From assembly GCA_964601185.1 (NCBI GenBank), contig CAZRMQ010000002.1, positions 1-57,769 on the forward strand: DNA of 57,769 nucleotides, read 5' to 3'. The notes below the pieces were generated by a model, which saw nothing but the letters and a program-made list of their open reading frames with translations, was not told the origin of the DNA and did no database searches. Made by a program: the position numbers and the translations under genes. Every line of letters begins with the position of its first letter. Position 1 is the stretch's first letter. Positions 1 through 57,769 of the stretch are shown here, one piece after another. The stretch is from an uncultured Pirellulales bacterium (lineage in GTDB: Bacteria; Planctomycetota; Phycisphaerae; Sedimentisphaerales; Anaerobacaceae).

Positions 1-172
1 ATTGTCGAGAATCCTCTACAAATCGGCCCTATTTTATGCAAAACAAAGCCAATTTACGAAAAAGTCAAATGGATGTAAAGTTAATTATAACAAGGGATTA
101 TGAGAAAAAGTTGAACTGGACATTTGGTGAAAACAAACCCAAACAAAGCCAATCTCAAAACGGCTGCTGTCT

Positions 173-859
173 TCAAAGCTCGGCTAAAAGGGCGGGTAAT
201 TGCCTAAGCTCGTGGATTATATGCCGCGCAGAAGCCTCCCTGCTTTCTTGCGAAAGCAAGAAGGGAGGTCTATGAATACGGGCGGGACGGATTATCTGAA
301 TAGTCAAAATGCCCAATTTGTTCGGGCCGACAAAGTCCTTTTCTTCATTGTCGGCAACGTACACAGTAGTTTCAGCCTTCGTGTTCAGTGTTTTCAGCAG
401 CTTTTCAAAGCCGGCTGGCGATGGTTTCCAGCAATTTCGGCCGAGCTGCTCAGTATAAATTATGCACTTAAAATATTTTTCGATTCCAAGAGCCTGCACC
501 TTCAATTGCTGGGCCGGCAGGAAGCCATCCGTCAGCAGAGCCAACGTGTATTTATCGCTCAGTTCAGCAAGGACGTCCCTGCTGTCGTCCGGCAGGGCGA
601 TTTTCGGAACGTGATTACGGTAGACATTTATCAGCTTTTGAATAAGGTCGTCATCGTAGTTGATGCCAAGCTCTTCAAGGGATGCATTAAATGTTTTTTT
701 ATGATTGCCGGCTACAAACTGTTTCCAGAGGGCGGCAAAGATGCTCTCAGCAGATGCTTGATAGGCGAGGAACTCGGCAACAGAGGCGAAGCCGCTTCTG
801 CAATATTCGACTTCGTCATAAAGCGTATCATCTAAATCAAAAACAACGGTTGTTATCAT
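173..859 (-). CDS. HAD-superfamily hydrolase/phosphatase (IA-like)
   Basis: 228-aa ORF. N-terminal motif I is VVFDLDDTLYDE (DxDxT nucleophile). Later LLTDG and a C-terminal acidic YVADNEEKD segment fit HAD motifs. Confidence 0.8.
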   Translation of the reverse strand: MITTVVFDLDDTLYDEVEYCRSGFASVAEFLAYQASAESIFAALWKQFVAGNHKKTFNASLEELGINYDDDLIQKLINVYRNHVPKIALPDDSRDVLAELSDKYTLALLTDGFLPAQQLKVQALGIEKYFKCIIYTEQLGRNCWKPSPAGFEKLLKTLNTKAETTVYVADNEEKDFVGPNKLGILTIQIIRPARIHRPPFLLSQESREASARHIIHELRQLPALLAEL

Positions 860-880
860 GCGGGTAACTGATAGCCAGGC

Positions 881-1975
881 TCAATATTTTTGGAACATTT
901 GTCCCCACTCGGTTTTCATAAATTTGTGTATTCTTATTCTGCCGATTGTAGGATACCAGAGAAAGTCGTGGTACAAATTTGAGGCAAACGGCGCCCATAT
1001 AACCAACGGCGAATGCAGCAATGGCTTTTCAAGAAATCTCAAAAATCCTAATCGAAGCATCTGGTCGCCCCAGATGACAAGACTTTTTTTTGTAGTAAAA
1101 CCAAAATTCACATCGTCAATTGTTTCGCCGCGTATTTCTATATTATCGGGATTGCCGATTCCGAGGCCCATTTCGTCGCACATACGAATATAAGGAATCT
1201 CCATAGGATTATAGCCCATCATCCTGGCTGCTACCGCGTCAATAGCGACAGAATCGGCGCTTGCGAGGATGAAGTTCTTGATTTTGGGGACCATTGTTCT
1301 CGGCCCTGCTCCGTCACCGCAGACTGTTCCGTCCATTACAGCGAAAATTCCCGGATGCAGCTCTTTCTGCATAATCATTAAGTCCACAAGAACTTCATGG
1401 ATATATTTGTGTGCGTAGTGCCGTACTTCTTTAAGCAGGCCGCCAAAGGCATTTTTGATCGCTCCTGTAGTCTGGGAGTGGCCGTGTGTTTTTAAGGTCG
1501 GAAGATGAATTACATTTTTCCCTATAAACATCTCCGGGATTTCAATGCCTTCGGGAAAAATCTGGTCCAGCTTCAGAAGTTTGTGTTTGAATTTATATTT
1601 AATCCAATCCGTATCAGGCAGTGATATGAAATTAAGTCTATATTTGTCAAGTATAGGCATCCATTTATTATTATGAGCGCCTTTGACAGGGTTGGTGACG
1701 ACTGTTTTGTTTTCGACGGGCCAGAGTTTTTCTGCTGAGAAACCATCCTCAATTAGAGTCTTTACTACGCCTTCCACCTGCCAGGGCTGTGAGGAGCAAG
1801 CCGGGAAATATTTTGTCCAGGACAGGTTAAGCTTTATAAGAGTATCGTTGTCCTTAGAGATGAATTTGCCGTATTCAGCGAGGTGCATAGCTTCTCTGTA
1901 GGTGTCTAAGACCGTTTCGGGAGTGGTTTTCAACACTGCTACTAATGATTTCTGGTTTTGTGAATTTTTATTCAT
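881..1975 (-). CDS. DUF362-like protein of unknown function
   Basis: 364-aa ORF, 21 nt upstream of the HAD gene on the same strand. The N-terminal pattern (VAVLKT..PETVLDTYREAM..AEYGKFISKDNDTLIKLNLSW) and central GHSQTTGAIKN..GG resemble DUF362 proteins as I recall them. This is not verified by search. Confidence 0.55.
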   Translation of the reverse strand: MNKNSQNQKSLVAVLKTTPETVLDTYREAMHLAEYGKFISKDNDTLIKLNLSWTKYFPACSSQPWQVEGVVKTLIEDGFSAEKLWPVENKTVVTNPVKGAHNNKWMPILDKYRLNFISLPDTDWIKYKFKHKLLKLDQIFPEGIEIPEMFIGKNVIHLPTLKTHGHSQTTGAIKNAFGGLLKEVRHYAHKYIHEVLVDLMIMQKELHPGIFAVMDGTVCGDGAGPRTMVPKIKNFILASADSVAIDAVAARMMGYNPMEIPYIRMCDEMGLGIGNPDNIEIRGETIDDVNFGFTTKKSLVIWGDQMLRLGFLRFLEKPLLHSPLVIWAPFASNLYHDFLWYPTIGRIRIHKFMKTEWGQMFQKY

Positions 1976-2123
1976 AGGTTTCTCTTATGAGAATCGGTAT
2001 TAAAACAAAAGTTTAGACTATACAACCGTTAATTTCCTATTGTATACTAATCCCGATTTATTGGGATGACAACAATAAAGCTACAACTTGACTATATATT
2101 GGGATGTTTCGGCAGGATATAAA

Positions 2124-3023
2124 ATGAAAGATTACATTTTGCTAATGCGTCCCTCTCACTGGTGCAAGAACATTTTTCTTTTTGTCGGCCTGATATTCGG
2201 AGGCAAGCTTCTCGGGTCGTCTGGTGAAGTGCTCTTGGCTATCGGTAGTTCTGTTGGTGGTTTCTTCTGTTTTTCTTTGGCGGCTTCGGCTATCTATGTT
2301 CTTAACGATATGATTGATGCCCCAATGGACCGCCTGCACCCCGCAAAATGCAAAAGGCCAATTGCCACCGGCAAGGTTAGCATTGGCTCAGCCGCTTTGT
2401 TGTCCATTGTAAGTGCTATTGTTGCAGTTGTCGGCAGCTTCATTCTTGCTCATAATTTTGCACTCGTTATCTTAACATATATAGTTCTGATGATTCTTTA
2501 CTCGCTTGCGCTAAGAAGAGTGATGATCCTTGACTGCGTGGTAATATCAATCGGCTTTTGCCTTCGGGCGATTGCCGGAGCGGTTGTAGTGGATGTGCCT
2601 ATCTCGCCCTGGCTGATTATTTGTACATTCGCTTTGAGTCTGTTTTTGGCGTTCGGCAAACGTCGCAGTGAAATAGCTATGTTAGGTGAAGACAGCGAGT
2701 CGTTTCGCAAAACTCTGGCCGGCTATACTCCGGAGCTGCTGTCACATATGCTTGACGTAACAAGCGGCCTGGCTGTGATATGCTTTTTGCTTTATGCAAT
2801 GGACGACAGAACGTTTAATATCTTTGGCACTAATAATCTTGTCTATACTACGCCGTTTGTTCTGTACTGCGTATTCCGATTCAGCGCGCTAATACAACAG
2901 GGCAGATTCTCCGGTATAGTAGAGCTTATACTGCATGATTTGCCGTTTCAAATTGGCTTTGTGCTTTGGATTATATCTTGTATTGGAATTATTTATGCTG
3001 AGAAACTCAGTTTCGTGAAGTGA
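2124..3023 (+). CDS. UbiA-family prenyltransferase, decaprenyl-phosphate phosphoribosyltransferase (DPPR synthase)-like
   Basis: Polytopic membrane ORF. The first Asp-rich motif NDMIDAPMDRLHPAKCKRPIATGKVS matches the NDxxDxxxDRxHPxKxxRPxAxG signature of DPPR-synthase-type UbiA enzymes. The ORF track starts at 2088; ATG 2124 is preferred because AGGA lies 6 nt upstream. Confidence 0.8.
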   Translation: MKDYILLMRPSHWCKNIFLFVGLIFGGKLLGSSGEVLLAIGSSVGGFFCFSLAASAIYVLNDMIDAPMDRLHPAKCKRPIATGKVSIGSAALLSIVSAIVAVVGSFILAHNFALVILTYIVLMILYSLALRRVMILDCVVISIGFCLRAIAGAVVVDVPISPWLIICTFALSLFLAFGKRRSEIAMLGEDSESFRKTLAGYTPELLSHMLDVTSGLAVICFLLYAMDDRTFNIFGTNNLVYTTPFVLYCVFRFSALIQQGRFSGIVELILHDLPFQIGFVLWIISCIGIIYAEKLSFVK

Positions 3024-3040
3024 CTAAAGTGCCTTAAATT

Positions 3041-3090
3041 CTTGTCTCTCCACAGGATGCCTCACGGCAGAGCGAAGTCGAGAGAATGGA
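3041..3090. repeat. 50-nt dispersed REP-like repeat, copy 1 (copy 2 at 39839..39888)
   Basis: cttgtctctccacaggatgcctcacggcagagcgaagtcgagagaatgga matches 39839..39888 at 46 of 50 positions by hand alignment. It lies in the intergenic/5-prime region before the CapD-like gene and inflates the ORF-track start at 3042. Confidence 0.75.
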
Positions 3091-3143
3091 TTATAACTTT
3101 TGCTCACTTTAGGCTCTTTATATTCCGCGCGGGACTACGGTGC

Positions 3144-5126
3144 ATGGAAGATATACCTGAGATGTTCACAAATAAGCAGCTAAAAAACAACAATCAAAAC
3201 CAATTAAAATTTCTCACCTTACCTTCCACAGGCCTGCTTGCGTTTCGCAAGCCACTGATAATCCTTGCTCATATAAACGCCTTTGCTGTTTCTCTGTTAC
3301 TTTCTTTTTTGGTAGTAAACGAGATGCAGTTCAAACAGGCATGGCTTGATGTATATCCAAATCTGCTAATATTTGTTCTCATCGTCAAGCTGCTGGTATT
3401 CGGGCTTTTCAGGCAGTACCGTGGCTGGTGGCGTTACGTGGGCATTTCCGACCTGCTCGGGATACTACGCGCGTCGTTGTTTAGTACCTTGATTATAGTA
3501 GCTTTCTGGTTTTCGGTGAGCTATATAGATTCTATTCGTCCGAATTTACCGCTAGGTATGGACAAGGTCGCTGAAGGCGTATGTGTGGCAGATATGTTTA
3601 CAACGGTACTAATACTCGGCGGATTACGGATGATAATTCGGCTGTACTATGAAGAGTTTCGCACCGTAGAAAGTGGACGATTGAAACGGTTTCTCATTGT
3701 CGGCGCAGGCAATGCAGGCGAAGCATTACTGCGTGAAATCCACCGTATGCCTGTTGCCGAATATGAGGTTATCGGTTTTATCGATGACGATCCTGCCAAG
3801 CGAGGTATAAGTATTCATGGAATATCCGTTCTCGGGACTGTTGAAAAGCTGCCCGAAATCTGCGCCGACCGCAATATCGAAGAAATCGCCATTGCTATGC
3901 CATCGGCTACGCACCAGCAGTTAAGGCGAGTCATTCAGGTTTGCGAGGGCACCAAAATCCGGTTCCGGACGGTGCCGGCAATTACTGATATTGCATCAGG
4001 TAAATTCCGCGTTTCTCAGATTCGTGACATCGATATCAATGATTTGCTTGGCAGAGAGGCTATCCAGCTCGATCTGGATTTAATAGAGGCCTTTGCAAAA
4101 GACAAAATTATCCTTGTCACCGGGGCCGGCGGCTCCATCGGCTCGGAAATGTGCAGGCAGCTATGTAAATTTGAACCAGAATTGCTTCTGCTTGTTGAAC
4201 AGGCTGAAAATCCACTTTTTTATATTGAAAAGGAGCTGCACAAGCAGTATCCCCAAGTCAGCATGGAAACGATAATCTGCGACATTACCGACAAGCCGCG
4301 CGCGGAGGAAATTTTCGAGCAGTATAAACCGCAGGTCGTCATTCACGCTGCCGCCCACAAGCATGTACCCTTAATGGAGCTAAATCCGTCTGAGGCCATC
4401 AAAAATAATGTTGGAGGCACAAAAACTGTTGCCGACGCCGCGGATAAATTCGGCATCACAAATTTTGTAATGATAAGCACCGATAAAGCCGTCAATCCAA
4501 CCAGCGTAATGGGTTCATCCAAGCGGATTGCGGAGATATATATACAGGACTTAAGCCGGACAAGTAACACTCACTTTGTGACAGTTCGTTTCGGCAATGT
4601 GCTTGACTCCGAAGGCTCGGTTGTGCCTATATTCAAAAAGCAAATAGCCGAAGGCGGCCCGGTGACCGTTACGCATCCCGACATGAAGCGATATTTTATG
4701 ACCATTCCTGAGGCGAGCCAGCTCGTCCTTCAGGCGGCAACTATGGGAAAAGGTGGAGAAATCTTCGTGCTCGATATGGGTGAGCCAGTAAAAATTGTAG
4801 ACTTAGCCAGGGAGCTTATTACCCTCAGCGGCTTCAGGCCCGGCGAAGATATCGAAATAGTCTTTACCGGCCCCAGGCCGGGCGAAAAGCTATTTGAAGA
4901 GCTGCGGATAAAAGGCGAAGACATGCAGCACACAAGGCATCCCAAAATCAGTATATGGAAGAACATCCCAATGGAACGAGACAGGCTTCGTGCCGGCATA
5001 GGCGAGCTTATGAATATTGCCAGGAATCAAAACCACAACGAAATAATTCAAAAAATCAAAGAGCTTGTCCCTGAATACATTGGCAATGCTAATAATGTAA
5101 ACCAAGCCCCGCTTGTATCCGTGTGA
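3144..5126 (+). CDS. Membrane-bound polysaccharide biosynthesis protein, CapD/WbpM/PglF-type NDP-sugar 4,6-dehydratase
   Basis: N-terminal TM helices, then two Rossmann motifs (FLIVGAGNAGEAL and ILVTGAGGSIGSE) and the family block MISTDKAVNPTSVMGSSKRIAE. The start is uncertain (ATG 3144 or 3162) because the ORF-track start 3042 runs through a REP-like repeat. Confidence 0.85.
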   Translation: MEDIPEMFTNKQLKNNNQNQLKFLTLPSTGLLAFRKPLIILAHINAFAVSLLLSFLVVNEMQFKQAWLDVYPNLLIFVLIVKLLVFGLFRQYRGWWRYVGISDLLGILRASLFSTLIIVAFWFSVSYIDSIRPNLPLGMDKVAEGVCVADMFTTVLILGGLRMIIRLYYEEFRTVESGRLKRFLIVGAGNAGEALLREIHRMPVAEYEVIGFIDDDPAKRGISIHGISVLGTVEKLPEICADRNIEEIAIAMPSATHQQLRRVIQVCEGTKIRFRTVPAITDIASGKFRVSQIRDIDINDLLGREAIQLDLDLIEAFAKDKIILVTGAGGSIGSEMCRQLCKFEPELLLLVEQAENPLFYIEKELHKQYPQVSMETIICDITDKPRAEEIFEQYKPQVVIHAAAHKHVPLMELNPSEAIKNNVGGTKTVADAADKFGITNFVMISTDKAVNPTSVMGSSKRIAEIYIQDLSRTSNTHFVTVRFGNVLDSEGSVVPIFKKQIAEGGPVTVTHPDMKRYFMTIPEASQLVLQAATMGKGGEIFVLDMGEPVKIVDLARELITLSGFRPGEDIEIVFTGPRPGEKLFEELRIKGEDMQHTRHPKISIWKNIPMERDRLRAGIGELMNIARNQNHNEIIQKIKELVPEYIGNANNVNQAPLVSV

Positions 5127-5235
5127 TAATCGTAGTTCTAATACATAGGTGGGGTTAGTCAATAAATAAAACTATTTGCCGCGGCTAAGTGCTTTTTTAT
5201 TAGTCAACTTAAGAAACTACTTTTCAGGACTTCCC

Positions 5236-6660
5236 CTATTTTTCATCAGGCTGCTTTTGAAGTGATTTTCTTTCTATCCAACTTTGAAGCTCAGCCTCCT
5301 GCTTATTTTCTTCCTGGATAATCTGCTCAGGTGATTTAGGATTTTTAATGGCTGTAAGGTCCTCCAACTTCACGCCGGAGAATCCTACTTTACCCTTAGG
5401 GTCGTCGCAGCTAAATCTTACCCAGACAGTAATTTCATTCGCATCAGACGGTAAGGTGATGTTAGAGCTATTTGTGCCATCTTTTAACTTGGTATAGCCG
5501 GTAATAGCAAAATCAAATTCCCTTTTTGTCGTTCTATCCGGCCCAAAGGCAGCGATCTGCGCTGCTTCTGGACCGCTTTTGCTGTTCGGGAGAGACGCCA
5601 ATCCCGCCATCTGCTTGCCTGTTAAATCTTTTTTATCTTTACCGGTAGGTACTGCGTGGATTGAGAATGACCAATTGCCTTTGACGGAATCCATATTAAG
5701 TGTATTCATACACGCGGTGAGCCTATAGGTATGCCCAGGTATCAATCCAAGGAATTTCCTGTATATGCCATGCACAGTGCCCTTCGGCACAGCCTTTATA
5801 ACTTGATAAAATGGTTTGGTCAAAAGTGTTTTGGAAAGAGTACCAAAACGGGCATAAGATTCTATTTCCCGCTCTTCAAAAGATATTTTACTTTGTTCTT
5901 TGACCGTACTCCAGGATACCCAATTTGGAGCTATACCTTCGTTAAATGGAATACCGAATGTTTCTTCTTGGCAGTAACCATTATCGCTTACGTGAATAGC
6001 AGTAGCATTTGAGGGTATATTATCTCGAAAACCAACCACCCAAAAATCCATATCGTCAATGTTCAATGGTATTCTTTCTCTATCAATAATAAAACTGTTT
6101 GAGTTACCATTAATTTTCCTGCCAAACCTATTGTCAAAATCTGTCCAATAACCATTAATCAAAATGAAATCATATTCACTAGAAGTGTTTTCCCAATTCA
6201 GTAAGAGTTCATCTTTTTCTTTATGGTATGAACAGCTTAGAAATCGGGGCGGTTTTGGAATACCCAGACCCGTCTCTGTACCTCCTATTATGTATGATTC
6301 GGGTCCGAATGGTAATATTAGAACATCTTCCGATGCATGCGCCTGAAAGCCACCAACCCATAGCCAGTGGGGATCGTATTCAACTCGTCGAGTTTGTCTG
6401 GAGTGGTGTGCATTTATGGTATCTGCAAGACGTTGTGCAATAGACTCAACCGATTCGCCAGTCTTGGTTTCAATTGAAACATGTTTAACATATCTATTTC
6501 CTGTCTTAGCCAAAACAAGTATACCCCCTGAAGCTTCTCCTTTAAATGATAACCCCCATGTTGGGAATCTTCCGCCAGATCCACAAATTTTTTGATTTGA
6601 AAAAACTACAATTAACAGTATAAAGATTATTATATTTAGTGGGTATTTTTTTAACTTCAT
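5236..6660 (-). CDS. Secreted protein of unknown function, last gene of the 12729->5236 operon
   Basis: 474-aa ORF with an N-terminal signal sequence (MKLKKYPLNIIIFILLIVVFSNQ). The C-terminal ~150 aa look beta-rich/jelly-roll-like (ITVWVRFSCDDPKGKVGFSGVKLEDL). I recognise no family. Confidence 0.6.
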   Translation of the reverse strand: MKLKKYPLNIIIFILLIVVFSNQKICGSGGRFPTWGLSFKGEASGGILVLAKTGNRYVKHVSIETKTGESVESIAQRLADTINAHHSRQTRRVEYDPHWLWVGGFQAHASEDVLILPFGPESYIIGGTETGLGIPKPPRFLSCSYHKEKDELLLNWENTSSEYDFILINGYWTDFDNRFGRKINGNSNSFIIDRERIPLNIDDMDFWVVGFRDNIPSNATAIHVSDNGYCQEETFGIPFNEGIAPNWVSWSTVKEQSKISFEEREIESYARFGTLSKTLLTKPFYQVIKAVPKGTVHGIYRKFLGLIPGHTYRLTACMNTLNMDSVKGNWSFSIHAVPTGKDKKDLTGKQMAGLASLPNSKSGPEAAQIAAFGPDRTTKREFDFAITGYTKLKDGTNSSNITLPSDANEITVWVRFSCDDPKGKVGFSGVKLEDLTAIKNPKSPEQIIQEENKQEAELQSWIERKSLQKQPDEK

Positions 6661-6693
6661 TGCAATCTCCTTTCAAATGGAATCGGATTTTAG

Positions 6694-7863
6694 TTAGCCT
6701 GGGTAACCAGGGTGATCGCTAGATGGACCCGGACAAGGTTCAGAATATGTAGGGTTTGGCCATGGTGCACAGGGACACTCGCTTCCGTCCTCTCTCCACC
6801 AATTTATGCATCCTACACCATCTACACAATCAAATTCTACATACCTATAACACCAATAACCCCAACATCCTTCCCCACTCCAATCATATTTATGATCATT
6901 ACAAGATGCCTGATTCGTTTTAAGAAAAAGTTTTTTCCCAGGATGGGAATATTTATATCTAAAAGCGTTCAAACCGCCGATCCAAACACAACAGCCAACT
7001 TCAGTTTGTCTTGGTTGTGGTGTGCCCACATTGTACCACCAGGAATATGCCTTTAACCCCAAATGATTCCCAGTATCACAATATACCCATAAATAATTGT
7101 CACAATCATCCATAGTAAAAGCCTGATTTTCTGGAGGACAAGACCATGCCGGCATAAATTCCTCCCAATATCCAGTTGAAGACGGAGTCTTAACAATAAT
7201 TGTATCCCCTGAAGCGGAACCACCACATTTTGCTCTTATAACGTAATCTCCTAATTTAGTAATACCTGAAAGCGTTGTAGTCGCAGAGCCGGAAGTCGGA
7301 TTCAACGACGGATTTGCTCCATCCGGCTTACTTACAATTTCCCAGTGTGGCTCACCAGAAGGAAATGACATACCTGGGGGACTAGGTTTTGCCTCAAGAT
7401 CCACAGTTTCACAAGGACACACGTATATAGGTCCTTCATCTGAAGTCCCGGCTTTTACTACCTTGTCCACCCCCACGAAGGTAAACTGGATTTCCGGCTG
7501 AGGAGGCACAGGTATTTCATCTGCTCCAAAATAATACCCAAGGTACTGAAACCATAGACTTTTAGGGCCGCCAGGTATTATTCCTTCCACATAAAGTGTA
7601 GCCGGAAAAGAGCCATAACCACAAGCATTCCACGTTGTACCATTTGTTATCTCATTCTGCTTCAAGGCGTTACTCCAGACCTTAATAATTTGAGGTTGAT
7701 CTATGGCCAATCTAACTTTATCATTGCATCTCGGAGTGTCAACAGAAAGGTGAATCGCAACCAGATCATCCTCACCTGACACCGTTCCATCATCCAAGTC
7801 TGAAATGCCGTTGTCGTTATTATCATCATCATTTACAGCGACATAATAACTATCAGCAGACAA
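6694..7863 (-). CDS. Unknown protein with a TSP3-like acidic Ca-binding stretch, a GEPHW Ig-like module and a Cys/Trp-rich C-terminal domain; the 5-prime end is probably disrupted
   Basis: 389-aa ORF with only a TTG start and no signal peptide. The same frame is open upstream to a TAA at 7949..7951, and another frame is open from TTG 8051. It shares the module GEPHW...AKCGG...IIVK with the 725-aa protein upstream. Confidence 0.55.
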   Translation of the reverse strand: MSADSYYVAVNDDDNNDNGISDLDDGTVSGEDDLVAIHLSVDTPRCNDKVRLAIDQPQIIKVWSNALKQNEITNGTTWNACGYGSFPATLYVEGIIPGGPKSLWFQYLGYYFGADEIPVPPQPEIQFTFVGVDKVVKAGTSDEGPIYVCPCETVDLEAKPSPPGMSFPSGEPHWEIVSKPDGANPSLNPTSGSATTTLSGITKLGDYVIRAKCGGSASGDTIIVKTPSSTGYWEEFMPAWSCPPENQAFTMDDCDNYLWVYCDTGNHLGLKAYSWWYNVGTPQPRQTEVGCCVWIGGLNAFRYKYSHPGKKLFLKTNQASCNDHKYDWSGEGCWGYWCYRYVEFDCVDGVGCINWWREDGSECPCAPWPNPTYSEPCPGPSSDHPGYPG

Positions 7864-8047
7864 GCTATTATCAACAACCCAAACCGTGATACTGTCAGCA
7901 TCCGAGCCATAGTAATTCCAAACCCATAAGATAGGCGTAGATACGAAGCATTAGGATTGAGGCTATAAATAAAATTATTCGCTGCGGCTATGTGATGATT
8001 TAGAGGTCCACTAATCGTTTCTTTCCCTAATAAAATTAAACACACTT

Positions 8048-8962
8048 TCAATGTGGTTTTCGAACCCGAAAAAAGTTTTTATCGAAATTCGCATAGTAAC
8101 TTGGTAGCCAGGATCCTTCTTCGACCTTAAGAAAATAAAAACCAATGCTTTTACCATCGTTCCACCAGTTTACCATGCGAAACCAATAATTATACGACAT
8201 CGATGAATTATCCCAATCAGGATTGTTGGGATCCATTTGCCGATGGATTTCAGCATCTTCCTTCGGAGGAGAAACACCAGCTTCATGAACTGTTTGAGGT
8301 CTGCCCCAAACCGCTCGATCCTCCGGCATATACTTTACTAACTCGGGGCGGAATGAGTAGCTTGCAATCTTCTTGTCGAGTCTCTTTAATGGTACCTTTT
8401 CTCCGTCCGCGCTCCATCTATAACCTGTTTTATTAAATATTTCCAAGCAAAGATGCTTTGCATTTTCAATCTTCTCCTCGCGCTCCGCCCCAGTGATTCG
8501 GCCCCCCAAAGGAGAAACTTTTATAGCAAAGATGCTCGCAGTTTGAGAGATATCTACCCTGTAGTCATTTATCTCCCAAGTTGCGCGGACCACGTCTCGC
8601 CCCTCAAACTCATCTCTGATAAAAATAAGCTCAGGATTCTTATCTGGGAGCCATTGCTTTGCAATAACCTTGTTCAGCCATTCCTGGCACTGCTTTTTTG
8701 GCCATACCAACTCAACTGCATTATTATCTACTCGGTTCGGTCCATTCAGAACCGATGGTGCTGGCCACTGAAAAAGCCTATCCATTGGAGGGCGAATCAC
8801 CTGATCCAAACGTGTTGGATCAAGTTTATTAGCAGCATTTTTTCCTGACCCGCCAAATCCTATGCTCATTGCAGCAAAAACCACAACCAAAAACGTGTAG
8901 ATGATAACATGTTTATTCTGACTCGTTTCCATTTCTTTCTCCTTTCTAAACTTTGTGCCCAC
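8048..8962 (-). CDS. N-terminally membrane-anchored protein of unknown function
   Basis: 304-aa ORF with one hydrophobic helix near the N-terminus (HVIIYTFLVVVFAAMSIGFGG). It sits in the operon between the PKD/Ig protein and the Cys/Trp-rich protein. No recognisable motif. Confidence 0.6.
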   Translation of the reverse strand: MGTKFRKEKEMETSQNKHVIIYTFLVVVFAAMSIGFGGSGKNAANKLDPTRLDQVIRPPMDRLFQWPAPSVLNGPNRVDNNAVELVWPKKQCQEWLNKVIAKQWLPDKNPELIFIRDEFEGRDVVRATWEINDYRVDISQTASIFAIKVSPLGGRITGAEREEKIENAKHLCLEIFNKTGYRWSADGEKVPLKRLDKKIASYSFRPELVKYMPEDRAVWGRPQTVHEAGVSPPKEDAEIHRQMDPNNPDWDNSSMSYNYWFRMVNWWNDGKSIGFYFLKVEEGSWLPSYYANFDKNFFRVRKPH

Positions 8963-9020
8963 TGCTTAATCACTATTTCATTTTTTTTCACGATACCACC
9001 TTAATCAGACTTTTACTGGT

Positions 9021-11198
9021 TTATGGTGCCTCTACCCATGGATCTTCCATACAGGTCAAGAATGTGTATGGTGTGCTTGTACCGACTCTGTATTGCCATT
9101 CAACCGATGTAAATGCGGTTTTAACCACATCCTTGGCATTCGTAAATATTCCTACGCCTAGTGCATAGTGATAACCAGTGAACAAGCACGTGGCTTCGTA
9201 AGCATTGGCGTTCCCATTGCCATCGACATGTGCTAATCTTTCATATATGTAATCGTCGTCGTGGGTAGTTGGATCTGGATGTCCAGTTCCAGGTACTATC
9301 GTGCGCCATTGGGTATCCACAGGAGAAGATGCAGCCGCATATGTGCCGTCTGGATTGGCATGGCAATACCTTATTGCTCCACCACCAAGGCCCAGCATCT
9401 GGAAATGTTTGTTTACATAATCGGCAAGTCCTGGACACTGGCTACTTTCATTAGGATCATGAAGCAACCAAATTGGTGACGGCCCCCACATGGGTCCAGA
9501 TAAATCAAAGGAGCCTGAAAGATTGTTAAAAACTGCATTAGCGGGAATGTTAGGATTTGTTCCCCCTATGCCATTTGCTGCATTACATACGAATTCGATT
9601 CTCTTTTCTGTTACACTACTCCCAGATGGTGTGCCCCAAGTAACGTACACTGTATGTGATGTTGTGCTTATAGGATACCAAGTATTTGTGCCGCTGGGAA
9701 CTTTGTATTTCCAGTTAATCTGGAAATTACCACTGTATTTATTCACCTGATTTATAATGTTTCCCGTTATGCCAAGAGTAGCTGGAGCGCTGGTTAAGCC
9801 ACTGAAAGTTACATTGCTTACTTCGTTCCAGTCCTCGGTGCCACTAGCATCAATTATCATCGAAGTAGAGTAAGGGTAGGTTAGGGCCTCAGAGATCTTC
9901 AATATAAGGTTCGTCAAAGATATAGAATTAGAGTCCTTTGTAACACATACAGGATCACTCTTGTTGGCATCCGAGTCATAGACAGGATCCGTGAAGGGTG
10001 TCGTACCATCCGCCCAACCGCCCCATTGTGACGGCGTTTTATCAAGTTCATGGTCACCGCCAAAACCAAATTGATATACTGTTGGCTCCATAACCTTTAT
10101 TGTAATGGTTTTTCCAGAATCATACGAGCCGCATTTAGCTGTCAATGTGTATGTACCACTATTGGTGAAACTAACATCAATAGTTTGGCCTGTGCCGCTG
10201 ACTATCCCCGACCAATGTGGTTCTCCTGCAGGCCAGGTGCCAGATGGATATGGAACGCCTTTAAAAGTATATTTTGCACTCTTAAGAACTGTAATAGTGC
10301 TACCACCATAAATAGTACACCAGCCATAGTAATCATTTGGATATACCTCCAAGTTGCTAACCTCCATAACGTAGACAGTTTTGTATTCGTAGGCGTTTCC
10401 GCAAGCTGCTGTTACCCCATATCCGCTTGCCGTGTACCAACGCGTGGTAAATGTTGTGCCGGCCCCTGTATCTGGGCTGCCTCCTGGGGCACTCCAAGTG
10501 ACAAGGTCTCCATGACCTTTAGGGTTGGTTATTGCCGTGAAGGTAATATCGCTGCCGACACAAACAGTGTCATTGGAGCTTATATAATCAACCTCAACAA
10601 CGGCAACTTGCTTTTGCATGCTGTTATTACAGCCTGTAGCGGTTACTGTTTTCATACCTGCTGTGTCCCATCTGGTGGTGTAGCTTCCACCGCTTCCCGA
10701 TGTTGGGCTATCACCACCGCTCCAGCTTATACATTCATACTTTCCCGGAGGGCTGGTTGTTACCGTGAATGTAATATAACCGTACCGACACACAGCATCT
10801 GCCGAATTCACACTGACTATATTCACCGGCAGTACATTAACAGAACGTGTACGGCTGTTTGTCTTATCCGAGCAACCAGGCCCTGTTCCGCAACAACATG
10901 GCCGGTCATCGTCGGTGACCGTTAGAGTTACAGATTTTTCACCTGTACTGCACCATTTAGTTGTAAAATATTTACCAGCTCCCGTAGACGGTGATGCCCC
11001 TCCCGATGCAGACCAACCCTCTCCAATAGAGCAACCGTCTGGATCGTAGGAAGAAGATGTAAAGGTTGCTTGGTCCCCGCAGTATACGGAACTCGGCCCA
11101 CTAAAGTTAGCCACCGGCGGCGAGCAGGCCGCATAAACTACAACGGTTACACAAGTAATAACGAAACCACAGCAGAAAATTATGACTTTCTTATTCAT
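9021..11198 (-). CDS. Secreted PKD/Ig-like repeat protein with a transglutaminase-like (Cys-His-Asp/Glu) C-terminal domain
   Basis: 725 aa. Signal/anchor MNKKVIIFCCGFVITCVTVVVYA. A PKD-like block (ANFSGPS..ATFTSSSYDPDG...VTLTVTDDD) is followed by three further ~70-aa W-S-x-GG-SP-x-G...TT(R/K)W...V(T)A.CG modules. The C-terminus carries SQCPGLADYVNKHFQMLG, then YCHANPDG/LAHVDG and AYEAT. Confidence 0.7.
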   Translation of the reverse strand: MNKKVIIFCCGFVITCVTVVVYAACSPPVANFSGPSSVYCGDQATFTSSSYDPDGCSIGEGWSASGGASPSTGAGKYFTTKWCSTGEKSVTLTVTDDDRPCCCGTGPGCSDKTNSRTRSVNVLPVNIVSVNSADAVCRYGYITFTVTTSPPGKYECISWSGGDSPTSGSGGSYTTRWDTAGMKTVTATGCNNSMQKQVAVVEVDYISSNDTVCVGSDITFTAITNPKGHGDLVTWSAPGGSPDTGAGTTFTTRWYTASGYGVTAACGNAYEYKTVYVMEVSNLEVYPNDYYGWCTIYGGSTITVLKSAKYTFKGVPYPSGTWPAGEPHWSGIVSGTGQTIDVSFTNSGTYTLTAKCGSYDSGKTITIKVMEPTVYQFGFGGDHELDKTPSQWGGWADGTTPFTDPVYDSDANKSDPVCVTKDSNSISLTNLILKISEALTYPYSTSMIIDASGTEDWNEVSNVTFSGLTSAPATLGITGNIINQVNKYSGNFQINWKYKVPSGTNTWYPISTTSHTVYVTWGTPSGSSVTEKRIEFVCNAANGIGGTNPNIPANAVFNNLSGSFDLSGPMWGPSPIWLLHDPNESSQCPGLADYVNKHFQMLGLGGGAIRYCHANPDGTYAAASSPVDTQWRTIVPGTGHPDPTTHDDDYIYERLAHVDGNGNANAYEATCLFTGYHYALGVGIFTNAKDVVKTAFTSVEWQYRVGTSTPYTFLTCMEDPWVEAP

Positions 11199-12729
11199 AT
11201 TTATGTTCCTCGTCTACTAATTCCTCTATTTCTGTAGAACTCCACTGCACAAGAAGATCACGAGCAGCTTCAACAGCCTTGCAATCCGGATAATCTGAAA
11301 GGAGCCTTTCGCAGGCATGAATTATTTGAACGGCAGCTTCTTTTTTGGAAATACGTCCTGAATTTTCTAATTCCTCAAGGCAACGGGCAATTAGAAATTG
11401 GGCGTGCCAGGTGTATTCGTAGTAAGGCCAGTTATCAACTACCTTTTGGTAATACTCTATGGCCTTTTCATATTGACCTAATTGGCGATAACATTCAGCA
11501 GAGAATTGGTAAGCCTGAGCGGTAGTAATCGAAGGAGGCAGCTCTTTAATTATCCTTTCCCACACAGCAAGAGCTTTTGTGAAATATTCAATAGACTTGT
11601 CGTTAGGTTCTTTTTTGCGATCATCTTGTCTATGCTCAGAAAAAGCCTGTGCCCAATATTGTTCACCAATGCTGAATACGCCGTTAGGCATCTCGGGATG
11701 GTCTCTGAACTCGGAAATTATCTTGTCAATCACCTTCTGCGTAGCCGCATCATTTCCACGAGCGATATCTATTCTTGCCAAGCCCACCTTTGCCCACAAT
11801 AGTATCTTGTTGCCAAACCATTTGTTAACAATGTATTTGTAAAGGTCAGTAGCTATTTCATATTTACCGGTATCGCGATACGCGTCGGCGATAAGGTTGG
11901 CAACCTCAGGCAGCCGATTATCATCGGCATAATCAATGAGTATTTGCTCTTTAAGCGAGTCGCCGGTATGGAAATCGGAAAGTCGGATACTTGTGACCGC
12001 AAGACCTGTCTTCGTCCAGATAGATTCGGAAGCAGAGATGCCTTTTGCAGCCAGTTCATACATTTGGCGAGTCTTTTCGCTGTTGATGTTTCGCCAGCGG
12101 AGATTGTCGCCGATGACGTTTAGAGCTTGGTAAAACTGCGGATGGTTTGAGTAATTTGTGCTGAGCTTTTCAAAGGCTGCATCTGCGGCGTCGTTGTTTT
12201 TCAGACACGTATTGCAGACGACTAAGCCTGCCATCGCCCAAACATTGTAATCACTATTGGGCCAGTTATCCAGAACGTATTGATAGCTTGAGGCTGCATT
12301 GTTATGTCTGTTTTTATTGCGATATGAATCCCCGACGTGAATCAGTGCTTCAGCTATATTGGGATGGTCGCGAAAATCGGTGACAAGTTTTTGCCGGGAA
12401 GATTCAATAAGCTCGTTTTTGCCCCAGCTAATATACAAGCAAGTAAGCTTTTCCTGTGCTTGAAAGGCATAGTCGGTTTGCGGGTGGTCTGCGACGATTT
12501 TGTTATAGATTGTCTCAGCCTGCTCGTATTGGCCATTTTTGAATAAAGTTTCCGCTTTTTCAAGTTGGGTGGAGGTATTAGCATAAGAAATGCAAGCCAG
12601 TTGAATTATAAGGATAGTACATATCCATAGCGCAACCTGTCTTGAGCGCAGCCTGCACTGAGCACTGTTGAAGTGTCGAAAGAATCGTGTAATTCCTGTC
12701 CTGAGCGTAGTCGATGGTTTGGTAAGCAT
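11191..12729 (-). CDS. TPR-repeat protein with an N-terminal membrane anchor
   Basis: 512 aa. Hydrophobic segment VALWICTILIIQLACISYA, then repeated 34-aa TPR-like units (e.g. AETLFKNGQYEQAETIYNKIVADHP, AECYRQLGQYEKAIEYYQKVVDNWP). The 3-prime end overlaps the next gene by 8 nt. Confidence 0.75.
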   Translation of the reverse strand: MLTKPSTTLRTGITRFFRHFNSAQCRLRSRQVALWICTILIIQLACISYANTSTQLEKAETLFKNGQYEQAETIYNKIVADHPQTDYAFQAQEKLTCLYISWGKNELIESSRQKLVTDFRDHPNIAEALIHVGDSYRNKNRHNNAASSYQYVLDNWPNSDYNVWAMAGLVVCNTCLKNNDAADAAFEKLSTNYSNHPQFYQALNVIGDNLRWRNINSEKTRQMYELAAKGISASESIWTKTGLAVTSIRLSDFHTGDSLKEQILIDYADDNRLPEVANLIADAYRDTGKYEIATDLYKYIVNKWFGNKILLWAKVGLARIDIARGNDAATQKVIDKIISEFRDHPEMPNGVFSIGEQYWAQAFSEHRQDDRKKEPNDKSIEYFTKALAVWERIIKELPPSITTAQAYQFSAECYRQLGQYEKAIEYYQKVVDNWPYYEYTWHAQFLIARCLEELENSGRISKKEAAVQIIHACERLLSDYPDCKAVEAARDLLVQWSSTEIEELVDEEHKYE

Positions 12730-12993
12730 AATTAGTCTCCCGTATTGTTAAAAATTCCGCTCCCCGCTTGCGCGAGGACAAGTTTTTTTGATTTTTTGCC
12801 GGCTGGTTATTTAAGAGTGATTCCGGTTGCTTAACCGGTTTTTGTATCTCCGCCTCTTTTGATGACTGTTAAATTGCACTAAAATCAACTTAACAAGTGA
12901 TGTATAAACCTCTCAGATAGAATTGTCAAGAAAATTCTCAAAAATACCGGAATACCATTATGATTATATGGCTATTCTTACAACAAAAAAGGT

Positions 12994-13022
12994 TTGCATT
13001 TATAAAACAGCTAAGGTATAAT
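12994..13022 (+). promoter_or_regulatory. Near-consensus sigma70-type promoter for the HTH/acidic membrane protein gene
   Basis: TTGCAT (12994..12999), an exact 17-nt spacer, then TATAAT (13017..13022), about 88 nt upstream of ATG 13110. Confidence 0.45.
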
Positions 13023-13109
13023 CTAACTGTAATAATTGTGTTTCAATCCAAAAGACGGGTCTTAACAGCTTGAAAAACCAAGTTGTTATCGAATTGGAGA
13101 TGAGCGATT

Positions 13110-14339
13110 ATGGCTGGTATGTTTTATTCACTGAAGGAGGCAGCCGCGAAGCTCAACATGACAGAGCAGGAAGTAAAAGAGTTGGCCAGGCAGGGCAAAT
13201 TGCGCGAGTTTCGTGACGGCTCCAATTTACTGTTTAAGGTTGACGAAGTAGAAGCTCTGATGGCTGATACAGGTATTGCGGTATCTCAAGGTGAGCCGCT
13301 TCCATCGGAAGAGCCTGAAGAGTTTGCAGAGGCTCCGGAATCCGAACTAACATTTGAGCCGGAAGAAATAGGAGAAGCTGAGCCGGAGCCAGAGGCGGAA
13401 GAAAAAGCATTCGAGCAGCCTATTGAGCCTGAAGAGGAAATAGCAGGAGAAGAAATAGAGGAAGAAGCAGGAGAAGAAATAGGAGAAGCAGCAGAGGAAG
13501 CAGAGGAAGAAGGAGAGGAAGAAGAGATTTTATTGGCGCCGGAAAGCGGGGCACCGGCAGCGGAGGGTGATTTAACCAGTGCTGACACCGCCCTGTCCGG
13601 TGAAGGAGTCAACGTACTTGGCGAAACGGACCGTGATTATCAGCTTACAGACGATACTTTGGCTGAGACAACAATCGCACCGGGAACAGGCGGCACCGCG
13701 GGCATAAGCGGCACAACCGGTGAGGCCTTGCTGGAAGAGATTGAAGATGATGTTAGCCTGGATTCTTTCGGCAGCGGCTCAGGACTGCTCGACCTTTCGC
13801 TGCAGGCCGATGACACCTCATTAGGTGGTATTCTTGACGAAATCTACACGGCTGAGGGTGGGGAGGAAGGTCAGGAATCAGACGAGCCTGCTTCAGCGAT
13901 GGACATTGTTGCTGAGGCGGAATCAGCAGCGGGCGGAATTCGGGAAGAAGATCTGATCGGTCCAACCCCCCTAAGCGTGGCCCCGATGGTTGCGACGATG
14001 GCTCAGCCATATATCGAGGCGCAGCCGGACGCCATGAGCGACTCGTTGGGCATTATGTTGTTTCTGCCACTGTTGGCACTTGTTTATGCGGGGATAGTAA
14101 CTGTCGCTGCGCTTAGAGATGTAATGCCTACAATTCTCGGCAAGATAAAAACGCCGTATATTGGTTTATACATCATGGTTGGCTTTTCAGTAGCGGCACT
14201 TTTAACATTCGGCGTAAGTTTTATGCTTAGCGGCGGAATCAGCACAGCCGGCACAAAGGAAAAAAAGCCGAAAAAGCCAAAAGAGAAAAAGCCCAAAAAA
14301 GAGAAAAAAGCTAAAAAATCGAAAAAGACGGCTTCGTGA
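13110..14339 (+). CDS. HTH (excisionase/MerR-like HTH_17-type) protein with a polyacidic linker, two C-terminal TM helices and a Lys-rich tail
   Basis: N-terminus FYSLKEAAAKLNMTEQEVKELARQGKLREFRDGSNLLFKVDEVEAL, then a ~100-aa E/P/A-rich tract and the motif GSGLLDLSLQADDTSLGGILDEIY. Two hydrophobic helices follow, and the protein ends KEKKPKKPKEKKPKKEKKAKKSKK. GGAG lies 8 nt upstream of the ATG. Confidence 0.75.
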   Translation: MAGMFYSLKEAAAKLNMTEQEVKELARQGKLREFRDGSNLLFKVDEVEALMADTGIAVSQGEPLPSEEPEEFAEAPESELTFEPEEIGEAEPEPEAEEKAFEQPIEPEEEIAGEEIEEEAGEEIGEAAEEAEEEGEEEEILLAPESGAPAAEGDLTSADTALSGEGVNVLGETDRDYQLTDDTLAETTIAPGTGGTAGISGTTGEALLEEIEDDVSLDSFGSGSGLLDLSLQADDTSLGGILDEIYTAEGGEEGQESDEPASAMDIVAEAESAAGGIREEDLIGPTPLSVAPMVATMAQPYIEAQPDAMSDSLGIMLFLPLLALVYAGIVTVAALRDVMPTILGKIKTPYIGLYIMVGFSVAALLTFGVSFMLSGGISTAGTKEKKPKKPKEKKPKKEKKAKKSKKTAS

Positions 14340-14441
14340 GAATCTGAGGATTAACCTTTAGCGGAACAATTCATCATCGACTCTTTAAGTAGGTAAAATC
14401 ATATCTGCGCAGATATTTCCTCAAAAGAGGCAATTTTAAGC

Positions 14442-15869
14442 TTACTCATTTTCTTTTTGGATAGGCCAGAAAACAGAATCACCATTATCCGCCCATAATC
14501 TTCTCGGCTCGCCTCTTGAATTCTTTCCAATTTGACCGCCGTCATCGGTAAAATTATAGCTAAAGCTGTAGAGGATAAAATCATCATCTGTTCTTTTATA
14601 AACCAACGGCTTATTGCTAAATGGGTCCATCGGCAATTCTTTCAAATAACCCGATGTCACCAGCTTATCAAGGCCGGCAGGGTATTCTTTGTTATCCAGG
14701 CAATACTGCTTGAGAGCTAAAATCATTACCGTTGCTTCATGCGAGATTTTAGCCCGATATACTATTTCAGAGACCCGATCGGCGGCTGGCATAAAGTAGC
14801 GTAATAAAAAGTACCTGTATTCAGATAGGGAAAAGAGCATTTTTTCAGCGTTATCAAGCTTGCGAATATGTTTTTCATACGGGGTTATTTTTGCATTCTC
14901 AGCACATCTATTATAAAACTCGTTGGCCTTAGACACTGTTTCATCTCGCCTTGCATGTATAATGCTTGCTGCGGTTGAAAGAGGCGTGAGCAGTCCGAAA
15001 TCCTTCCACATTTCAAAATCATTTTCATTGTCCATCCACCAGCCCCATTTTTGAGGAATCAGGTGGCCGCCTCCCAGTCCTCCATCGGTGAATACGTTTT
15101 GGACTATATCCAGAAATGCCAGTCTTTCACCTTCCGTATTCATTAGTGGATAACCTTGTTCATAAATCTGTGATAACTGTTGCTGGACTTGTTTTAAGTC
15201 GGTTGTCGGAATATCCGTGGTTGCTAAGATATTCAGTATTTGATTATGGGCAAGTGCACTGATAGCTGTCCCCACCAGCTGTTCAACAATCGTTCCCTTT
15301 CCCTGCCAATGACTGCCGGCTCGTGCAACAGCAACGCAATCTTCAAGTCCCTGGCGCGTTTGTCCTTCCTTTACATGTATGCGTGATTGCCAAATACCGA
15401 GCCTTGCCAGATGTTTGATCCTGTTTAGGTTCGGCAAAGTGATATCCCACAAAGTTCTTTTCTTGCTGTTCGGATCACATGTATATTCTTTGTAGCAATA
15501 TGACTTTGAGCTGCCGGCCTTAAATTCCTGCCAGGCGGCTTCGTTCTCTTTAAACCAGGGACTGAGATATTCATATTCGAGATCTGATAGCGCAATTCGA
15601 GCGGTCTTTGGCAGATAGTTATAACGCTTCATCCATTCACGAAGCACTGCGACTGTAACTGCTTCGAGAAAATTGGGTGGAACCTTATTCAGTCTTGCCC
15701 AATTCGTCAGTTCGGCGTCTGGAAAACCATCAGCTTTCGGAAACTCTACTCCGTCATGAGTTGAAACCGTTACAGGCTTACCTTGCTTAATGGCTTCAAC
15801 AGCATGATATATCATTAATTTAAATTGGATATATTGCGGTGCTTTCGTCTCTTTGAAAATAGGCACCAA
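14442..15869 (-). CDS. C-terminal part of the fourth PadR-linked membrane-protein paralog; its frame continues upstream to the TAG at 15942..15944
   Basis: 475-aa ORF. It carries the paralog motifs IVEQLVGTAISA, FTDGGLGGGHL and a GspG-like end YPAGLDKLVTSGYLKELPMDPFSNKPLVYKRTDDDFILYSFSYNFTDDGG. It has no N-terminal TM helix or head of its own. Confidence 0.6.
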   Translation of the reverse strand: MVPIFKETKAPQYIQFKLMIYHAVEAIKQGKPVTVSTHDGVEFPKADGFPDAELTNWARLNKVPPNFLEAVTVAVLREWMKRYNYLPKTARIALSDLEYEYLSPWFKENEAAWQEFKAGSSKSYCYKEYTCDPNSKKRTLWDITLPNLNRIKHLARLGIWQSRIHVKEGQTRQGLEDCVAVARAGSHWQGKGTIVEQLVGTAISALAHNQILNILATTDIPTTDLKQVQQQLSQIYEQGYPLMNTEGERLAFLDIVQNVFTDGGLGGGHLIPQKWGWWMDNENDFEMWKDFGLLTPLSTAASIIHARRDETVSKANEFYNRCAENAKITPYEKHIRKLDNAEKMLFSLSEYRYFLLRYFMPAADRVSEIVYRAKISHEATVMILALKQYCLDNKEYPAGLDKLVTSGYLKELPMDPFSNKPLVYKRTDDDFILYSFSYNFTDDGGQIGKNSRGEPRRLWADNGDSVFWPIQKENE

Positions 15870-15941
15870 ATTGTATCGGAAACATTTAAGAATTATGGCT
15901 TGCTGCTCAGCAGATAAATTGTCCCAGTATTTCTTATTGTC

Positions 15942-16544
15942 CTAAATCCATTTAAGAACTTGTGTTTGTTGCTCTTCGCTTAAATCTGTGAATCGAAATA
16001 TCTCCTCCAATTTTCCCCGCCAATCACGATAGGAAATAAACTCCTCTACTACTCCACCTCTGATAGGCTCTATGTACAGATTGCTGGCTTTTTCATAGTA
16101 TGGCCAGGCGTTATCTTCGTCCCGAACCTGTGGCCGACTCATCTGGTTTAAAAGAGCTAAGTAATCTACACTAATGGCTGGTTTGCCGGTTAAAAACCAG
16201 ATAGTATAAACAGTGAAACACAAAATCAGAATGCCTATAGTCTGAAATGTTCTTACAATGACGGTTCGCCAGAGCGGCCTGCAGCGCTTCTTGGCTCGGC
16301 GTAATAAAACCGCAAGCAGTTTCACATCGCCAAACTCTGATATTAGCTTCTGGGTCTTTTGCTCTTTTTCTTGGTCGCCGTCACAATCTTTCAGCTCATC
16401 TTCAAAATGCGCCGCCAATTCCACCAGCACATCTCGCTGCACTTTCCTGCGATAGCGCATTTTGTTTACGATCAATTTTATGAAATCTATCGCGCGGGCT
16501 GGCAGCCGATTGAATTGTGATTCAGTTTCTTTCCGCTTTTCCAT
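15942..16544 (-). CDS. N-terminal part of the fourth paralog (DUF1700/HAAS-like head plus TM helix), ended by a single in-frame TAG
   Basis: 200-aa ORF. Its first 100 residues differ from the 16559..18232 paralog at 9 positions by hand count. The TM helix is TFQTIGILILCFTVYTIWFL. It stops at TAG 15942..15944, in the same frame as the 14442..15869 ORF. Confidence 0.6.
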   Translation of the reverse strand: MEKRKETESQFNRLPARAIDFIKLIVNKMRYRRKVQRDVLVELAAHFEDELKDCDGDQEKEQKTQKLISEFGDVKLLAVLLRRAKKRCRPLWRTVIVRTFQTIGILILCFTVYTIWFLTGKPAISVDYLALLNQMSRPQVRDEDNAWPYYEKASNLYIEPIRGGVVEEFISYRDWRGKLEEIFRFTDLSEEQQTQVLKWI

Positions 16545-16558
16545 ATCGCCTTATCTTA

Positions 16559-18232
16559 TTATTGGTTCGCTTCTGATTTTAGGATAGGCCAGAAAACCGC
16601 ATCGCCATTATCCGTCCATAATTTCGGTTTGTCTTTGCTATCTTTGCCGATCTGGCCCCCATCGTCGGAAAAATTAAGGCCAACACTATACAGGGTAAAA
16701 TCATCTCCAATCTTTTTATAAACCAGCGGTTTGTCACTGAATGAGTCTATAGGTATTTCTTTAATGTAGCCGGCTGTCACTAATTCTTCCAAGCTATTCG
16801 GATAGGTGCCGACGTTTTGTTTGTATCTCAATAACACTATCAGCAGTAAAGTTGCTTGAACTTCGGTTTTACTTCGATAGGATATTTCATTTACCTTGCC
16901 AAGAGCAGGTGCCATGATTTCCAGGAATAAATTACCCTTAATAATCTGTATGCTCTCTTTATTAAAGTCTATTCCTTTGGCTTGAAGCTGGCCTGGATTC
17001 TCAGCAGCTATCTTCTCCCAGAAGGCGTAGAACCGGTCAGCCATTTCTCTGCTTTCTCGTTTGTTCGGATGAGTAAAAAAGATATGTCCAATCTGTATCA
17101 ATACATCATAAAAATCTGCGTTTTCAAAACCTCCAAATCCTATGGAACCTCCTAAATCCCGTAACCGTGGCAAATATAAATGTCCTCCACCTAAACGACC
17201 CTCAGTAAAACATCTTTGAATTTCATCATTAACAAATAACCTTTCTCCTTTGAAGCTTACGGTAAAATCCTCACCTAAGGTAATTTGCTCAAAATCTTTC
17301 TGCAGCGCAGTTAACAAGGCTGGTTCTATCTTAAATTCGCTTATGATGTCCCGGATTGTTCGAACAGATATGGCTTCGATAGCAATACCTACAAGCTGTT
17401 CAATAAGAGTTTTATTGCCTCTCAGGTGCTGACCAAAGCGATAACAGGATTTTATATCACTGAATGCATCCTCGAATTGGTCTTTTTCGGCACGAAGTTG
17501 TGCTCGCCATACTAAACTTCGGCACAATGTGCGAAATCCAGAAAGGCTTGGTATAATTACCCCGATCATGCCATCTGATTTATTTTTATTCACATACTCA
17601 GGCCAATAATACGGCTTTTGTGAGCCGGTGATAACAAGCTCAAGAGTCTCTTCATTATCGCTCAACCATTTTTCTATGAGCTGTTTTTGTTCCGGTGTAA
17701 CTTCGCCGGGCTTTTTCGAAAGAAGATCGAAGAGTTCTTTATTATCTTCCGACAATTGCTCATATCGCTTTTCTGCTTCGTTGTAAAAAGGTGCAGCGTT
17801 TAAGCTTTCATCAACTGCCGGCCTGACCATTTGATTAAACTCGGCGAGATAGTCAATAGTAACAGCTGGTTTCCCAGTGAAAAACCAAACCAAATAAAGG
17901 ACAAAGCACAAGATTAACACACCGACTGTTTGAAATGTCCGTACAACAACTGTTCGCCACAGCGGCCTGCAGCGTTTCTTTGCTCGGCGTAATAAAACCG
18001 CCAGCAGCTTCACATCGCCAAACTCTGTGATTAACTTCTGGGCCTTTTGCTCCTTCTCTTGGTCGCCGGCACAGTCTTTTAGCTCATCCTCAAAATGCGC
18101 CACCAGTTCCGCTTGTACATCCTGCTGCACTTTCCTGCGATACCGCATCTTGTTTACGATCAATTTTATGAAATCTGTAGCGCGAGCCGGCAGCCGATTG
18201 AATTGTGATTCAGTTTCTTTCCGCTTTTCCAT
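16559..18232 (-). CDS. PadR-linked single-pass membrane protein paralog (HAAS/DUF1700-like head, divergent outer domain, pseudopilin-G-like C-terminus)
   Basis: 557 aa. Head is FIKLIVNKMRYRRKVQQDVQAELVAHFEDELKD...ITEFGDVKLLAVLLRRAKKR, followed by one TM helix. Contains LIEQLVGIAIEA and ends YPNSLEELVTAGYIKEIPIDSFSDKPLVYKKIGDDFTLYSVGLNFSDDGG. Confidence 0.7.
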   Translation of the reverse strand: MEKRKETESQFNRLPARATDFIKLIVNKMRYRRKVQQDVQAELVAHFEDELKDCAGDQEKEQKAQKLITEFGDVKLLAVLLRRAKKRCRPLWRTVVVRTFQTVGVLILCFVLYLVWFFTGKPAVTIDYLAEFNQMVRPAVDESLNAAPFYNEAEKRYEQLSEDNKELFDLLSKKPGEVTPEQKQLIEKWLSDNEETLELVITGSQKPYYWPEYVNKNKSDGMIGVIIPSLSGFRTLCRSLVWRAQLRAEKDQFEDAFSDIKSCYRFGQHLRGNKTLIEQLVGIAIEAISVRTIRDIISEFKIEPALLTALQKDFEQITLGEDFTVSFKGERLFVNDEIQRCFTEGRLGGGHLYLPRLRDLGGSIGFGGFENADFYDVLIQIGHIFFTHPNKRESREMADRFYAFWEKIAAENPGQLQAKGIDFNKESIQIIKGNLFLEIMAPALGKVNEISYRSKTEVQATLLLIVLLRYKQNVGTYPNSLEELVTAGYIKEIPIDSFSDKPLVYKKIGDDFTLYSVGLNFSDDGGQIGKDSKDKPKLWTDNGDAVFWPILKSEANQ

Positions 18233-18247
18233 ATCGCTATGTCCTAT

Positions 18248-19882
18248 TTATTGGTTCACTTCTGATTCTGGCACAGGCCCAAAAACCCAGTCACCATCAT
18301 CCGCCCACATTCTTGGCTCGCCACGGCTGTTAAGACCAAGTCTGCCGCCGTCATCCTTAAAGTCCATGCCGACGCTATAAAGGACAAATTCATGTTCGGT
18401 CCTTCTGTATACTAATGGCCGTCCACCGAATGGGTCCATAGGAAGATAGTTCATATATCCAGTCGAAACCAGTTCAGAAAGATTCTCAGGATACCGGCCT
18501 TCATTCTTCTGGTATTGCATAATTGCCAATAGAGTTAACAAACCTATTCGGTGTGTTTCCAACCGCCAAGCTATCTGGCTTACTCTTTTATGTGCGGGAC
18601 CCAGAATCTTTAACATGAGGCTTGCCTGATTAAGGATCTGGTTCCATTCGTCTTCGTCTGTATCTTTATTGTACAAGTCCCACGGTGTTTCTTCAAATAA
18701 CCGATCAACTTGCTCGAAATATTCATCGATTGTCGCAATAAATTCCTGCCTGCTTGGATATCTGAATGTAAATAACCTCCATAAAAAGTCTTTGATATCT
18801 TGCACCACATACGGCAGGCCTTGCTTCAGGAGACGACCATCACCTTGGCCATCGTCGGTAAAACCTCGTTGAATCTGGTCGTACCAGAACACTTTTTCCG
18901 CTTCAAGGCTAATGATCGGCTTTCGTTTCTCGACCTGTTTTGCTAATTCCTCCTGGATTGCCCTTAAGGCATCTGTAGACACATCGGTGTTTTTCAAAAT
19001 CGAGCTAATTTCATTAAGGGGGATAGCCTCAATTGCCACCCCCACTAACTGCTCGATCAGCAAACCTTGGCCATGCAAATGATTGCCAAATTTCTGCAAG
19101 ACAGAGCAATCTCTCAGTGCAGAGTCAACATCTCCATTGTAAGCTTGAAGTTGAATCTGCCATCGCATGGCACGCGCTAAATTTTTGTAGCCAGGCAAGG
19201 ATTTCATAACGTCCGGCATAAGAGTTTCTACTAACTGACCCTCACCGCTTTTTTGATAACGACTCCAATAGTAAGGGCGTTGTGCAGCCATTCTGAGTGT
19301 TTCCAGAGACTTTCGATTATCTTCGAGCCATGAGACTAAGGACTGTAGCTGCACATCGTTAAAATCTGTGGGCCACTTTACTTTGCTTTTAATAAGCCAG
19401 CCGGGCATTTCCACATAAAGCTCAATGGCTTTTTCATAATAAGGTCTTGCATTATCAACAGCATCTCTGTCAGCCCGTACAAACTCGGTCAGCCAATCAG
19501 CGTAATTAACCTTAACAGTTGGCCTTCCAATAATCAGAGGACTACTACAGATAAGCAAATACAAAAAGATGACCCCCAATACTTGAAGACCTCGCACAAG
19601 AACTTTTTTCCAGACAGGCCTGCAGCGTTTCTTTGCCCGGCGCATAAGATGAGCGAGGAGTTTTGGATCGCCAAATTCGGCGATTAACTTCTGAGCTTTT
19701 TGCTCTTTCTCTTGGTCGACGGCACAGACTTTTAGCTCATCCTCAAAATGCGTCGCCAATTCTGCTTGTACATCCCGCCGCACTTTCTTGCGATATCGCA
19801 TCTTCTTGATTACCAGCTTTATAAACTCGACGGCACAAGCAGGAAGATTTTGAAAATCTGTCTTTTTATGTCCCTTTGACAT
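18248..19882 (-). CDS. PadR-linked single-pass membrane protein paralog (HAAS/DUF1700-like head, divergent outer domain, pseudopilin-G-like C-terminus)
   Basis: 544 aa with the same architecture. Head is FIKLVIKKMRYRKKVRRDVQAELATHFEDELK...IAEFGDPKLLAHLMRRAKKR, followed by one TM helix. Contains LIEQLVGVAIEA and ends YPENLSELVSTGYMNYLPMDPFGGRPLVYRRTEHEFVLYSVGMDFKDDGG. Confidence 0.7.
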   Translation of the reverse strand: MSKGHKKTDFQNLPACAVEFIKLVIKKMRYRKKVRRDVQAELATHFEDELKVCAVDQEKEQKAQKLIAEFGDPKLLAHLMRRAKKRCRPVWKKVLVRGLQVLGVIFLYLLICSSPLIIGRPTVKVNYADWLTEFVRADRDAVDNARPYYEKAIELYVEMPGWLIKSKVKWPTDFNDVQLQSLVSWLEDNRKSLETLRMAAQRPYYWSRYQKSGEGQLVETLMPDVMKSLPGYKNLARAMRWQIQLQAYNGDVDSALRDCSVLQKFGNHLHGQGLLIEQLVGVAIEAIPLNEISSILKNTDVSTDALRAIQEELAKQVEKRKPIISLEAEKVFWYDQIQRGFTDDGQGDGRLLKQGLPYVVQDIKDFLWRLFTFRYPSRQEFIATIDEYFEQVDRLFEETPWDLYNKDTDEDEWNQILNQASLMLKILGPAHKRVSQIAWRLETHRIGLLTLLAIMQYQKNEGRYPENLSELVSTGYMNYLPMDPFGGRPLVYRRTEHEFVLYSVGMDFKDDGGRLGLNSRGEPRMWADDGDWVFGPVPESEVNQ

Positions 19883-19949
19883 AATAACCTCGAATTTTCA
19901 ACCAAAATATTTTGAACCTCAGGTAAAACCTGGGGCTAAAAACTGTTGG

Positions 19950-20291
19950 TTAGGCCGTCGTTAGCGCTCCGCCGAAGACAAGATTCAGGCCGGCTGTCAA
20001 TTCTTTAAGTTGCGCCTTTTGTCTTGCCAATTCATCTTTGCCTTTACTGGTGATTGAGTAGTATCTTCTTTTTCTGCCGGAATCTGAATCTTCCCACTTT
20101 CCTTTTACGAGCTTTCTGGCCTCCAGATTATAAAGCAGTGGATAGAGCGTTCCTTTGCCGAGCGTCAGGACTTCGCCGCTTCGCTGCTCGATAGTCTGGC
20201 TCAGCTCGTACCCATACATCTGGCCGCGAGAGAGAATTTCCAAGACAACCACCGGAGCGATACCTTTTAATAATTGACTTTCAAACTTCAT
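19950..20291 (-). CDS. PadR-family winged-helix transcriptional regulator
   Basis: 113 aa. The block VLEILSRGQMYGYELSQTIEQRSGEVLTLGKGTLYPLLYNLEARKLV...RRYYSITSKG is the canonical PadR wHTH signature. It is the first gene of the minus-strand operon. Confidence 0.9.
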   Translation of the reverse strand: MKFESQLLKGIAPVVVLEILSRGQMYGYELSQTIEQRSGEVLTLGKGTLYPLLYNLEARKLVKGKWEDSDSGRKRRYYSITSKGKDELARQKAQLKELTAGLNLVFGGALTTA

Positions 20292-20345
20292 AGATACCTC
20301 CTATTTTTGTATTGCGATTATGTACTTGTTTATTTGCCTTGTTTT

Positions 20346-20370
20346 ACATATTATGTTATACATACTATGT
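20346..20370. promoter_or_regulatory. Candidate PadR operator: interleaved ACAT/ATGT half-sites
   Basis: ACATATTATGTTATACATACTATGT reads ACAT-N3-ATGT-N3-ACAT-N3-ATGT, an imperfect 25-bp palindrome 55-80 nt upstream of the PadR start. PadR operators are commonly ATGT/ACAT inverted repeats. Confidence 0.35.
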
Positions 20371-20562
20371 GATGTCAATCAAAAAATAAAAAATTTATAA
20401 ATTTTTTTGGGAGTAAACTGCTGTAGGCAGATAGGAGGTGATTAATACCTTTATGGTTTTAATTTCCTTGAAAAGTAACATTTTGGTCATAAAATAGTTC
20501 AGGATTTGCTTGATGATTATGCTTATCCGTTCGTATATAAAAAAAGGATAGACGAAAAATTC

Positions 20563-20648
20563 GGAGCAGTGGCTGAGTGGTTTAAAGCGACGGTCTTGAA
20601 AACCGTTTTACCCTTTGGGTAACGGGGGTTCGAATCCCTCCTGCTCCG
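20563..20648 (+). tRNA. tRNA-Ser (anticodon TGA)
   Basis: Hand-folded cloverleaf. Acceptor GGAGCAG/CTGCTCC plus discriminator G. Anticodon stem ACGGT/ACCGT with loop CTTGAAA. Long variable arm TACCC-TTT-GGGTA. T-loop GGTTCGAATCC. No encoded CCA. Confidence 0.9.
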
Positions 20649-20661
20649 GTGTGTTTGTTTT

Positions 20662-20689
20662 GCGTATTGCGTCGTGCGTATTGCGTTGG
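20662..20689. repeat. Heptamer tandem repeat downstream of tRNA-Ser
   Basis: GCGTATT GCGTCGT GCGTATT GCGTTGG: four GCGTnnn heptamers starting 14 nt after the tRNA 3-prime end. Confidence 0.6.
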
Positions 20690-20871
20690 GTAGCAGCCAC
20701 AATCCGGCTAAAGTCGGTAGACCCGGCTTTATACGGGACGGATTGGGGATGGTCATGTCTCAAATTTCCACTTGAATATTCGGCTTATTAGTATATCTTT
20801 CTTGTAGCGGATGTTCCCTGGTTTTTCGGGACTGAGAGTAAGCTGATAAAATCTTTCAAGGAGATAAACAC

Positions 20872-21963
20872 ATGTTATTAAAACACAACCACAATCGACC
20901 TGTTATCCACGTCATTGCCACATTTTTTTGTCTTTTCATTTTTGTTTTTTCCTTACCTGTTTTGGTTTTGGCACAAACAGATGCAAACTCTACGCCTACG
21001 GATAAACCCGCCGGTTCCGCAATTACAAATCCTCTAATCGAGCAATGCGCTGACCCCTGGTGTATGCGTCACACGGACGGCTATTACTACTTCACCGCCA
21101 CTGTCCCGGAATACGACCGCATTGAGCTGCGTCGTGCCTCCACCATAGCCGGGCTTGCTACAGCCGAGGCCAAGGTCATCTGGCGCAAGCACGATAAAGG
21201 CCCGATGAGCTACCACATCTGGGCTCCGGAGATTCATCAGATCAACGGCAAATGGTATATATACTTCGCAGCCGGCAAGGCCGATGATATTTGGGCAATA
21301 CGCATTTATGTCCTCGAATGCTCCGCAGCTAATCCGCTCGAAGGGCAATGGCTCGAAAAAGGCCGGCTCAAGACCAACTGGGAATCCTTCTCCCTCGATG
21401 CCACCACCTTCGAACATCACGGCGTCCGCTACCTCGTTTGGGCACAAAAGGATCCCAAGATTCAGGGAAATACAAATCTCTATATCGCCAGGATGGATAC
21501 TCCGTGGTCCATTAGCGGTGAGCAGGTGATGATTACCAAGCCGGAGTATCCCTGGGAGCAAATCCTTTTCTGGGTCAATGAAGGTCCCGCCGCCCTAATT
21601 CGCAATGGGCGAGTCTTTATCAGCTATTCGGCCAGTGGAACCAACCACAACTACTGTATGGGACTTCTAACTGCCGATGAAGATGCGGACCTGCTCGATG
21701 CGAAATCGTGGCAAAAATCGACGGTTCCGGTTTTTAAAAGCTGCCCAGCCAACGGCCAATACGGACCCGGCCACAACAGTTTCACCGTATCCGAGGACGG
21801 CAAGACTGATATGCTTGTCTATCATGCACGCAACTATAAAGAAATCCAAGGCGATCCGCTGCATAATCCCGACCGCCACACCCGGGTTCAGCCGCTTCGC
21901 TGGAAGCCCGACGGCACGCCCGACTTCGGTGAACCCGTCCCCGATGGTCCATTGCCAAAATAA
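20872..21963 (+). CDS. Glycoside hydrolase family 43 (arabinofuranosidase/arabinanase-type), secreted
   Basis: 363 aa with a signal peptide. GH43 blocks are ADPWCMRHTDGYYYFTAT, HIWAPEIHQINGKWYIYFAA and VNEGPAALIRNGRVFISYSAS, giving the expected Asp/Asp/Glu positions. Confidence 0.85.
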   Translation: MLLKHNHNRPVIHVIATFFCLFIFVFSLPVLVLAQTDANSTPTDKPAGSAITNPLIEQCADPWCMRHTDGYYYFTATVPEYDRIELRRASTIAGLATAEAKVIWRKHDKGPMSYHIWAPEIHQINGKWYIYFAAGKADDIWAIRIYVLECSAANPLEGQWLEKGRLKTNWESFSLDATTFEHHGVRYLVWAQKDPKIQGNTNLYIARMDTPWSISGEQVMITKPEYPWEQILFWVNEGPAALIRNGRVFISYSASGTNHNYCMGLLTADEDADLLDAKSWQKSTVPVFKSCPANGQYGPGHNSFTVSEDGKTDMLVYHARNYKEIQGDPLHNPDRHTRVQPLRWKPDGTPDFGEPVPDGPLPK

Positions 21964-22198
21964 CTTGGTGGATATATAATATTTGAACCAAAAGTAAACT
22001 AATAAATAAATCCAACCGGCCTTGTTAAACGCCGCCAGTGAGCTTGTCGTTACACATTCATTTGCGATTAAGCAAAGTGAAAAGTACACCCAAACTAAAA
22101 GCGACTTAAAAAGGCCTATATATAGCCTATGAAGCCAAACTGCTTAAATTTAGGCTTTTTATCTATGTCAAAAAATATTTTATAATTTTTATTGAACA

Positions 22199-22215
22199 AT
22201 AAGAATAATTCTTAT
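22199..22215. promoter_or_regulatory. Fur/PerR-type operator candidate (8-1-8 perfect inverted repeat)
   Basis: ATAAGAAT-A-ATTCTTAT lies 50 nt upstream of the Fur-family gene ATG (22265) and sits within an AT-rich promoter region. Confidence 0.5.
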
Positions 22216-22264
22216 ATAGTAATCATTAGTATAAATAATTAAAAGCTTTGTGTGCCGTGATAAG

Positions 22265-22708
22265 ATGCTACTAAATAGTAAAAAAGACTTAATCGATTTA
22301 TTTCGGGACAGGTGCAAAAAACACAATCTCAACATGACTCCCCAACGCATTGCAATATATGAGGAGCTGATTAAGGCAAGAAATCATCCCTATTCTGAAG
22401 ATATTTTTGAGAAGGTTAGAAATGTTTTTCCTGACATTTCCCTTGATACTGTATATAGAACGCTCTCAACCTTTGCCAAAATTGGTGTTGTTAATATAGT
22501 CGAAGGATATGGTGAAGCAAAACGGTATGACCCTGATGTAAATCCCCACCACCATTTCAGATGCCGGAGATGCAATAAGATAGTGGATTTTCATAATCAA
22601 AGTTACGATAATCTGAAGGTCCCAAAAGCGTTTCGAAAAAATTTCAGTGTTACTAATGTGAAAGTAATCCTGGAAGGTGTATGCAATAAATGTGTCAAAA
22701 GGCGTTGA
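22265..22708 (+). CDS. Fur-family metalloregulator (PerR/Fur-like)
   Basis: N-terminal wHTH (TPQRIAIYEEL...HPYSEDIFEKV), a His cluster NPHHHF and two CxxC pairs (RCRRCNKIV and GVCNKCV). The ORF track begins at GTG 22250; ATG 22265 is preferred. Confidence 0.85.
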   Translation: MLLNSKKDLIDLFRDRCKKHNLNMTPQRIAIYEELIKARNHPYSEDIFEKVRNVFPDISLDTVYRTLSTFAKIGVVNIVEGYGEAKRYDPDVNPHHHFRCRRCNKIVDFHNQSYDNLKVPKAFRKNFSVTNVKVILEGVCNKCVKRR

Positions 22709-22727
22709 TATATTTTTTGCATAAATA

Positions 22728-22761
22728 GTAAGAATAATTACTATTTAAGATATATTCTTAT
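22728..22761. promoter_or_regulatory. Two adjacent 17-mers related to the 22199 box, upstream of the ferritin-like gene
   Basis: GTAAGAATAATTACTAT (22728..22744) matches the 22199 box at 14/17. TTAAGATATATTCTTAT (22745..22761) matches at 13/17. They lie 82-115 nt upstream of ATG 22843. Confidence 0.45.
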
Positions 22762-22842
22762 ATTTAGTTGAAGCGGTGCAAGACAATTAATGTTGTCTAT
22801 ATATTAGTTTGTTCAATGAGATATTAGAAAGGAGATAAAAAG

Positions 22843-23394
22843 ATGGCAAAAGTAGCAAGAGAAATGGTTGAAAAGGCAGGAATCAAAGTCGACGATTTGC
22901 TGAAGCTGCTGGTTAAGAATGCCGCTGCAGAATTGACAACTTTTTACTACTATACGATTCTGCGGGTCAATCTTATAGGCCTGGAAGGCGAGGGAATCAA
23001 AGAAATTGCGGAAACAGCCAGGATTGAGGACCGCAACCACTTTGAAGCCTTGGTGCCCCGCATATACGAGCTTGGCGGTGAATTGCCCAGCGACATGAAG
23101 GTTTTTCACGATATGTCTGCATGCCCGCCTGCATCCTTGCCAAAGGACCCAACTGACATCAAAGCTATGTTGACGGTGCTGGTAAACGCTGAGAGGTGTG
23201 CTGTACGTGGGTATACTCAGATCTGCAATATGACAGCCGGCAAAGATCACCGCACATACGCTCTGGCCCAGGCGATTCTTAATGAGGAAATCGAGCACGA
23301 ATCCTGGTTCTCGGAGTTTCTCGGTGAGGGGCCATCGGGTCACTTCTTACGTAGAGGTGAAACCTCCCCATTCGTAAGCAACTTTATGAGGTAA
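22843..23394 (+). CDS. Ferritin-like di-iron protein, Dps-like (DPSL/bacterioferritin-related)
   Basis: 183 aa. Four-helix-bundle metal ligand pattern: AAELTTFYYYT, EDRNHFEAL, ERCAVRGY and NEEIEHESWF (ExxH). RBS AGGAGA lies upstream. Confidence 0.7.
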   Translation: MAKVAREMVEKAGIKVDDLLKLLVKNAAAELTTFYYYTILRVNLIGLEGEGIKEIAETARIEDRNHFEALVPRIYELGGELPSDMKVFHDMSACPPASLPKDPTDIKAMLTVLVNAERCAVRGYTQICNMTAGKDHRTYALAQAILNEEIEHESWFSEFLGEGPSGHFLRRGETSPFVSNFMR

Positions 23395-23403
23395 ATGATA
23401 AAC

Positions 23404-23445
23404 GGGGATAGGATAGCCTCTAATACACAAGTGCTTCCTATCCCC
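23404..23445 (+). terminator. Stem-loop downstream of the ferritin-like gene
   Basis: GGGGATAGGA (23404..23413) pairs perfectly with TCCTATCCCC (23436..23445). The loop is 22 nt and the downstream T-tract is weak. Confidence 0.4.
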
Positions 23446-23472
23446 CTATTTACCATCCATATAGGAAAAAAG

Positions 23473-23500
23473 ATAGCCCAAGAGATGTAGGGCTATTTCC
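23473..23500 (+). terminator. Second stem-loop with a T-rich tail
   Basis: ATAGCCC-aagagatgta-GGGCTAT followed by TTTCCATTT. Confidence 0.4.
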
Positions 23501-23630
23501 ATTTGGTCAATTCTAAGTTGTTACCGTTTTAGCTTTACACACACGCCTTTATATCTACGAAATTGTAATTTCTTGTAATTGTTCTACGATTTTGTTATGA
23601 TACTGCGGTTTTTTGGAGAGAGCAGAAATT

Positions 23631-25157
23631 ATGAAGGTAAAAGTCGCAAAAGAAGTTAAGCTTTTAAGCGATATATCGAAGGCCTTTGCCGAATCGCTTG
23701 ACCTTGAAGAGACGTTGAAGTCCATATTTCACTCGCTGGATATGCACCTTAAACTGCGCAGAGGAACTATCACTTTGCTCGACCAGGATACTGAGCTAAT
23801 TAATATTAAGATAGCTCACGGCCTTAGCGAAAAATCAAAAAAAATGGGTAGCTACAAGGTTGGCGAGGGAATTACCGGAATGGTAGTGCAAAACGGCAAA
23901 GAGATTGTTGTTCCTGATATTTCCAAAGACCCGCGCTTTCTGTACAAAACCGGGCCGAGAGGACGAGGAAAGAATCAGAAAATAGCCTTTTTCTGTGTTC
24001 CCATCAAGCTGGAAGGTAAGACCATCGGTGCGTTGAGCGTTGATAAGCAGGCCGGCAGTAAAGATGATTTTCAATATAGTCTCAGGCTCCTGAACGTCAT
24101 CGCTACGATGGTGGCACAGGCGGTGAAACTGAATAAACTTTTTGAGTCCAAGCGAAAGCAATTGCAGGATGAGAATGTGCGATTGCGTCAGGAATTAAAA
24201 GCTCGATTCAATATCCATAATATGGTCGGCAGCAGTAATGCAATTCAAGAGGTCTATCGGCTTATCGAGCAGGTTGCCGATAGTAATGCCACCGTGCTTA
24301 TCCGCGGCGAAAGCGGGACAGGCAAAGACCTCGTGGCTCACGCAATTCATTACAACAGCCCGCGTGCAGACAAGCCTTTCGTGAAAGTGAACTGTACGGC
24401 GCTGCCGGAGACACTGTTGGAAAGCGAGCTTTTCGGACATGAAAAGGGTGCCTTTACCGGCGCTACCGAGCGAAAACTCGGCAGGTTCGAAAGAGCGCAT
24501 GGCGGAACAATCTTTCTCGATGAGATTGGGGATTTCGCGCCGAATCTGCAGGTCAAACTCTTACGCATTATTCAGTTCAAAGAGTTTGAAAGGCTTGGAG
24601 GTTTGGAGACTCTGAAGACAAACGTCAGGATTATTGTTGCGACACACAAGAACCTTGAAGAACACATTGAGAAAGGGCTTTTTCGCGAAGACCTCTACTA
24701 TCGAATAAACGTCTTTCCTATTTATCTGCCGCCGTTGCGGGAACGTAAAGATGACATCATGCTGATGGCGGATTGCTTCCTTGAGAAGTTAGCAGCCGAG
24801 AACAATAAGCGAATCAGCCGGATTTCAACTCCTGCAATTGAAATGCTCACCAGGTACCATTGGCCGGGCAATGTAAGAGAATTGGAGAATTGCATCGAAA
24901 GGGCGGTTTTATTATGTGATGGAGATGTCATTCGTTCCGAGCATTTGCCACCCTCGCTTCAAATGATAAAAAAGAAAGGACCTGTAGCCAAGAGGTCTTT
25001 GGTAGAGATCGTTGAAAATACCGAGAAGGAGCTTATCGTTGATGCACTGAAGAAGTGCGGCGGCCAGCAGCGCAAAGCCGCTCATGATCTGGGTATAACC
25101 GAACGCATCCTCGGCTATAAAATCAAGAAGTACAAAATCTATCCGAAGTATATCTAA
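23631..25157 (+). CDS. Sigma54-dependent enhancer-binding protein, GAF-AAA+-Fis HTH (NifA/NtrC-like)
   Basis: N-terminal GAF-like domain. AAA+ core with Walker A GESGTGKD, the sigma54-contact loop [10 protein letters not shown] and Walker [10 protein letters not shown]-terminal [25 protein letters not shown]. The ORF track starts at TTG 23613; ATG 23631 follows GGAGAG. Confidence 0.9.
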
Positions 25158-25299
25158 TCCATTAGTGCATACAATTTTGTAGATTACATCTAAATAAACT
25201 ACTTTTTTGTAGTTTTCTCATTTTTCTCCCTAAACAACCGACATCCATAACATCTTGAGATATAAGCTATTACAACTGTTTAAAAGAAAAAGTGTGTTT

Positions 25300-25315
25300 T
25301 GGCATAGCAATTGCT
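25300..25315 (+). promoter_or_regulatory. Sigma54 (-24/-12) promoter
   Basis: TGGCAT-agcaa-TTGCT matches TGGCAC-N5-TTGCW with correct GG/GC spacing. It lies 95 nt upstream of the porin-like gene that heads the amtB-glnK unit, directly downstream of the bEBP gene. Confidence 0.6.
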
Positions 25316-25409
25316 CATATAAAACAATCGATGATATTGCTTTTGAGCTGAGTATCACACAATCAGAAAACTGAGCGAATTGAAGCTTGATTATAAGGAA
25401 TTGATTTAA

Positions 25410-26186
25410 GTGAAAAAGCTTATACTTTTAATTTTGGGAATGAGCGTATTGAACTATGCTGTGACATGCTTTGCAGAGGATACAATCGAGCTTGAGACTT
25501 CGGTAGATTTTCTCAGCAAATATATCTGGCGTGGTCAGAATATTGATGATGACCCGGTTTTTCAGCCAAGCATTAGTGCAGCTTATGGTAATCTGGCTGC
25601 ATCGATCTGGGGCAATCTTGAACTGACCAATATAAACGATAAGAGCGGCGATTTTTCGGAGATTGATTATTCATTGGGCTGCACCGGTACTTTGCCGCGC
25701 GTTGATGGTGTGGGGTATTCGATTGGTGTTATCTACTATGATTTTCCGAGTAGTGCCGCCGATGGTACCAGGACTCCGGATACAACGGAAGTGTATTGGG
25801 GTCTTAATTTAGATGTACCTTTAAGTCCTTCGGTGACAATCTATCATGATGTTGACGAGGCGGAAGGCTCGTATGTGTCACTATGTGCAGGGCACGATAT
25901 TGAAAAGATTGTAGAGCTTGGACCGGATATACCTGTCGGCATGGAAATCAATACGAGCTTAGGCTGGGGCAGCGGCTCCTACAATAAGTATTACTGGGGC
26001 ACCGACCAAAGCAAGCTAAATGACCTGGCGTTTTCTGTTTCTTTCCCGGTAGAAATCGCAGGCTGGACGGTAAAACCAAGCTTGAGTTATGTTACGTTAC
26101 TAAGTGATGATATACGTGATACAGATGCTTACGGGACGGACAGCGATTTCTTTGTTGCCGGTGTTAGTTTATCAAAGGCTTTTTAA
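25410..26186 (+). CDS. Outer-membrane beta-barrel/porin-like protein commonly linked to amtB (TIGR02001-like)
   Basis: 258 aa, GTG start after AAGGAA, with a signal peptide ending CFA. Alternating beta-strand pattern with SKYIWRGQNIDDDPVFQPSISAAYGNL and a terminal aromatic (..LSKAF). The family assignment is from memory. Confidence 0.55.
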   Translation: MKKLILLILGMSVLNYAVTCFAEDTIELETSVDFLSKYIWRGQNIDDDPVFQPSISAAYGNLAASIWGNLELTNINDKSGDFSEIDYSLGCTGTLPRVDGVGYSIGVIYYDFPSSAADGTRTPDTTEVYWGLNLDVPLSPSVTIYHDVDEAEGSYVSLCAGHDIEKIVELGPDIPVGMEINTSLGWGSGSYNKYYWGTDQSKLNDLAFSVSFPVEIAGWTVKPSLSYVTLLSDDIRDTDAYGTDSDFFVAGVSLSKAF

Positions 26187-26215
26187 GAATGGAAATAGAT
26201 ATGGACGGTAGAAAA

Positions 26216-27574
26216 ATGAAAGTTTTATTTATCTGTGTTGGGCTGGTAGTAACATTAGCTGTGTGTGCACCTGCATTTGCCGATTCTGCTGGTGCAGGTG
26301 ACACAGCTTTGGAAAGTATCAACATAGCCAATCTCAAACAAGGTCTGGACACGGTATGGGTATTGTTAGCAGCGTTTTTGGTCTTCTTTATGCAAGCTGG
26401 GTTTGGAATGGTGGAAGCCGGGTTCATCCGTGCAAAAAACACCTGCAATATTTTAACCAAAAACTTCCTTGATTTCTGTATGGCTTCGTTGGCTTTTTTC
26501 TTAGTGGGTTACGCATTTATGTTCGGTGACGGAAACAGCTTTATAGGCACAAAAGGCTGGTGTCTGCTCGGCCTTGAGCCGATAGCTAACGGTGTCCCTC
26601 TATATGCCTTTTGGCTGTTCCAGGCGGCATTTTGCGGCGCTGCTGCTACAATAGTCGCCGGCGGCATGGCGGAAAGAATGAAATTTATCGGATACCTTAT
26701 TTACTCTTTTACTATTTCTGCTCTTATTTATCCTATTGTCGGACACTGGATTTGGGGTGGCGGTTGGCTCGCAAAAATGGGTTTTGCCGATTTTGCCGGC
26801 TCGACCGTCGTTCATACGGTCGGTGGTTTTGCTGCCTTAGTTGGCACCAGCATACTTGGCCCGCGGGAAGGAAAGTACAACATCGACGGAACGCCCCGTG
26901 TTCTTGCGGGTCACAGTATCCCGCTGGCCTCTTTGGGAGTATTTATCCTGTGGTTTGGCTGGTTTGGCTTTAATCCAGGTTCGACATTGAGTGTCGGCGA
27001 TGGTATGGCCATTGGACGCGTAGCGCTGAACACCAACATGGCAGCAGCTCTCGGTGGTATTGTTGCAATGCTAACCGTATGGAAAAGATTCGGGAAACCG
27101 GACCTGTCAATGGCTATGAACGGTGCACTCGCAGGGCTGGTCGCAATCACCGCTCCATGTGCGTATGTGGACCCCTGGGCATCAATTGTGATTGGAGGCA
27201 TCGCAGGTTATATTGTTGTAAGAGGTGTTGAGCTGCTCGACAAATTGAAAATAGATGACCCCGTCGGTGCCGTTCCGGTACACGGTATATGTGGAGTATG
27301 GGGCACAATCTGTACAGGAATATTCGGCAAAAAAGCTCTCGGTTTGGCAAACGAAGGCTTCATATACAGTGCGAATCCGATGCAGCTCGGCGTCCAGATT
27401 GTCGGTTCTGTTACAACAATTGCATTTGTTATCATAACAATGGGACTGTTATTCAAGCTAATAGACATGACTATCGGTCTGAGAGTCTCACGCGAAGAAG
27501 AACTTCGCGGCCTCGATATAGGCGAACACGGGATGGAAGCGTACGGTGGCTTCCAGATATTCAGTACAAGCTAA
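26216..27574 (+). CDS. amtB: Ammonium transporter
   Basis: Amt/MEP signature blocks: FFMQAGFGMVEAGF, DFAGSTVVHTVGGFAAL, FILWFGWFGFNPGS and GAVPVHGICGVWG (twin-His). The ORF track starts at 26189; ATG 26216 gives a clean signal peptide. Confidence 0.92.
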   Translation: MKVLFICVGLVVTLAVCAPAFADSAGAGDTALESINIANLKQGLDTVWVLLAAFLVFFMQAGFGMVEAGFIRAKNTCNILTKNFLDFCMASLAFFLVGYAFMFGDGNSFIGTKGWCLLGLEPIANGVPLYAFWLFQAAFCGAAATIVAGGMAERMKFIGYLIYSFTISALIYPIVGHWIWGGGWLAKMGFADFAGSTVVHTVGGFAALVGTSILGPREGKYNIDGTPRVLAGHSIPLASLGVFILWFGWFGFNPGSTLSVGDGMAIGRVALNTNMAAALGGIVAMLTVWKRFGKPDLSMAMNGALAGLVAITAPCAYVDPWASIVIGGIAGYIVVRGVELLDKLKIDDPVGAVPVHGICGVWGTICTGIFGKKALGLANEGFIYSANPMQLGVQIVGSVTTIAFVIITMGLLFKLIDMTIGLRVSREEELRGLDIGEHGMEAYGGFQIFSTS

Positions 27575-27596
27575 CTCTTGATAAAGGAAAGCTAAA

Positions 27597-27938
27597 ATGA
27601 AGCTGATAATCGCATATATTCAACCACACAAATTGCAGGATGTCAAAAAGGCCTTATATAAAAATGAAGTCTTTAAAATGTCCGTGACTAACGCTCTTGG
27701 CTGTGGTGAACAGCAGGGTTATACCGAAAGCTATCGAGGCATAAAATTCGAGGTCAACCTGCTTAAAAAAGTCAGGCTGGAGATAGCAGTAAATGAGGAC
27801 TTTGTCGAAAAGACTATAAATGCGATTATTGAAGGTGCAAAGACGGGCCGGATAGGCGATGGGAAAATATTAGTGCTGGATTTGCCTGAGTGCATCCGCA
27901 TTCGGACCGGAGAAAAAGGTAAAAAAGCAATTGGCTAA
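27597..27938 (+). CDS. glnK: P-II nitrogen regulatory protein
   Basis: 113 aa. [20 protein letters not shown]..., a T-loop with Tyr ([11 protein letters not shown]) and a C-terminal [15 protein letters not shown]. It sits immediately downstream of amtB. Confidence 0.9.
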
Positions 27939-28027
27939 GAACTAAAACGATAGACATTGAATCTGTATTTGTGTAGATTTACTATGATTGAAGAGTGAAT
28001 AAAAATTTTTCAGAAAGGAACCAAATA

Positions 28028-29440
28028 ATGACTCCAAAAGATTTTTTTGAGTTTGCAAAGAAACACAATGCTGAGATGGTCGATTTAAAATTTACAGACC
28101 TTCTTGGAACCTGGCAGCACTGCAGCTTTCCTATTGATACATGGGACGAGGAGACATTCAAGGATGGTGTCGGATTCGATGGCTCGTCCATCCGCGGCTG
28201 GCAGGGAATACACGTCTCGGATATGCTGGCTATACCTGATCCTGATACTACGGTCATCGACCCATTTTTTGCCAAACCAACGGTGAGCATTATTGCTAAT
28301 ATTGTTGACCCGGTCACAAGAAAGGACTATAGCCGCGACCCGCGTCACGTGGCGCGCAAAGGAGCAGAGTATTTAAAGAAAACCGGAATCGCGGATACCT
28401 GCTATATTGGGCCTGAGCCGGAATTCTTTATATTTGACGAGGTGCGCTACGAGCAGAATCAGTACACGGGTATGTACAAGATAGATTCGGTCGAGGGAGC
28501 CTGGAATACCGCTCGTTTTGAGGAGCCGAATCTCGGATATAAGCCGAGCTTTAAGGGCGGCTACTTCCCTGTCAGCCCTACTGATACGTATCACGACCTG
28601 CGCGGTGAGATGGTCTATGAAATGCGAAAGGTCGGGATTGTCGTTGAAGCGCACCACCATGAAGTGGCAACAGCCGGTCAAAGCGAGATCGATATGCAGT
28701 TTGCTGAGCTTGTAAAAATAGCAGATCAGTTTATGTGGTATAAGTACATCATCAAGAACATTGCCAGGCGAAATGGAAAAACCGTTACTTTCATGGCCAA
28801 ACCCATCTTCCAGGATAATGGCAGCGGCATGCACTCACACTTCTCGCTATGGAAAGGCGGTAAGCCGTTGTTTGCAGGCAACGGGTATGCAGGATTGAGC
28901 GATATTGGATTGTTTTCATGTGGCGGTTTGTTGAAGCACGCACCTGCGATCCTGGCATTTGCGGCACCGACGACGAACTCTTATCGTCGGCTGGTTCCGG
29001 GCTTTGAGGCACCGGTGAATCTTGTTATGAGCGCCCGGAATCGCTCAGCAGGTGTTCGCATCCCGATGTATTCAGACCGCCCAAAGGCAAAACGCCTTGA
29101 GTTTCGCTGTCCCGACCCAAGTTGCAACGGCTATATAACCTGGACGGCTATGCTTATGGCGGCGTTAGATGGAGTTCAAAATAAAATCGATCCAGGCGAG
29201 CCGCTGGATCGGGATATCTACGAAATGACGCCGGAAGAATTGGCCAAATATCCCAAAACTCCTGGCTCACTGGCTGAAGCAATTGATGCTCTGGAAAAAG
29301 ACCATAAGTTCCTATTGGCAGGCGGCGTCTTCACTGAAGATTTAATAGAGACATGGATTAAATGGAAAAAGGAAAAAGAGCTTAATGAGATGGCCCTGAG
29401 GCCGCACCCGTATGAGTTTCATCTGTATTACGACAGTTAA
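28028..29440 (+). CDS. glnA: Glutamine synthetase type I
   Basis: GS-I blocks [42 protein letters not shown] and [16 protein letters not shown] 28028 is preceded by AAAGGAA; the ORF track starts at GTG 27995. Confidence 0.95.
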
Positions 29441-29442
29441 TA

Positions 29443-29505
29443 ACAGAAGACAGAAGACGGAGGACAGAAGGCAGAATTTCTGTCATCTGTCTTTCCGTCC
29501 TCTGG
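29443..29505. repeat. Heptamer-repeat hairpin immediately after the glnA stop
   Basis: ACAGAAG ACAGAAG ACGGAGG ACAGAAG GCAGAAT, followed by its imperfect complement TTCTGTCATCTGTCTTTCCGTCCTCTGG. This gives a ~25-bp imperfect stem. Confidence 0.6.
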
Positions 29506-29686
29506 ATAAATTTGGAATTGGGTTGCGGGCGAGGCTTGCCCAAAGTATGCCGCATTGGCAAGATCGGCTGAAAGAGCAAGCCTTGCCCAAATATGGTTCT
29601 TAAGCGTTGCTCATAATATACCAGAAATCAAATATGGAAAAAGTTTGATTTTGCATATTCTTTAATAATACCTCCAGATGTTGAGG

Positions 29687-29708
29687 AGCATCGAAAGATG
29701 CTTTTTTT
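29687..29708 (+). terminator. Canonical intrinsic terminator ~250 nt downstream of glnA
   Basis: AGCATC-GAAA-GATGCT followed by TTTTTT. Confidence 0.65.
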
Positions 29709-29893
29709 ACGCCAGCTTTTCATTATTAGAATGTCTACTTATATTATTTGCTGTTCTAATACTGTTTATTAAAGCAATTTGCTCTCTAAGATCTGAAAGT
29801 CGGAGTATAATATTTATAGTAAAGCTTTATCTTTTGAAGCGATTGAGTTATTAGCCTCTATATTGGGGCACTTTTATGGCATAAACCAGTATT

Positions 29894-32800
29894 ATGATGC
29901 ACCCGAACAAGGAAATCGATAAATATGCAGACCTGCTACAACAGGGGCAAGGTTTATATGAATCTCGATATGAACACGATTCATGCGGGATTGGTGCTGT
30001 CGTAGATATTTTAGGGAAACGCAGCCATTCGATTATTGAATATGGCAAGCAGATCCTGGTGAACCTGCATCATCGTGGAGCGGCTGGAGCCGATGAGATT
30101 ACAGGCGATGGGGCGGGGATCCTTTTCCAGATACCACATGAGTTTTTCTTTGTTGAATGTGAAGAAAAACTGGGCTTTTCTCTGCCGCAACCCGGACAGT
30201 ACGGCGTTGGTATGGTGTTCGGCTCGCAGGAGACCAAACTTCGCGAGCAATGTGACAAAATCCTGGAGTCTGCAATTGCATACTATGGATTGGCTGTGCT
30301 TGGCTGGCGAGAGGTACCCACGACCAACGATTGTCTTGGGCAAATAGCCTTGTCGGCTGAACCTTCTATCAAACAGATTTTCATAGATGGGGCAGGTTTT
30401 GGAGAAGAGAATCTCGAACGGCGCCTGTACTTGGCACGCAGGCGGACGGAGAGGTTGGTGAAGAAGAAGTTCGGTGAACAGGGCCAGGATTTTTACATAA
30501 CTTCGCTGTCGTGTAGAACGATTTGCTACAAAGGCATGTTTATGGCCTGGCAATTGTTCTCTTATTATCCGGATTTGTCTGATGAGCTCATTAAATCGGC
30601 TCTGGCAATAGTCCATCAGCGCTACAGTACAAATACGTTTCCGAACTGGCGTCTTGCTCAGCCGTTTCGCTGCATAGCTCATAACGGCGAGATAAACACG
30701 CTCAGTGGCAACCGTAACTGGATGCGGACCCGCCAGAAGCAAATGACCAATGAGTTGTTAGGGGATAATATTAGCGATTTGTTTCCGGTTCTAACGCCTG
30801 AGATGAGTGACTCCGCATGTTTTGACAGTACGCTTGAGCTTCTCGTTCAGGCCGGCAGAAGTATGCCCCATGCAATGATGATGATGATTCCCGAAGCATT
30901 CGGCTCGAAATATCATATTAGTACTGATAAACGCGCTTTCTATGAGTATCACTCCTCAGTAATGGAGCCTTGGGACGGGCCAGCAGCGATGGTATTTACA
31001 GATGGTCGGCTGGTCGGCGGAACGCTGGACCGCAACGGCTTAAGACCCTGCCGGTATTTGGTTACAACTGATGGCTTAGCCATTATTGCCAGTGAAGCGG
31101 GAGTGGTGCAATTTCCATCCGAAAAGATACAACGAAAGGGGCGTCTTCAGCCGGGTCGAATGTTTCTTGTGGATACTGTTGAGGGAAGGATAATTACCGA
31201 TAACGAGATAAAAAGCAAGATCGCCCGGCAAAAACCCTATCGCAGGTGGCTGACGGAGAATAGGATTGAGCTTAGAGGATTATTTGATGCGCCCAAGCTT
31301 GTCACAAGCGATCCACAAACCCTGAGCCAAAGGATGCGGCTATTCGGCTATACCAGCGAAGAGCTCAAGATGATTTTAACGCCCATGGCCCTGCACGGTC
31401 AGGAACCCGTTGGGTCAATGGGTAACGATACACCGCTTGCGGTGCTTTCTGATAAGCCAAAGCTATTATTTAATTATTTCAAACAGCTATTCGCACAGGT
31501 GACCAATCCTCCGATTGACCCACTGCGGGAAGGGCTCGTGATGAGCCTGATGACGTTTATGGGCAAAAAAAGGAACATCCTGGACGAGACGCCACAGCAT
31601 TGCAGACAGCTTAAGCTGCCACATCCGATTCTGACTAATGAGGATATTGAGCGGCTGAAGATGATCAACCGAGACGATTTCAAGGTTGCTACCATCAACG
31701 CTGTTTTCCAGCCTGATACTATCGATGCCGGCGCCGGTCTTGCTCGCGCGCTGGATGTATTGATCGATACTGCGGTGCGGGCAATTGCAGACGGGGCGTC
31801 ACTTATTATTATTAGTGATCGCGGCACCTCTGAAACGATGATGCCGATACCGTCAATATTGGCGACAGCGGCAGTTCATCATGGCTTGCTTAATCGCGGC
31901 CTTCGGGGCGAAGTGGGCCTGATCGTTGAGAGCGGAGAGCCCAGAGAGGTTATGCACTTCTGCCTCTTGGCAGGTTTCGGTGCCAATGCAGTCAATCCAT
32001 ACCTGGCGTTTGAATGTCTCGATGAATTACATCGTCGAGATGATCTACCAACTGATATGGAACCGACACAGATAGCAGATAATTATATAGCAGCTTTGAA
32101 AAAAGGCATCCTCAAGACTATGAGCAAGATGGGTATCTCCACGCTGCGAAGCTATACGGGTGCCCAGTTGTTTGAAGCTATTGGATTGAACCGTGAAGTT
32201 GTTGATAAATATTTTACCGGCACCAGCTCGCGAATCGGTGGAATCGGATTGAATGAAATCGCTGCGGAAGCCCTTGCCCGCCATGTCTCGGCATTCGAAC
32301 AGCGCCCGGAAGGGGCGCTGGAATTGGATTTCGGAGGCGAATATCATTATAGACGCACCGCAGAACACCATCTATGGAATCCTACTACGGTATCTCGGCT
32401 GCAGCATGCCGTAATGAATAACGATGCAAGCGCTTACGCTGATTACGCTAAAGCAGTCAACGATCAATCAACGAAGCTTTGCACGCTGCGCGGACTATTT
32501 GAATTTACCCCAGGTGAGCCGATCAATATCAATGAGGTAGAGCCAGCCGGCGAGATTATAAAGAGATTCTGTACAGGTGCGATGAGCCACGGCTCGATTA
32601 GCAAAGAAGCACATGAGTGCCTTGCCATTGCGATGAATCGCCTGGGTGCTATGAGTAATACCGGCGAAGGTGGCGAAGATCCATCACGTTATACGCCTGA
32701 ACCTAATGGAGATTCGAAAAATTGTGCCATCAAACAGGTAGCCAGCGGCAGATTTGGTGTCACCATCAACTACCTCGCGCATGCTAAAGAGCTGCAGATT

Positions 32801-34483
32801 AAAATGGCTCAGGGTGCCAAGCCGGGCGAAGGAGGTCAATTGCCGGGACATAAGGTCACGGATGAAATTGCGAAAATGCGATATTCTACACCTGGCGTTA
32901 CACTTATATCGCCGCCACCGCATCACGATATATATTCTATTGAGGATTTGGCACAATTAATATACGACCTTAAATGTAGCAATCCCGGCGTAAAAGTGTC
33001 AGTTAAACTTGTGGCGGAAGTTGGTGTAGGCACGATTGCAGCCGGCGTTACCAAAGGTAATGCCGACGAAGTTCTTATCAGCGGCCACGATGGCGGAACC
33101 GGTGCAAGCCCGCTTTCTTCAATCAAGCACACCGGCTGTCCCTGGGAGCTCGGTCTGGCTGAGACACAACAGGTTCTTGTGATGAATGGATTGCGAGACC
33201 GAATCAGAGTGCAGGCTGATGGTCAGATGAAGACCGGCAGAGATGTGGTCGTGGCGGCAATGCTGGGAGCCGAGCGGTTCGGTTTCGGAACTGCGGCTCT
33301 GGTCGCGATTGGCTGTACACTCTTACGCAAATGCCATGAAGGCGCCTGTCCGTTTGGAATCGGTACGCAGGACCCGGAACTACGAAAACGATTCGCAGGC
33401 AAGCCGGAGTATATTGAAAGATTCATGCACTTTGTGGCTGAGGAAGTCCGCCAGATTATGGCTGAGCTGGGCTACAGAAGATTTGAGGATATGGTCGGGG
33501 CGGTTCACAGATTGAGTGTCCGCAAGGCGATTAACCACTATAAGGCCAAAGGGCTGGATTTTTCTGCCATTTTCCATAGGCCGAGAACTTGCGATGGTAG
33601 GGCGTTACGATTAACCAGTGCCCAGCCGGTCAAAATCAACGACAATCTTGATTGGCAGATTCTGGAAAGAGCAAAAGATGCAATTGAGAACAAAAAAAAG
33701 ACTGTGTTCGAAATGGCAATTGCCAATGTTAATCGAACTATAGGTGCGATTCTCAGTAATCATATAGTGTGTAAATATGGCCCAAAGGGTTTGCCCGATG
33801 AGACGCTGGAAATTATTTTTCATGGCTCGGCTGGGCAGAGCTTCGGTGCCTTTTTGGCTCCAGGCGTGACACTGAGACTTATCGGCGAAGGCAATGATTA
33901 TCTCGGCAAAGGTCTTTCCGGCGGACGAATCGTTGTCCAGACGCCGCAAAATAGCCCGTTTATAGCCCATGAGAATATCATTGTCGGAAATACTCTTCTT
34001 TATGGTGCAACTGCTGGTGAAGTCTTCATCAACGGTATGGCGGGTGAACGATTTGCCGTACGCAACAGCGGCGCAACAGCGGTTGTTGAAGGCCTCGGCG
34101 ACCATGGCTGCGAGTATATGACCGGCGGTGTGGTCGTGGTGCTGGGGCAGACCGGTTGTAATTTTGCCGCCGGCATGAGTGGCGGTATAGCGTATGCCCT
34201 TGATGAGATGCAATTGTTTGATACGCTTTGTAATCTGGACATGGTGGAGCTGGAGAGTGTTTGGCAGAACGATGATAAAGAGTTACTGCATGATTTGGTT
34301 AAGCAACATCTGAAGTGGACTAATAGTCAGCGTGCAAAATATATTTTGAATGCTTGGCCGGATATGGTGGGAAAGTTTGTGAAAGTTATGCCCATAGATT
34401 ATCGGCTGTCTTTGGAGAAGATGCGGGCAGCCGAGCAGCGTGACACAGAAACCACGCCGGCTACTGAGGAAGTTTTTCGTTGA
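29894..34483 (+). CDS. gltB: Glutamate synthase large subunit
   Basis: 1529 aa. Ntn-amidotransferase Cys in HDSCGIGAVVDI, an FMN/Fe-S central domain (e.g. GEGGEDP, ISGHDGGTGASP) and a C-terminal GXGXG beta-helix domain. Confidence 0.95.
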   Translation: MMHPNKEIDKYADLLQQGQGLYESRYEHDSCGIGAVVDILGKRSHSIIEYGKQILVNLHHRGAAGADEITGDGAGILFQIPHEFFFVECEEKLGFSLPQPGQYGVGMVFGSQETKLREQCDKILESAIAYYGLAVLGWREVPTTNDCLGQIALSAEPSIKQIFIDGAGFGEENLERRLYLARRRTERLVKKKFGEQGQDFYITSLSCRTICYKGMFMAWQLFSYYPDLSDELIKSALAIVHQRYSTNTFPNWRLAQPFRCIAHNGEINTLSGNRNWMRTRQKQMTNELLGDNISDLFPVLTPEMSDSACFDSTLELLVQAGRSMPHAMMMMIPEAFGSKYHISTDKRAFYEYHSSVMEPWDGPAAMVFTDGRLVGGTLDRNGLRPCRYLVTTDGLAIIASEAGVVQFPSEKIQRKGRLQPGRMFLVDTVEGRIITDNEIKSKIARQKPYRRWLTENRIELRGLFDAPKLVTSDPQTLSQRMRLFGYTSEELKMILTPMALHGQEPVGSMGNDTPLAVLSDKPKLLFNYFKQLFAQVTNPPIDPLREGLVMSLMTFMGKKRNILDETPQHCRQLKLPHPILTNEDIERLKMINRDDFKVATINAVFQPDTIDAGAGLARALDVLIDTAVRAIADGASLIIISDRGTSETMMPIPSILATAAVHHGLLNRGLRGEVGLIVESGEPREVMHFCLLAGFGANAVNPYLAFECLDELHRRDDLPTDMEPTQIADNYIAALKKGILKTMSKMGISTLRSYTGAQLFEAIGLNREVVDKYFTGTSSRIGGIGLNEIAAEALARHVSAFEQRPEGALELDFGGEYHYRRTAEHHLWNPTTVSRLQHAVMNNDASAYADYAKAVNDQSTKLCTLRGLFEFTPGEPININEVEPAGEIIKRFCTGAMSHGSISKEAHECLAIAMNRLGAMSNTGEGGEDPSRYTPEPNGDSKNCAIKQVASGRFGVTINYLAHAKELQIKMAQGAKPGEGGQLPGHKVTDEIAKMRYSTPGVTLISPPPHHDIYSIEDLAQLIYDLKCSNPGVKVSVKLVAEVGVGTIAAGVTKGNADEVLISGHDGGTGASPLSSIKHTGCPWELGLAETQQVLVMNGLRDRIRVQADGQMKTGRDVVVAAMLGAERFGFGTAALVAIGCTLLRKCHEGACPFGIGTQDPELRKRFAGKPEYIERFMHFVAEEVRQIMAELGYRRFEDMVGAVHRLSVRKAINHYKAKGLDFSAIFHRPRTCDGRALRLTSAQPVKINDNLDWQILERAKDAIENKKKTVFEMAIANVNRTIGAILSNHIVCKYGPKGLPDETLEIIFHGSAGQSFGAFLAPGVTLRLIGEGNDYLGKGLSGGRIVVQTPQNSPFIAHENIIVGNTLLYGATAGEVFINGMAGERFAVRNSGATAVVEGLGDHGCEYMTGGVVVVLGQTGCNFAAGMSGGIAYALDEMQLFDTLCNLDMVELESVWQNDDKELLHDLVKQHLKWTNSQRAKYILNAWPDMVGKFVKVMPIDYRLSLEKMRAAEQRDTETTPATEEVFR

Positions 34484-34562
34484 GAGAATTAGAGATTAGA
34501 GAATCTAAAATTCCAATTTGCCAATTAACTAATCAGCTAATTCACTAATAAACTTAACAGTT

Positions 34563-35987
34563 ATGGGTGAAATAAAAGGTTTTATAAAGTATAAAAGACA
34601 GAATGTCGGTCACCGTCCGGTTGAGGAGCGGATACACGACTTCCGGGAGTTGGACTTACTTCTTACGCCGGACGAAATCTGCCAGCAGACAGCCAGATGT
34701 ATGGACTGTGGAATCCCGTTCTGTCATGGTGCCGGCTGTCCCCTGGGAAACTCTATTCCCGATTTCAATGAGCTGGTCTACAAAGGCCAGTGGGAACGCG
34801 CCTGCCGGCTGCTTCACGCTACTAACAACTTTCCTGAGATCACCGGTAGGGTCTGTCCTGCTCCCTGTGAAGCCGCGTGTACTCTTGCGATCAACGATGA
34901 GCCTGTGGCTATCAGGCAGATTGAGCAGGCGATTGTTGAGCGGGGTTTCGAGGAGGAATGGATAAGACCTTTAGCTGCCGAAAAGAAGACCGACAAGCGT
35001 GTGGCGATAGCAGGCTCCGGTCCTGCAGGTCTCGCTGCTGCCCAGCAGCTTGCAAGGGCCGGTCACTCCGTCGTGGTTTTTGAAAAAGACGAACGTCCCG
35101 GCGGGATGCTTCGATACGGCATACCGGATTTTAAGCTGGAAAAGTGGGTCATCGACCGAAGACTGGAACAGTTGGTCGCTGAAGGTATTGAGTTTCAAAC
35201 TGGTGTGAGTGTGGGAGATGATATTTCCGTGCAGTATCTGCTCAAGATGTTTGATTGCGTCTTGCTGGCAATGGGGTCAAGGCAGCCACGGTCCCTCAAT
35301 ATTACAGGCGCGGATTTGCAAAACGTTGTATATGCGATGGATTTTTTAACGGCCCGGAAGGAGCCATGGCGGGCCAGAGATAAAGTCGTGGTCGTGATAG
35401 GTGGAGGTGACACTGGCAGTGACTGTGTAGGCACTGCTCGTCGTCAGGGTGCCCAAAAGATATACCAGCTTGAAATTCTCCCCGAACCTCCGGATACTCG
35501 CCCACCAGATACGCCATGGCCAATGTGGCCTCGGATTATGCGAACAAGCACATCTGACGAGGAAGGCTGTGAGGGTCCCCGCTTTGCGGGAATCCAGAGG
35601 ATGTGGTCCGTAATGACGAAAAGGTTCCTTCCATCCGCGGCAGGCGAGACACGCGTCGGAGAACTACACGGCTGCAAAGTAGAATGGAAAAAGGAAAACG
35701 GCAATTGGCAGGTGCAGGAAGTTGCGGGAACTGATTTTGTACTCAAGGTGGATCTTGTGATTTTGGCAATGGGTTTTTTGCACGTGGTTCATAAAGGTTT
35801 GATCGAGAACCTCGGCTTGCAGTTCGACAATCGAGGCAACGTGGCAGTAAATGACTTTCAGACAAGCGAGCCGGGGATTTATGCTGCAGGTGATATCGTC
35901 AATGGGGCTTCATTGGTAGTAACTGCAATTAAAAGTGGTCGCGAATCTGCGGCTGCGATAGGCCACATGCTCCGGCGCGGAATCTGA
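34563..35987 (+). CDS. gltD: Glutamate synthase small subunit (NAD(P)H-dependent)
   Basis: 474 aa. N-terminal Fe-S Cys clusters (CMDCGIPFC, CPAPCEAAC), FAD motif IAGSGPAGLAAA and a second dinucleotide motif VVVIGGGDTGSD. Confidence 0.9.
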   Translation: MGEIKGFIKYKRQNVGHRPVEERIHDFRELDLLLTPDEICQQTARCMDCGIPFCHGAGCPLGNSIPDFNELVYKGQWERACRLLHATNNFPEITGRVCPAPCEAACTLAINDEPVAIRQIEQAIVERGFEEEWIRPLAAEKKTDKRVAIAGSGPAGLAAAQQLARAGHSVVVFEKDERPGGMLRYGIPDFKLEKWVIDRRLEQLVAEGIEFQTGVSVGDDISVQYLLKMFDCVLLAMGSRQPRSLNITGADLQNVVYAMDFLTARKEPWRARDKVVVVIGGGDTGSDCVGTARRQGAQKIYQLEILPEPPDTRPPDTPWPMWPRIMRTSTSDEEGCEGPRFAGIQRMWSVMTKRFLPSAAGETRVGELHGCKVEWKKENGNWQVQEVAGTDFVLKVDLVILAMGFLHVVHKGLIENLGLQFDNRGNVAVNDFQTSEPGIYAAGDIVNGASLVVTAIKSGRESAAAIGHMLRRGI

Positions 35988-36065
35988 GAAGTGACAAGTC
36001 TCAACGTCTTTCTAAGACAGTGCAGCTCGCAAACTCAATCTAAACAGGACGATTCCGCTTGGCTC

Positions 36066-36410
36066 TCAGCAGGTCAAGTGTAATGCGGCTGCGATATTGG
36101 CACCTTGTGCAGATAATTCATTGAATCGTTCGGCCGCTTTGTAGGTGTCGTAAGCTTCAAGTTTTATATTGTTGGCTTGAAGGACGCCGCGAGTAATTTC
36201 TGATATTTTCATCATTGCCGATGCGCCGCAGCCCGCTACAAGGGTCGCAGGCTTAGCTGCAATAATATCCTTTAAGTCTTCCGCCGACACCAAATGCCCT
36301 TGCTTTCGCCACCAATTTGATCTGGTACTACCCAAAATAATTAGGCAATCGCTGTCGAACGTTACGCCATCTATAACAATTTCGCCGAACTGGTATGAAT
36401 CAATGTGCAT
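36066..36410 (-). CDS. Mth938-like (DUF498) domain protein
   Basis: 114 aa. IDSYQFGEIVIDGVTFDSDCLII...LVAGCGASAMMKI resembles the Mth938/NDUFAF3-type fold family. Assignment is from memory. Confidence 0.55.
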   Translation of the reverse strand: MHIDSYQFGEIVIDGVTFDSDCLIILGSTRSNWWRKQGHLVSAEDLKDIIAAKPATLVAGCGASAMMKISEITRGVLQANNIKLEAYDTYKAAERFNELSAQGANIAAALHLTC

Positions 36411-36796
36411 AAGCTCGGGCCACTTTACAGAAGTGACTAAAATTTAGAGTAACTAAAGTTTTTATATTTTACTCGGCTTGTCAAACTTTTTTTAGGGGTT
36501 TCGATGAATCTGAGCAATCCCGAGTAAGTCGAGGGAAATGAGTAATCTCTACGATAAAAGTTTTAGCAAAACAAATTATCGAAAGAAGATTGCCAATATG
36601 TTCAAAATGGCCCGTTTCCTGCTAAAGCCGAAATCTTTTTTCAATTCCTTAGAAAATCGGCTCCGCCTTAAGCACCTCGAATATTTTTAAACACAGGTTG
36701 GGTGTGGCAAATTTTTCTGGCGCTTAAAATAGGCAACCTGTAGAATGTGGGCAGTTTTAGTTTTACAGTGTTAACCATGTTTTACAGGAGCCGATC

Positions 36797-37057
36797 ATGG
36801 ACAAAATGAAATTGCCGGAAATCCAAGCCAAACAGTTAGAGCAACTATTGAAAGAAGATATTAAAGAATGTATCGCTGAGGTGACAGAAGCTATAAACAA
36901 CGCACGTACAGGCGCGGTTATTGATGACAGCGAAGAACCGGTGCGAATAGCGACAGCAAAATTGCGACAGAAGATATTTCAGAAAGCCTTGCAGATGAAA
37001 ACAGATGCGGCTCAGGCCGCTTTTTCCCCCTCGCAACGGAACAAAAACAAAAAGTAG
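36797..37057 (+). CDS. Transposase N-terminal fragment (orfA)
   Basis: 86 aa, helical, ending in the A-rich run CAAAAACAAAAAGTAG. Overlaps the +1 frame ORF that encodes the catalytic part. Confidence 0.55.
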   Translation: MDKMKLPEIQAKQLEQLLKEDIKECIAEVTEAINNARTGAVIDDSEEPVRIATAKLRQKIFQKALQMKTDAAQAAFSPSQRNKNKK

Positions 37058-38213
37058 GTTGCGGCACAAAGGCAAGCAGTCTGTTGAGCATAGTACAGTC
37101 AATGGCGTGGTGAAGCTGGAACGGATTTATTGGTGGTCTACTGAGTCCGGTCGTGATGATACAATTGATCGGCTGATTGGGATAGTGGCAGACAGGGTTA
37201 GTGTTGGCGTTCGTCAGATGTGCTGCCGTGTTGCGATTAGCCAGCAGGGATTTGCCAAAGCCGCTGAGCACTTACACCATCTGGCTCAGATTCGTATCAG
37301 CAAAGAACATCTGCGAGTGATAGTCGAGTCTGAGGGGCAGTTGGTATTGAACATTCAGCGTAAAGGTTTATTAGCTGCCGGTTTTAGCATTGAGGATTGT
37401 AAGACCTCACCAAAAGGGCCTAAACGTGTTTACGTAGGCACTGACGGCGTTAAGATTCCTATGGTTACAGAAAGTGAGAAGAACAAGCGACGCCATCTGC
37501 GTGGAGCTAAACGTCCCGGCAGCAAGCGCAGGTGGATGAATCGGGGTGCTGACAACAGGTATAAGGAATTTAAGATAGCGACGATCTACGACGAGTCAAA
37601 CGAGCATCGCCAGGTGGTTGCAACATCTGGAAACCATGAGGCTGCTGGCAGACTGCTTCGACGGGAAGCTGGACGTATAAATCTTGGCGATGCAGACGAA
37701 AAGCTGGCGGTAGCAGACGGTGCCGACTGGATTGCTAAACAGTTAAAAAGTAAACTGCCTATGCTGGATTGCCAGATACTGGACTTTTATCACTTGAGTG
37801 AACATGTATGGTCAGCGGCGAATAGCTGTTTTACACAGGGCAGCGAGAGAGCTAAGCAGTTTGCTTGCGAGCTTCTGCATATTGCCAAGCATGAGGGGCC
37901 GACAGCGTTATTAACGCAATTGATGGACGAACGCCAGAAGTACCGCAGCAAGAACAAACGTAAGGCCTTGAAAGAACTGATCCAGTATATCGCCCGTCGG
38001 TTTGAGATGTGCGAGTATCCGAAATTTATAGAGAGAGGCTGGCAGATAGGTTCTGGTCCTACCGAGGCCATGTGCAAGGTATTGACTTATCGTCTTAAGG
38101 GTGCTGGTATGCGTTGGGATAGGCCTGGAGCTGATGGGATAATGGCATTGATTGCTTTACAGCAGTCGAATACGTGGAAAAGCTACTGGGACAGCCGAAA
38201 ACAGGCAGCATAG
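37005..38213 (+). CDS. Transposase catalytic fragment (orfB); no credible own start, +1 frame relative to orfA
   Basis: Contains DDE-type blocks VGTDGVKIPM, VADGADWI and ILDFYHLSEHVW. The family name (ISKra4/ISLre2-like) is recalled, not searched. Confidence 0.65.
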   Translation: MRLRPLFPPRNGTKTKSRLRHKGKQSVEHSTVNGVVKLERIYWWSTESGRDDTIDRLIGIVADRVSVGVRQMCCRVAISQQGFAKAAEHLHHLAQIRISKEHLRVIVESEGQLVLNIQRKGLLAAGFSIEDCKTSPKGPKRVYVGTDGVKIPMVTESEKNKRRHLRGAKRPGSKRRWMNRGADNRYKEFKIATIYDESNEHRQVVATSGNHEAAGRLLRREAGRINLGDADEKLAVADGADWIAKQLKSKLPMLDCQILDFYHLSEHVWSAANSCFTQGSERAKQFACELLHIAKHEGPTALLTQLMDERQKYRSKNKRKALKELIQYIARRFEMCEYPKFIERGWQIGSGPTEAMCKVLTYRLKGAGMRWDRPGADGIMALIALQQSNTWKSYWDSRKQAA

Positions 38214-38336
38214 CCCTGCCAGAAAATCTGGCCACACCCCACAGGTTCTACTTAGAGTAATAATCTTGCAAAATGGTTATGTTTTGTGTAGAGTAGGTGG
38301 GAATTTGTTGGAATGAATGTTTCATAAAGCAAATTT

Positions 38337-38407
38337 TTGGGGAATAGTGTAATGGTAGCACAAATGACTCTGGATCATTTAGTCAAGGTTCGAATCCTTG
38401 TTCCCCA
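38337..38407 (+). tRNA. tRNA-Gln (anticodon CTG)
   Basis: Hand fold. Acceptor TGGGGAA/TTCCCCA plus discriminator G. D-stem GTGT/GCAC. Anticodon stem AATGA/TCATT with loop CTCTGGA. T-arm CAAGG-TTCGAAT-CCTTG. 71 nt, no encoded CCA. Confidence 0.85.
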
Positions 38408-38421
38408 GTTATAATCATATC

Positions 38422-38442
38422 TCGTATTGCGTATTTCGTATA
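38422..38442. repeat. Heptamer tandem repeat downstream of tRNA-Gln
   Basis: CGTATTG CGTATTT CGTATAT starts 15 nt after the tRNA. It shares the CGTATTGCGT core with the repeat after tRNA-Ser. Confidence 0.55.
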
Positions 38443-38527
38443 TCTGATTATGTTCATCAATGGTAATGTTTGTAATTTGCACGATATAAAGTCGCGATAT
38501 CTAATGTTACATTGACTAAGGAATATC

Positions 38528-39688
38528 ATGAAAATGCGTTTGTTGATAGGCAGAATTGCATATCGAACAAAAACTTTACTATTAGTTTCATGTATAATCT
38601 TCGCGTGGGCAATGGCCTGTCCCTTTTGCTTTGGGGCTGAAGATGCCGCCAGAACTATCATCCCGGCAAAAACGCAGGGTGAAGCAGTAGATCAAGCGAC
38701 TATGCAGCGGATTTATGACGAGGTAAAAACACCCTTTAAATACGGCGTGGTACTTCGAGGGCAAGAGAGTAAAAAGGTCGATTGCCCCAATGTCTTTCGC
38801 ATGAACGATACCTGTGGCAGAGCTAAATGGTTCATGCTTTACGTCTGCATGAACGAGGTTGGCTACGAAACCCATCTGGCGGAAAGTCAGGACCTGCTTA
38901 GCTGGAAAACCCTCGGCAAGGTTCTCTCGTTTCGCAAGGAAGGCTGGGACAAATGGCAGGCCGATGGCGGTATTGCGCTTTTTGACTACACCTGGGGCGG
39001 CACTAATACAATTCAGCAATTTGATGGAAAGTATTGGATGTCCTACATCGGCGGTGCCCTGCAAGGTTATGAGCCGGACCCGCTGGCCATCGGTATCGCC
39101 TGGACTAAAGACCCTGCTCAGCCCGTTGAGTGGAGCCGTCTTTCTGAGAATCCTGTTCTCTCACGTGAGCAAGCCGACGTTCGTGACTTTGAGAAGATGA
39201 CCCTCTATAAAAGCAATATTATTTGGGACAAGGCCCGGACCCTGGGCTTTCCATTCGTCATGTTTTACAACGGCAAGATCAAGAATGGCTACGAGAGGAT
39301 CGGCATGGCCGTATCCAAAGATGTGATACACTGGATTCGCTATGGCACCGAGCCTGTCGTTGTCAATGGCCAAGATAAGAAACGTGGCATAAGTGGGGAT
39401 CCCCAGATAGTTAAAATCGGCGATGTCTGGGTCATGTTCTACTTCGGAGCCGGCTGGAAGCCCAAAGCCTTCGACACCTTTGCGTGCTCATACGACCTGG
39501 TGCACTGGACAAAGTGGGAAGGGCCGCATTTAGTTGAGCCCAGCGAGCCATTTGACCAAACATACGCCCATAAACCCTGGATGCTCAAGCACGATGGAGT
39601 GGTTTACCACTTTTACTGTGCTGTTGGTGACCAGGGGCGAGTCATCGCTTTGGCCACGTCGCGAGATTTAAAAGATATTGAACAATAA
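38528..39688 (+). CDS. Secreted five-bladed beta-propeller glycoside-hydrolase-like protein (GH43/GH32/GH130-type fold; family unresolved)
   Basis: 386 aa with a signal peptide. Repeated propeller-like blocks: KWFMLYVCMN, FDGKYWMSYIGG, FVMFYNG, GDVWVMFYFG and DGVVYHFYCAVGDQGRVIALATS. Confidence 0.5.
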   Translation: MKMRLLIGRIAYRTKTLLLVSCIIFAWAMACPFCFGAEDAARTIIPAKTQGEAVDQATMQRIYDEVKTPFKYGVVLRGQESKKVDCPNVFRMNDTCGRAKWFMLYVCMNEVGYETHLAESQDLLSWKTLGKVLSFRKEGWDKWQADGGIALFDYTWGGTNTIQQFDGKYWMSYIGGALQGYEPDPLAIGIAWTKDPAQPVEWSRLSENPVLSREQADVRDFEKMTLYKSNIIWDKARTLGFPFVMFYNGKIKNGYERIGMAVSKDVIHWIRYGTEPVVVNGQDKKRGISGDPQIVKIGDVWVMFYFGAGWKPKAFDTFACSYDLVHWTKWEGPHLVEPSEPFDQTYAHKPWMLKHDGVVYHFYCAVGDQGRVIALATSRDLKDIEQ

Positions 39689-39838
39689 TCCAGAAGAATT
39701 GGTTAGCCCCCATCTCCCTGTGGCATGGGCTTTTGCTTGCAAGGAAAACCGATAAAATTCCATTTGACGTATTCGGTGGGAATGATAGGATGTTTCCAAC
39801 GGGAAAAATACAAGCCTGTCTCAAGCATGGTCGAGAGG

Positions 39839-39888
39839 CTTGTCTTTCCACAGGATGCCTCACGGCAGAGCACAGCCGAGAGAATGGA
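39839..39888. repeat. 50-nt dispersed REP-like repeat, copy 2
   Basis: cttgtctttccacaggatgcctcacggcagagcacagccgagagaatgga is 46/50 identical to 3041..3090. Confidence 0.75.
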
Positions 39889-39946
39889 AATGCGTAACTG
39901 TATAATACATAGTTAAGCAGGTGATAAAGGAAAGTGGACTTGATTT

Positions 39947-40177
39947 ATGAAGATAAAATTCTCACGTCATGCAAAAAGAAGAGCAAAGTTATATAACATT
40001 TCAGAATCCGTAATTTTAGAGGTTCTTGAAAATAAAGACTTATCTCATCAAGGGATACATGAAATTGTAGAAGATGTGGAAGGATTTAAGTATCCGCTAA
40101 AAGTTGTAGTGGCAGTTGAAAATGATATAATAACAGTAATAACAAGTTATTCTTTGAAGAAGGGAAGGAAAGTATGA
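39947..40177 (+). CDS. DUF4258-family putative toxin
   Basis: 76 aa. MKIKFSRHAKRRAKLYNISESVILEVLEN... is the typical DUF4258 opening. A 4-nt ATGA overlap links it to the next gene. Confidence 0.7.
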   Translation: MKIKFSRHAKRRAKLYNISESVILEVLENKDLSHQGIHEIVEDVEGFKYPLKVVVAVENDIITVITSYSLKKGRKV

Positions 40178-40401
40178 AAGTATATTATGATGATGAAGTA
40201 GATGCTTTATATCTAAAATTGGGAGATGATACGCCGGATGGAGTTATAGAAATTTCTGAAGGTGTTAATATAGATACGACTTCACAAGATAAGATTGTGA
40301 GTATAGAAATCCTAAATGCTTCTAAAAAGATAGATTTAAGAACAGTTCTATCTTACTCACTTGAATTTGACAAAGATTTAATAACTCAAAAATTTGCCTA
40401 A
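40174..40401 (+). CDS. DUF2283-family putative antitoxin
   Basis: 75 aa. MKVYYDDEVDALYLKLGDD...IVSIEILNASKKIDL is the typical DUF2283 pattern. Confidence 0.7.
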   Translation: MKVYYDDEVDALYLKLGDDTPDGVIEISEGVNIDTTSQDKIVSIEILNASKKIDLRTVLSYSLEFDKDLITQKFA

Positions 40402-40512
40402 CAACATTCCATTTGAAGTAATCGGCGAACCTTGTAGGGTATGTGCTGATATAGTACCCAGGCGTATTATATAGAACCATATAATACATAGTTCGGGTAG
40501 AGGAATACGAAT

Positions 40513-40728
40513 ATGAACAACGAACAAGAAAAACACGGAGCAAGGGTTTTCCATGTTTCGGACACAAAACTCCTGATCAAACAGACAGTGAAAAGGGGCA
40601 AAGACGCAACCGATCCCTACGTGATCGACGAGCAGAAAGAGCGTCATGTGGATATCAACGACGACAGCGACATTGCACGGGGAATTCGAGATGCCATTAA
40701 AGGAAATCTAACGGCAGGAAAGAGATGA
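40513..40728 (+). CDS. Small hypothetical protein (71 aa)
   Basis: ATG preceded by GAGGAA. Its upstream region repeats motifs found upstream of the DUF4258 gene. A GCCTCA-AGGC-TGAGGC hairpin lies downstream. No recognisable family. Confidence 0.35.
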   Translation: MNNEQEKHGARVFHVSDTKLLIKQTVKRGKDATDPYVIDEQKERHVDINDDSDIARGIRDAIKGNLTAGKR

Positions 40729-40884
40729 AGCCGAACCATTGCCTCCACAGACTCCTCGTCTGCCGGGGCAGCAGCCTCAAGGCTGAGGCGTGACGTTGTG
40801 TCGTTTCCGTTCTGCAGCCGGATTTCGTGGCGAAGAAATATAACAAATCGAGCGTTGAATAGTTTCTATAGACAAGATTTCATA

Positions 40885-40998
40885 TTGTCATTTCGAGCGG
40901 AGGCTGCGGAGCAGCCAAAGTCGAGAAATCTGCCACCGTAAACGCTAATCAAGATTTCTCCGCTCCGTTCGCTTCGCTCACTACGGTCGAAATGACAA
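40885..40998. repeat. 114-nt palindromic MITE/REP-like element
   Basis: Outer arms TTGTCATTTCGA / TCGAAATGACAA (12 bp, perfect). Inner arms GAGAAATCT / AGATTTCTC (9 bp, perfect). The internal AAGTCGAGAAATC resembles GAAGTCGAGAGAAT of the 50-nt repeat. Confidence 0.7.
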
Positions 40999-41081
40999 CT
41001 TTTGTACAGAGCACATTGAATATCCAAAATGGGGAATGGTGTGCGTGGCACACCCTGCCGATTAAGCAGCAGGTGGTACAT

Positions 41082-41348
41082 TTATTTTCCCAGATGGTGG
41101 TAGATGTCTTTTCGGTGAGCTATCCGAACAACAAAAACAAGCAGCATTTTTTCTCTGATTGTATAGACAATCCTATAATTGCCCGAACGAATACGGTATA
41201 ATTCTTTATAGCCCTGTAATTTTTTGCAGCCCTGCGGACGTGGATTTTGGGCAAGCTGTCTGATATTGTTAATAATCTGACGTTGTATGCGTTTATCCTG
41301 CTTGCGGATAAACCTGGCGGCTTCCTCTGCCACTTTGACCTGATACAT
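41082..41348 (-). CDS. RelE/ParE-family type II toxin
   Basis: 88 aa. ...IINNIRQLAQNPRPQGCKKLQGYKELYRIRSGNYRIVYTIREKMLLVFVVRIAHRKDIY is the classic RelE/StbE pattern. Confidence 0.85.
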   Translation of the reverse strand: MYQVKVAEEAARFIRKQDKRIQRQIINNIRQLAQNPRPQGCKKLQGYKELYRIRSGNYRIVYTIREKMLLVFVVRIAHRKDIYHHLGK

Positions 41349-41354
41349 CCCTGA

Positions 41355-41600
41355 TTATACCCCCAATTGTTTTGCCAGAACTTTGAGGTCGATGAATTTA
41401 CCTTTTTTAATGGCTGCCTTGGCTGCCTGAATATCTATTTTGTCTTCCAATGCCTCCAGTATCTCTACGTCCTCAACAGGAACAAGAGCAAAGGCGGCTT
41501 TATTATTCTTTTGGATACATATCCGCTCATTGCCATACATTACTCGTTCGGCTATATCCGTAAAATCACGTCTTGCCTTTGTCATACTTACCTTGGTCAT
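41355..41600 (-). CDS. Phd/YefM-family antitoxin
   Basis: MTKVSMTKARRDFTDIAERVMYGNERICIQKNNKAAFALVPVEDVEILEALED. ATG 41600 is preceded by AGGAAGG; the ORF track starts at 41633. It lies 6 nt upstream of the toxin. Confidence 0.8.
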   Translation of the reverse strand: MTKVSMTKARRDFTDIAERVMYGNERICIQKNNKAAFALVPVEDVEILEALEDKIDIQAAKAAIKKGKFIDLKVLAKQLGV

Positions 41601-41779
41601 GTCGGCCTTCCTTTCTTTTATATAGTATCGCAAATAACAGGCTTGAGTTCAAGTAAAAAGTTATAATATTTACAAAATTTATAAAGTTTATAAAAGAAGC
41701 GATTTTTGCTTACCCTTTTAAATCGACTGCGCCATGTATAACGCCTTGTTGTAGCCGGTAAGATTTGATTTATCGGTTG

Positions 41780-42550
41780 TTACAAGGCAAACTCGGCGAT
41801 GATAGGGGTGTGGTCGCTTGGACGGTCTGCGGTTCGTGGCTCTTTATCTATGTAGCAGGCAGTACACTTTTCAGCCAATGTCTTTGTAGCCATAATGTGG
41901 TCCAGGCGCCAGCCGAGGTTTCGCTTAAAAGAGTTTGGCAGTCTGTAATCCCAGAATGTGTATTGTCCTGCTTCGCTGCAATTGATTCTAAAGCAATCGA
42001 CAAATCCCCACTGCAAAACTTTAGTCAGTGCTTTTTGAACCTCCGGATGAAAACAAACGTGTCCCCACAAAGCATCCGGATCATAAACGTCTATCGGCTG
42101 CGGTGCGATATTAAGGTCACCTACCCAGATAGCAGGATCGGATGGCTTGAAATGTTTTTTGAAAAGGCTATAAAGGCGATCAAACCAATCCATTTTGTAT
42201 TGAAATTTTTCCGAGTCGGGCGAAACGCCCTGCGGGACATAAGTATTGACAATTACAACGCCGTTGATTTTAGCTTTAATCAAACGAGCCTCGTCCATCG
42301 GCTCATCGGGGAAACCAAATTCTACGTTTGTGATTGGGCTTTTGCTAAAAATTGCTACGCCGTTATAGCTTTTTTGCCCTTTGAAGACATATTTATATCC
42401 GGTCTGATCAAGCTCATCGGTTGGGAAATCTGTATCCTGAACCTTCGTTTCCTGCAGGCATAAAACGTCGGGCTGATGCTTGGCTAACCACGGAAGCACG
42501 ATGTGTAGGCGAGCACGTAAGGAGTTGACATTAAAAGTAGCTATTTTCAT
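41780..42550 (-). CDS. xthA: Exodeoxyribonuclease III
   Basis: 256 aa. MKIATFNVNSLRARL...PDVLCLQETK, GDLNIAP and SDHTPIIAEF are the EEP/ExoIII signature blocks. Confidence 0.9.
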   Translation of the reverse strand: MKIATFNVNSLRARLHIVLPWLAKHQPDVLCLQETKVQDTDFPTDELDQTGYKYVFKGQKSYNGVAIFSKSPITNVEFGFPDEPMDEARLIKAKINGVVIVNTYVPQGVSPDSEKFQYKMDWFDRLYSLFKKHFKPSDPAIWVGDLNIAPQPIDVYDPDALWGHVCFHPEVQKALTKVLQWGFVDCFRINCSEAGQYTFWDYRLPNSFKRNLGWRLDHIMATKTLAEKCTACYIDKEPRTADRPSDHTPIIAEFAL

Positions 42551-43006
42551 TTATTATGCCAATCATTGATGATTAAATCGTTTCTTCCATAGAGTTAGCT
42601 TAACCGGTTAAATGCAGCAAATCACGTCTAATATAATATATAAGAACGTCTGCGACTTTCCGCAAGAAGGTTATTTGCTATAACGTCGTAATTATCAATT
42701 AAGATTTCCCTTGATTTGGTGGCACCAGATTTAGTATAAAATAGTATGGTAAGGTCTATTGGCTTCTTCATTGTGAGAAACTCTGTATTGCAAGGTATAG
42801 AGTAATGGAGTAGTCACTTATCGAGCTTGATAAGGAAGGAGGTAGAAAACAAGGCCAAAAAGCTCTCTTTTGTAGCACCAAACCGAGCGAGAGTGTAACT
42901 TTTTTATAAGGTCGGTCTTCTATCCTGTATTCTGATTTTGTGTTTTAGTGTATAGGCAAAACGTGTTGATTGTTGTTTTAAGTTATTGTTTGAGAGAGGA
43001 TTAATC

Positions 43007-46000
43007 ATGTGTAGAAAGTTGATGTATTCGGTTTATGTTGTTCTGATATTGATTTTGGCTGCGAGCGCTCCGGCTGGTGCGATTGTGTCAATCGAGGTTG
43101 AGAACTTCAGCTTTGAATTACCTGGCACCGTTAAACAGCACTGCTGGGATGCGGAGAGGCCGGAAGGAGGAGTCTTTGCAGATGTCCCCGGCTGGACCGA
43201 TGGTTCTCTTACATCCAATGATTCCGGCGTGGAAACAGGGTATACTACTGCCGCTGAAGGGAGCTTTACAGGCTTTCTGAAGGGAGACGACCCCAATGTT
43301 TACAATTTGACTAATTTTCTAATCGGCAGCGGTGATGAGTATGAATTACTAGTTAGTGCCAGGAATAATTGGTCGGCCACGGATTTTAAAATTTCCCTCT
43401 ATTATGATGATAATGGTCAGAGAGTTACATTGGCTCATTATTCTGCACCGGTTACAGATGGTTTGCTGACAGACCCAAGTACGTTGTTTATCTTGACCTT
43501 TTCAGCCGATACCGTACCAGCCTGTTATGACCACCAAATCGGTATTGAATTTGACAATACAACCACTGCTGCTGCTTCATGGGTCGGTTTTGACTATGTC
43601 CAGCTTACACTTCTGAGTTCTCTTTATAGAGCTCAGAATCCCTATCCGGCGCATAAAGGCTCTTATGATGGAACAAGTGTTTCTCTTGCGTGGATTGCCG
43701 GACCCGATGTGCCCAGTGTGGACAATTACCATGTGTACCTTAGCGACAACTGGGCAGACGCAAACAGCGGCATCCCTGCTGCAGATAAGGGTTTAACCAA
43801 CATTGCGAGCTATGACGTTAGTGAACTTATTTTAGGCAAAACCTACTACTGGCGGATCGATACGGTCAATGGAGCGAATACCTATCGAGGCAATATCTGG
43901 AGCTTTAATACGAGGCCCTCGATTGCTTATAATCCTGTTCCGGATATGGGCAGTAAATACGTGCCTGTGGATGCGACGCTTACATGGGAGGCAGGTCATG
44001 GTGCTATCAAGGGCCACGTGGTGTTCTTCGGTGACAATTTCAACGAGGTGAACGATGCTCCTATAGGTACTTCAGGTTCGCCCCCATTCAGAGCATACCT
44101 GACGAATCCGACCACCACAAATTGGGCTCCTGAAGAAGCCGACCTTACACTCGAAACAGACAAAACCTACTACTGGCGGATTGATGAAGTTGAGTCCATT
44201 TCGCCGCAAGTGATATATAAGGGCACTGTATGGAGCTTTACAACTGTTCCAATAGTAGGGCTCGGTTCAATCACGCGTGAGGTGTGGGAGAATATCACGG
44301 GCAGCACTATTGCTGACCTGACAGGCAATCCGGATTATCCGGATAATCCGAGCTTCACTGATTATCTGCCCCTTTTTGATACTCCGAGGGATTGGGCGGA
44401 CAATTATGGTACCCGTGTGCATGGCTGGCTCTATGTGGAGACTACTGGTGACTATACTTTCTGGCTCGGCAGTGATGACGCCGGCGAATTGTGGCTGGAT
44501 AACGATATGATTGCTGAGAATACGGGGGCAATCGGTTTTCACCAGTGGGACTCCGCTGATCAGTCTGACCCGATTCATCTGGAAGCCGGCAATCTGTACT
44601 ACATTATGGCTCTGCAGAAGGAAGGCAGCGATCGCGACACTCTGGCGGTTGCATGGAGCACTTCTGACGATTATACTACTGCAGCGATCATTCCTGGTAC
44701 AAATCTATTACCATTTGAGATGTATTCGAGAGTATGGGCTTATGGGCCGTATCCGGCTAACAGGGCGATAGAAGTGCGGATAGATCCTAATATTAGCTGG
44801 AATCCGGGTGTCTATGCTGATAAATACGACGTATATTTTGGCACTACTTTTAATGATGTAAATAATGCCAATACATCGACAGCCGGGATTTATAAAGGCC
44901 GCCAGTCTGACACAACTTATACACCCGGAATCCTGGACTTCAATGCGACCTACTACTGGCGGATTGATGAGGTCAACGATGCTCATCCTGATAAACTGTG
45001 GAAAGGTGACGTCTGGAGCTTTACGACGGGTAACTTTCTTGTTGTGGATGACTTTGAAGACTATGACGACATCAATAACATGATATACTATACATGGGAA
45101 GATTACTTCGTGAATAATACCGGCATGACTGTGGGGCACCTTGAGGCTCCGTTTGCTGAGAGAACTATAGTTCACAGCGGACGCCAGGCTATGTATATGC
45201 GGTATGATAACGACGGTACGGTGAACGAAGGTACCGACTATGAACAGAGTGGTACACTCACTTTTTCTGAGGCTGAACGAACATGGACAGATGCCCAGGA
45301 TTGGACTAGAGAGGGTGTTGAGTCATTAACGCTGTGGTTTAGAGGCATACCGGGATCGGTCGGCAGTTTCACGCTGGGACCACCGATTATAATGACCGGA
45401 GGCGGTGCAGATATCTGGGGTACGTCTGACCAGTTCCATTTTGCTTACAAGCAGCTCTCCGGCGTAGGGAGCATAACCGCGAGGGTGGTCAGCCTCACTA
45501 ACACCCACAGCGCAGCCAAGGCGGGAGTGATGATTCGCGAGTCGCTGGCTGCAGACTCTGTGCACGCCACGGTGAACGTCACGCCCAGTTCCGGAGTTGA
45601 ATTCCTGCGCCGTACTATTACGGCTGGTACTAGTGATAGTGATGTACAAGCCGATATCACCGCGCCACAATGGGTGAAATTGACTCGTAACGGCAACAAC
45701 TTTACAGCGGAGTATTCATCTGATGGAGCTGACTGGCAGATGTTGGGTGTACCGTTGTCGATACCTATGCCGCTGGATGTCTATATCGGTTTAATCGTGT
45801 GCAGCCACGACATTAATGCAACCGCCACAGCCGAATTTTCCGATGTCTCTATGTCCGGCACGGTCACAGGTGATTGGCAGTCGCAGGATATTGGCATTGA
45901 AAGTAATTTCTCTGAGCAACTTTATGTAGTATTGCAGGATAGTGCCGGCAGTAGTGTAGTGATCAAACATCCTGACCCTGCTGCAACAACCATAGGCACA

Positions 46001-46156
46001 TGGATGGAGTGGAATATTCCGCTAACAGATTTTGCTGGCGTGAATCTGCAGGCTGTCAAGAAGATGTCCATTGGTGTCGGCGACAGGGCTAATACCCAAC
46101 CAGGTAGTGCAGGTGATTTGTACATTGATGATATAAGGTTGAATCGGCCTTATTAA
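43007..46156 (+). CDS. Giant secreted multidomain protein, paralog A: N-terminal jelly-roll, YYWRID Fn3-like modules, PA14, CBM-like domain with a nested ConA/DUF1349-like insert
   Basis: Signal peptide MCRKLMYSVYVVLILILAASAPAGA. Three GxTYYWRIDxV...G.VWSFTT modules. PA14-like block YGTRVHGWLYVETTGDYTFWLGSDDAGELWLDN. DUF1349-like block GADIWGTSDQFHFAYKQLSG..AKAGVMIRES..WVKLTRNGNNFTAEYS. Ends LYIDDIRL. Confidence 0.75.
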   Translation: MCRKLMYSVYVVLILILAASAPAGAIVSIEVENFSFELPGTVKQHCWDAERPEGGVFADVPGWTDGSLTSNDSGVETGYTTAAEGSFTGFLKGDDPNVYNLTNFLIGSGDEYELLVSARNNWSATDFKISLYYDDNGQRVTLAHYSAPVTDGLLTDPSTLFILTFSADTVPACYDHQIGIEFDNTTTAAASWVGFDYVQLTLLSSLYRAQNPYPAHKGSYDGTSVSLAWIAGPDVPSVDNYHVYLSDNWADANSGIPAADKGLTNIASYDVSELILGKTYYWRIDTVNGANTYRGNIWSFNTRPSIAYNPVPDMGSKYVPVDATLTWEAGHGAIKGHVVFFGDNFNEVNDAPIGTSGSPPFRAYLTNPTTTNWAPEEADLTLETDKTYYWRIDEVESISPQVIYKGTVWSFTTVPIVGLGSITREVWENITGSTIADLTGNPDYPDNPSFTDYLPLFDTPRDWADNYGTRVHGWLYVETTGDYTFWLGSDDAGELWLDNDMIAENTGAIGFHQWDSADQSDPIHLEAGNLYYIMALQKEGSDRDTLAVAWSTSDDYTTAAIIPGTNLLPFEMYSRVWAYGPYPANRAIEVRIDPNISWNPGVYADKYDVYFGTTFNDVNNANTSTAGIYKGRQSDTTYTPGILDFNATYYWRIDEVNDAHPDKLWKGDVWSFTTGNFLVVDDFEDYDDINNMIYYTWEDYFVNNTGMTVGHLEAPFAERTIVHSGRQAMYMRYDNDGTVNEGTDYEQSGTLTFSEAERTWTDAQDWTREGVESLTLWFRGIPGSVGSFTLGPPIIMTGGGADIWGTSDQFHFAYKQLSGVGSITARVVSLTNTHSAAKAGVMIRESLAADSVHATVNVTPSSGVEFLRRTITAGTSDSDVQADITAPQWVKLTRNGNNFTAEYSSDGADWQMLGVPLSIPMPLDVYIGLIVCSHDINATATAEFSDVSMSGTVTGDWQSQDIGIESNFSEQLYVVLQDSAGSSVVIKHPDPAATTIGTWMEWNIPLTDFAGVNLQAVKKMSIGVGDRANTQPGSAGDLYIDDIRLNRPY

Positions 46157-46342
46157 GGAAGGAGGTAGAAGGCCAGGCCAAAAAAATTCACTTTTTGCAC
46201 CAAGCCGGGTGAGTATGCAGATTTTTATAAGATATGTCTTCGGTCTTCTGTTTTCTGGTATCTGTCTTCTGATTTTGTGTTTTGGTGTATAAGCAAAACA
46301 TATTGATTTTTGTTTTAAGTTATTTTTAAGGGAGGATTAATC

Positions 46343-49300
46343 ATGTATAGAAAGTTGATGTATTCGGTTTATGTTGTTCTGGTATTGGTTTTGGCTGCGG
46401 GCGTTCCGGCTCGTGCAGCTGTAAATATCCCGGTTGTGAACTACAGCTTTGAAGAACCAAATGTAGTAAAAACTTCCGGATGGGACATGGAGGATGGCGC
46501 CCTATATTATGGCGGTGGCCCTGCTGAGGTTCCCGGCTGGGAGTGTGATGGCCCAGCCCCCGATTCCGGCGTGGAATCAATATATAGTAGCCCCCCAGCC
46601 ACCACCACTGATGGGCTGTGGGCGGGTTGGGCAAAAACAGCGGACCCACCGACTTACAATCTGACTAATTTTTTGATTGGTAGCGGTGATGTTTTTGAAT
46701 TGAATGTTGATGCGAAGAATAACTATGCAGCCGATAATTTCTTACTTTCCCTCTATTATGATGATAACGGTACGAGAACCACAGTGGCTACTAATAATGT
46801 AGCCATTACAGGCACGTACACGACGCTTACTTTGACTTTTGATGCCAGTACCATTCCGGCCTGTTATGATCACGAAATCGGCATTGAACTTGATAATCCG
46901 GGCCCCAACTGGGGCTGGGCCGGTTTCGACAATGTTCAGCTTACGCTTACGAGCCCTCTTTATAGGGCTTATACTCCCTACCCGGAGCACAAGGGCTTTT
47001 ACGAAGGCGCAAGTGTGGACCTTACATGGCTTAAGGGACCTGATTTGCCATCTGCGGACAATTACCACGTGTACATTAGCAACAATCGCAGCGAGGTGGA
47101 CAGCAACCATCCTAATGCAGACAAGGGCACTGTCACTGACCCGACCTATCTGTATTCCGATATTGTTCAAGGCGATACTTACTACTGGCGAATCGATACG
47201 ATTAGTGGAGTAACTACCTATCGAGGCAGTACCTGGAGATTTAATACTCAACCCGTGATTGCCTATAATCCCGACCCTGAGACGGACGGCCGTTACGTGC
47301 CTGTGGACCCGAATCTTAGCTGGGATGCAGGAACCGGTGCTGTTGAAGGGCATGTAGTTATCTTCGGTGACAGCCTCTCTGAAGTAGATAATGCCCCTGT
47401 AGGTACTTCTGGTACTGAGCCGCCATACAGAATATACCTGTCGGATGTGAACGATACCAATTGTACCCCTGCAGAAACCGGACATCCGGCCCTTGATGTT
47501 AGCACAGTTTACTACTGGCGTGTTGATACGGTCGAATCCGCATCGGTTCCGACTATCCATAAGGGCAATGTCTGGAACTTTCAGACCGTGCCGATAAGAG
47601 GACTCGGTTCAATTACGCATGAGGTATGGGATGGTATCCCTGGCGCCGCTGTTGCCGACCTGACGAGCGATGTAAATTATCCGGATAACCCGACCTTCAC
47701 CGACTATCTCACCAGTTTTGATACTCCGAGGGAACGGGCAGACAATTATGGTACGCGGGTGCACGGCTGGCTCTATGTAGAGACTACCGGGGATTATACG
47801 TTCTGGCTCAACAGCGATGATTCCAGCGAATTGTGGCTGGACAATGATATGATTGTTTCGGTAAGCGAGGCGCTCCCTTATCATATATGGCCCGATTCTC
47901 CCAGCTCTGCTCCGATTCATCTGGAAGCAGGCAATCTCTACTACATTATGGCGCTGCAAAAGGAAGATGTTGAAGGCGACCACCTGACGGTGGCCTGGAG
48001 CACTTCTACCGACGTTAGTACCGCACATATTATTCCCGGTGTCTATCTGTTACCACGTCATCTGTATGCGCCATTATGGGCCTATAACCCGAATCCGGCT
48101 AATGGTGCGACATATACGCAGATTGATCCTAATCTTAGCTGGAGGCCGGGAGAGTATGCTGCCGAACACGATGTATATTTCGGCACAAGTTTTAACGATG
48201 TGAATAATGCCAATACATCGACAGCCGTGATTTATAAAGGCCGCCAGTCCGACGCTACTTATATACCTGGAACTCTGGATTTCAACACAAACTATTACTG
48301 GCGGATTGATGAGGTCAACGATGCTCATCCTGATAAGCTGTGGAAAGGTGAAGTCTGGAGCTTTACAACAGGTAACTTTCTTGTTGTGGATGACTTTGAA
48401 GACTATGATGACGTAGATAGCAGAATATACAATACATGGCTGGACTACTATGTGAATAATACCGGCATGACTGTGGGGCATTTTGATCCTCCGTTTGCTG
48501 AGAGAACTATAGTTCACAGCGGCCGCCAGGCTATGTATATGCGGTATGATAACGACGGTACGGTGAATGAAGGTACCGGCTATGAACAGAGTGGTACACT
48601 CAATTTTTCTGAGGCTGAGCGAACGTGGACGGATGCCCAGGATTGGACCAGAGAGGGTGTTACCTCGTTAACGCTGTGGTTCAGAGGCGTACCAGCTTCC
48701 GTTGGCAGCTTCACAATCGGGCCGCCGATTACGATGACCGGAGCAGGTGCAGATATTTATGGAAGTGCTGACCAGTTCCACTTTGCTTATAAGCAGTTAT
48801 CCGGCGAAGGCAGCATAACAGCGAGAGTAGTCAGCATCAGTAACACTAACGTCTGGGCCAAAGCGGGAGTTATGATCCGCGAGTCACTGGAGCCAGGTTC
48901 TGTACATGCTATGATAGTTGTCACTCCGGGTAGTGGAGTTGCCTTCCAGCGCCGTACTACCACTAATGGTGGCAGCGAGACAGATACAATAGCCGGAATC
49001 ACAGCTCCACAATGGGTGAGATTGACCCGTAACGGCAACAACTTTACAGCCGAATATTCAGCTAATGGAACAACTGACTGGCAGATGATTGGTGTGCCGT
49101 TGTCGATACCTATGCTTGCTGATGTCTATATAGGCTTGTGCCTGACCAGCCATAATACGGCGGCAACATGTACAGCGGAGTTCTCAAACGTTAACATCAG
49201 CGGCACGGTTACAGGCGCCTGGCAGTCACAGGACATCGGCATAAATAGTAATATTGCCGAGCCGATGTATATGATGCTGACAGATAGTGCCGGCAGTAGT

Positions 49301-49498
49301 GCGACGGTCAACAATTCTGACCCCGCTGCGACGACCCTAAACGTCTTCACGCAGTGGAATATTCCGTTGACAGACTTTACCGGCGTGAATCTGCAGGCTA
49401 TCAAGAAGATGTCAATTGGTGTTGGTGACAGGGCAAGTACGCAACCTGGTGGTGCGGGTGATTTGTATATTGACGATATCAGGTTGAATCGGCCTTAA
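46343..49498 (+). CDS. Giant secreted multidomain protein, paralog B (same architecture as 43007..46156)
   Basis: Signal peptide MYRKLMYSVYVVLVLVLAAGVPARA. Colinear with paralog A throughout, with long identical stretches in the C-terminal half (e.g. YYWRIDEVNDAHPDKLWKG.VWSFTTGNFLVVDDFEDYDD). Confidence 0.75.
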   Translation: MYRKLMYSVYVVLVLVLAAGVPARAAVNIPVVNYSFEEPNVVKTSGWDMEDGALYYGGGPAEVPGWECDGPAPDSGVESIYSSPPATTTDGLWAGWAKTADPPTYNLTNFLIGSGDVFELNVDAKNNYAADNFLLSLYYDDNGTRTTVATNNVAITGTYTTLTLTFDASTIPACYDHEIGIELDNPGPNWGWAGFDNVQLTLTSPLYRAYTPYPEHKGFYEGASVDLTWLKGPDLPSADNYHVYISNNRSEVDSNHPNADKGTVTDPTYLYSDIVQGDTYYWRIDTISGVTTYRGSTWRFNTQPVIAYNPDPETDGRYVPVDPNLSWDAGTGAVEGHVVIFGDSLSEVDNAPVGTSGTEPPYRIYLSDVNDTNCTPAETGHPALDVSTVYYWRVDTVESASVPTIHKGNVWNFQTVPIRGLGSITHEVWDGIPGAAVADLTSDVNYPDNPTFTDYLTSFDTPRERADNYGTRVHGWLYVETTGDYTFWLNSDDSSELWLDNDMIVSVSEALPYHIWPDSPSSAPIHLEAGNLYYIMALQKEDVEGDHLTVAWSTSTDVSTAHIIPGVYLLPRHLYAPLWAYNPNPANGATYTQIDPNLSWRPGEYAAEHDVYFGTSFNDVNNANTSTAVIYKGRQSDATYIPGTLDFNTNYYWRIDEVNDAHPDKLWKGEVWSFTTGNFLVVDDFEDYDDVDSRIYNTWLDYYVNNTGMTVGHFDPPFAERTIVHSGRQAMYMRYDNDGTVNEGTGYEQSGTLNFSEAERTWTDAQDWTREGVTSLTLWFRGVPASVGSFTIGPPITMTGAGADIYGSADQFHFAYKQLSGEGSITARVVSISNTNVWAKAGVMIRESLEPGSVHAMIVVTPGSGVAFQRRTTTNGGSETDTIAGITAPQWVRLTRNGNNFTAEYSANGTTDWQMIGVPLSIPMLADVYIGLCLTSHNTAATCTAEFSNVNISGTVTGAWQSQDIGINSNIAEPMYMMLTDSAGSSATVNNSDPAATTLNVFTQWNIPLTDFTGVNLQAIKKMSIGVGDRASTQPGGAGDLYIDDIRLNRP

Positions 49499-49538
49499 GA
49501 AAAAGTGGTTAAAATTTATAGTGTCTAAAGTGAGCTAA

Positions 49539-49583
49539 AGTGCCTAAAGTGAGCTAAAATTATAATTCATAACTTTAGGCACT
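49539..49583. terminator. Bidirectional stem-loop between convergent genes
   Basis: AGTGCCTAAAGT (49539..49550) pairs perfectly with ACTTTAGGCACT (49572..49583) across a 21-nt AT-rich loop. It is embedded in CTAAAGTG-type tandem repeats. Confidence 0.5.
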
Positions 49584-49640
49584 TTAGTCACTCCAAATTT
49601 TAGTCACTTAGGTTAAGGCAGGAGAACCTTTCGTTGCCGA

Positions 49641-51887
49641 TTAAGGCCAGAGGTGTTCATTCAGCCAACTGCCGGCTAAGATGGCAAAATCTTTGAAGTT
49701 TATTAGGTTGTCGCCATTTAAGTCCGCAGATGATAATAGCGGCTGAACGAAAATACCTGTGCCATTGGTTGCAGTATAGGCGATCTCGGCTTCAGTGAGA
49801 GCGTAGTCATAGATGTAGAAGTCATCGATTAAGCCATCATAACCACCATACCATCCTGAGCCGATTTCAAATGAGGTGATTCCCGCGATAGGTGAGTTTG
49901 CCCCTATACGGCTGTCATGGAGAGAGCCGTTGAGGAATATTTGCATTATGCCCTTTTTGGTGTCCTTTATGAACGCCCAATGGTTCCAGCGGCCCGACCA
50001 TTCGCTTTTATATTTATGGTCTCCACTAAGTCGGCCATCGAAAGACCATGGGTAGCCGCAATCCCAGTTATATAGGCCTGCCCGTCTCGGGCGGGTCCAG
50101 CAGCCAAGATTAATAGCTATCGCAGGATTATCAACGCCATAGTTGTAGTTTGAGCAGCAAAGCGTATCATTGCGATGTGCTGAATCCGTACCATATTGCC
50201 AAAATGTTATAGTGATTCCTGTACTGATTTTTTGAAACAGCTCATCGGCATTAGCTATTTTCACGGAGTCTCCGTAGCCGTCGAAGCTGATTGCCTGGCC
50301 GTATATGCCGGGGATGTAGGTTGGGCTGCCGACCTGCTGGCCGTGGTAGCTGTTATTGATGCTGTTGTTAGTATCGCCGTCAAACCTATACCAAACCAGC
50401 GGTTCGTTGGGGGGTGCCACCGGATAAGTCTTAGGGCTTTTGTCAAGCCAGTTGTAGGCTATTTCTCGGAGGTCTTCAAAGTTGACAACACAATCGCCGT
50501 CGAGATCGGCATAGGGTCTATTCTCCTCTAAGCACCTGGATGGATATAACCTGATATCATCAAAATACACAATACCTCTGCTGATCTGAGATGGCTGGGA
50601 ACGGAAGCCGATAGAGATATTCTGGATGTGACTTAGGTTTAGGCCGGCTAAGTCTTGAAGATTAATTCTCCAAAGCTGCCAGCCTGGTTGCTTGATATCG
50701 TTCATATCATTATATGGAACGAATTCACTATCACTGCCATCGTTCAGTGACAGATACATCTGAGTATTGGTATCGTTACTTATGCTGCCGTGGAAGAACA
50801 GCTCAAGGACCTTACCGGCTGCTGAGGTCCAATCCTGAGGTGGGTCAAATTTTCTGGTGGCTTCGGAATAAGAATAATCACGATTGTAATAATCAAATGC
50901 CATCGATTGCATGCATCGGCGTGTCGGATATGTTGAAATAGTTACGTATGCTCCACCGGTTTCTTCCCAGATCAGATGTATTTGTTTGTCGCTATTATTG
51001 TAGCTCTCAAAATCATCTATAACGAGACAGTCAGCTACGGTAAAGCTCCATATATCGCCGGTTACAGGGCTGTTTGCGTCGATGCTATCGACCTCATCGA
51101 CTCGCCAGTAGTATGTCCGACCTAATTCCAGACCTCCGGGATCGAAGCTGTTGGCATCCTGTGGCTGTGGAGGATTACTGACAGGATTTGCATTTGCATC
51201 TACATCGATAGGAGCGGTACCGAAGTAAACTACGTGTTTATCTGCGGGATCTCCCTGTGACCAGCTTAGGACAGTATCAGTTGGTACGTTTTTGGCTCCA
51301 TCGACAGGGATGGGATTATAGGCCCCTAAGGGGTGGTCAATGTACGTTCGAGCGCGTATATTGGCTATGTCGAATCCGGGTGAGCCTCCCCCTATGTCTA
51401 ATGCTACGAGGCGTACCGTATATGGCATAAACGGCAGTAAAATACCTGAGATGTCAAAGCTGATATCAGTGGCGGTATCCAAACCGGTATTAAAAGCTGT
51501 TGCTAAGCCGAGCAGGTATTCCTGTTTAGAGCCATCTGTGATGAAGATGAGAGCTTGTTCACCTACTTGGCCCAGTTCTATAAGCAATATATCATCGCCA
51601 GGACCGTCAATGATTCTTCCGCGAAACTGTAACTCGACCCAATGGTCTATGGGCACAGTTACACCTGAAACGTCCGATGGCGGCTGGCCAACAAGCATGT
51701 CTTCTGGAATTACGGGTACCGGCCAATGTCCGTTAGCATTCACACCTTTCCAGCAGTCATCATGCGGATTATATGCTTCGAGTAAATAGCACGGATACCG
51801 AAATGTCTCCTGGCCGCTTAAAATACCGCCACTAAGGGCGAGAATTAATGTTGTAACGAACAAAGTTAATATACTGACTTTTTGCAT
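49641..51887 (-). CDS. Secreted protein with one YYWRVD Fn3-like module, a CBM-like domain, two dockerin/EF-hand-like segments and a LamG (ConA-like) domain
   Basis: Start moved to MQKVSILTLFVTTLILALSGG (ATG 51887). Contains GRTYYWRVDEVDS..GDIWSFTV and IDDFESY...VYFDDIRLY. Dockerin-like segments are DLDGDCVVNFEDLREIAYNWL and DLNGDNLINFKDFAILAGSWL. LamG-like block is WYRFDGDTNNS...AISFDG..DSVKI. Confidence 0.7.
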   Translation of the reverse strand: MQKVSILTLFVTTLILALSGGILSGQETFRYPCYLLEAYNPHDDCWKGVNANGHWPVPVIPEDMLVGQPPSDVSGVTVPIDHWVELQFRGRIIDGPGDDILLIELGQVGEQALIFITDGSKQEYLLGLATAFNTGLDTATDISFDISGILLPFMPYTVRLVALDIGGGSPGFDIANIRARTYIDHPLGAYNPIPVDGAKNVPTDTVLSWSQGDPADKHVVYFGTAPIDVDANANPVSNPPQPQDANSFDPGGLELGRTYYWRVDEVDSIDANSPVTGDIWSFTVADCLVIDDFESYNNSDKQIHLIWEETGGAYVTISTYPTRRCMQSMAFDYYNRDYSYSEATRKFDPPQDWTSAAGKVLELFFHGSISNDTNTQMYLSLNDGSDSEFVPYNDMNDIKQPGWQLWRINLQDLAGLNLSHIQNISIGFRSQPSQISRGIVYFDDIRLYPSRCLEENRPYADLDGDCVVNFEDLREIAYNWLDKSPKTYPVAPPNEPLVWYRFDGDTNNSINNSYHGQQVGSPTYIPGIYGQAISFDGYGDSVKIANADELFQKISTGITITFWQYGTDSAHRNDTLCCSNYNYGVDNPAIAINLGCWTRPRRAGLYNWDCGYPWSFDGRLSGDHKYKSEWSGRWNHWAFIKDTKKGIMQIFLNGSLHDSRIGANSPIAGITSFEIGSGWYGGYDGLIDDFYIYDYALTEAEIAYTATNGTGIFVQPLLSSADLNGDNLINFKDFAILAGSWLNEHLWP

Positions 51888-52272
51888 TTTTGTTTTGTAG
51901 CCCGTATAGAAGGTCAGCCTTAAAAATAGCGATACCTGTGGTGAGCCTGTCAAATCCATAGGAATAGCTCGAAAGATAAACAAATTATATCATTTTTGTA
52001 TTTGTAATTCAATATGGCAGAACCCCGCTCCTTCGACCCTGCTCAGGACGGGCTTGCGGGAACCCATCGTATTTGTTCGAGAGTAGTATGGTTTTACGCC
52101 CCTTAGGGGGAAAAAAGTCTTGATATATGGAAGGTTGATGATACACTTGCGGCCTGGAATTGCCGAATTACGATTGAAAATCGCAAATCGTAAATTGAAA
52201 ATCGAACTGTTATGGATAAGAAATTGCAAGTGATAAAACTTGGACAAAGACTATTTATAAGAGGTAAAAGAA

Positions 52273-53913
52273 ATGGCTGATTATTCAGTGAGTCCTGCGG
52301 GTGAAAAGTTTCCAATTCCCAGCCGGGATGAATATCCTGCGGAGTTCAAGCGTGTTGAGTTGCTGGTGGCAGCGGCACGCCAGGATGGCAAAGAAATCGT
52401 CGTGGTAATGGGCGTCGGCTTCGTTGGTGCGGTTATGGCTGCTATTATCGCAGACTCCACTGATAAGCAAACCGGTAAACCTAACAAGTTCGTCATTGGC
52501 TGTCAGCGGCCGAGTACCCGCAGCTACTGGAAGATTCCATTGCTTAACCGTGGGCAGTCGCCGGTAAAGGCTGAGGACCCTGAGGTTGATCCGATGATTT
52601 ACCGTTGCGTAGTCGAAAAAAAGACGCTCATTGCTACCTACAACAGTGAGTGTCTTAAGTTAGCCGATTGTGTAGTGGTGGATGTCCAGTGTGATTATAC
52701 GAAAAACGCCCTCGGCGATATGCGAACCGGCCGGGTGGAAATGGAGGCGTTGGAAGCTACTATAAAAACCATTGGTAAGATGATACAGTCGAAGTGTCTG
52801 ACTTTGATCGAGACGACTGTGGCACCTGGGACAACCGAATTCGTGGCTTGGCCGATTTTGAAGAGGGCTTTTGCTGCTCGCGGTATAAATTCCGAGCCGC
52901 TTTTGGCGCACAGTTATGAGCGCGTTATGCCCGGCAGACAATATGTCTCATCGATACGAGATTTCTGGCGGGTCTGCTCCGGATGTAACCCAGAAGCAAA
53001 AAAGCGAGTTGAGAAATTCCTTAACGAGGTATTGAACACCACCGAATTCCCTTTGACCGTTATGGATCGGCCCATCGAGTCAGAGACCGCTAAAATTGTT
53101 GAAAATTCTTTCCGTGCCACTATGCTGGCCTTTTTGAATGAGTGGAGCTTATTCGCGGAGCGCAATGGCGTAGATTTGATTAAGGTTATAAAGGCAATAA
53201 AAGTCCGGCCTACTCACAATAATATCATATTCCCAGGCCCGGGCATCGGCGGATACTGCCTGCCGAAGGATGGAGGCCTCGGATACTGGGCATACAAACA
53301 CATTCTTGGTTTCGATGACGACATATTCAGGATAACAACAGCGGCCATTGATATCAATGACACACGAAGTCTTCACGTAGCGGAGCTGACAAGGGATGCG
53401 CTTCGGAACATGGGTCGACTGATTGCCGGCGCCCCCGTGCTTTTATGTGGAGCCAGCTATCGCCAGGATGTTGCCGATACCCGCTATAGCGGTTCGGAAG
53501 TGGCAGTCCGAAAGCTGACAGAGATGGGAGCGGAGATGCGAGTACATGACCCGTACGTCGAACATTGGTACGAGCTGGAAAACCAGGATACATATCCGGC
53601 ACCGGGCCATTCATTGGCAAGGTTTTTCCGCAATCAGAGCGGTCTGGCTAATATAACGGTCCAGCGTGATCTTCCCGACGCCATAAAGGGAGCTGAAGCA
53701 GTTATACTGGCTGTGCCGCACGAACCCTATTTGAACCTTGAACCTGACCAGATAGTGCAGTGGGCGGGGGGGGCCTTGGCGGTAATCGATTGTTTCGGCA
53801 TATTGGATGATGACAAGATTCGCCGGTACTTCCAGCTTGGCTGTGAGGTCAAAGGCCTGGGCAGGGGACATATCCAGAGAATAAAGGAAGAAGTTAGAAA
53901 AGCTAAGAAGTAA
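52273..53913 (+). CDS. Nucleotide-sugar dehydrogenase family protein (UDP-glucose/GDP-mannose dehydrogenase fold), unusually long
   Basis: 546 aa. N-terminal Rossmann VVVMGVGFVGAVMAA, central YERVMPG and catalytic-Cys region GPGIGGYCLPKD. GAGG lies upstream of the ATG. Confidence 0.75.
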   Translation: MADYSVSPAGEKFPIPSRDEYPAEFKRVELLVAAARQDGKEIVVVMGVGFVGAVMAAIIADSTDKQTGKPNKFVIGCQRPSTRSYWKIPLLNRGQSPVKAEDPEVDPMIYRCVVEKKTLIATYNSECLKLADCVVVDVQCDYTKNALGDMRTGRVEMEALEATIKTIGKMIQSKCLTLIETTVAPGTTEFVAWPILKRAFAARGINSEPLLAHSYERVMPGRQYVSSIRDFWRVCSGCNPEAKKRVEKFLNEVLNTTEFPLTVMDRPIESETAKIVENSFRATMLAFLNEWSLFAERNGVDLIKVIKAIKVRPTHNNIIFPGPGIGGYCLPKDGGLGYWAYKHILGFDDDIFRITTAAIDINDTRSLHVAELTRDALRNMGRLIAGAPVLLCGASYRQDVADTRYSGSEVAVRKLTEMGAEMRVHDPYVEHWYELENQDTYPAPGHSLARFFRNQSGLANITVQRDLPDAIKGAEAVILAVPHEPYLNLEPDQIVQWAGGALAVIDCFGILDDDKIRRYFQLGCEVKGLGRGHIQRIKEEVRKAKK

Positions 53914-53939
53914 CACAATCATGCTATCAGGATGCGTAA

Positions 53940-54995
53940 ATGGATATTAAGAGCAAACGGATAGCAATTCTGTCGCCTGTTGCATGGCGGACGCCGCCGA
54001 GGGCTTATGGCGCCTGGGAGACAGTGGCGAGCAATATCACTGAAGGCCTGCTTGCACGCGGCTGGAAGAATGTAACACTATTCGCCACGAAAGATTCCAT
54101 CACAAAAGCAAAACTCATAGGTTTTATTGAGAAGGGTTACGAAGAAGATAAAACCCAAATTCCGCTGGTCTCAACATGCCTGCATATTTCCAAAATGATG
54201 CAGAAGGCAGATGAGTTTGACCTGATTCATAACAATTTCGATTATCTGCCATTGACCTATCTTCCATTTATCAGGACTCCAATGCTAACTACCATCCACG
54301 GCTTTTCCGAGCCGGATATACTGCGGGCTTATCACGACCATAAAGATTCTTACTATGTTTCCATAAGTGACGCCGACAGAGACCCGGAGCTGCCGTACTT
54401 AGCGACTGTTTACAACGGGATAGACCTTTCTAATCTTACGTTTAGAGAAACGCCGGGAGATAAGCTCGTCCATTACGGACGAATACACAACGACAAAGGG
54501 ACACATCTGGCGATTGAAGTCGCAAAAAAATGCGGTATGGATTTAATAATAGCAGGCATAATTCAGGACCAGAAATATTTTGACGAGCTTATTAAACCAC
54601 ACCTGAATCAATCATCAATCCAGTACATCGGCCCCGTTAATCCTATTCAGCGTGATGCACTTCTTAAAGAAGCGTATGTGGTCATTCATCTTAACACCAT
54701 TCCTGAACGGTTTGGCTTGGTGATGGCTGAGTCTATGGCTGCCGGCGTGCCGGTTATTTCGATGGATTTAGGCTCGTGTCGAGAGGTTATTGCGGATAAA
54801 GAAACCGGCTATTTAGTCAATAATGTCGATGAAGCGGTGGAGGCTGTGGGTAAAATTGATAGAATAGACCGCAAGAAGTGCCGGCAGCGCGTTGAAGAGA
54901 ACTTCACCATCGACCGTATGGTCGAAGGCTACGAAAAGGTGTACGAAGAAATCTTCCGGAGAGAAGATAGAAGACGGAAAAAGTTCGATGTTTAG
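53940..54995 (+). CDS. Glycosyltransferase family 4 (GT-B, group 1)
   Basis: 351 aa. C-terminal E-x7-E region ERFGLVMAESMAAGVPVISMDLGSCREVIADKETGYLV. Confidence 0.8.
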   Translation: MDIKSKRIAILSPVAWRTPPRAYGAWETVASNITEGLLARGWKNVTLFATKDSITKAKLIGFIEKGYEEDKTQIPLVSTCLHISKMMQKADEFDLIHNNFDYLPLTYLPFIRTPMLTTIHGFSEPDILRAYHDHKDSYYVSISDADRDPELPYLATVYNGIDLSNLTFRETPGDKLVHYGRIHNDKGTHLAIEVAKKCGMDLIIAGIIQDQKYFDELIKPHLNQSSIQYIGPVNPIQRDALLKEAYVVIHLNTIPERFGLVMAESMAAGVPVISMDLGSCREVIADKETGYLVNNVDEAVEAVGKIDRIDRKKCRQRVEENFTIDRMVEGYEKVYEEIFRREDRRRKKFDV

Positions 54996-55141
54996 CCGGC
55001 ACACCTGACTTCGGTGAGCTCAGTCGGGTCGTGGTGTCGGCAAAGAAAACGAACGATGAATGAGAACAAAGTATCTAAAATCTCAAATAACAATTAAACT
55101 CAGCATTGCGGCTCGTCTCTCAGACACTGGCTGACTCTGTG

Positions 55142-55609
55142 CTATGGAACGTGCTTAAACTCCACGCGGTCAAGCTGAACATTCGGCTCAGCGAGGAGTA
55201 TTAAAATATTGCAGGGGCCGTCGGTCTCTTGGGTGAATTTGAGAACATCCAGAGTAGGCAGAATTTCTCTTGTGTTTTTCAGCCACATCCGCTCTTGTGC
55301 GTTGTTGCCCACTGTCACGTAAAAAGCGTCCTCATCGTAAGAGGGTCCCAGGGCATAGACTGTTATCTCATAGTTGCCTTTTTTCAATTGGATAGTTGCC
55401 TCAGCCTTGCTGCTCTCATCCTGGAGCACGACGACTTTTCCGCCGCTGGCACCTTCGAGTTCCTGCACCTGCGCATTGGTCAGTTTGAATTCTTCCACTT
55501 CCACGAAGAATACGTCCTTTCCAACCTTCTGTACTCTCGGCTTGCTCATACTTGCACAGCCGGAAAACACTAAGGTGATTACCAAAATTGCCATCCATTT
55601 TGCTTTCAT
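55142..55609 (-). CDS. Small lipoprotein, beta-sandwich/CBM-like, unknown function
   Basis: 155 aa. Lipobox LVFSGC in MKAKWMAILVITLVFSGCAS; the remainder is beta-rich. Confidence 0.55.
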   Translation of the reverse strand: MKAKWMAILVITLVFSGCASMSKPRVQKVGKDVFFVEVEEFKLTNAQVQELEGASGGKVVVLQDESSKAEATIQLKKGNYEITVYALGPSYDEDAFYVTVGNNAQERMWLKNTREILPTLDVLKFTQETDGPCNILILLAEPNVQLDRVEFKHVP

Positions 55610-55731
55610 AACTCTTTCTCCTTTCTCATAGATACGTCCCTAATGACCGTATCAATTACCTCGCGGCGCCATAATGTAGTTGTTTTATCCTGTAGTCTCG
55701 TGCGAAGCAAGCAATTCCGTGAATTCTTTGA

Positions 55732-56496
55732 CTATTTGTGATCGCCCATCAATTGAGCAATTTTAGGCTCTATGGCTTCGGCCCAAATTTTGTATCCAAC
55801 CTTGTTGGGATGCAGGTAGTCCGGCATGATGTCTTTGGACAATAATCCGTCGTCTGCCAGAAAGCTGCTATTGATATCGCGATAATAAATCATTTTTCCA
55901 TCGGCTATCCTTGAGGCCAATAGGCTGGCTTCTGTATTCTTCTGTCGCTGAGTCGAGTGTTTGGGGTCGCGTGGGAATATCGCCAGCAGGAGTATCTTGG
56001 TTTTGGGAAGCTTGGTGCAAAGTCTCTGGCAGATTGCGATGATTCCGTCGGCGATTTCTTCGGCTGTGTTGTCATTTCCATTTGAATTGTTTGTTCCAAT
56101 CATGAGCACTGCGAGCTTTGGACAGATTTCTTCAAAGTTCGAATGGTCCAGTCGCCATAACACATGCTGTGTACGGTCTCCGCCAAAACCCATATTGACC
56201 GCGTTTCGCTTTGCATAATAGGCGTCCCAGATTTCCTTGCCCGTGTTTTCCCAGCCATGGGTGATCGAATCACCGATAAAGAGCAAATCGACGTTTCCAT
56301 TTTTCAGCCGCTCATTAACAGCGTCATGGCGTGGGCCCCACCATTTAACAGCCCAATCGACGGTTTGCTCCACAGGAGTGACGGCGGAGTGAGTCTTGCC
56401 TTCGACCGATTGAAAAGCAAGCTGCTGCTGGCTGGCACAGCCTGTGAGCATAGTAAATGTCAGCAACAGAGCGACAATCATTGTTTTTCGCATCAT
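55732..56496 (-). CDS. SGNH/GDSL hydrolase (esterase) lipoprotein
   Basis: Lipobox MLTGCAS. SGNH blocks LLFIGDSITHGW (I), GFGGDRT (II), MIGTNN (III) and DYLHPN (V). Confidence 0.8.
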   Translation of the reverse strand: MMRKTMIVALLLTFTMLTGCASQQQLAFQSVEGKTHSAVTPVEQTVDWAVKWWGPRHDAVNERLKNGNVDLLFIGDSITHGWENTGKEIWDAYYAKRNAVNMGFGGDRTQHVLWRLDHSNFEEICPKLAVLMIGTNNSNGNDNTAEEIADGIIAICQRLCTKLPKTKILLLAIFPRDPKHSTQRQKNTEASLLASRIADGKMIYYRDINSSFLADDGLLSKDIMPDYLHPNKVGYKIWAEAIEPKIAQLMGDHK

Positions 56497-56600
56497 CTGT
56501 CATCTCCTTTTTGAAGTTACTAATGTTGCGGTTCGTGCCGAGTATACGACGTTTGAGTGAAACAGCTTGTAGAATTTGGGTAGTGCATTGTTAAGTTATG

Positions 56601-57710
56601 CTACCAATTCATTACTTTTTTGAAAAACGGCATGAGCTCTTCCGCCATTTTTTCATGTTCCTGCCTGTCTGGATGGCTTGCGCATCCGTTTGAGTAAGAA
56701 CCGGAGAATTTGAATATATGAACTTTATCATCATTTTCCACTTCGTGCATGTGTTTTATTACCGCCGATAAATACTCCATCAAACGAGCACTTTTCTCTC
56801 CTGAGAACATCGGGCTTGTCAGGCAGCATATTTGTGCATGAGGATATCGAGCTCGGATACGTTTTACAAACTGGATGTAATCATTTATAAACTTGGCTGA
56901 ATCCAGCTCATCCCTTTTATAGGTGCCATCGCCATCCGAGAAATCATTCGTGCCGAGACAGATAGAAACCAAATCTGGAATATATTGATTAGCATCCCAG
57001 ATAGCGGAATTTGTATCGAGGAAAATATGCTCATAAACATCAGGCATTGTCGGGCCTGGACTGTTCCAGTTTCGGGTCATGCCGATTCCGGAGACGGAGC
57101 TGAAAAGCCAGTTGGCATTTAGTTTATCAGCTACAAGCCGGCCATAAGCAAGATAGGCGTTGTGCTGGTCATACCACTGTGCGGAATCGCAGGGAATTTC
57201 CGATGTGTCTAATCCCATCCCGCAGGTAATCGAATCGCCAATAAACTCAATTTTTCGTTCCCGGCTTTTTTCAGGGAGTAGGATTTCGGTGCATAACAAT
57301 CCTAAAAAATCAACGTAACCTATCTGTGCTTCCGTGGCTTTGCATAAAATAAGAGTGTGAGCAGTGTCTTCCAGATTTTTCGCTATCTCATATTCTGTCT
57401 TATTTTTAATAAGCTTAATTCTCTTTTGGTATTTTCCATCAATCGCAATTGAAATATAATTGTGGTTATTATTTAAGTTCTGGTCCTCTAATAAAATACT
57501 ACAGGTGTTTCCTCTGAATTTTACCTGGAAGTAAGCGCCTGCACCGCTTAATCTGGGTTTTTGGGAATTTGAAAAATCAACCCTGCCTGTGTATTGAATA
57601 TATTGATTGTCCGGCGTGTGGAGGGATGGTTGAGAAAGCAGTACTTGTTGTCTGTTGAAGAGGAATACATTTATTACAAGTAGGATAATTATCAGCTTAG
57701 TTTTTTTCAT
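56601..57710 (-). CDS. SGNH hydrolase with an N-terminal beta-sandwich, carbohydrate esterase family 2-like
   Basis: 369 aa with a signal peptide. An N-terminal ~150-aa jelly-roll-like region is followed by IEFIGDSITCGMG, LGTNDF and GCASHPD. Confidence 0.7.
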   Translation of the reverse strand: MKKTKLIIILLVINVFLFNRQQVLLSQPSLHTPDNQYIQYTGRVDFSNSQKPRLSGAGAYFQVKFRGNTCSILLEDQNLNNNHNYISIAIDGKYQKRIKLIKNKTEYEIAKNLEDTAHTLILCKATEAQIGYVDFLGLLCTEILLPEKSRERKIEFIGDSITCGMGLDTSEIPCDSAQWYDQHNAYLAYGRLVADKLNANWLFSSVSGIGMTRNWNSPGPTMPDVYEHIFLDTNSAIWDANQYIPDLVSICLGTNDFSDGDGTYKRDELDSAKFINDYIQFVKRIRARYPHAQICCLTSPMFSGEKSARLMEYLSAVIKHMHEVENDDKVHIFKFSGSYSNGCASHPDRQEHEKMAEELMPFFKKVMNW

Positions 57711-57769
57711 AATATTCCTTCCATAAAAACGCTTGTCAAATTTTTTACACCAATATTATTTTTATATTA

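Follow-up and report, generated by a model that had tools for sequence, protein, structure and literature searches.

A strain-variable locus for Ig-stalked exported proteins with exchangeable heads and dedicated partners: a putative polymorphic-toxin-like system

Five co-directional minus-strand ORFs (ORF1 to ORF5) are present at positions 5236-12729 of the window, the whole stretch of 57,769 nucleotides that was analyzed. These five genes are a strain-variable island and not one fixed operon. The locus can be read as an undescribed effector/immunity system that is Sec-dependent, resembles polymorphic toxins, and includes an orphan cassette, a reading to which we give a probability of about one half. 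A comparison set of about 45 related loci was used. The recurring unit in these loci is a triad of a TPR protein, a secreted PKD/Ig-stalk protein, and an exported or anchored partner. Support for this triad architecture is good; a role of the locus in antagonism is inferred only. Judging from the sequences, the active pair in the window is ORF2, which carries a "TG1" head, and ORF3. ORF4 is the remnant of a gene for a Cys/Trp-rich (CW) head, with ORF5 as its intact cognate partner.

The five same-direction ORFs are present at the coordinates given by an earlier, sequence-only reading, and most of the gaps that it reported were found as well. ORF1 overlaps the start of ORF2 by 8 nt, ORF2 and ORF3 are 58 nt apart, and ORF4 and ORF5 are 33 nt apart. 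The reported junction of -4 nt is not real, because the start at 8051 that it required is out of frame and a TAA (7951-7953) lies upstream of ORF4. A hydrophobic signal or anchor segment could be read at the N-terminus of ORF1, ORF2, ORF3, and ORF5, which agrees with the claim of secreted or anchored products for all but ORF4. There were no matches for ORF3, ORF4, or ORF5 in Pfam or NCBIfam. Pfam, NCBIfam, and PDB contain no named system that corresponds to the locus, which the earlier reading could not match to a described system either. A scan for promoters and terminators gave counts close to the shuffled expectation and did not find an intergenic minus-strand terminator. Relatives of the locus were absent from the viral contigs searched, and a phage origin was rejected on this basis.

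ORF1 (11191..12729, minus strand) encodes an exported TPR protein of 512 aa. It matches Pfam TPR_6 (2e-23), and YbgF/BamD-type NCBIfam matches are near threshold, just under the cut-off. Together with the hydrophobic N-terminus, this upholds its description as a TPR protein with an N-terminal anchor. ORF1 is 89% identical to the TPR protein of the nearest relative of the locus, L011. In about 20 loci a TPR gene is found upstream of the gene for the head protein, mostly with an overlap of 4-8 nt. The triad begins with the TPR gene as its constant first member, and this gene is translationally coupled. Of the shared module in which it had been placed, what is left is a constant, coupled, extracytoplasmic companion rather than a member of a single five-gene module.

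The constant part of ORF2 (aa 1-372; 10083..11198, minus strand) contains a signal peptide and a PKD/Ig stalk, as indicated by DNA identity to L011, an AF2 model, and Foldseek. In ORF2 and its intact relatives, an N-terminal hydrophobic signal peptide with a small-x-A motif followed by C or W was read from the sequence. In ORF2 it ends in YAA, followed by C. The AF2 model has five Ig domains with pLDDT >90. Foldseek matched this model to the PKD domain of ColG with TM 0.86-0.88, and Ig-repeat surface proteins were also matched. The match of ORF2 to ColG PKD in the PDB has an E of 0.006, and that to Pfam PKD_4 is just under the cut-off (25.8 bits; cut-off 27 bits). The N-terminus can be assigned to PKD (PF18911/PF00801) by the fold match, and the PKD/Ig repeats that had been proposed for ORF2 are confirmed by these models (TM up to 0.88). 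The last constant domain of ORF2 is an Ig-like module named GEPHW (aa 302-379; 10062..10295, minus strand), and the variable head is directly C-terminal to it. The module was recognized through BLASTP against ORF4, the L011 breakpoint, and residues W329, G348, and V369, which are invariant in the family alignment. The claim that ORF2 and ORF4 have this module in common holds, with BLASTP giving E=4e-7 and the module HMM matching only these two ORFs across the window.

The variable head of ORF2 (aa 373-725; 9021..10082, minus strand) was identified by its divergence from L011, by Cys588, and by weak Transglut_core matches in homologues. It has a beta-sandwich (aa 416-520) followed by an alpha/beta domain with Cys588, a residue that is near-invariant in the family and is located at a helix N-terminus. 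The pLDDT of the model is low past aa 520 and <50 over much of aa 562-725, and at this low pLDDT the model does not confirm a transglutaminase fold; the head may be called weakly transglutaminase-like. Two homologues match Transglut_core (PF01841), P0004 with 17.7 bits (E 0.004; cut-off 23 bits) and P0009 with E 0.084. ORF2 itself has no match to PF01841, and the gathering threshold is not reached in the family. In the ORF2 subgroup, the Cys of the catalytic triad is kept, the His column contains Y, T, or H, and there is no conserved Asp. The subgroup has an N-x-[FY]-E-[GA] motif in the region of His/Asp. By eye, motifs that fit Cys, His, and Asp in canonical order are found only in the TG2 subgroup (L011; P0001, P0011) and in L026. 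PDB searches with the TG head, both profile and single-sequence, returned no match. Foldseek with the ORF2 model was dominated by the Ig repeats and is uninformative for the head. A pattern scan of GTDB genomes for the ORF2 family also gave no match. The ORF2 head has no conserved triad His/Asp and no Pfam or PDB match, and it may be non-catalytic. For the papain/transglutaminase-like end described earlier, which is weakly supported, Cys588 and the two sub-threshold matches speak in favor and the His/Asp positions against. The proposal of a transglutaminase cross-linker with its substrates finds no support, given this incomplete triad and downstream genes that behave like partners specific to a head type rather than like substrates in common.

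In the triads, the GEPHW module of the stalk protein is followed by a C-terminal head that varies. The heads that come after this one module fall into at least seven unrelated classes, and the partner family follows the head type, a covariation that was found in five classes. TG1 heads are found with the ORF3 family (ORF2, L007, and L008), TG2 heads with the L011_364 family (L011 and L038), and CW heads with the ORF5 family. Two more classes are represented by L024/L028 and L034/L041/L032. Among CW loci, partner identity is tracked better by the identity of the head (rho 0.49) than by that of the module (rho 0.30). Taxa with the family include Planctomycetota (Phycisphaerae, Sedimentisphaerales) and also Verrucomicrobiota and Omnitrophota; across these three phyla the CW/ORF5 pair is kept at 30-55% identity. 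The L035 head is a protein-arginine deiminase (PAD; E=5e-69), and HExxH motifs were seen by eye in the heads of P0012, P0146, L043, and L016_109. A signal peptide or anchor is present in every partner, and the partners are 250-490 aa in size. Most have no match in Pfam/NCBIfam, and those of L035, L041, L016, and L069 have HEAT repeats. At L036/L038 a 5'-truncated TG2 head is found after the CW/ORF5 pair, with its own partner next. The N-terminus of this truncated head looks, by eye, to be fused to an IS3-like fragment. L041 and L016 are more orphan candidates, and the truncation points of the orphans differ between loci.

ORF3 (8048..8962, minus strand) encodes the N-terminally anchored partner of the TG1 head. 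The product has 304 aa when counted from the GTG at 8962, and the JGI gene call gives a shorter product of 294 aa. Its homologues are located downstream of TG1-head genes in L007 (41% identity; family HMM 1e-104) and L008 (1.3e-7). The ORF3-family HMM did not detect the partners of L014 and L068. Therefore, the TG1/ORF3 pairing is found in three of the five TG1-like loci, and the partners of the other two are diverged or different. Clustering the family at 50% identity gave 164 clusters. An ORF3-like domain is also found at the C-terminus of a BlaR1-M56 protein, as its extracytoplasmic domain. With its hydrophobic N-terminus and lack of Pfam/NCBIfam matches, ORF3 is the anchored unknown that it was said to be.

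ORF4 (6694..7950, minus strand) is a 5'-truncated orphan head gene. Its frame is open from 7950 and is closed upstream by the TAA at 7951-7953. The first possible start is a TTG at 7863, with no earlier ATG, GTG, or TTG, and a signal peptide is absent. The remaining frame encodes a PKD remnant, an acidic beta-sandwich domain, the GEPHW module (7180-7500), and the CW head (6697-7179), and it matches the CW HMM at 4e-58 and the module HMM at 4e-57. Intact homologues contain both a signal peptide and PKD. With one of these, P0143, the tblastn alignment to ORF4 begins at aa 102 of P0143, and ORF4 is short by about 100 aa at its 5' end. It is a second head gene from which the start, the signal peptide, and the greater part of the first PKD domain are missing. 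The start at 8051, and with it an anchored or secreted ORF4 protein, had to be abandoned: 8051 is in another frame than 7863 (8051 mod 3 = 2; 7863 mod 3 = 0), and the signal-like hydrophobic peptide near 8051 is an off-frame PKD strand, which P0143 confirms as a strand in the ORF4 frame. An assembly or sequencing error was rejected as the cause of the truncation, because the 4865-bp island that contains ORF4 shows 100% identity between six independent metagenome assemblies, all from the population of the window. The CW head has a weak likeness to the Ig V domain (E 0.004), and its PDB matches are marginal antibody VH only. CW domains have no match in Pfam/NCBIfam and no recognizable enzymatic motif. 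A comparison of ORF2 and ORF4 DNA showed no similarity; therefore, in-genome cassette switching between the two is not supported.

ORF5 (5236..6660, minus strand) encodes the exported partner of CW heads. At least 202 homologues were found. Directly downstream of the CW-head gene, a member of the family is encoded in all 10 of the metagenome loci, in the window, and in 9-12 of the 14 genome loci. The AF2 model (pLDDT 90.1) contains an N-terminal alpha/beta domain, FN3, a CBM-like jelly roll, and a C-terminal helix, and Foldseek matched only FN3 and CBM folds. This predicted structure suggests a binder-like protein. Its earlier label, a secreted unknown of 474 aa, fits the hydrophobic N-terminus and the absence of Pfam/NCBIfam matches.

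The variable island (5217..10081, unstranded) consists of the ORF2 head, ORF3, the ORF4 remnant, and ORF5. In blastn comparisons, the DNA flanks of L011 are 85-93% identical to the window, and the difference is confined to the island. Its borders are the module/head junction, at about aa 372 of ORF2, and a point 20 nt past the ORF5 stop. In its place L011 has a different 2.3-kb head-plus-partner segment. ORF2 is about 90% identical in DNA to L011 as far as window position 10082, and the head DNA has no similarity. The corresponding protein identities are 82% for the N-part and 28% for the head. Five protein pairs have N-parts that are 82-92% identical and heads that are just 28-45% identical. 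The converse is found in P0141/P0140, with N-parts 53% and heads 84% identical. Recombination at the border between module and head exchanges the heads, and the downstream partner gene moves too. Horizontal acquisition had been suggested for these genes, and the segment does behave as an exchanged island. The suggested AT-richness is modest. The island has 42.4% GC and the window 45.5%, with an SD of 2.8% in 1.5-kb windows, and ORF5 (40.1%) is the sole ORF that is clearly low. A strong compositional anomaly was rejected, as the island is about 1 SD low.

The five genes had been proposed to form a single envelope operon for assembly or modification, in which the TPR protein is the scaffold, ORF2 is a transglutaminase or protease, and ORF3-5 are its substrates or partners. 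The close spacing, the common orientation, the export of every product except that of ORF4, and the weak transglutaminase-like signal in the family all fit such an operon. Nevertheless, a co-occurrence check found the five families together only in the window's own clonal population, and elsewhere there are triads with one head-partner pair. ORF2/ORF3-type and ORF4/ORF5-type pairs are found independently of one another, L011 contains only a TPR protein, an ORF2-like protein, and an unrelated partner, with ORF3-5 absent, and ORF4 is a truncated remnant. The co-occurrence test largely refutes the five-gene model, and it is very improbable. A non-antagonistic role is a more serious, if still unlikely, possibility. 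The triad could build a surface or periplasmic complex for nutrient acquisition, protein modification, or adhesion, in which an Ig-stalked enzyme or binding domain works with a dedicated partner that is an anchor, regulator, co-receptor, or zymogen inhibitor. Head diversity would then be substrate diversity and not conflict. The FN3 and CBM-like folds of ORF5 in a genome with many glycoside hydrolases and lectin-like proteins, the resemblance of the CW head to a binding domain, the missing catalytic His/Asp of ORF2, and the ORF3-like domain in a BlaR1-type sensor are consistent with this role. So is the retention of the CW/ORF5 pair in three phyla, which would equally fit a stable housekeeping complex. 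Left unexplained are the exact swap of head plus partner at the module junction between flanks that are about 90% identical, the 5'-truncated head remnants beside intact partner genes, and the unrelated protein-modifying heads on one scaffold.

The exposed head could also be a variable surface antigen or receptor that diversifies against phages, predators, or grazers, or for kin recognition, with a partner that co-evolves as assembly factor or recognition counterpart. Mosaic N-parts and heads, strain-specific islands, and an Ig stalk typical for surface display would suit an antigen. It is improbable all the same, as the heads are unrelated folds instead of variants of one fold and include bona fide enzymes such as PAD; a diversity-generating element is also absent, and so is any homologous silent cassette that shares DNA identity with the expressed gene. 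In favor of the effector/immunity reading are the island borders, the mosaic proteins, the covariation of heads and partners, the orphans, the effector-like heads (PAD, HExxH), the binder-like partners (HEAT repeats, ORF5), the TPR coupling, and the likeness to published polymorphic toxins and Maf islands. The reading has its own difficulties. The ORF2 and ORF4 heads have no recognizable active site, the partners are large and exported, unlike most known immunity proteins, and the orphans are cut at varied positions and resemble debris more than neat cassettes.

If the locus does encode effectors and immunity proteins, all of the proteins would cross the inner membrane via Sec; no outer-membrane export route was identified. 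The TPR protein could chaperone the stalk protein or aid its export. The head would be the putative effector, and in some relatives an enzyme such as arginine deiminase. The partner would bind and neutralize the cognate head in the periplasm of the producer, as an immunity protein or inhibitor. ORF4-ORF5 would be a displaced cassette, in which ORF5 may still guard against CW heads from neighbors. Tentatively, the related loci might represent an unrecognized polymorphic effector family of the PVC group and Omnitrophota that is Sec-exported, TPR-dependent, and built on PKD/Ig-stalk heads. Its new effectors could include the CW domain, a degenerate transglutaminase-like domain, and bacterial PAD as a weapon, and the ORF3 and ORF5 families could perhaps be new and large periplasmic immunity families.

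The CW, GEPHW, ORF3, and ORF5 families are common in anaerobic sediment Planctomycetota. To our knowledge, almost no interbacterial-competition systems have been studied experimentally in these bacteria. If the proposed function is true, sizeable "hypothetical" exported families, ORF5, ORF3, CW, and GEPHW, would gain a role. Polymorphic-toxin logic, that is, a constant delivery scaffold, a swappable head, a linked antidote, and orphan cassettes, would extend to systems with an Ig stalk as scaffold, a TPR protein as helper, and antidotes in the periplasm. Uncultured sediment Phycisphaerae would engage in strain-level warfare aimed at the envelope, by a route unseen in model bacteria. The locus also offers candidate new envelope-acting effector folds and inhibitor pairs for study, and the head/partner island can serve as a strain-typing marker for these uncultured populations.

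Several known systems can be compared with the locus. The "G-x-C-x-x-x-A...LG" motif, with C588 at a helix N-terminus, is like that of the transglutaminase-like/papain-like superfamily (PF01841), from which ORF2 differs in the lack of a match and, in its subgroup, of the conserved His/Asp. Effectors that target the envelope can come with immunity proteins in the periplasm, as in the T6SS amidase pairs Tae/Tai; there, and in secreted protease/inhibitor pairs such as AprA/AprI and staphopain/staphostatin, the neutralizing protein is exported to the compartment in which the enzyme could damage the producer and is encoded adjacently. No homology to these pairs was detected, and the likeness is a functional analogy only; they do not have a polymorphic Ig-stalk scaffold or a TPR partner. 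On the downstream side of the main gene, CDI (cdiBAI) and Rhs loci retain displaced toxin tips, truncated at the 5' end, along with immunity genes that are intact, and constant and variable parts meet at a sharp junction (summarized in PMC3482391). The retained tip with its intact partner (ORF4-ORF5) and the sharp constant/variable border are alike here. In contrast, the locus has neither a TpsB/CdiB transporter nor a T6SS, VENN and PxxxxDPxGL motifs are absent, and the orphan ORF4 has no DNA identity to the main gene, ORF2.

Polymorphic toxins are tripartite, their C-terminal (CT) domain is replaced via cassettes, and they include Imm-HEAT immunity proteins (PMC3482391). The Sec/T2SS-dependent toxins of Zhang, Iyer, Aravind et al. 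(2012) resemble the locus in the signal peptide, the presentation domains, and a variable C-terminal domain that is swapped while the remainder is kept (PMC3482391). Alike as well are the adjoining partner gene, which here co-varies with the head in five classes, the stand-alone cassettes (here ORF4-ORF5 and the L036/L038 TG2 head with its partner), and the HEAT repeats, in immunity proteins there (PMC3482391) and in partners here. The survey includes transglutaminase-like domains, inactive ones among them, and the word "deiminase" was not found in its text (PMC3482391). Where those toxins have RHS or filamentous-haemagglutinin repeats (PMC3482391), a PKD/Ig stalk is found here; the TPR gene is obligatorily coupled, the module before the head is an Ig domain, all partners are exported, and the CW head, ORF3, and ORF5 families match no Pfam/NCBIfam model.

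Neisseria Maf islands contain mafA-mafB-mafI and start-less mafB-CT/mafI cassettes (PMC4287609). DUF1020 (MafB) and MafA had no Pfam/NCBIfam match at the locus, and the likeness is one of architecture only. Both have an accessory exported protein encoded directly upstream, a Sec signal peptide, a conserved N-part with a polymorphic C-terminal domain, a cognate gene directly downstream, and extra C-terminal cassettes with their own cognate gene, some of them start-less (PMC4287609). The heads here are not nucleases and are putative toxins only. Here a TPR protein is the accessory component, a PKD/Ig stalk that ends in the GEPHW module forms the N-part, and the partners are large and exported, whereas MafI is small and cytoplasmic.

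Five co-directional open reading frames are present on the minus strand, as the ORF listing of the window confirms. ORF1 (11191-12729, 512 aa) is a TPR protein and overlaps ORF2 (9021-11198, 725 aa) by 8 nt. A 58-nt gap separates ORF2 from ORF3 (8048-8962, 304 aa), and a 33-nt gap separates ORF4 (6694-7863, 389 aa counted from a TTG) from ORF5 (5236-6660, 474 aa). The start at 8051 that the sequence-only reading tentatively gave to ORF4 lies in another frame. The frame of ORF4 itself is closed by a TAA at 7951-7953, which is followed by no ATG, GTG or TTG ahead of 7863. The TPR repeats of ORF1 were matched in Pfam and NCBIfam, with YbgF/CpoB- and BamD-like models just below threshold. ORF2 has a PKD_4 match below threshold (Pfam), and ORF3, ORF4, and ORF5 have zero matches in either database. 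The Ig-like domain common to ORF2 and ORF4, here called the GEPHW module, was recovered by BLASTP (E=4e-7), and its HMM matches only these two among the window ORFs. The suspected AT-richness is modest. GC is 42.4% in the segment 5217-10081 (the island) and 40.1% in ORF5; the whole window has 45.5%, and values for 1.5-kb windows vary with an SD of 2.8%.

At least 22 metagenome contigs from JGI share this gene order, and six of them carry the 4865-bp core at 100% identity. The contig is present in salt-marsh samples (JGI 3300031337, 3300031365, 3300031654, 3300031698, 3300032029, and 3300032062). Thus, the truncation of ORF4 is not an artefact, and the window's population is clonal at this locus. 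Named homologues occur in MAGs labelled Phycisphaerae, Sedimentisphaerales or Planctomycetota, and distant ones in Verrucomicrobiota and Omnitrophota. The remaining window genes (nitrogen assimilation, glycoside hydrolases, and lectin-like proteins) fit such an organism.

The five genes had been read as one assembly module, which the comparison of loci does not support as a unit. What repeats is a triad. The ORF2 family is small (14 matches in a word-indexed search), and loci of its relatives read TPR, ORF2-like protein, and one exported protein of about 250-365 aa. No ORF4-like or ORF5-like genes were found in these contexts. The ORF5 family is far larger (at least 202 matches). Its loci read TPR, a protein whose C-terminus matches the Cys/Trp-rich (CW) domain of ORF4, and an ORF5 homologue. 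Scans with the module alignment (metagenomes, 29 further loci) and the ORF5 alignment (GTDB, 18 loci), classified by ORF calling and BLAST/HMM, gave a consistent picture throughout. The first gene encodes an exported TPR protein, and in most loci its end overlaps the start of the second by 4-8 nt. The product of the second begins with a signal peptide and carries PKD/Ig domains and the GEPHW module ahead of a C-terminal head that varies. The third product, the partner, bears either a signal peptide or an anchor at its N-terminus. One Sedimentisphaerales contig (L054, 11-7328) has two consecutive triads. The first is of CW/ORF5 type; in the second the PKD protein is short and the partner, of 501 aa, is unrelated.

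Heads and partners covary. Post-module regions and, separately, downstream proteins were compared all against all, and this defined the head classes. CW heads (window ORF4; loci L016, L019, L021, L022, L025, L027, L033, L036-39, and L040; genome loci L050-L062) are followed by an ORF5 homologue in all 10 metagenome loci, in the window, and in 9 of 14 genome loci by HMM (up to 12 of 14). TG1 heads, the ORF2 type (ORF2, L007, and L008), are paired with the ORF3 family (41% identity; family HMM 1e-104 and 1.3e-7). The TG1-like loci L014 and L068 do have partners, which the ORF3 HMM did not detect. TG2 heads, found in the relative L011 and an orphan of L038 (70% identical), are paired with the L011_364 family (41%). 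Further classes are L024/L028 (heads 55% identical, partners 61%) and L034/L041 (heads 81%) with L032; the partners in this last class are 62% and 30-34% identical. Within the CW class, partner identity is tracked better by head than by module identity (Spearman 0.49 vs 0.30), which is only suggestive because the pairs are non-independent. At L018/L052 (135-3487), three tandem ORF5 paralogs, 87-97% identical (460, 460, and a truncated 179-182 aa), open an 86-kb MAG contig whose end cuts off the upstream context. This array is reminiscent of poly-immunity arrays.

The boundary between module and head is a recombination boundary. By blastn, the window is 85-93% identical to L011 at 337-5216 and 10082-16466, and the island between, which holds the ORF2 head, ORF3, ORF4, and ORF5, has no similarity to L011. 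The island is strain-variable. The left breakpoint falls at ORF2 codon ~372, where the GEPHW module ends, and the right one lies 20 nt beyond the ORF5 stop. ORF2 and its homologue P0001 are 82% identical ahead of the junction and 28% beyond it. Four further protein pairs are 83-92% identical ahead and 35-45% beyond, and P0141/P0140 show the reverse (53% and 84%). From the breakpoints and these contrasts it follows that heads move between scaffolds along with their partner genes.

ORF4 is a truncated orphan of such a pair. Its intact relatives (P0136, P0137, P0138, P0141, and P0143) have a signal peptide and PKD domain upstream. When P0143 was aligned to the window by tblastn, the alignment began only at residue 102, where P0143 'PILWVYNYYGSDADSITIWVVDN' matches window 'PILWVWNYYGSDADSITVWVVDN' upstream of the ORF4 TTG; the first ~100 residues left no trace in any frame. 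Thus, ORF4 lacks its start and signal peptide as well as most of the first PKD domain. From an acidic beta-sandwich domain through the module to the CW head it is retained, and an intact ORF5 is next. Other loci carry similar fragments. L036/L038 have a CW gene, an ORF5 homologue, a 5'-truncated TG2 head, and a TG2-type partner; the N-terminus of this head, 'MKRKFHTPEQIVRKLRDA', has no Pfam match and looks IS3-transposase-like to us. More start-less fragments, followed by exported proteins, occur in L041/L042 and L016/L056. The latter (L016 9497-10767, equal to L056 8788-10058) has a 109-aa fragment after the CW/ORF5 pair, in which an HELKH motif occurs together with acidic DxDxD stretches. 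The gene after it encodes an exported HEAT-repeat protein, and the two may be a further orphan pair of metallopeptidase head and partner. In L070, a head gene is split between the PKD and acidic domains. ORF2 and ORF4 have no DNA similarity, so we read these remnants as displacement debris and not as a ready-made switching system.

In the AF2 model of ORF2, five Ig/PKD domains span aa 24-380 with pLDDT >90 and a beta-sandwich spans aa 416-520; the alpha/beta domain at the C-terminus is modelled poorly. This end had been read as papain/transglutaminase-like. The near-invariant Cys588 is at a helix N-terminus within a 'G-x-C-x-x-x-A...LG' motif, and Transglut_core matches two ORF2 homologues weakly (E 0.004 and 0.084). 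By eye, motifs that would suit Cys, His, and Asp in canonical order are seen in the TG2 subgroup and L026. The ORF2 subgroup has N-x-[FY]-E-[GA] at the corresponding region, without conserved His or Asp, and PDB sequence searches with the ORF2 head gave zero matches. A transglutaminase-like assignment is therefore plausible for the family, and ORF2 itself may be non-catalytic. The CW head has no Pfam match and resembles antibody VH domains only marginally (E 0.004). ORF5 is modelled with confidence (pLDDT 90.1): an alpha/beta domain at the N-terminus is succeeded by FN3 and a CBM-like jelly roll, and the chain ends in a helix. Its Foldseek matches are generic FN3 and CBM folds and nothing else. 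The ORF3 family has 164 clusters at 50% identity. In P0255 (2265 aa), a BlaR1-type M56 peptidase/CarboxypepD_reg/ankyrin protein, an ORF3-like domain is the extracytoplasmic domain at the C-terminus. This suggests a binding module, and the ORF3 fold would thus also serve as an extracytoplasmic sensor or binding domain.

Other heads and partners are varied. In L035 (1-4126), the head is a protein-arginine deiminase (PAD and PAD_M, E=5e-69) followed by a membrane-anchored HEAT-repeat protein, an unusual context for a bacterial PAD. HEAT-repeat partners with signal peptides or anchors are present in L035, L041, L016, and L069. HExxH motifs were seen by eye in the heads of P0012, P0146, L043 ('HEFGHTRGLGH'), and L016_109. 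An '[ST]-Y-A' motif closes the signal peptides of the window and L011 TPR proteins and many head proteins (ORF1 ~aa 31-50; ORF2 aa 1-25; relatives in L008, L016, L021, L029, and L041), and in head proteins Cys or Trp is next. These endings may be a common processing or sorting signal.

Several neighbouring features were also noted. A highly acidic 409-aa protein (13110-14339, plus strand) has a weak HTH_17 match, C-terminal hydrophobic segments, and a Lys-rich tail. Its gene is transcribed divergently from the TPR gene and keeps this position in L011, and the protein possibly regulates the locus. Four minus-strand ORFs at 14442-19882 (475, 200, 557, and 544 aa) have no Pfam match; in L001, a PadR gene lies past them. 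A single 669/679-aa gene of L011 (521-2560) has segments matching the window three times at 79-85% identity (within 12727-16466, at 17865-18154, and at 19617-19848). This suggests tandem paralog expansion, which would be a second strain-variable region adjoining the island. Two adjacent, alike ~1050-aa proteins (PA14/GLEYA and DUF1349) beside a 780-aa Laminin_G_3 protein (42986-49498, plus; 49641-51983, minus) are large lectin-like surface proteins unrelated to ORF1-ORF5. The sharpest GC dip of the window (22001-23000, 34.2%) and a UPF0236-family ORF (37005-38213), uncharacterised in Pfam and transposase-like in our reading, are both better mobile-DNA candidates than the ORF1-ORF5 region.

It appears possible that the system is antagonistic, and we put the probability at about 0.5; our confidence in the architecture is much higher. 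Every component would be exported by Sec. Translational coupling and the BamD/YbgF-like repeats point to the TPR protein as a putative periplasmic chaperone or export helper. The head would be the effector, and the partner its cognate neutraliser inside the producer's periplasm. ORF4 and ORF5 would be an earlier resident pair that was displaced, and ORF5 may still protect. The main alternative, a surface complex of enzyme and binder with no antagonistic role, appears rather unlikely. The conservation of the CW/ORF5 pair across phyla and the binder-like folds agree with it, yet it leaves both the island replacement and the orphans unexplained.

The GEPHW module, CW head, ORF3, and ORF5 are covered by no Pfam, NCBIfam or PDB family, and no description of this architecture was found in the literature. 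In polymorphic toxin systems as defined in PMC3482391, cassettes replace the C-terminus of a tripartite protein, immunity genes are adjacent, and Imm-HEAT proteins occur. The architecture described here agrees with that definition, with the downstream partner as the candidate immunity protein. The Maf islands of Neisseria (PMC4287609) are a close parallel in layout: mafA is the accessory gene, MafB carries a signal peptide, there is a MafI, and some mafB-CT/mafI cassettes lack a start. Among known kinds, the system fits best as a variant of polymorphic toxins. What sets it apart is a scaffold built as an Ig stalk, a TPR partner that is obligatory, the export of its partners, and new types of head.

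Follow-up and report, generated by a model that had tools for sequence, protein, structure and literature searches.

The minus strand of the 57.8-kb stretch of DNA analysed here (the window) carries a padR gene at positions 19950..20291, encoding a 113-aa winged-helix regulator of the type with a short, one-helix C-terminus, followed on the same strand by three paralogous genes. Paralog A (18248..19882, minus strand; 544 aa) appears to consist of a HAAS-like head, one transmembrane (TM) helix, an all-alpha ectodomain and a pseudopilin-G-like tail, and paralog B (16559..18232, minus strand; 557 aa) shares this four-part architecture. Paralog C (14442..16544, minus strand) is a 701-codon frame of a 700-aa class; its middle domain carries an insertion of ~150 residues, and it contains an internal in-frame TAG at 15942..15944. 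The gaps measure 67 nt between padR and the 544-aa gene, 15 nt between the 544-aa and 557-aa genes, and 14 nt between the latter and paralog C. On re-check, the order, coordinates, gaps and lengths of the four genes all matched those given by an earlier reading of the letters alone (the sequence-only reading), and alignment recovered the four motifs that it had quoted in 3/3 copies. That reading had counted three to four paralogs; three stands and four does not, because the '200-aa' and '475-aa' open reading frames (ORFs) are halves of a single gene, whose splitting by one TAG was confirmed in translation. Reassignment of the stop codon was rejected, since an intact homolog of paralog C (P0121; 700 aa, 99% identical) has GAG (Glu) where C has TAG.

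The PadR protein matched Pfam PF03551 with E=1e-23 (83.5 bits, above the cut-off of 27) and scored 92.7 bits against TIGR03433 (padR_acidobact), below the cut-off of 101.8. Its gene is preceded by a conserved 39-nt promoter and candidate operator (20340..20378, minus strand) comprising a -35 element, TTGACA (20378..20373, minus strand), a -10 element, CATAAT (20355..20350, minus strand), and two CATAnTATG palindromes, 14 bp apart, that lie across the spacer and the -10: ACATAGTATGT ATA ACATAATATGT. This promoter scored 11/12 in a promoter scan, and the 39-nt element was present 5' of padR in 58/68 loci at 12 or fewer mismatches. The window site scored 62.5 bits by PWM; across about 1.2 Mb scanned, scores above 18 bits fell at one place per locus, the padR promoter, and neither the window nor the flanks of 80 loci contained a second site of at least 18 bits. 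Metagenomes yielded 124 instances of the operator core by a stringent search pattern derived from the very same promoters, and 110 of them precede a PadR ORF. We infer that PadR binds the dyad operator, which overlaps the spacer and the -10 element of the strong promoter ahead of padR, and thereby represses the operon. Because the intergenic gaps are only 14-67 nt and contain no convincing terminators, padR and paralogs A, B and C are predicted to form one four-gene transcript.

We examined the association of the two gene types in other genomes. In 63/63 GTDB reference-genome loci that could be assessed, a padR gene immediately precedes the family genes on the same strand (62 called by script; in the remaining one, L060, an over-extended ORF overlaps the padR gene), and a family gene lies downstream of PadR in 76/82 metagenome loci located by the operator alone, so that the linkage proposed from the single locus proves essentially universal. 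Database relatives at E<=1e-3 number well over 1000 for each paralog. The best 120 listed homologs of each are near full length, those of paralog C mostly ~700 aa, and at least 120 such homologs per paralog class occur in other genomes at 47-100% identity. At E<=1e-30 the family comprises about 2,200 clusters (50% identity); species-representative genomes gave 307 matching stretches, and the 80 loci examined come from about 78 genomes. Complete MAG chromosomes with the locus include OY970359.1, CP070830.1 and CP070715.1. Judged by the relatives of each paralog, the architecture is far beyond chance.

The head of paralog A (residues 1-95; 19598..19882, minus strand) matched the HAAS profile PF22564 at E=0.0075. 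An AF2 model of the protein (pLDDT 85.7, pTM 0.75) places helices at residues 15-28, 32-50 and 56-70, then a further helix at 73-118 that runs into the membrane, with a kink at G71-D72-P73 (GxP motif). F70 and G71 are invariant in 138/138 family sequences, of which 42 have P, 58 have A and 25 have V at the third motif position; the strict GxP motif is found in ~30% of members, with G-D-P in paralog A and G-D-V in paralogs B and C. PF22564 also matched paralog C (E=0.036) and 26/60 members at E<0.01 (best E=2.3e-5). The family consensus matched PF22564 with E=8.7e-5 (23.3 bits, profile positions 2-54/55; cut-off 27) and NF038403 (perm_prefix_1) with E=1.1e-4 (21.9 bits; cut-off 30), and one NCBI record calls a family member a 'DUF1700 domain-containing protein'. 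The suggestion that the head resembles HAAS, DUF1700 and permease-prefix domains is therefore supported at the family level, and by these profile comparisons, which are consistent and specific but score under the curated Pfam and NCBIfam cut-offs, the cytoplasmic N-terminus is probably a HAAS domain.

Each paralog has a single hydrophobic segment at residues ~98-118 (in paralog A, residues 98-118, 19529..19591, minus strand, by hydropathy and a positive-inside count). The 15 residues before it contain 7 K/R and those after it 0-2, which argues for an N-in/C-out topology; by this prediction, the paralogs are type-II-oriented, single-pass inner-membrane proteins. Beyond the membrane, the middle domain of paralog A (residues 121-420; 18623..19522, minus strand) is predicted to be periplasmic and all-alpha, and carries the family motifs DNAxPxYxKA, LIEQLVGxAI and QRxFTDxGxGGGH. 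Its consensus had no match in Pfam or NCBIfam, and a Foldseek search of the PDB with the full-length AF2 model returned nothing at E<=0.001, the best match (E=0.058) being to generic helical repeats. As modelled, this is a novel all-alpha domain with no recognisable solved relative in the PDB. A phage-defence reading of the paralogs was dropped because PADLOC returned no defence-system match for them.

The C-terminal part of paralog A (residues 421-544; 18251..18622, minus strand) consists of a long amphipathic helix, the motif YP..L..LV..GY...LP.DP, a beta-sheet and a D/G-rich loop. It matched TIGR01710 at E=0.0069; at the family level the TIGR01710 score was 22.4 bits against a cut-off of 88.85, below equivalog level. 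The family consensus scored above the cut-off of 21 against PF08334 (T2SSG), at 24.3 bits (E=3.3e-5, profile positions 21-100/108). A sequence-profile search of the PDB with the tail found GspG 2kep_A at E=0.0028, and GspG accounted for 5/7 matches at E<10. The AF2 model of the tail (pLDDT 86.1) had as its top Foldseek matches the EpsG structures 4lw9_F and 3gn9_A (probability 0.99 and 0.98; target-normalised TM 0.51 and 0.54; rmsd 3.9 and 3.1 A), with E-values of 0.086 and 0.14 that are not significant by themselves. Alignment by hhalign of the family profile with a single true GspG (from locus L028) gave the correct register and was not significant (E=0.13). GspG/EpsG pseudopilins are the tail's best solved-structure matches by both sequence profile and fold, in agreement with the GspG likeness noted in the sequence-only reading. 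The shared features are an alpha1-C-like amphipathic helix (A-L-x-x-Y-x-x-x-x-G-x-Y-P), GY(L)xxLPxDP(W/Y), a beta-sheet with F-x-L-Y-S-x-G, and the D/G-rich loop. The D/G-rich loop of GspG binds Ca2+.

GspG has a class III signal peptide, a G|F(T/S)LIE methylation site and a hydrophobic alpha1-N, all of which the paralogs lack; the tail stands at the C-terminus of a 540-700-aa protein, and the genes lie outside any gsp operon. A prepilin motif occurs in 0/389 family proteins and a hydrophobic alpha1-N segment in none of those examined, and the helix ahead of the paralog A tail domain (residues 422-461) is amphipathic; true pseudopilins in related loci do carry N_methyl. The paralogs are therefore not pseudopilins, and the tail domain, predicted from its sequence to be a domain relative of GspG, should be unable to polymerise in the manner of a pilin. 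No T2SS, T4P or other secretion or pilus genes were found among the ORFs scanned in the window, which bears out the earlier proposal of a pilin-like domain outside a pilus context. When HMMs of the tail, head and middle domain were run against all ORFs of 80 loci, the only informative extras were a partial tail-like ORF in L037 and, in L052, a chimeric gene immediately 3' of the array that joins a head-like leader to a DUF1559 pseudopilin. ORFs resembling pilM, pilN and pilT, called by eye from their N-terminal sequence, lie 5-7 kb downstream in 7-10/80 loci. Clustering of conserved neighbours returned housekeeping synteny only (HflX, GpsA and similar).

The ectodomain also occurs without a head, in ABC-2 exporter/redoxin clusters under a GntR regulator, an ECF sigma factor or the same PadR. 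The HAAS-fused and head-less families aligned by hhalign over 327 columns (probability 99.5%, E=3.5e-22), and variant operons place the same PadR and operator ahead of an ABC ATPase, a permease and a redoxin. By these alignments, the periplasmic part is an autonomous two-domain module made of a predicted novel all-alpha domain and a pseudopilin-G-like domain. Its presence in head-less form in exporter/redoxin clusters suggests that the module is probably envelope-facing, and makes an effector role as possible as the receptors feeding PadR that the sequence-only reading had put forward; copies fused to HAAS may serve both as sensors and as effectors induced on demand. Within locus L201, the head-less paralog adjoins a genuine ECF sigma/zf-HC2 pair.

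Arrays hold 1-3 copies, and single-copy arrays are the commonest (24/48 complete arrays), the other 24 complete loci having two or three. Among paralogs A, B and C, identity is 65-91% in the head (91% between B and C), 24-72% in the TM helix, 29-32% in the middle domain and 44-52% in the tail. The same pattern holds across arrays, where median identity within an array is 75% for heads vs 33% for ectodomains, and different ectodomain classes are combined in 22/26 cases. The nearest neighbour of an ectodomain was in the same array in 0/55 cases, and that of a head in 13/55. PadR divergence correlated with that of the head at a Spearman coefficient of 0.56, vs 0.24 with the middle domain, for pairs that are non-independent and allow no valid p-value; the partial correlations, over pairs likewise non-independent, were 0.52 and 0.06. 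Heads thus appear to diverge in step with PadR and ectodomains to follow paralog class. The head-PadR co-variation offers indirect support for HAAS acting on PadR, and could be explained by gene conversion and physical linkage alone.

Among known systems, these features come closest to a HAAS-PadR-like wHTH dyad described only by comparative genomics (Ravi et al., mSystems 2024; PMC11237479) and there proposed as an alternative to two-component signalling. There, the helical HAAS module is invariably paired with PadR regulators of the stand-alone kind, and in the model a sensor domain acts through HAAS on release or capture of PadR; examples include Listeria LltR-Lmo0600 (DUF1700), LstR with a HAAS-FtsW/RodA partner, and LftR-LftS (DUF1048) (PMC11237479). 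As in the dyad, a short stand-alone PadR lies immediately upstream of its partner, here in a seemingly autorepressed operon, and the partner opens with a predicted three-helix HAAS-like domain, its third helix modelled with a kink at F-G-D-[PAV], ahead of a membrane segment. The fusions reported are to PspC, LiaI-LiaF-TM, Toastrack, FtsX/MacB-PCD, FtsW/RodA, multi-TM domains and pentapeptide repeats (PMC11237479); one TM helix followed by a ~430-residue periplasmic helical/pseudopilin-like module is unmentioned there, tandem arrays of two or three HAAS partners behind one PadR are undescribed, and the HAAS scores here are sub-threshold. The terms 'pilin', 'pseudopilin', 'GspG' and 'Planctomycet' are absent from its main text, and a literature search on PadR, Planctomycetes and pseudopilin returned nothing relevant. 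The sequence-only reading had not known the architecture as a described system; the PadR-HAAS pairing in itself is already described (PMC11237479). The locus is probably a Sedimentisphaerales-type Planctomycete operon and a widespread variant of the HAAS-PadR pair.

Two further systems invite comparison. The TIGR03433/ADOP group pairs acidobacterial PadR regulators with ADOP 'permease prefix' proteins, which are duplicated FtsX-type permeases (NF038403). It is similar in that TIGR03433 gives the window PadR its best score, the consensus of the heads matches perm_prefix_1, and in both cases the membrane protein that follows the head has a large domain in the periplasm; however, the partners here have one TM helix and no FtsX/MacB permease, the phylum is Planctomycetota, and the TIGR03433 and NF038403 scores are both under the curated cut-offs. 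Pairs of an ECF sigma factor and a single-pass anti-sigma factor share the working logic only: a cytoplasmic domain, tethered to the membrane by a single TM helix, would sequester a small DNA-binding regulator, the periplasmic sensor varies, and the system controls its own expression. There is no relationship between the proteins themselves, PadR being a repressor rather than a sigma factor and HAAS being distinct from anti-sigma domains.

Together, these observations make it reasonably probable that the locus is an autoregulated, autorepressed HAAS-PadR signalling operon with interchangeable periplasmic sensor/effector ectodomains, probably related to the envelope. A periplasmic or envelope cue would engage the ectodomain, and the change would travel via the TM helix to the kinked third HAAS helix (FGD[PAV] motif). 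HAAS would then capture or release PadR, and in this way set how strongly the operon, and perhaps distal targets as well, are transcribed. Because the heads of an array are near-identical and its ectodomain classes differ, one PadR would integrate several inputs from the array paralogs. We found no biochemical demonstration of HAAS-PadR contact in the literature, and the family provides a large, clean natural data set for a dyad that has almost no biochemistry: with a strict PadR partner, a sharp operator, one-TM topology and arrays of 1-3 partners, head-PadR specificity, stoichiometry and concerted evolution become directly testable. The family also documents a pseudopilin-G fold recruited away from any fibre to form the C-terminal domain in a periplasmic module. 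That this module is common to the head-less proteins of ABC-2 exporter/redoxin clusters gives two sizeable groups of 'hypothetical proteins' from Planctomycetes a lead to their function, in handling of the envelope or of exported compounds.

A bolder possibility, which we hold only tentatively and regard as unlikely, is that the family constitutes an unrecognised Sedimentisphaerales-type receptor class, in which the novel helical and polymerisation-incompetent pseudopilin module senses an envelope ligand and several specificities converge on one PadR via heads kept alike by concerted evolution. The ligand may be the substrate of an ABC-2 exporter, such as those found with the head-less version, or the pseudopilus itself. 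Such a many-inputs-to-one-repressor transmembrane pathway would replace two-component or ECF signalling for this function. The sole operator found is the operon's own, and a pure 'sensor' reading is therefore left without a visible output. This same finding favours an alternative, to which we give about one chance in four, that PadR is a plain repressor whose regulated cargo is the membrane proteins (periplasmic proteins for envelope maintenance or exporter accessories), and that the head provides only dosage feedback, titrating PadR as these proteins build up, with no external signal sensed via the ectodomain. Conservation of the ectodomain without a head in exporter/redoxin clusters, and the variant operons in which the same PadR and operator drive the ABC ATPase, permease and redoxin, are in line with this account, as is the Listeria HAAS/DUF1700 partner, itself a strongly derepressed product (PMC6624303). 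However, it does not explain why heads stay 65-91% identical and track PadR while ectodomains fall to ~30%, nor why 22/26 arrays mix ectodomain classes, and a head that only titrates needs no conserved kink motif coupled to the TM helix. The cargo account and the favoured signalling model are not mutually exclusive.

We consider it improbable that the tail docks on a T2SS/T4P-like fibre or assembly platform, the paralogs being structural or regulatory accessories of a secretion or pilus machine that report its assembly state to PadR. The GspG match of the tail, which runs from the alpha1-C helix through the beta-sheet and D/G-rich loop, would fit such a role, as would the pil-like ORFs downstream in 7-10/80 loci and the L052 pseudopilin gene right after its array. 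Yet the family proteins examined have neither prepilin motif nor hydrophobic alpha1-N, the window has no T2SS or T4P genes, and a prepilin-motif scan found prepilin-type genes within +-10 kb in only 11/81 loci, where adjacency is not fixed; the pil-like neighbours look like background synteny. Least credible of all, and very nearly dismissed, is the notion that the array arose by recent tandem duplication, is decaying into pseudogenes and has no special significance. The one in-frame TAG in copy C would be expected of such decay, as would the ~90% DNA identity of the B and C 5' ends, but the ectodomains are only 29-32% identical and the duplications are therefore old. At least 120 near-full-length homologs per class persist elsewhere at 47-100% identity, C has an intact counterpart at 99% identity, and arrays of two or three copies recur in 24/48 complete loci.

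The minus-strand array of a PadR regulator and tandem membrane-protein paralogs described in the sequence-only reading was confirmed at 14442-20291 and its coordinates verified. PadR (19950..20291, 113 aa) is followed after 67 nt by paralog A (18248..19882, 544 aa), after a further 15 nt by paralog B (16559..18232, 557 aa), and after 14 nt by paralog C (14442..16544), a 701-codon frame interrupted once, by a TAG at 15942..15944. The possible fourth paralog of that reading was not borne out: ORFs of 200 and 475 aa are the two halves of C. A protein 99% identical to C (P0121, 700 aa) has Glu (GAG) at the TAG codon and just three further residue differences; the TAG is therefore either an error of assembly or a strain-level nonsense allele due to a G-to-T change, and recoding was rejected on the same evidence. 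If the stop is real, the 200-aa fragment, comprising the head, the transmembrane (TM) helix and a stub, might still titrate PadR. The gene downstream of the array is convergent (13110..14339, plus strand), and a tRNA-Ser gene (20562..20649, plus strand) and a GH43 gene lie upstream of PadR, so the unit is PadR-A-B-C. The convergent gene encodes an odd protein of 409 aa with an N-terminal HTH_17 domain (E=4.6e-7), a highly acidic low-complexity region of ~250 residues, hydrophobic segments that appear to span the membrane, and a tail rich in Lys (KKPKKPKEKKPKKEKKAKKSKK).

The 38-40% overall identity among A, B and C is unevenly spread: 65-91% in the head (91% for B versus C), 29-32% in the middle domain and 44-52% in the tail. 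Each paralog has a single hydrophobic segment at residues ~98-118, with seven Lys/Arg in the 15 residues before it and none to two after it, an asymmetry that gives a predicted N-in/C-out topology. The proposed HAAS/DUF1700-like nature of the head held at the level of the family. Single sequences scored weakly against Pfam HAAS (PF22564; E=0.0075 and 0.036) and NCBIfam perm_prefix_1 (NF038403). Among 60 diverse members, 26 matched PF22564 at E<0.01 (best 2.3e-5), and the HMM consensus of 140 representatives matched its whole 55-position model at E=8.7e-5 (23.3 bits; curated cut-off 27) and NF038403 at E=1.1e-4, below the curated cut-off of 30 bits, a family-level signal consistent with a HAAS-like head. 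The AlphaFold2 model of A (pLDDT 85.7, pTM 0.75) places head helices at 15-28, 32-50 and 56-70, a break at G71-D72 and a helix running into the membrane at 73-118. This predicted arrangement fits the published description of HAAS as a three-helix domain with a kink at GxP in its third helix (PMC11237479). F70-G71 is invariant in all 138 sequences, and the proline position of GxP holds proline in 42, alanine in 58 and valine in 25 of them; A has G-D-P, and B and C have G-D-V.

The tail also proved pseudopilin-G-like, as had been proposed, because three independent methods agree. Single sequences matched Pfam T2SSG (PF08334) and the GspG equivalog TIGR01710 weakly (E=0.007-0.05); the family consensus reached 24.3 bits against PF08334 (cut-off 21, E=3.3e-5, profile positions 21-100 of 108). 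Against all PDB sequences, the 140-representative profile gave one match below E=0.5, the GspG/XcpT structure 2kep_A (E=0.0028), aligned from the alpha1-C helix (AL..Y....G.YP) through GYLKxLPxDP up to F.LYS.G.D, and five of the seven matches at E<10 were GspG proteins. Foldseek searches of the PDB with the AlphaFold2 model of A residues 415-544 (pLDDT 86.1) ranked two Vibrio EpsG pseudopilins, 4lw9_F and 3gn9_A, first (probability 0.99 and 0.98; target-normalised TM 0.51 and 0.54; rmsd 3.9 and 3.1 A) and type IV pilins after them, with E-values of 0.086 and 0.14 that on their own are not significant. The tail is nevertheless not a pseudopilin, because the G|F(T/S)LIE prepilin motif is absent from all 389 family proteins examined, the hydrophobic alpha1-N is absent, the pilin-like domain is C-terminal, and the window ORFs scanned included no T2SS or T4P genes. 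A tail-like domain, matching the tail HMM at E=1.9e-5, is present in two partial ORFs at locus ends (L037:15371-15703 and L036:14893-15300, both minus strand) whose sequence is otherwise unlike the family, and the pilin-like tail may thus occur in further architectures. Separately, a 309-aa ORF lies 15 nt past the last array gene of another locus (L052:10691-11620); its first ~35 residues are weakly head-like (..EYIKLAITKIHFRR..; E=0.41) and are followed by a prepilin N_methyl motif (GFSLIELLVV) and DUF1559, possibly a chimera formed by recombination between a pseudopilin gene and the 5' end of a paralog. Between TM helix and tail, the all-alpha middle domain (residues ~121-420) carries the conserved motifs DNAxPxYxKA, LIEQLVGxAI and QRxFTDxGxGGGH and had no match in Pfam, NCBIfam or the PDB.

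A profile search of 1.84 billion representatives recovered 2,192 clusters at E<=1e-30, rising to 36,881 at E<=1e-3, the weaker tiers probably including partial relatives. The named matches listed were all Sedimentisphaerales, Phycisphaerae or Planctomycetota MAG proteins, bar one labelled Euryarchaeota (P0017), and were annotated as 'hypothetical', once as 'DUF1700 domain-containing' and once as 'general secretion pathway protein G'. GTDB species representatives contained 307 stretches encoding a relative. Of 80 such loci, 63 could be assessed, and in 62 of these a script found PadR immediately upstream in the same orientation; in the remaining one (L060), PadR is present, overlapped by an over-extended ORF, so that the linkage noted in the window extends to every assessable locus. 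Fully contained arrays hold one copy in 24 cases, two in 21 and three in 3. When ectodomains (middle domain plus tail) were clustered, 22 of 26 multi-copy arrays mixed different classes in no fixed order, so the duplications are old and the copies not redundant.

Heads and ectodomains have diverged differently. Within arrays, median identity is 75% for heads versus 33% for ectodomains, and at matched ectodomain divergence (30-40%) heads are 77% identical within an array versus 63% between loci. The nearest neighbour lies in the same array for 13 of 55 heads and none of 55 ectodomains. Across loci, PadR identity correlates with that of the head (Spearman 0.56; partial 0.52) and far less with that of the middle domain (0.24; partial 0.06), the pairs not being independent. 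Heads thus track PadR and ectodomains track paralog class, the pattern that co-adaptation of head and PadR would predict. Conversion combined with linkage could give the same pattern: the first ~300 nt of B and C, with the short upstream spacer, share ~90% DNA identity (16245..16572 and 17933..18260, minus strand) against ~32% protein identity in their ectodomains, which suggests gene conversion over the head and TM region only.

Upstream of PadR lies a sigma-70-like promoter on the minus strand (TTGACA at 20378..20373, 17-nt spacer, CATAAT at 20355..20350; score 11/12). In 58 of 68 loci, conservation covers the 39 nt around it (consensus TTGACATTGCATAGTATGCATAACATAATATGCAAAACA) and not the remaining intergenic DNA. 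This element includes two CATAnTATG palindromes 14 bp apart, across the spacer and -10. A weight matrix built from this element scored the window site at 62.5 bits and exceeded 18 bits once per locus, at the PadR promoter, across the window and 80 loci (~1.2 Mb). In metagenome contigs, 120 loci held 124 instances of the operator core, 110 with a PadR ORF starting within 300 nt; of the other 14, seven run off the contig and three are reverse strands of palindromic sites. This placement strongly suggests that PadR would repress its own transcription by promoter occlusion. No second target was seen in these operator searches, whose pattern was stringent. One perfect palindromic core (L099:1420-1442) has no PadR nearby. 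To one side of it, 159 nt downstream, is the start of a gene that visual inspection of N-terminal motifs identified as a DEAD-box helicase; the site is possibly an extra PadR target or a chance match. Sites in L100, L112 and L173 are likewise without PadR.

In a minority of the operator-anchored loci (L132, L148, L152, L187 and L188), a PadR much like the others, and under the same operator, stands ahead of genes for an ABC ATPase and a permease of predicted ABC-2 type. In L148:3852-10939, the one variant operon with Pfam assignments, a DUF2092/AhpC-type redoxin-like protein comes next, then a head-less paralog of the ectodomain, and last a HAAS member of canonical type (694 aa). As far as their DNA reaches, the other four start alike, and L132 and L188 also have the redoxin-like and head-less genes. 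The head-less proteins, with a short N-terminus, a signal-anchor helix, the middle domain and the pilin-like tail, form their own conserved family of ~450 aa, which hhalign aligned with the HAAS family over 327 columns (A residues 172-527; probability 99.5%, E=3.5e-22). One or two copies also occur in clusters of GntR (~135 aa), ABC and permease genes, with or without a redoxin (L202:451-10353 and L203:6776-10377), which we take to resemble YtrA-type antibiotic-responsive ABC operons and from which the PadR operator is absent. L201:3504-12010 interweaves two regulatory systems. Between PadR and its HAAS partner stands a ~6-kb block that encodes an ECF sigma factor and a zf-HC2 anti-sigma factor, with a head-less protein behind this pair, as well as an ABC ATPase, a permease and a DUF2092/AhpC protein. 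In both L148 and L201 the operator stands before PadR only. It follows that the ectodomain is a periplasmic module in its own right, tied to exporter and redox functions, and its company points to a role concerning the envelope or an exported compound.

PadR-A-B-C would work like the HAAS-PadR dyads described by Ravi et al. 2024 (PMC11237479) and is most likely one of them. Their PadR linkage is found here, and their domain at sub-threshold statistics only. However, the sensor here combines one TM helix with a novel helical domain and a pseudopilin-like domain, which no fusion listed in that study resembles, and several HAAS partners stand in an array beside one PadR. The 'multi-receptor array feeding one PadR' of the sequence-only reading is a plausible hypothesis that agrees with the evolutionary pattern; given an autonomous ectodomain, the HAAS-fused copies could be effectors, or serve feedback, as well as sensors. 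Membership of the GspG family was rejected on signal peptide, alpha1-N, equivalog score and operon context, and an ADOP permease system was rejected as the identity of the unit. The unit would be a variant of the HAAS-PadR dyad from a poorly studied phylum, and its operator is well defined.

Elsewhere in the window, a plus-strand stretch (22250..35987) encodes a Fur-family regulator and a ferritin-like protein and, after them, a nitrogen-assimilation block comprising a GAF/sigma-54 activator, an ammonium transporter, glutamine synthetase and both glutamate synthase subunits, large and small. Tandem paralogs of ~1050 aa (42986..46156 and 46343..49498, plus strand), each with PA14 and DUF1349 domains, and a Laminin_G_3 protein encoded on the other strand (49641..51983) are probably secreted proteins that bind or degrade glycans.
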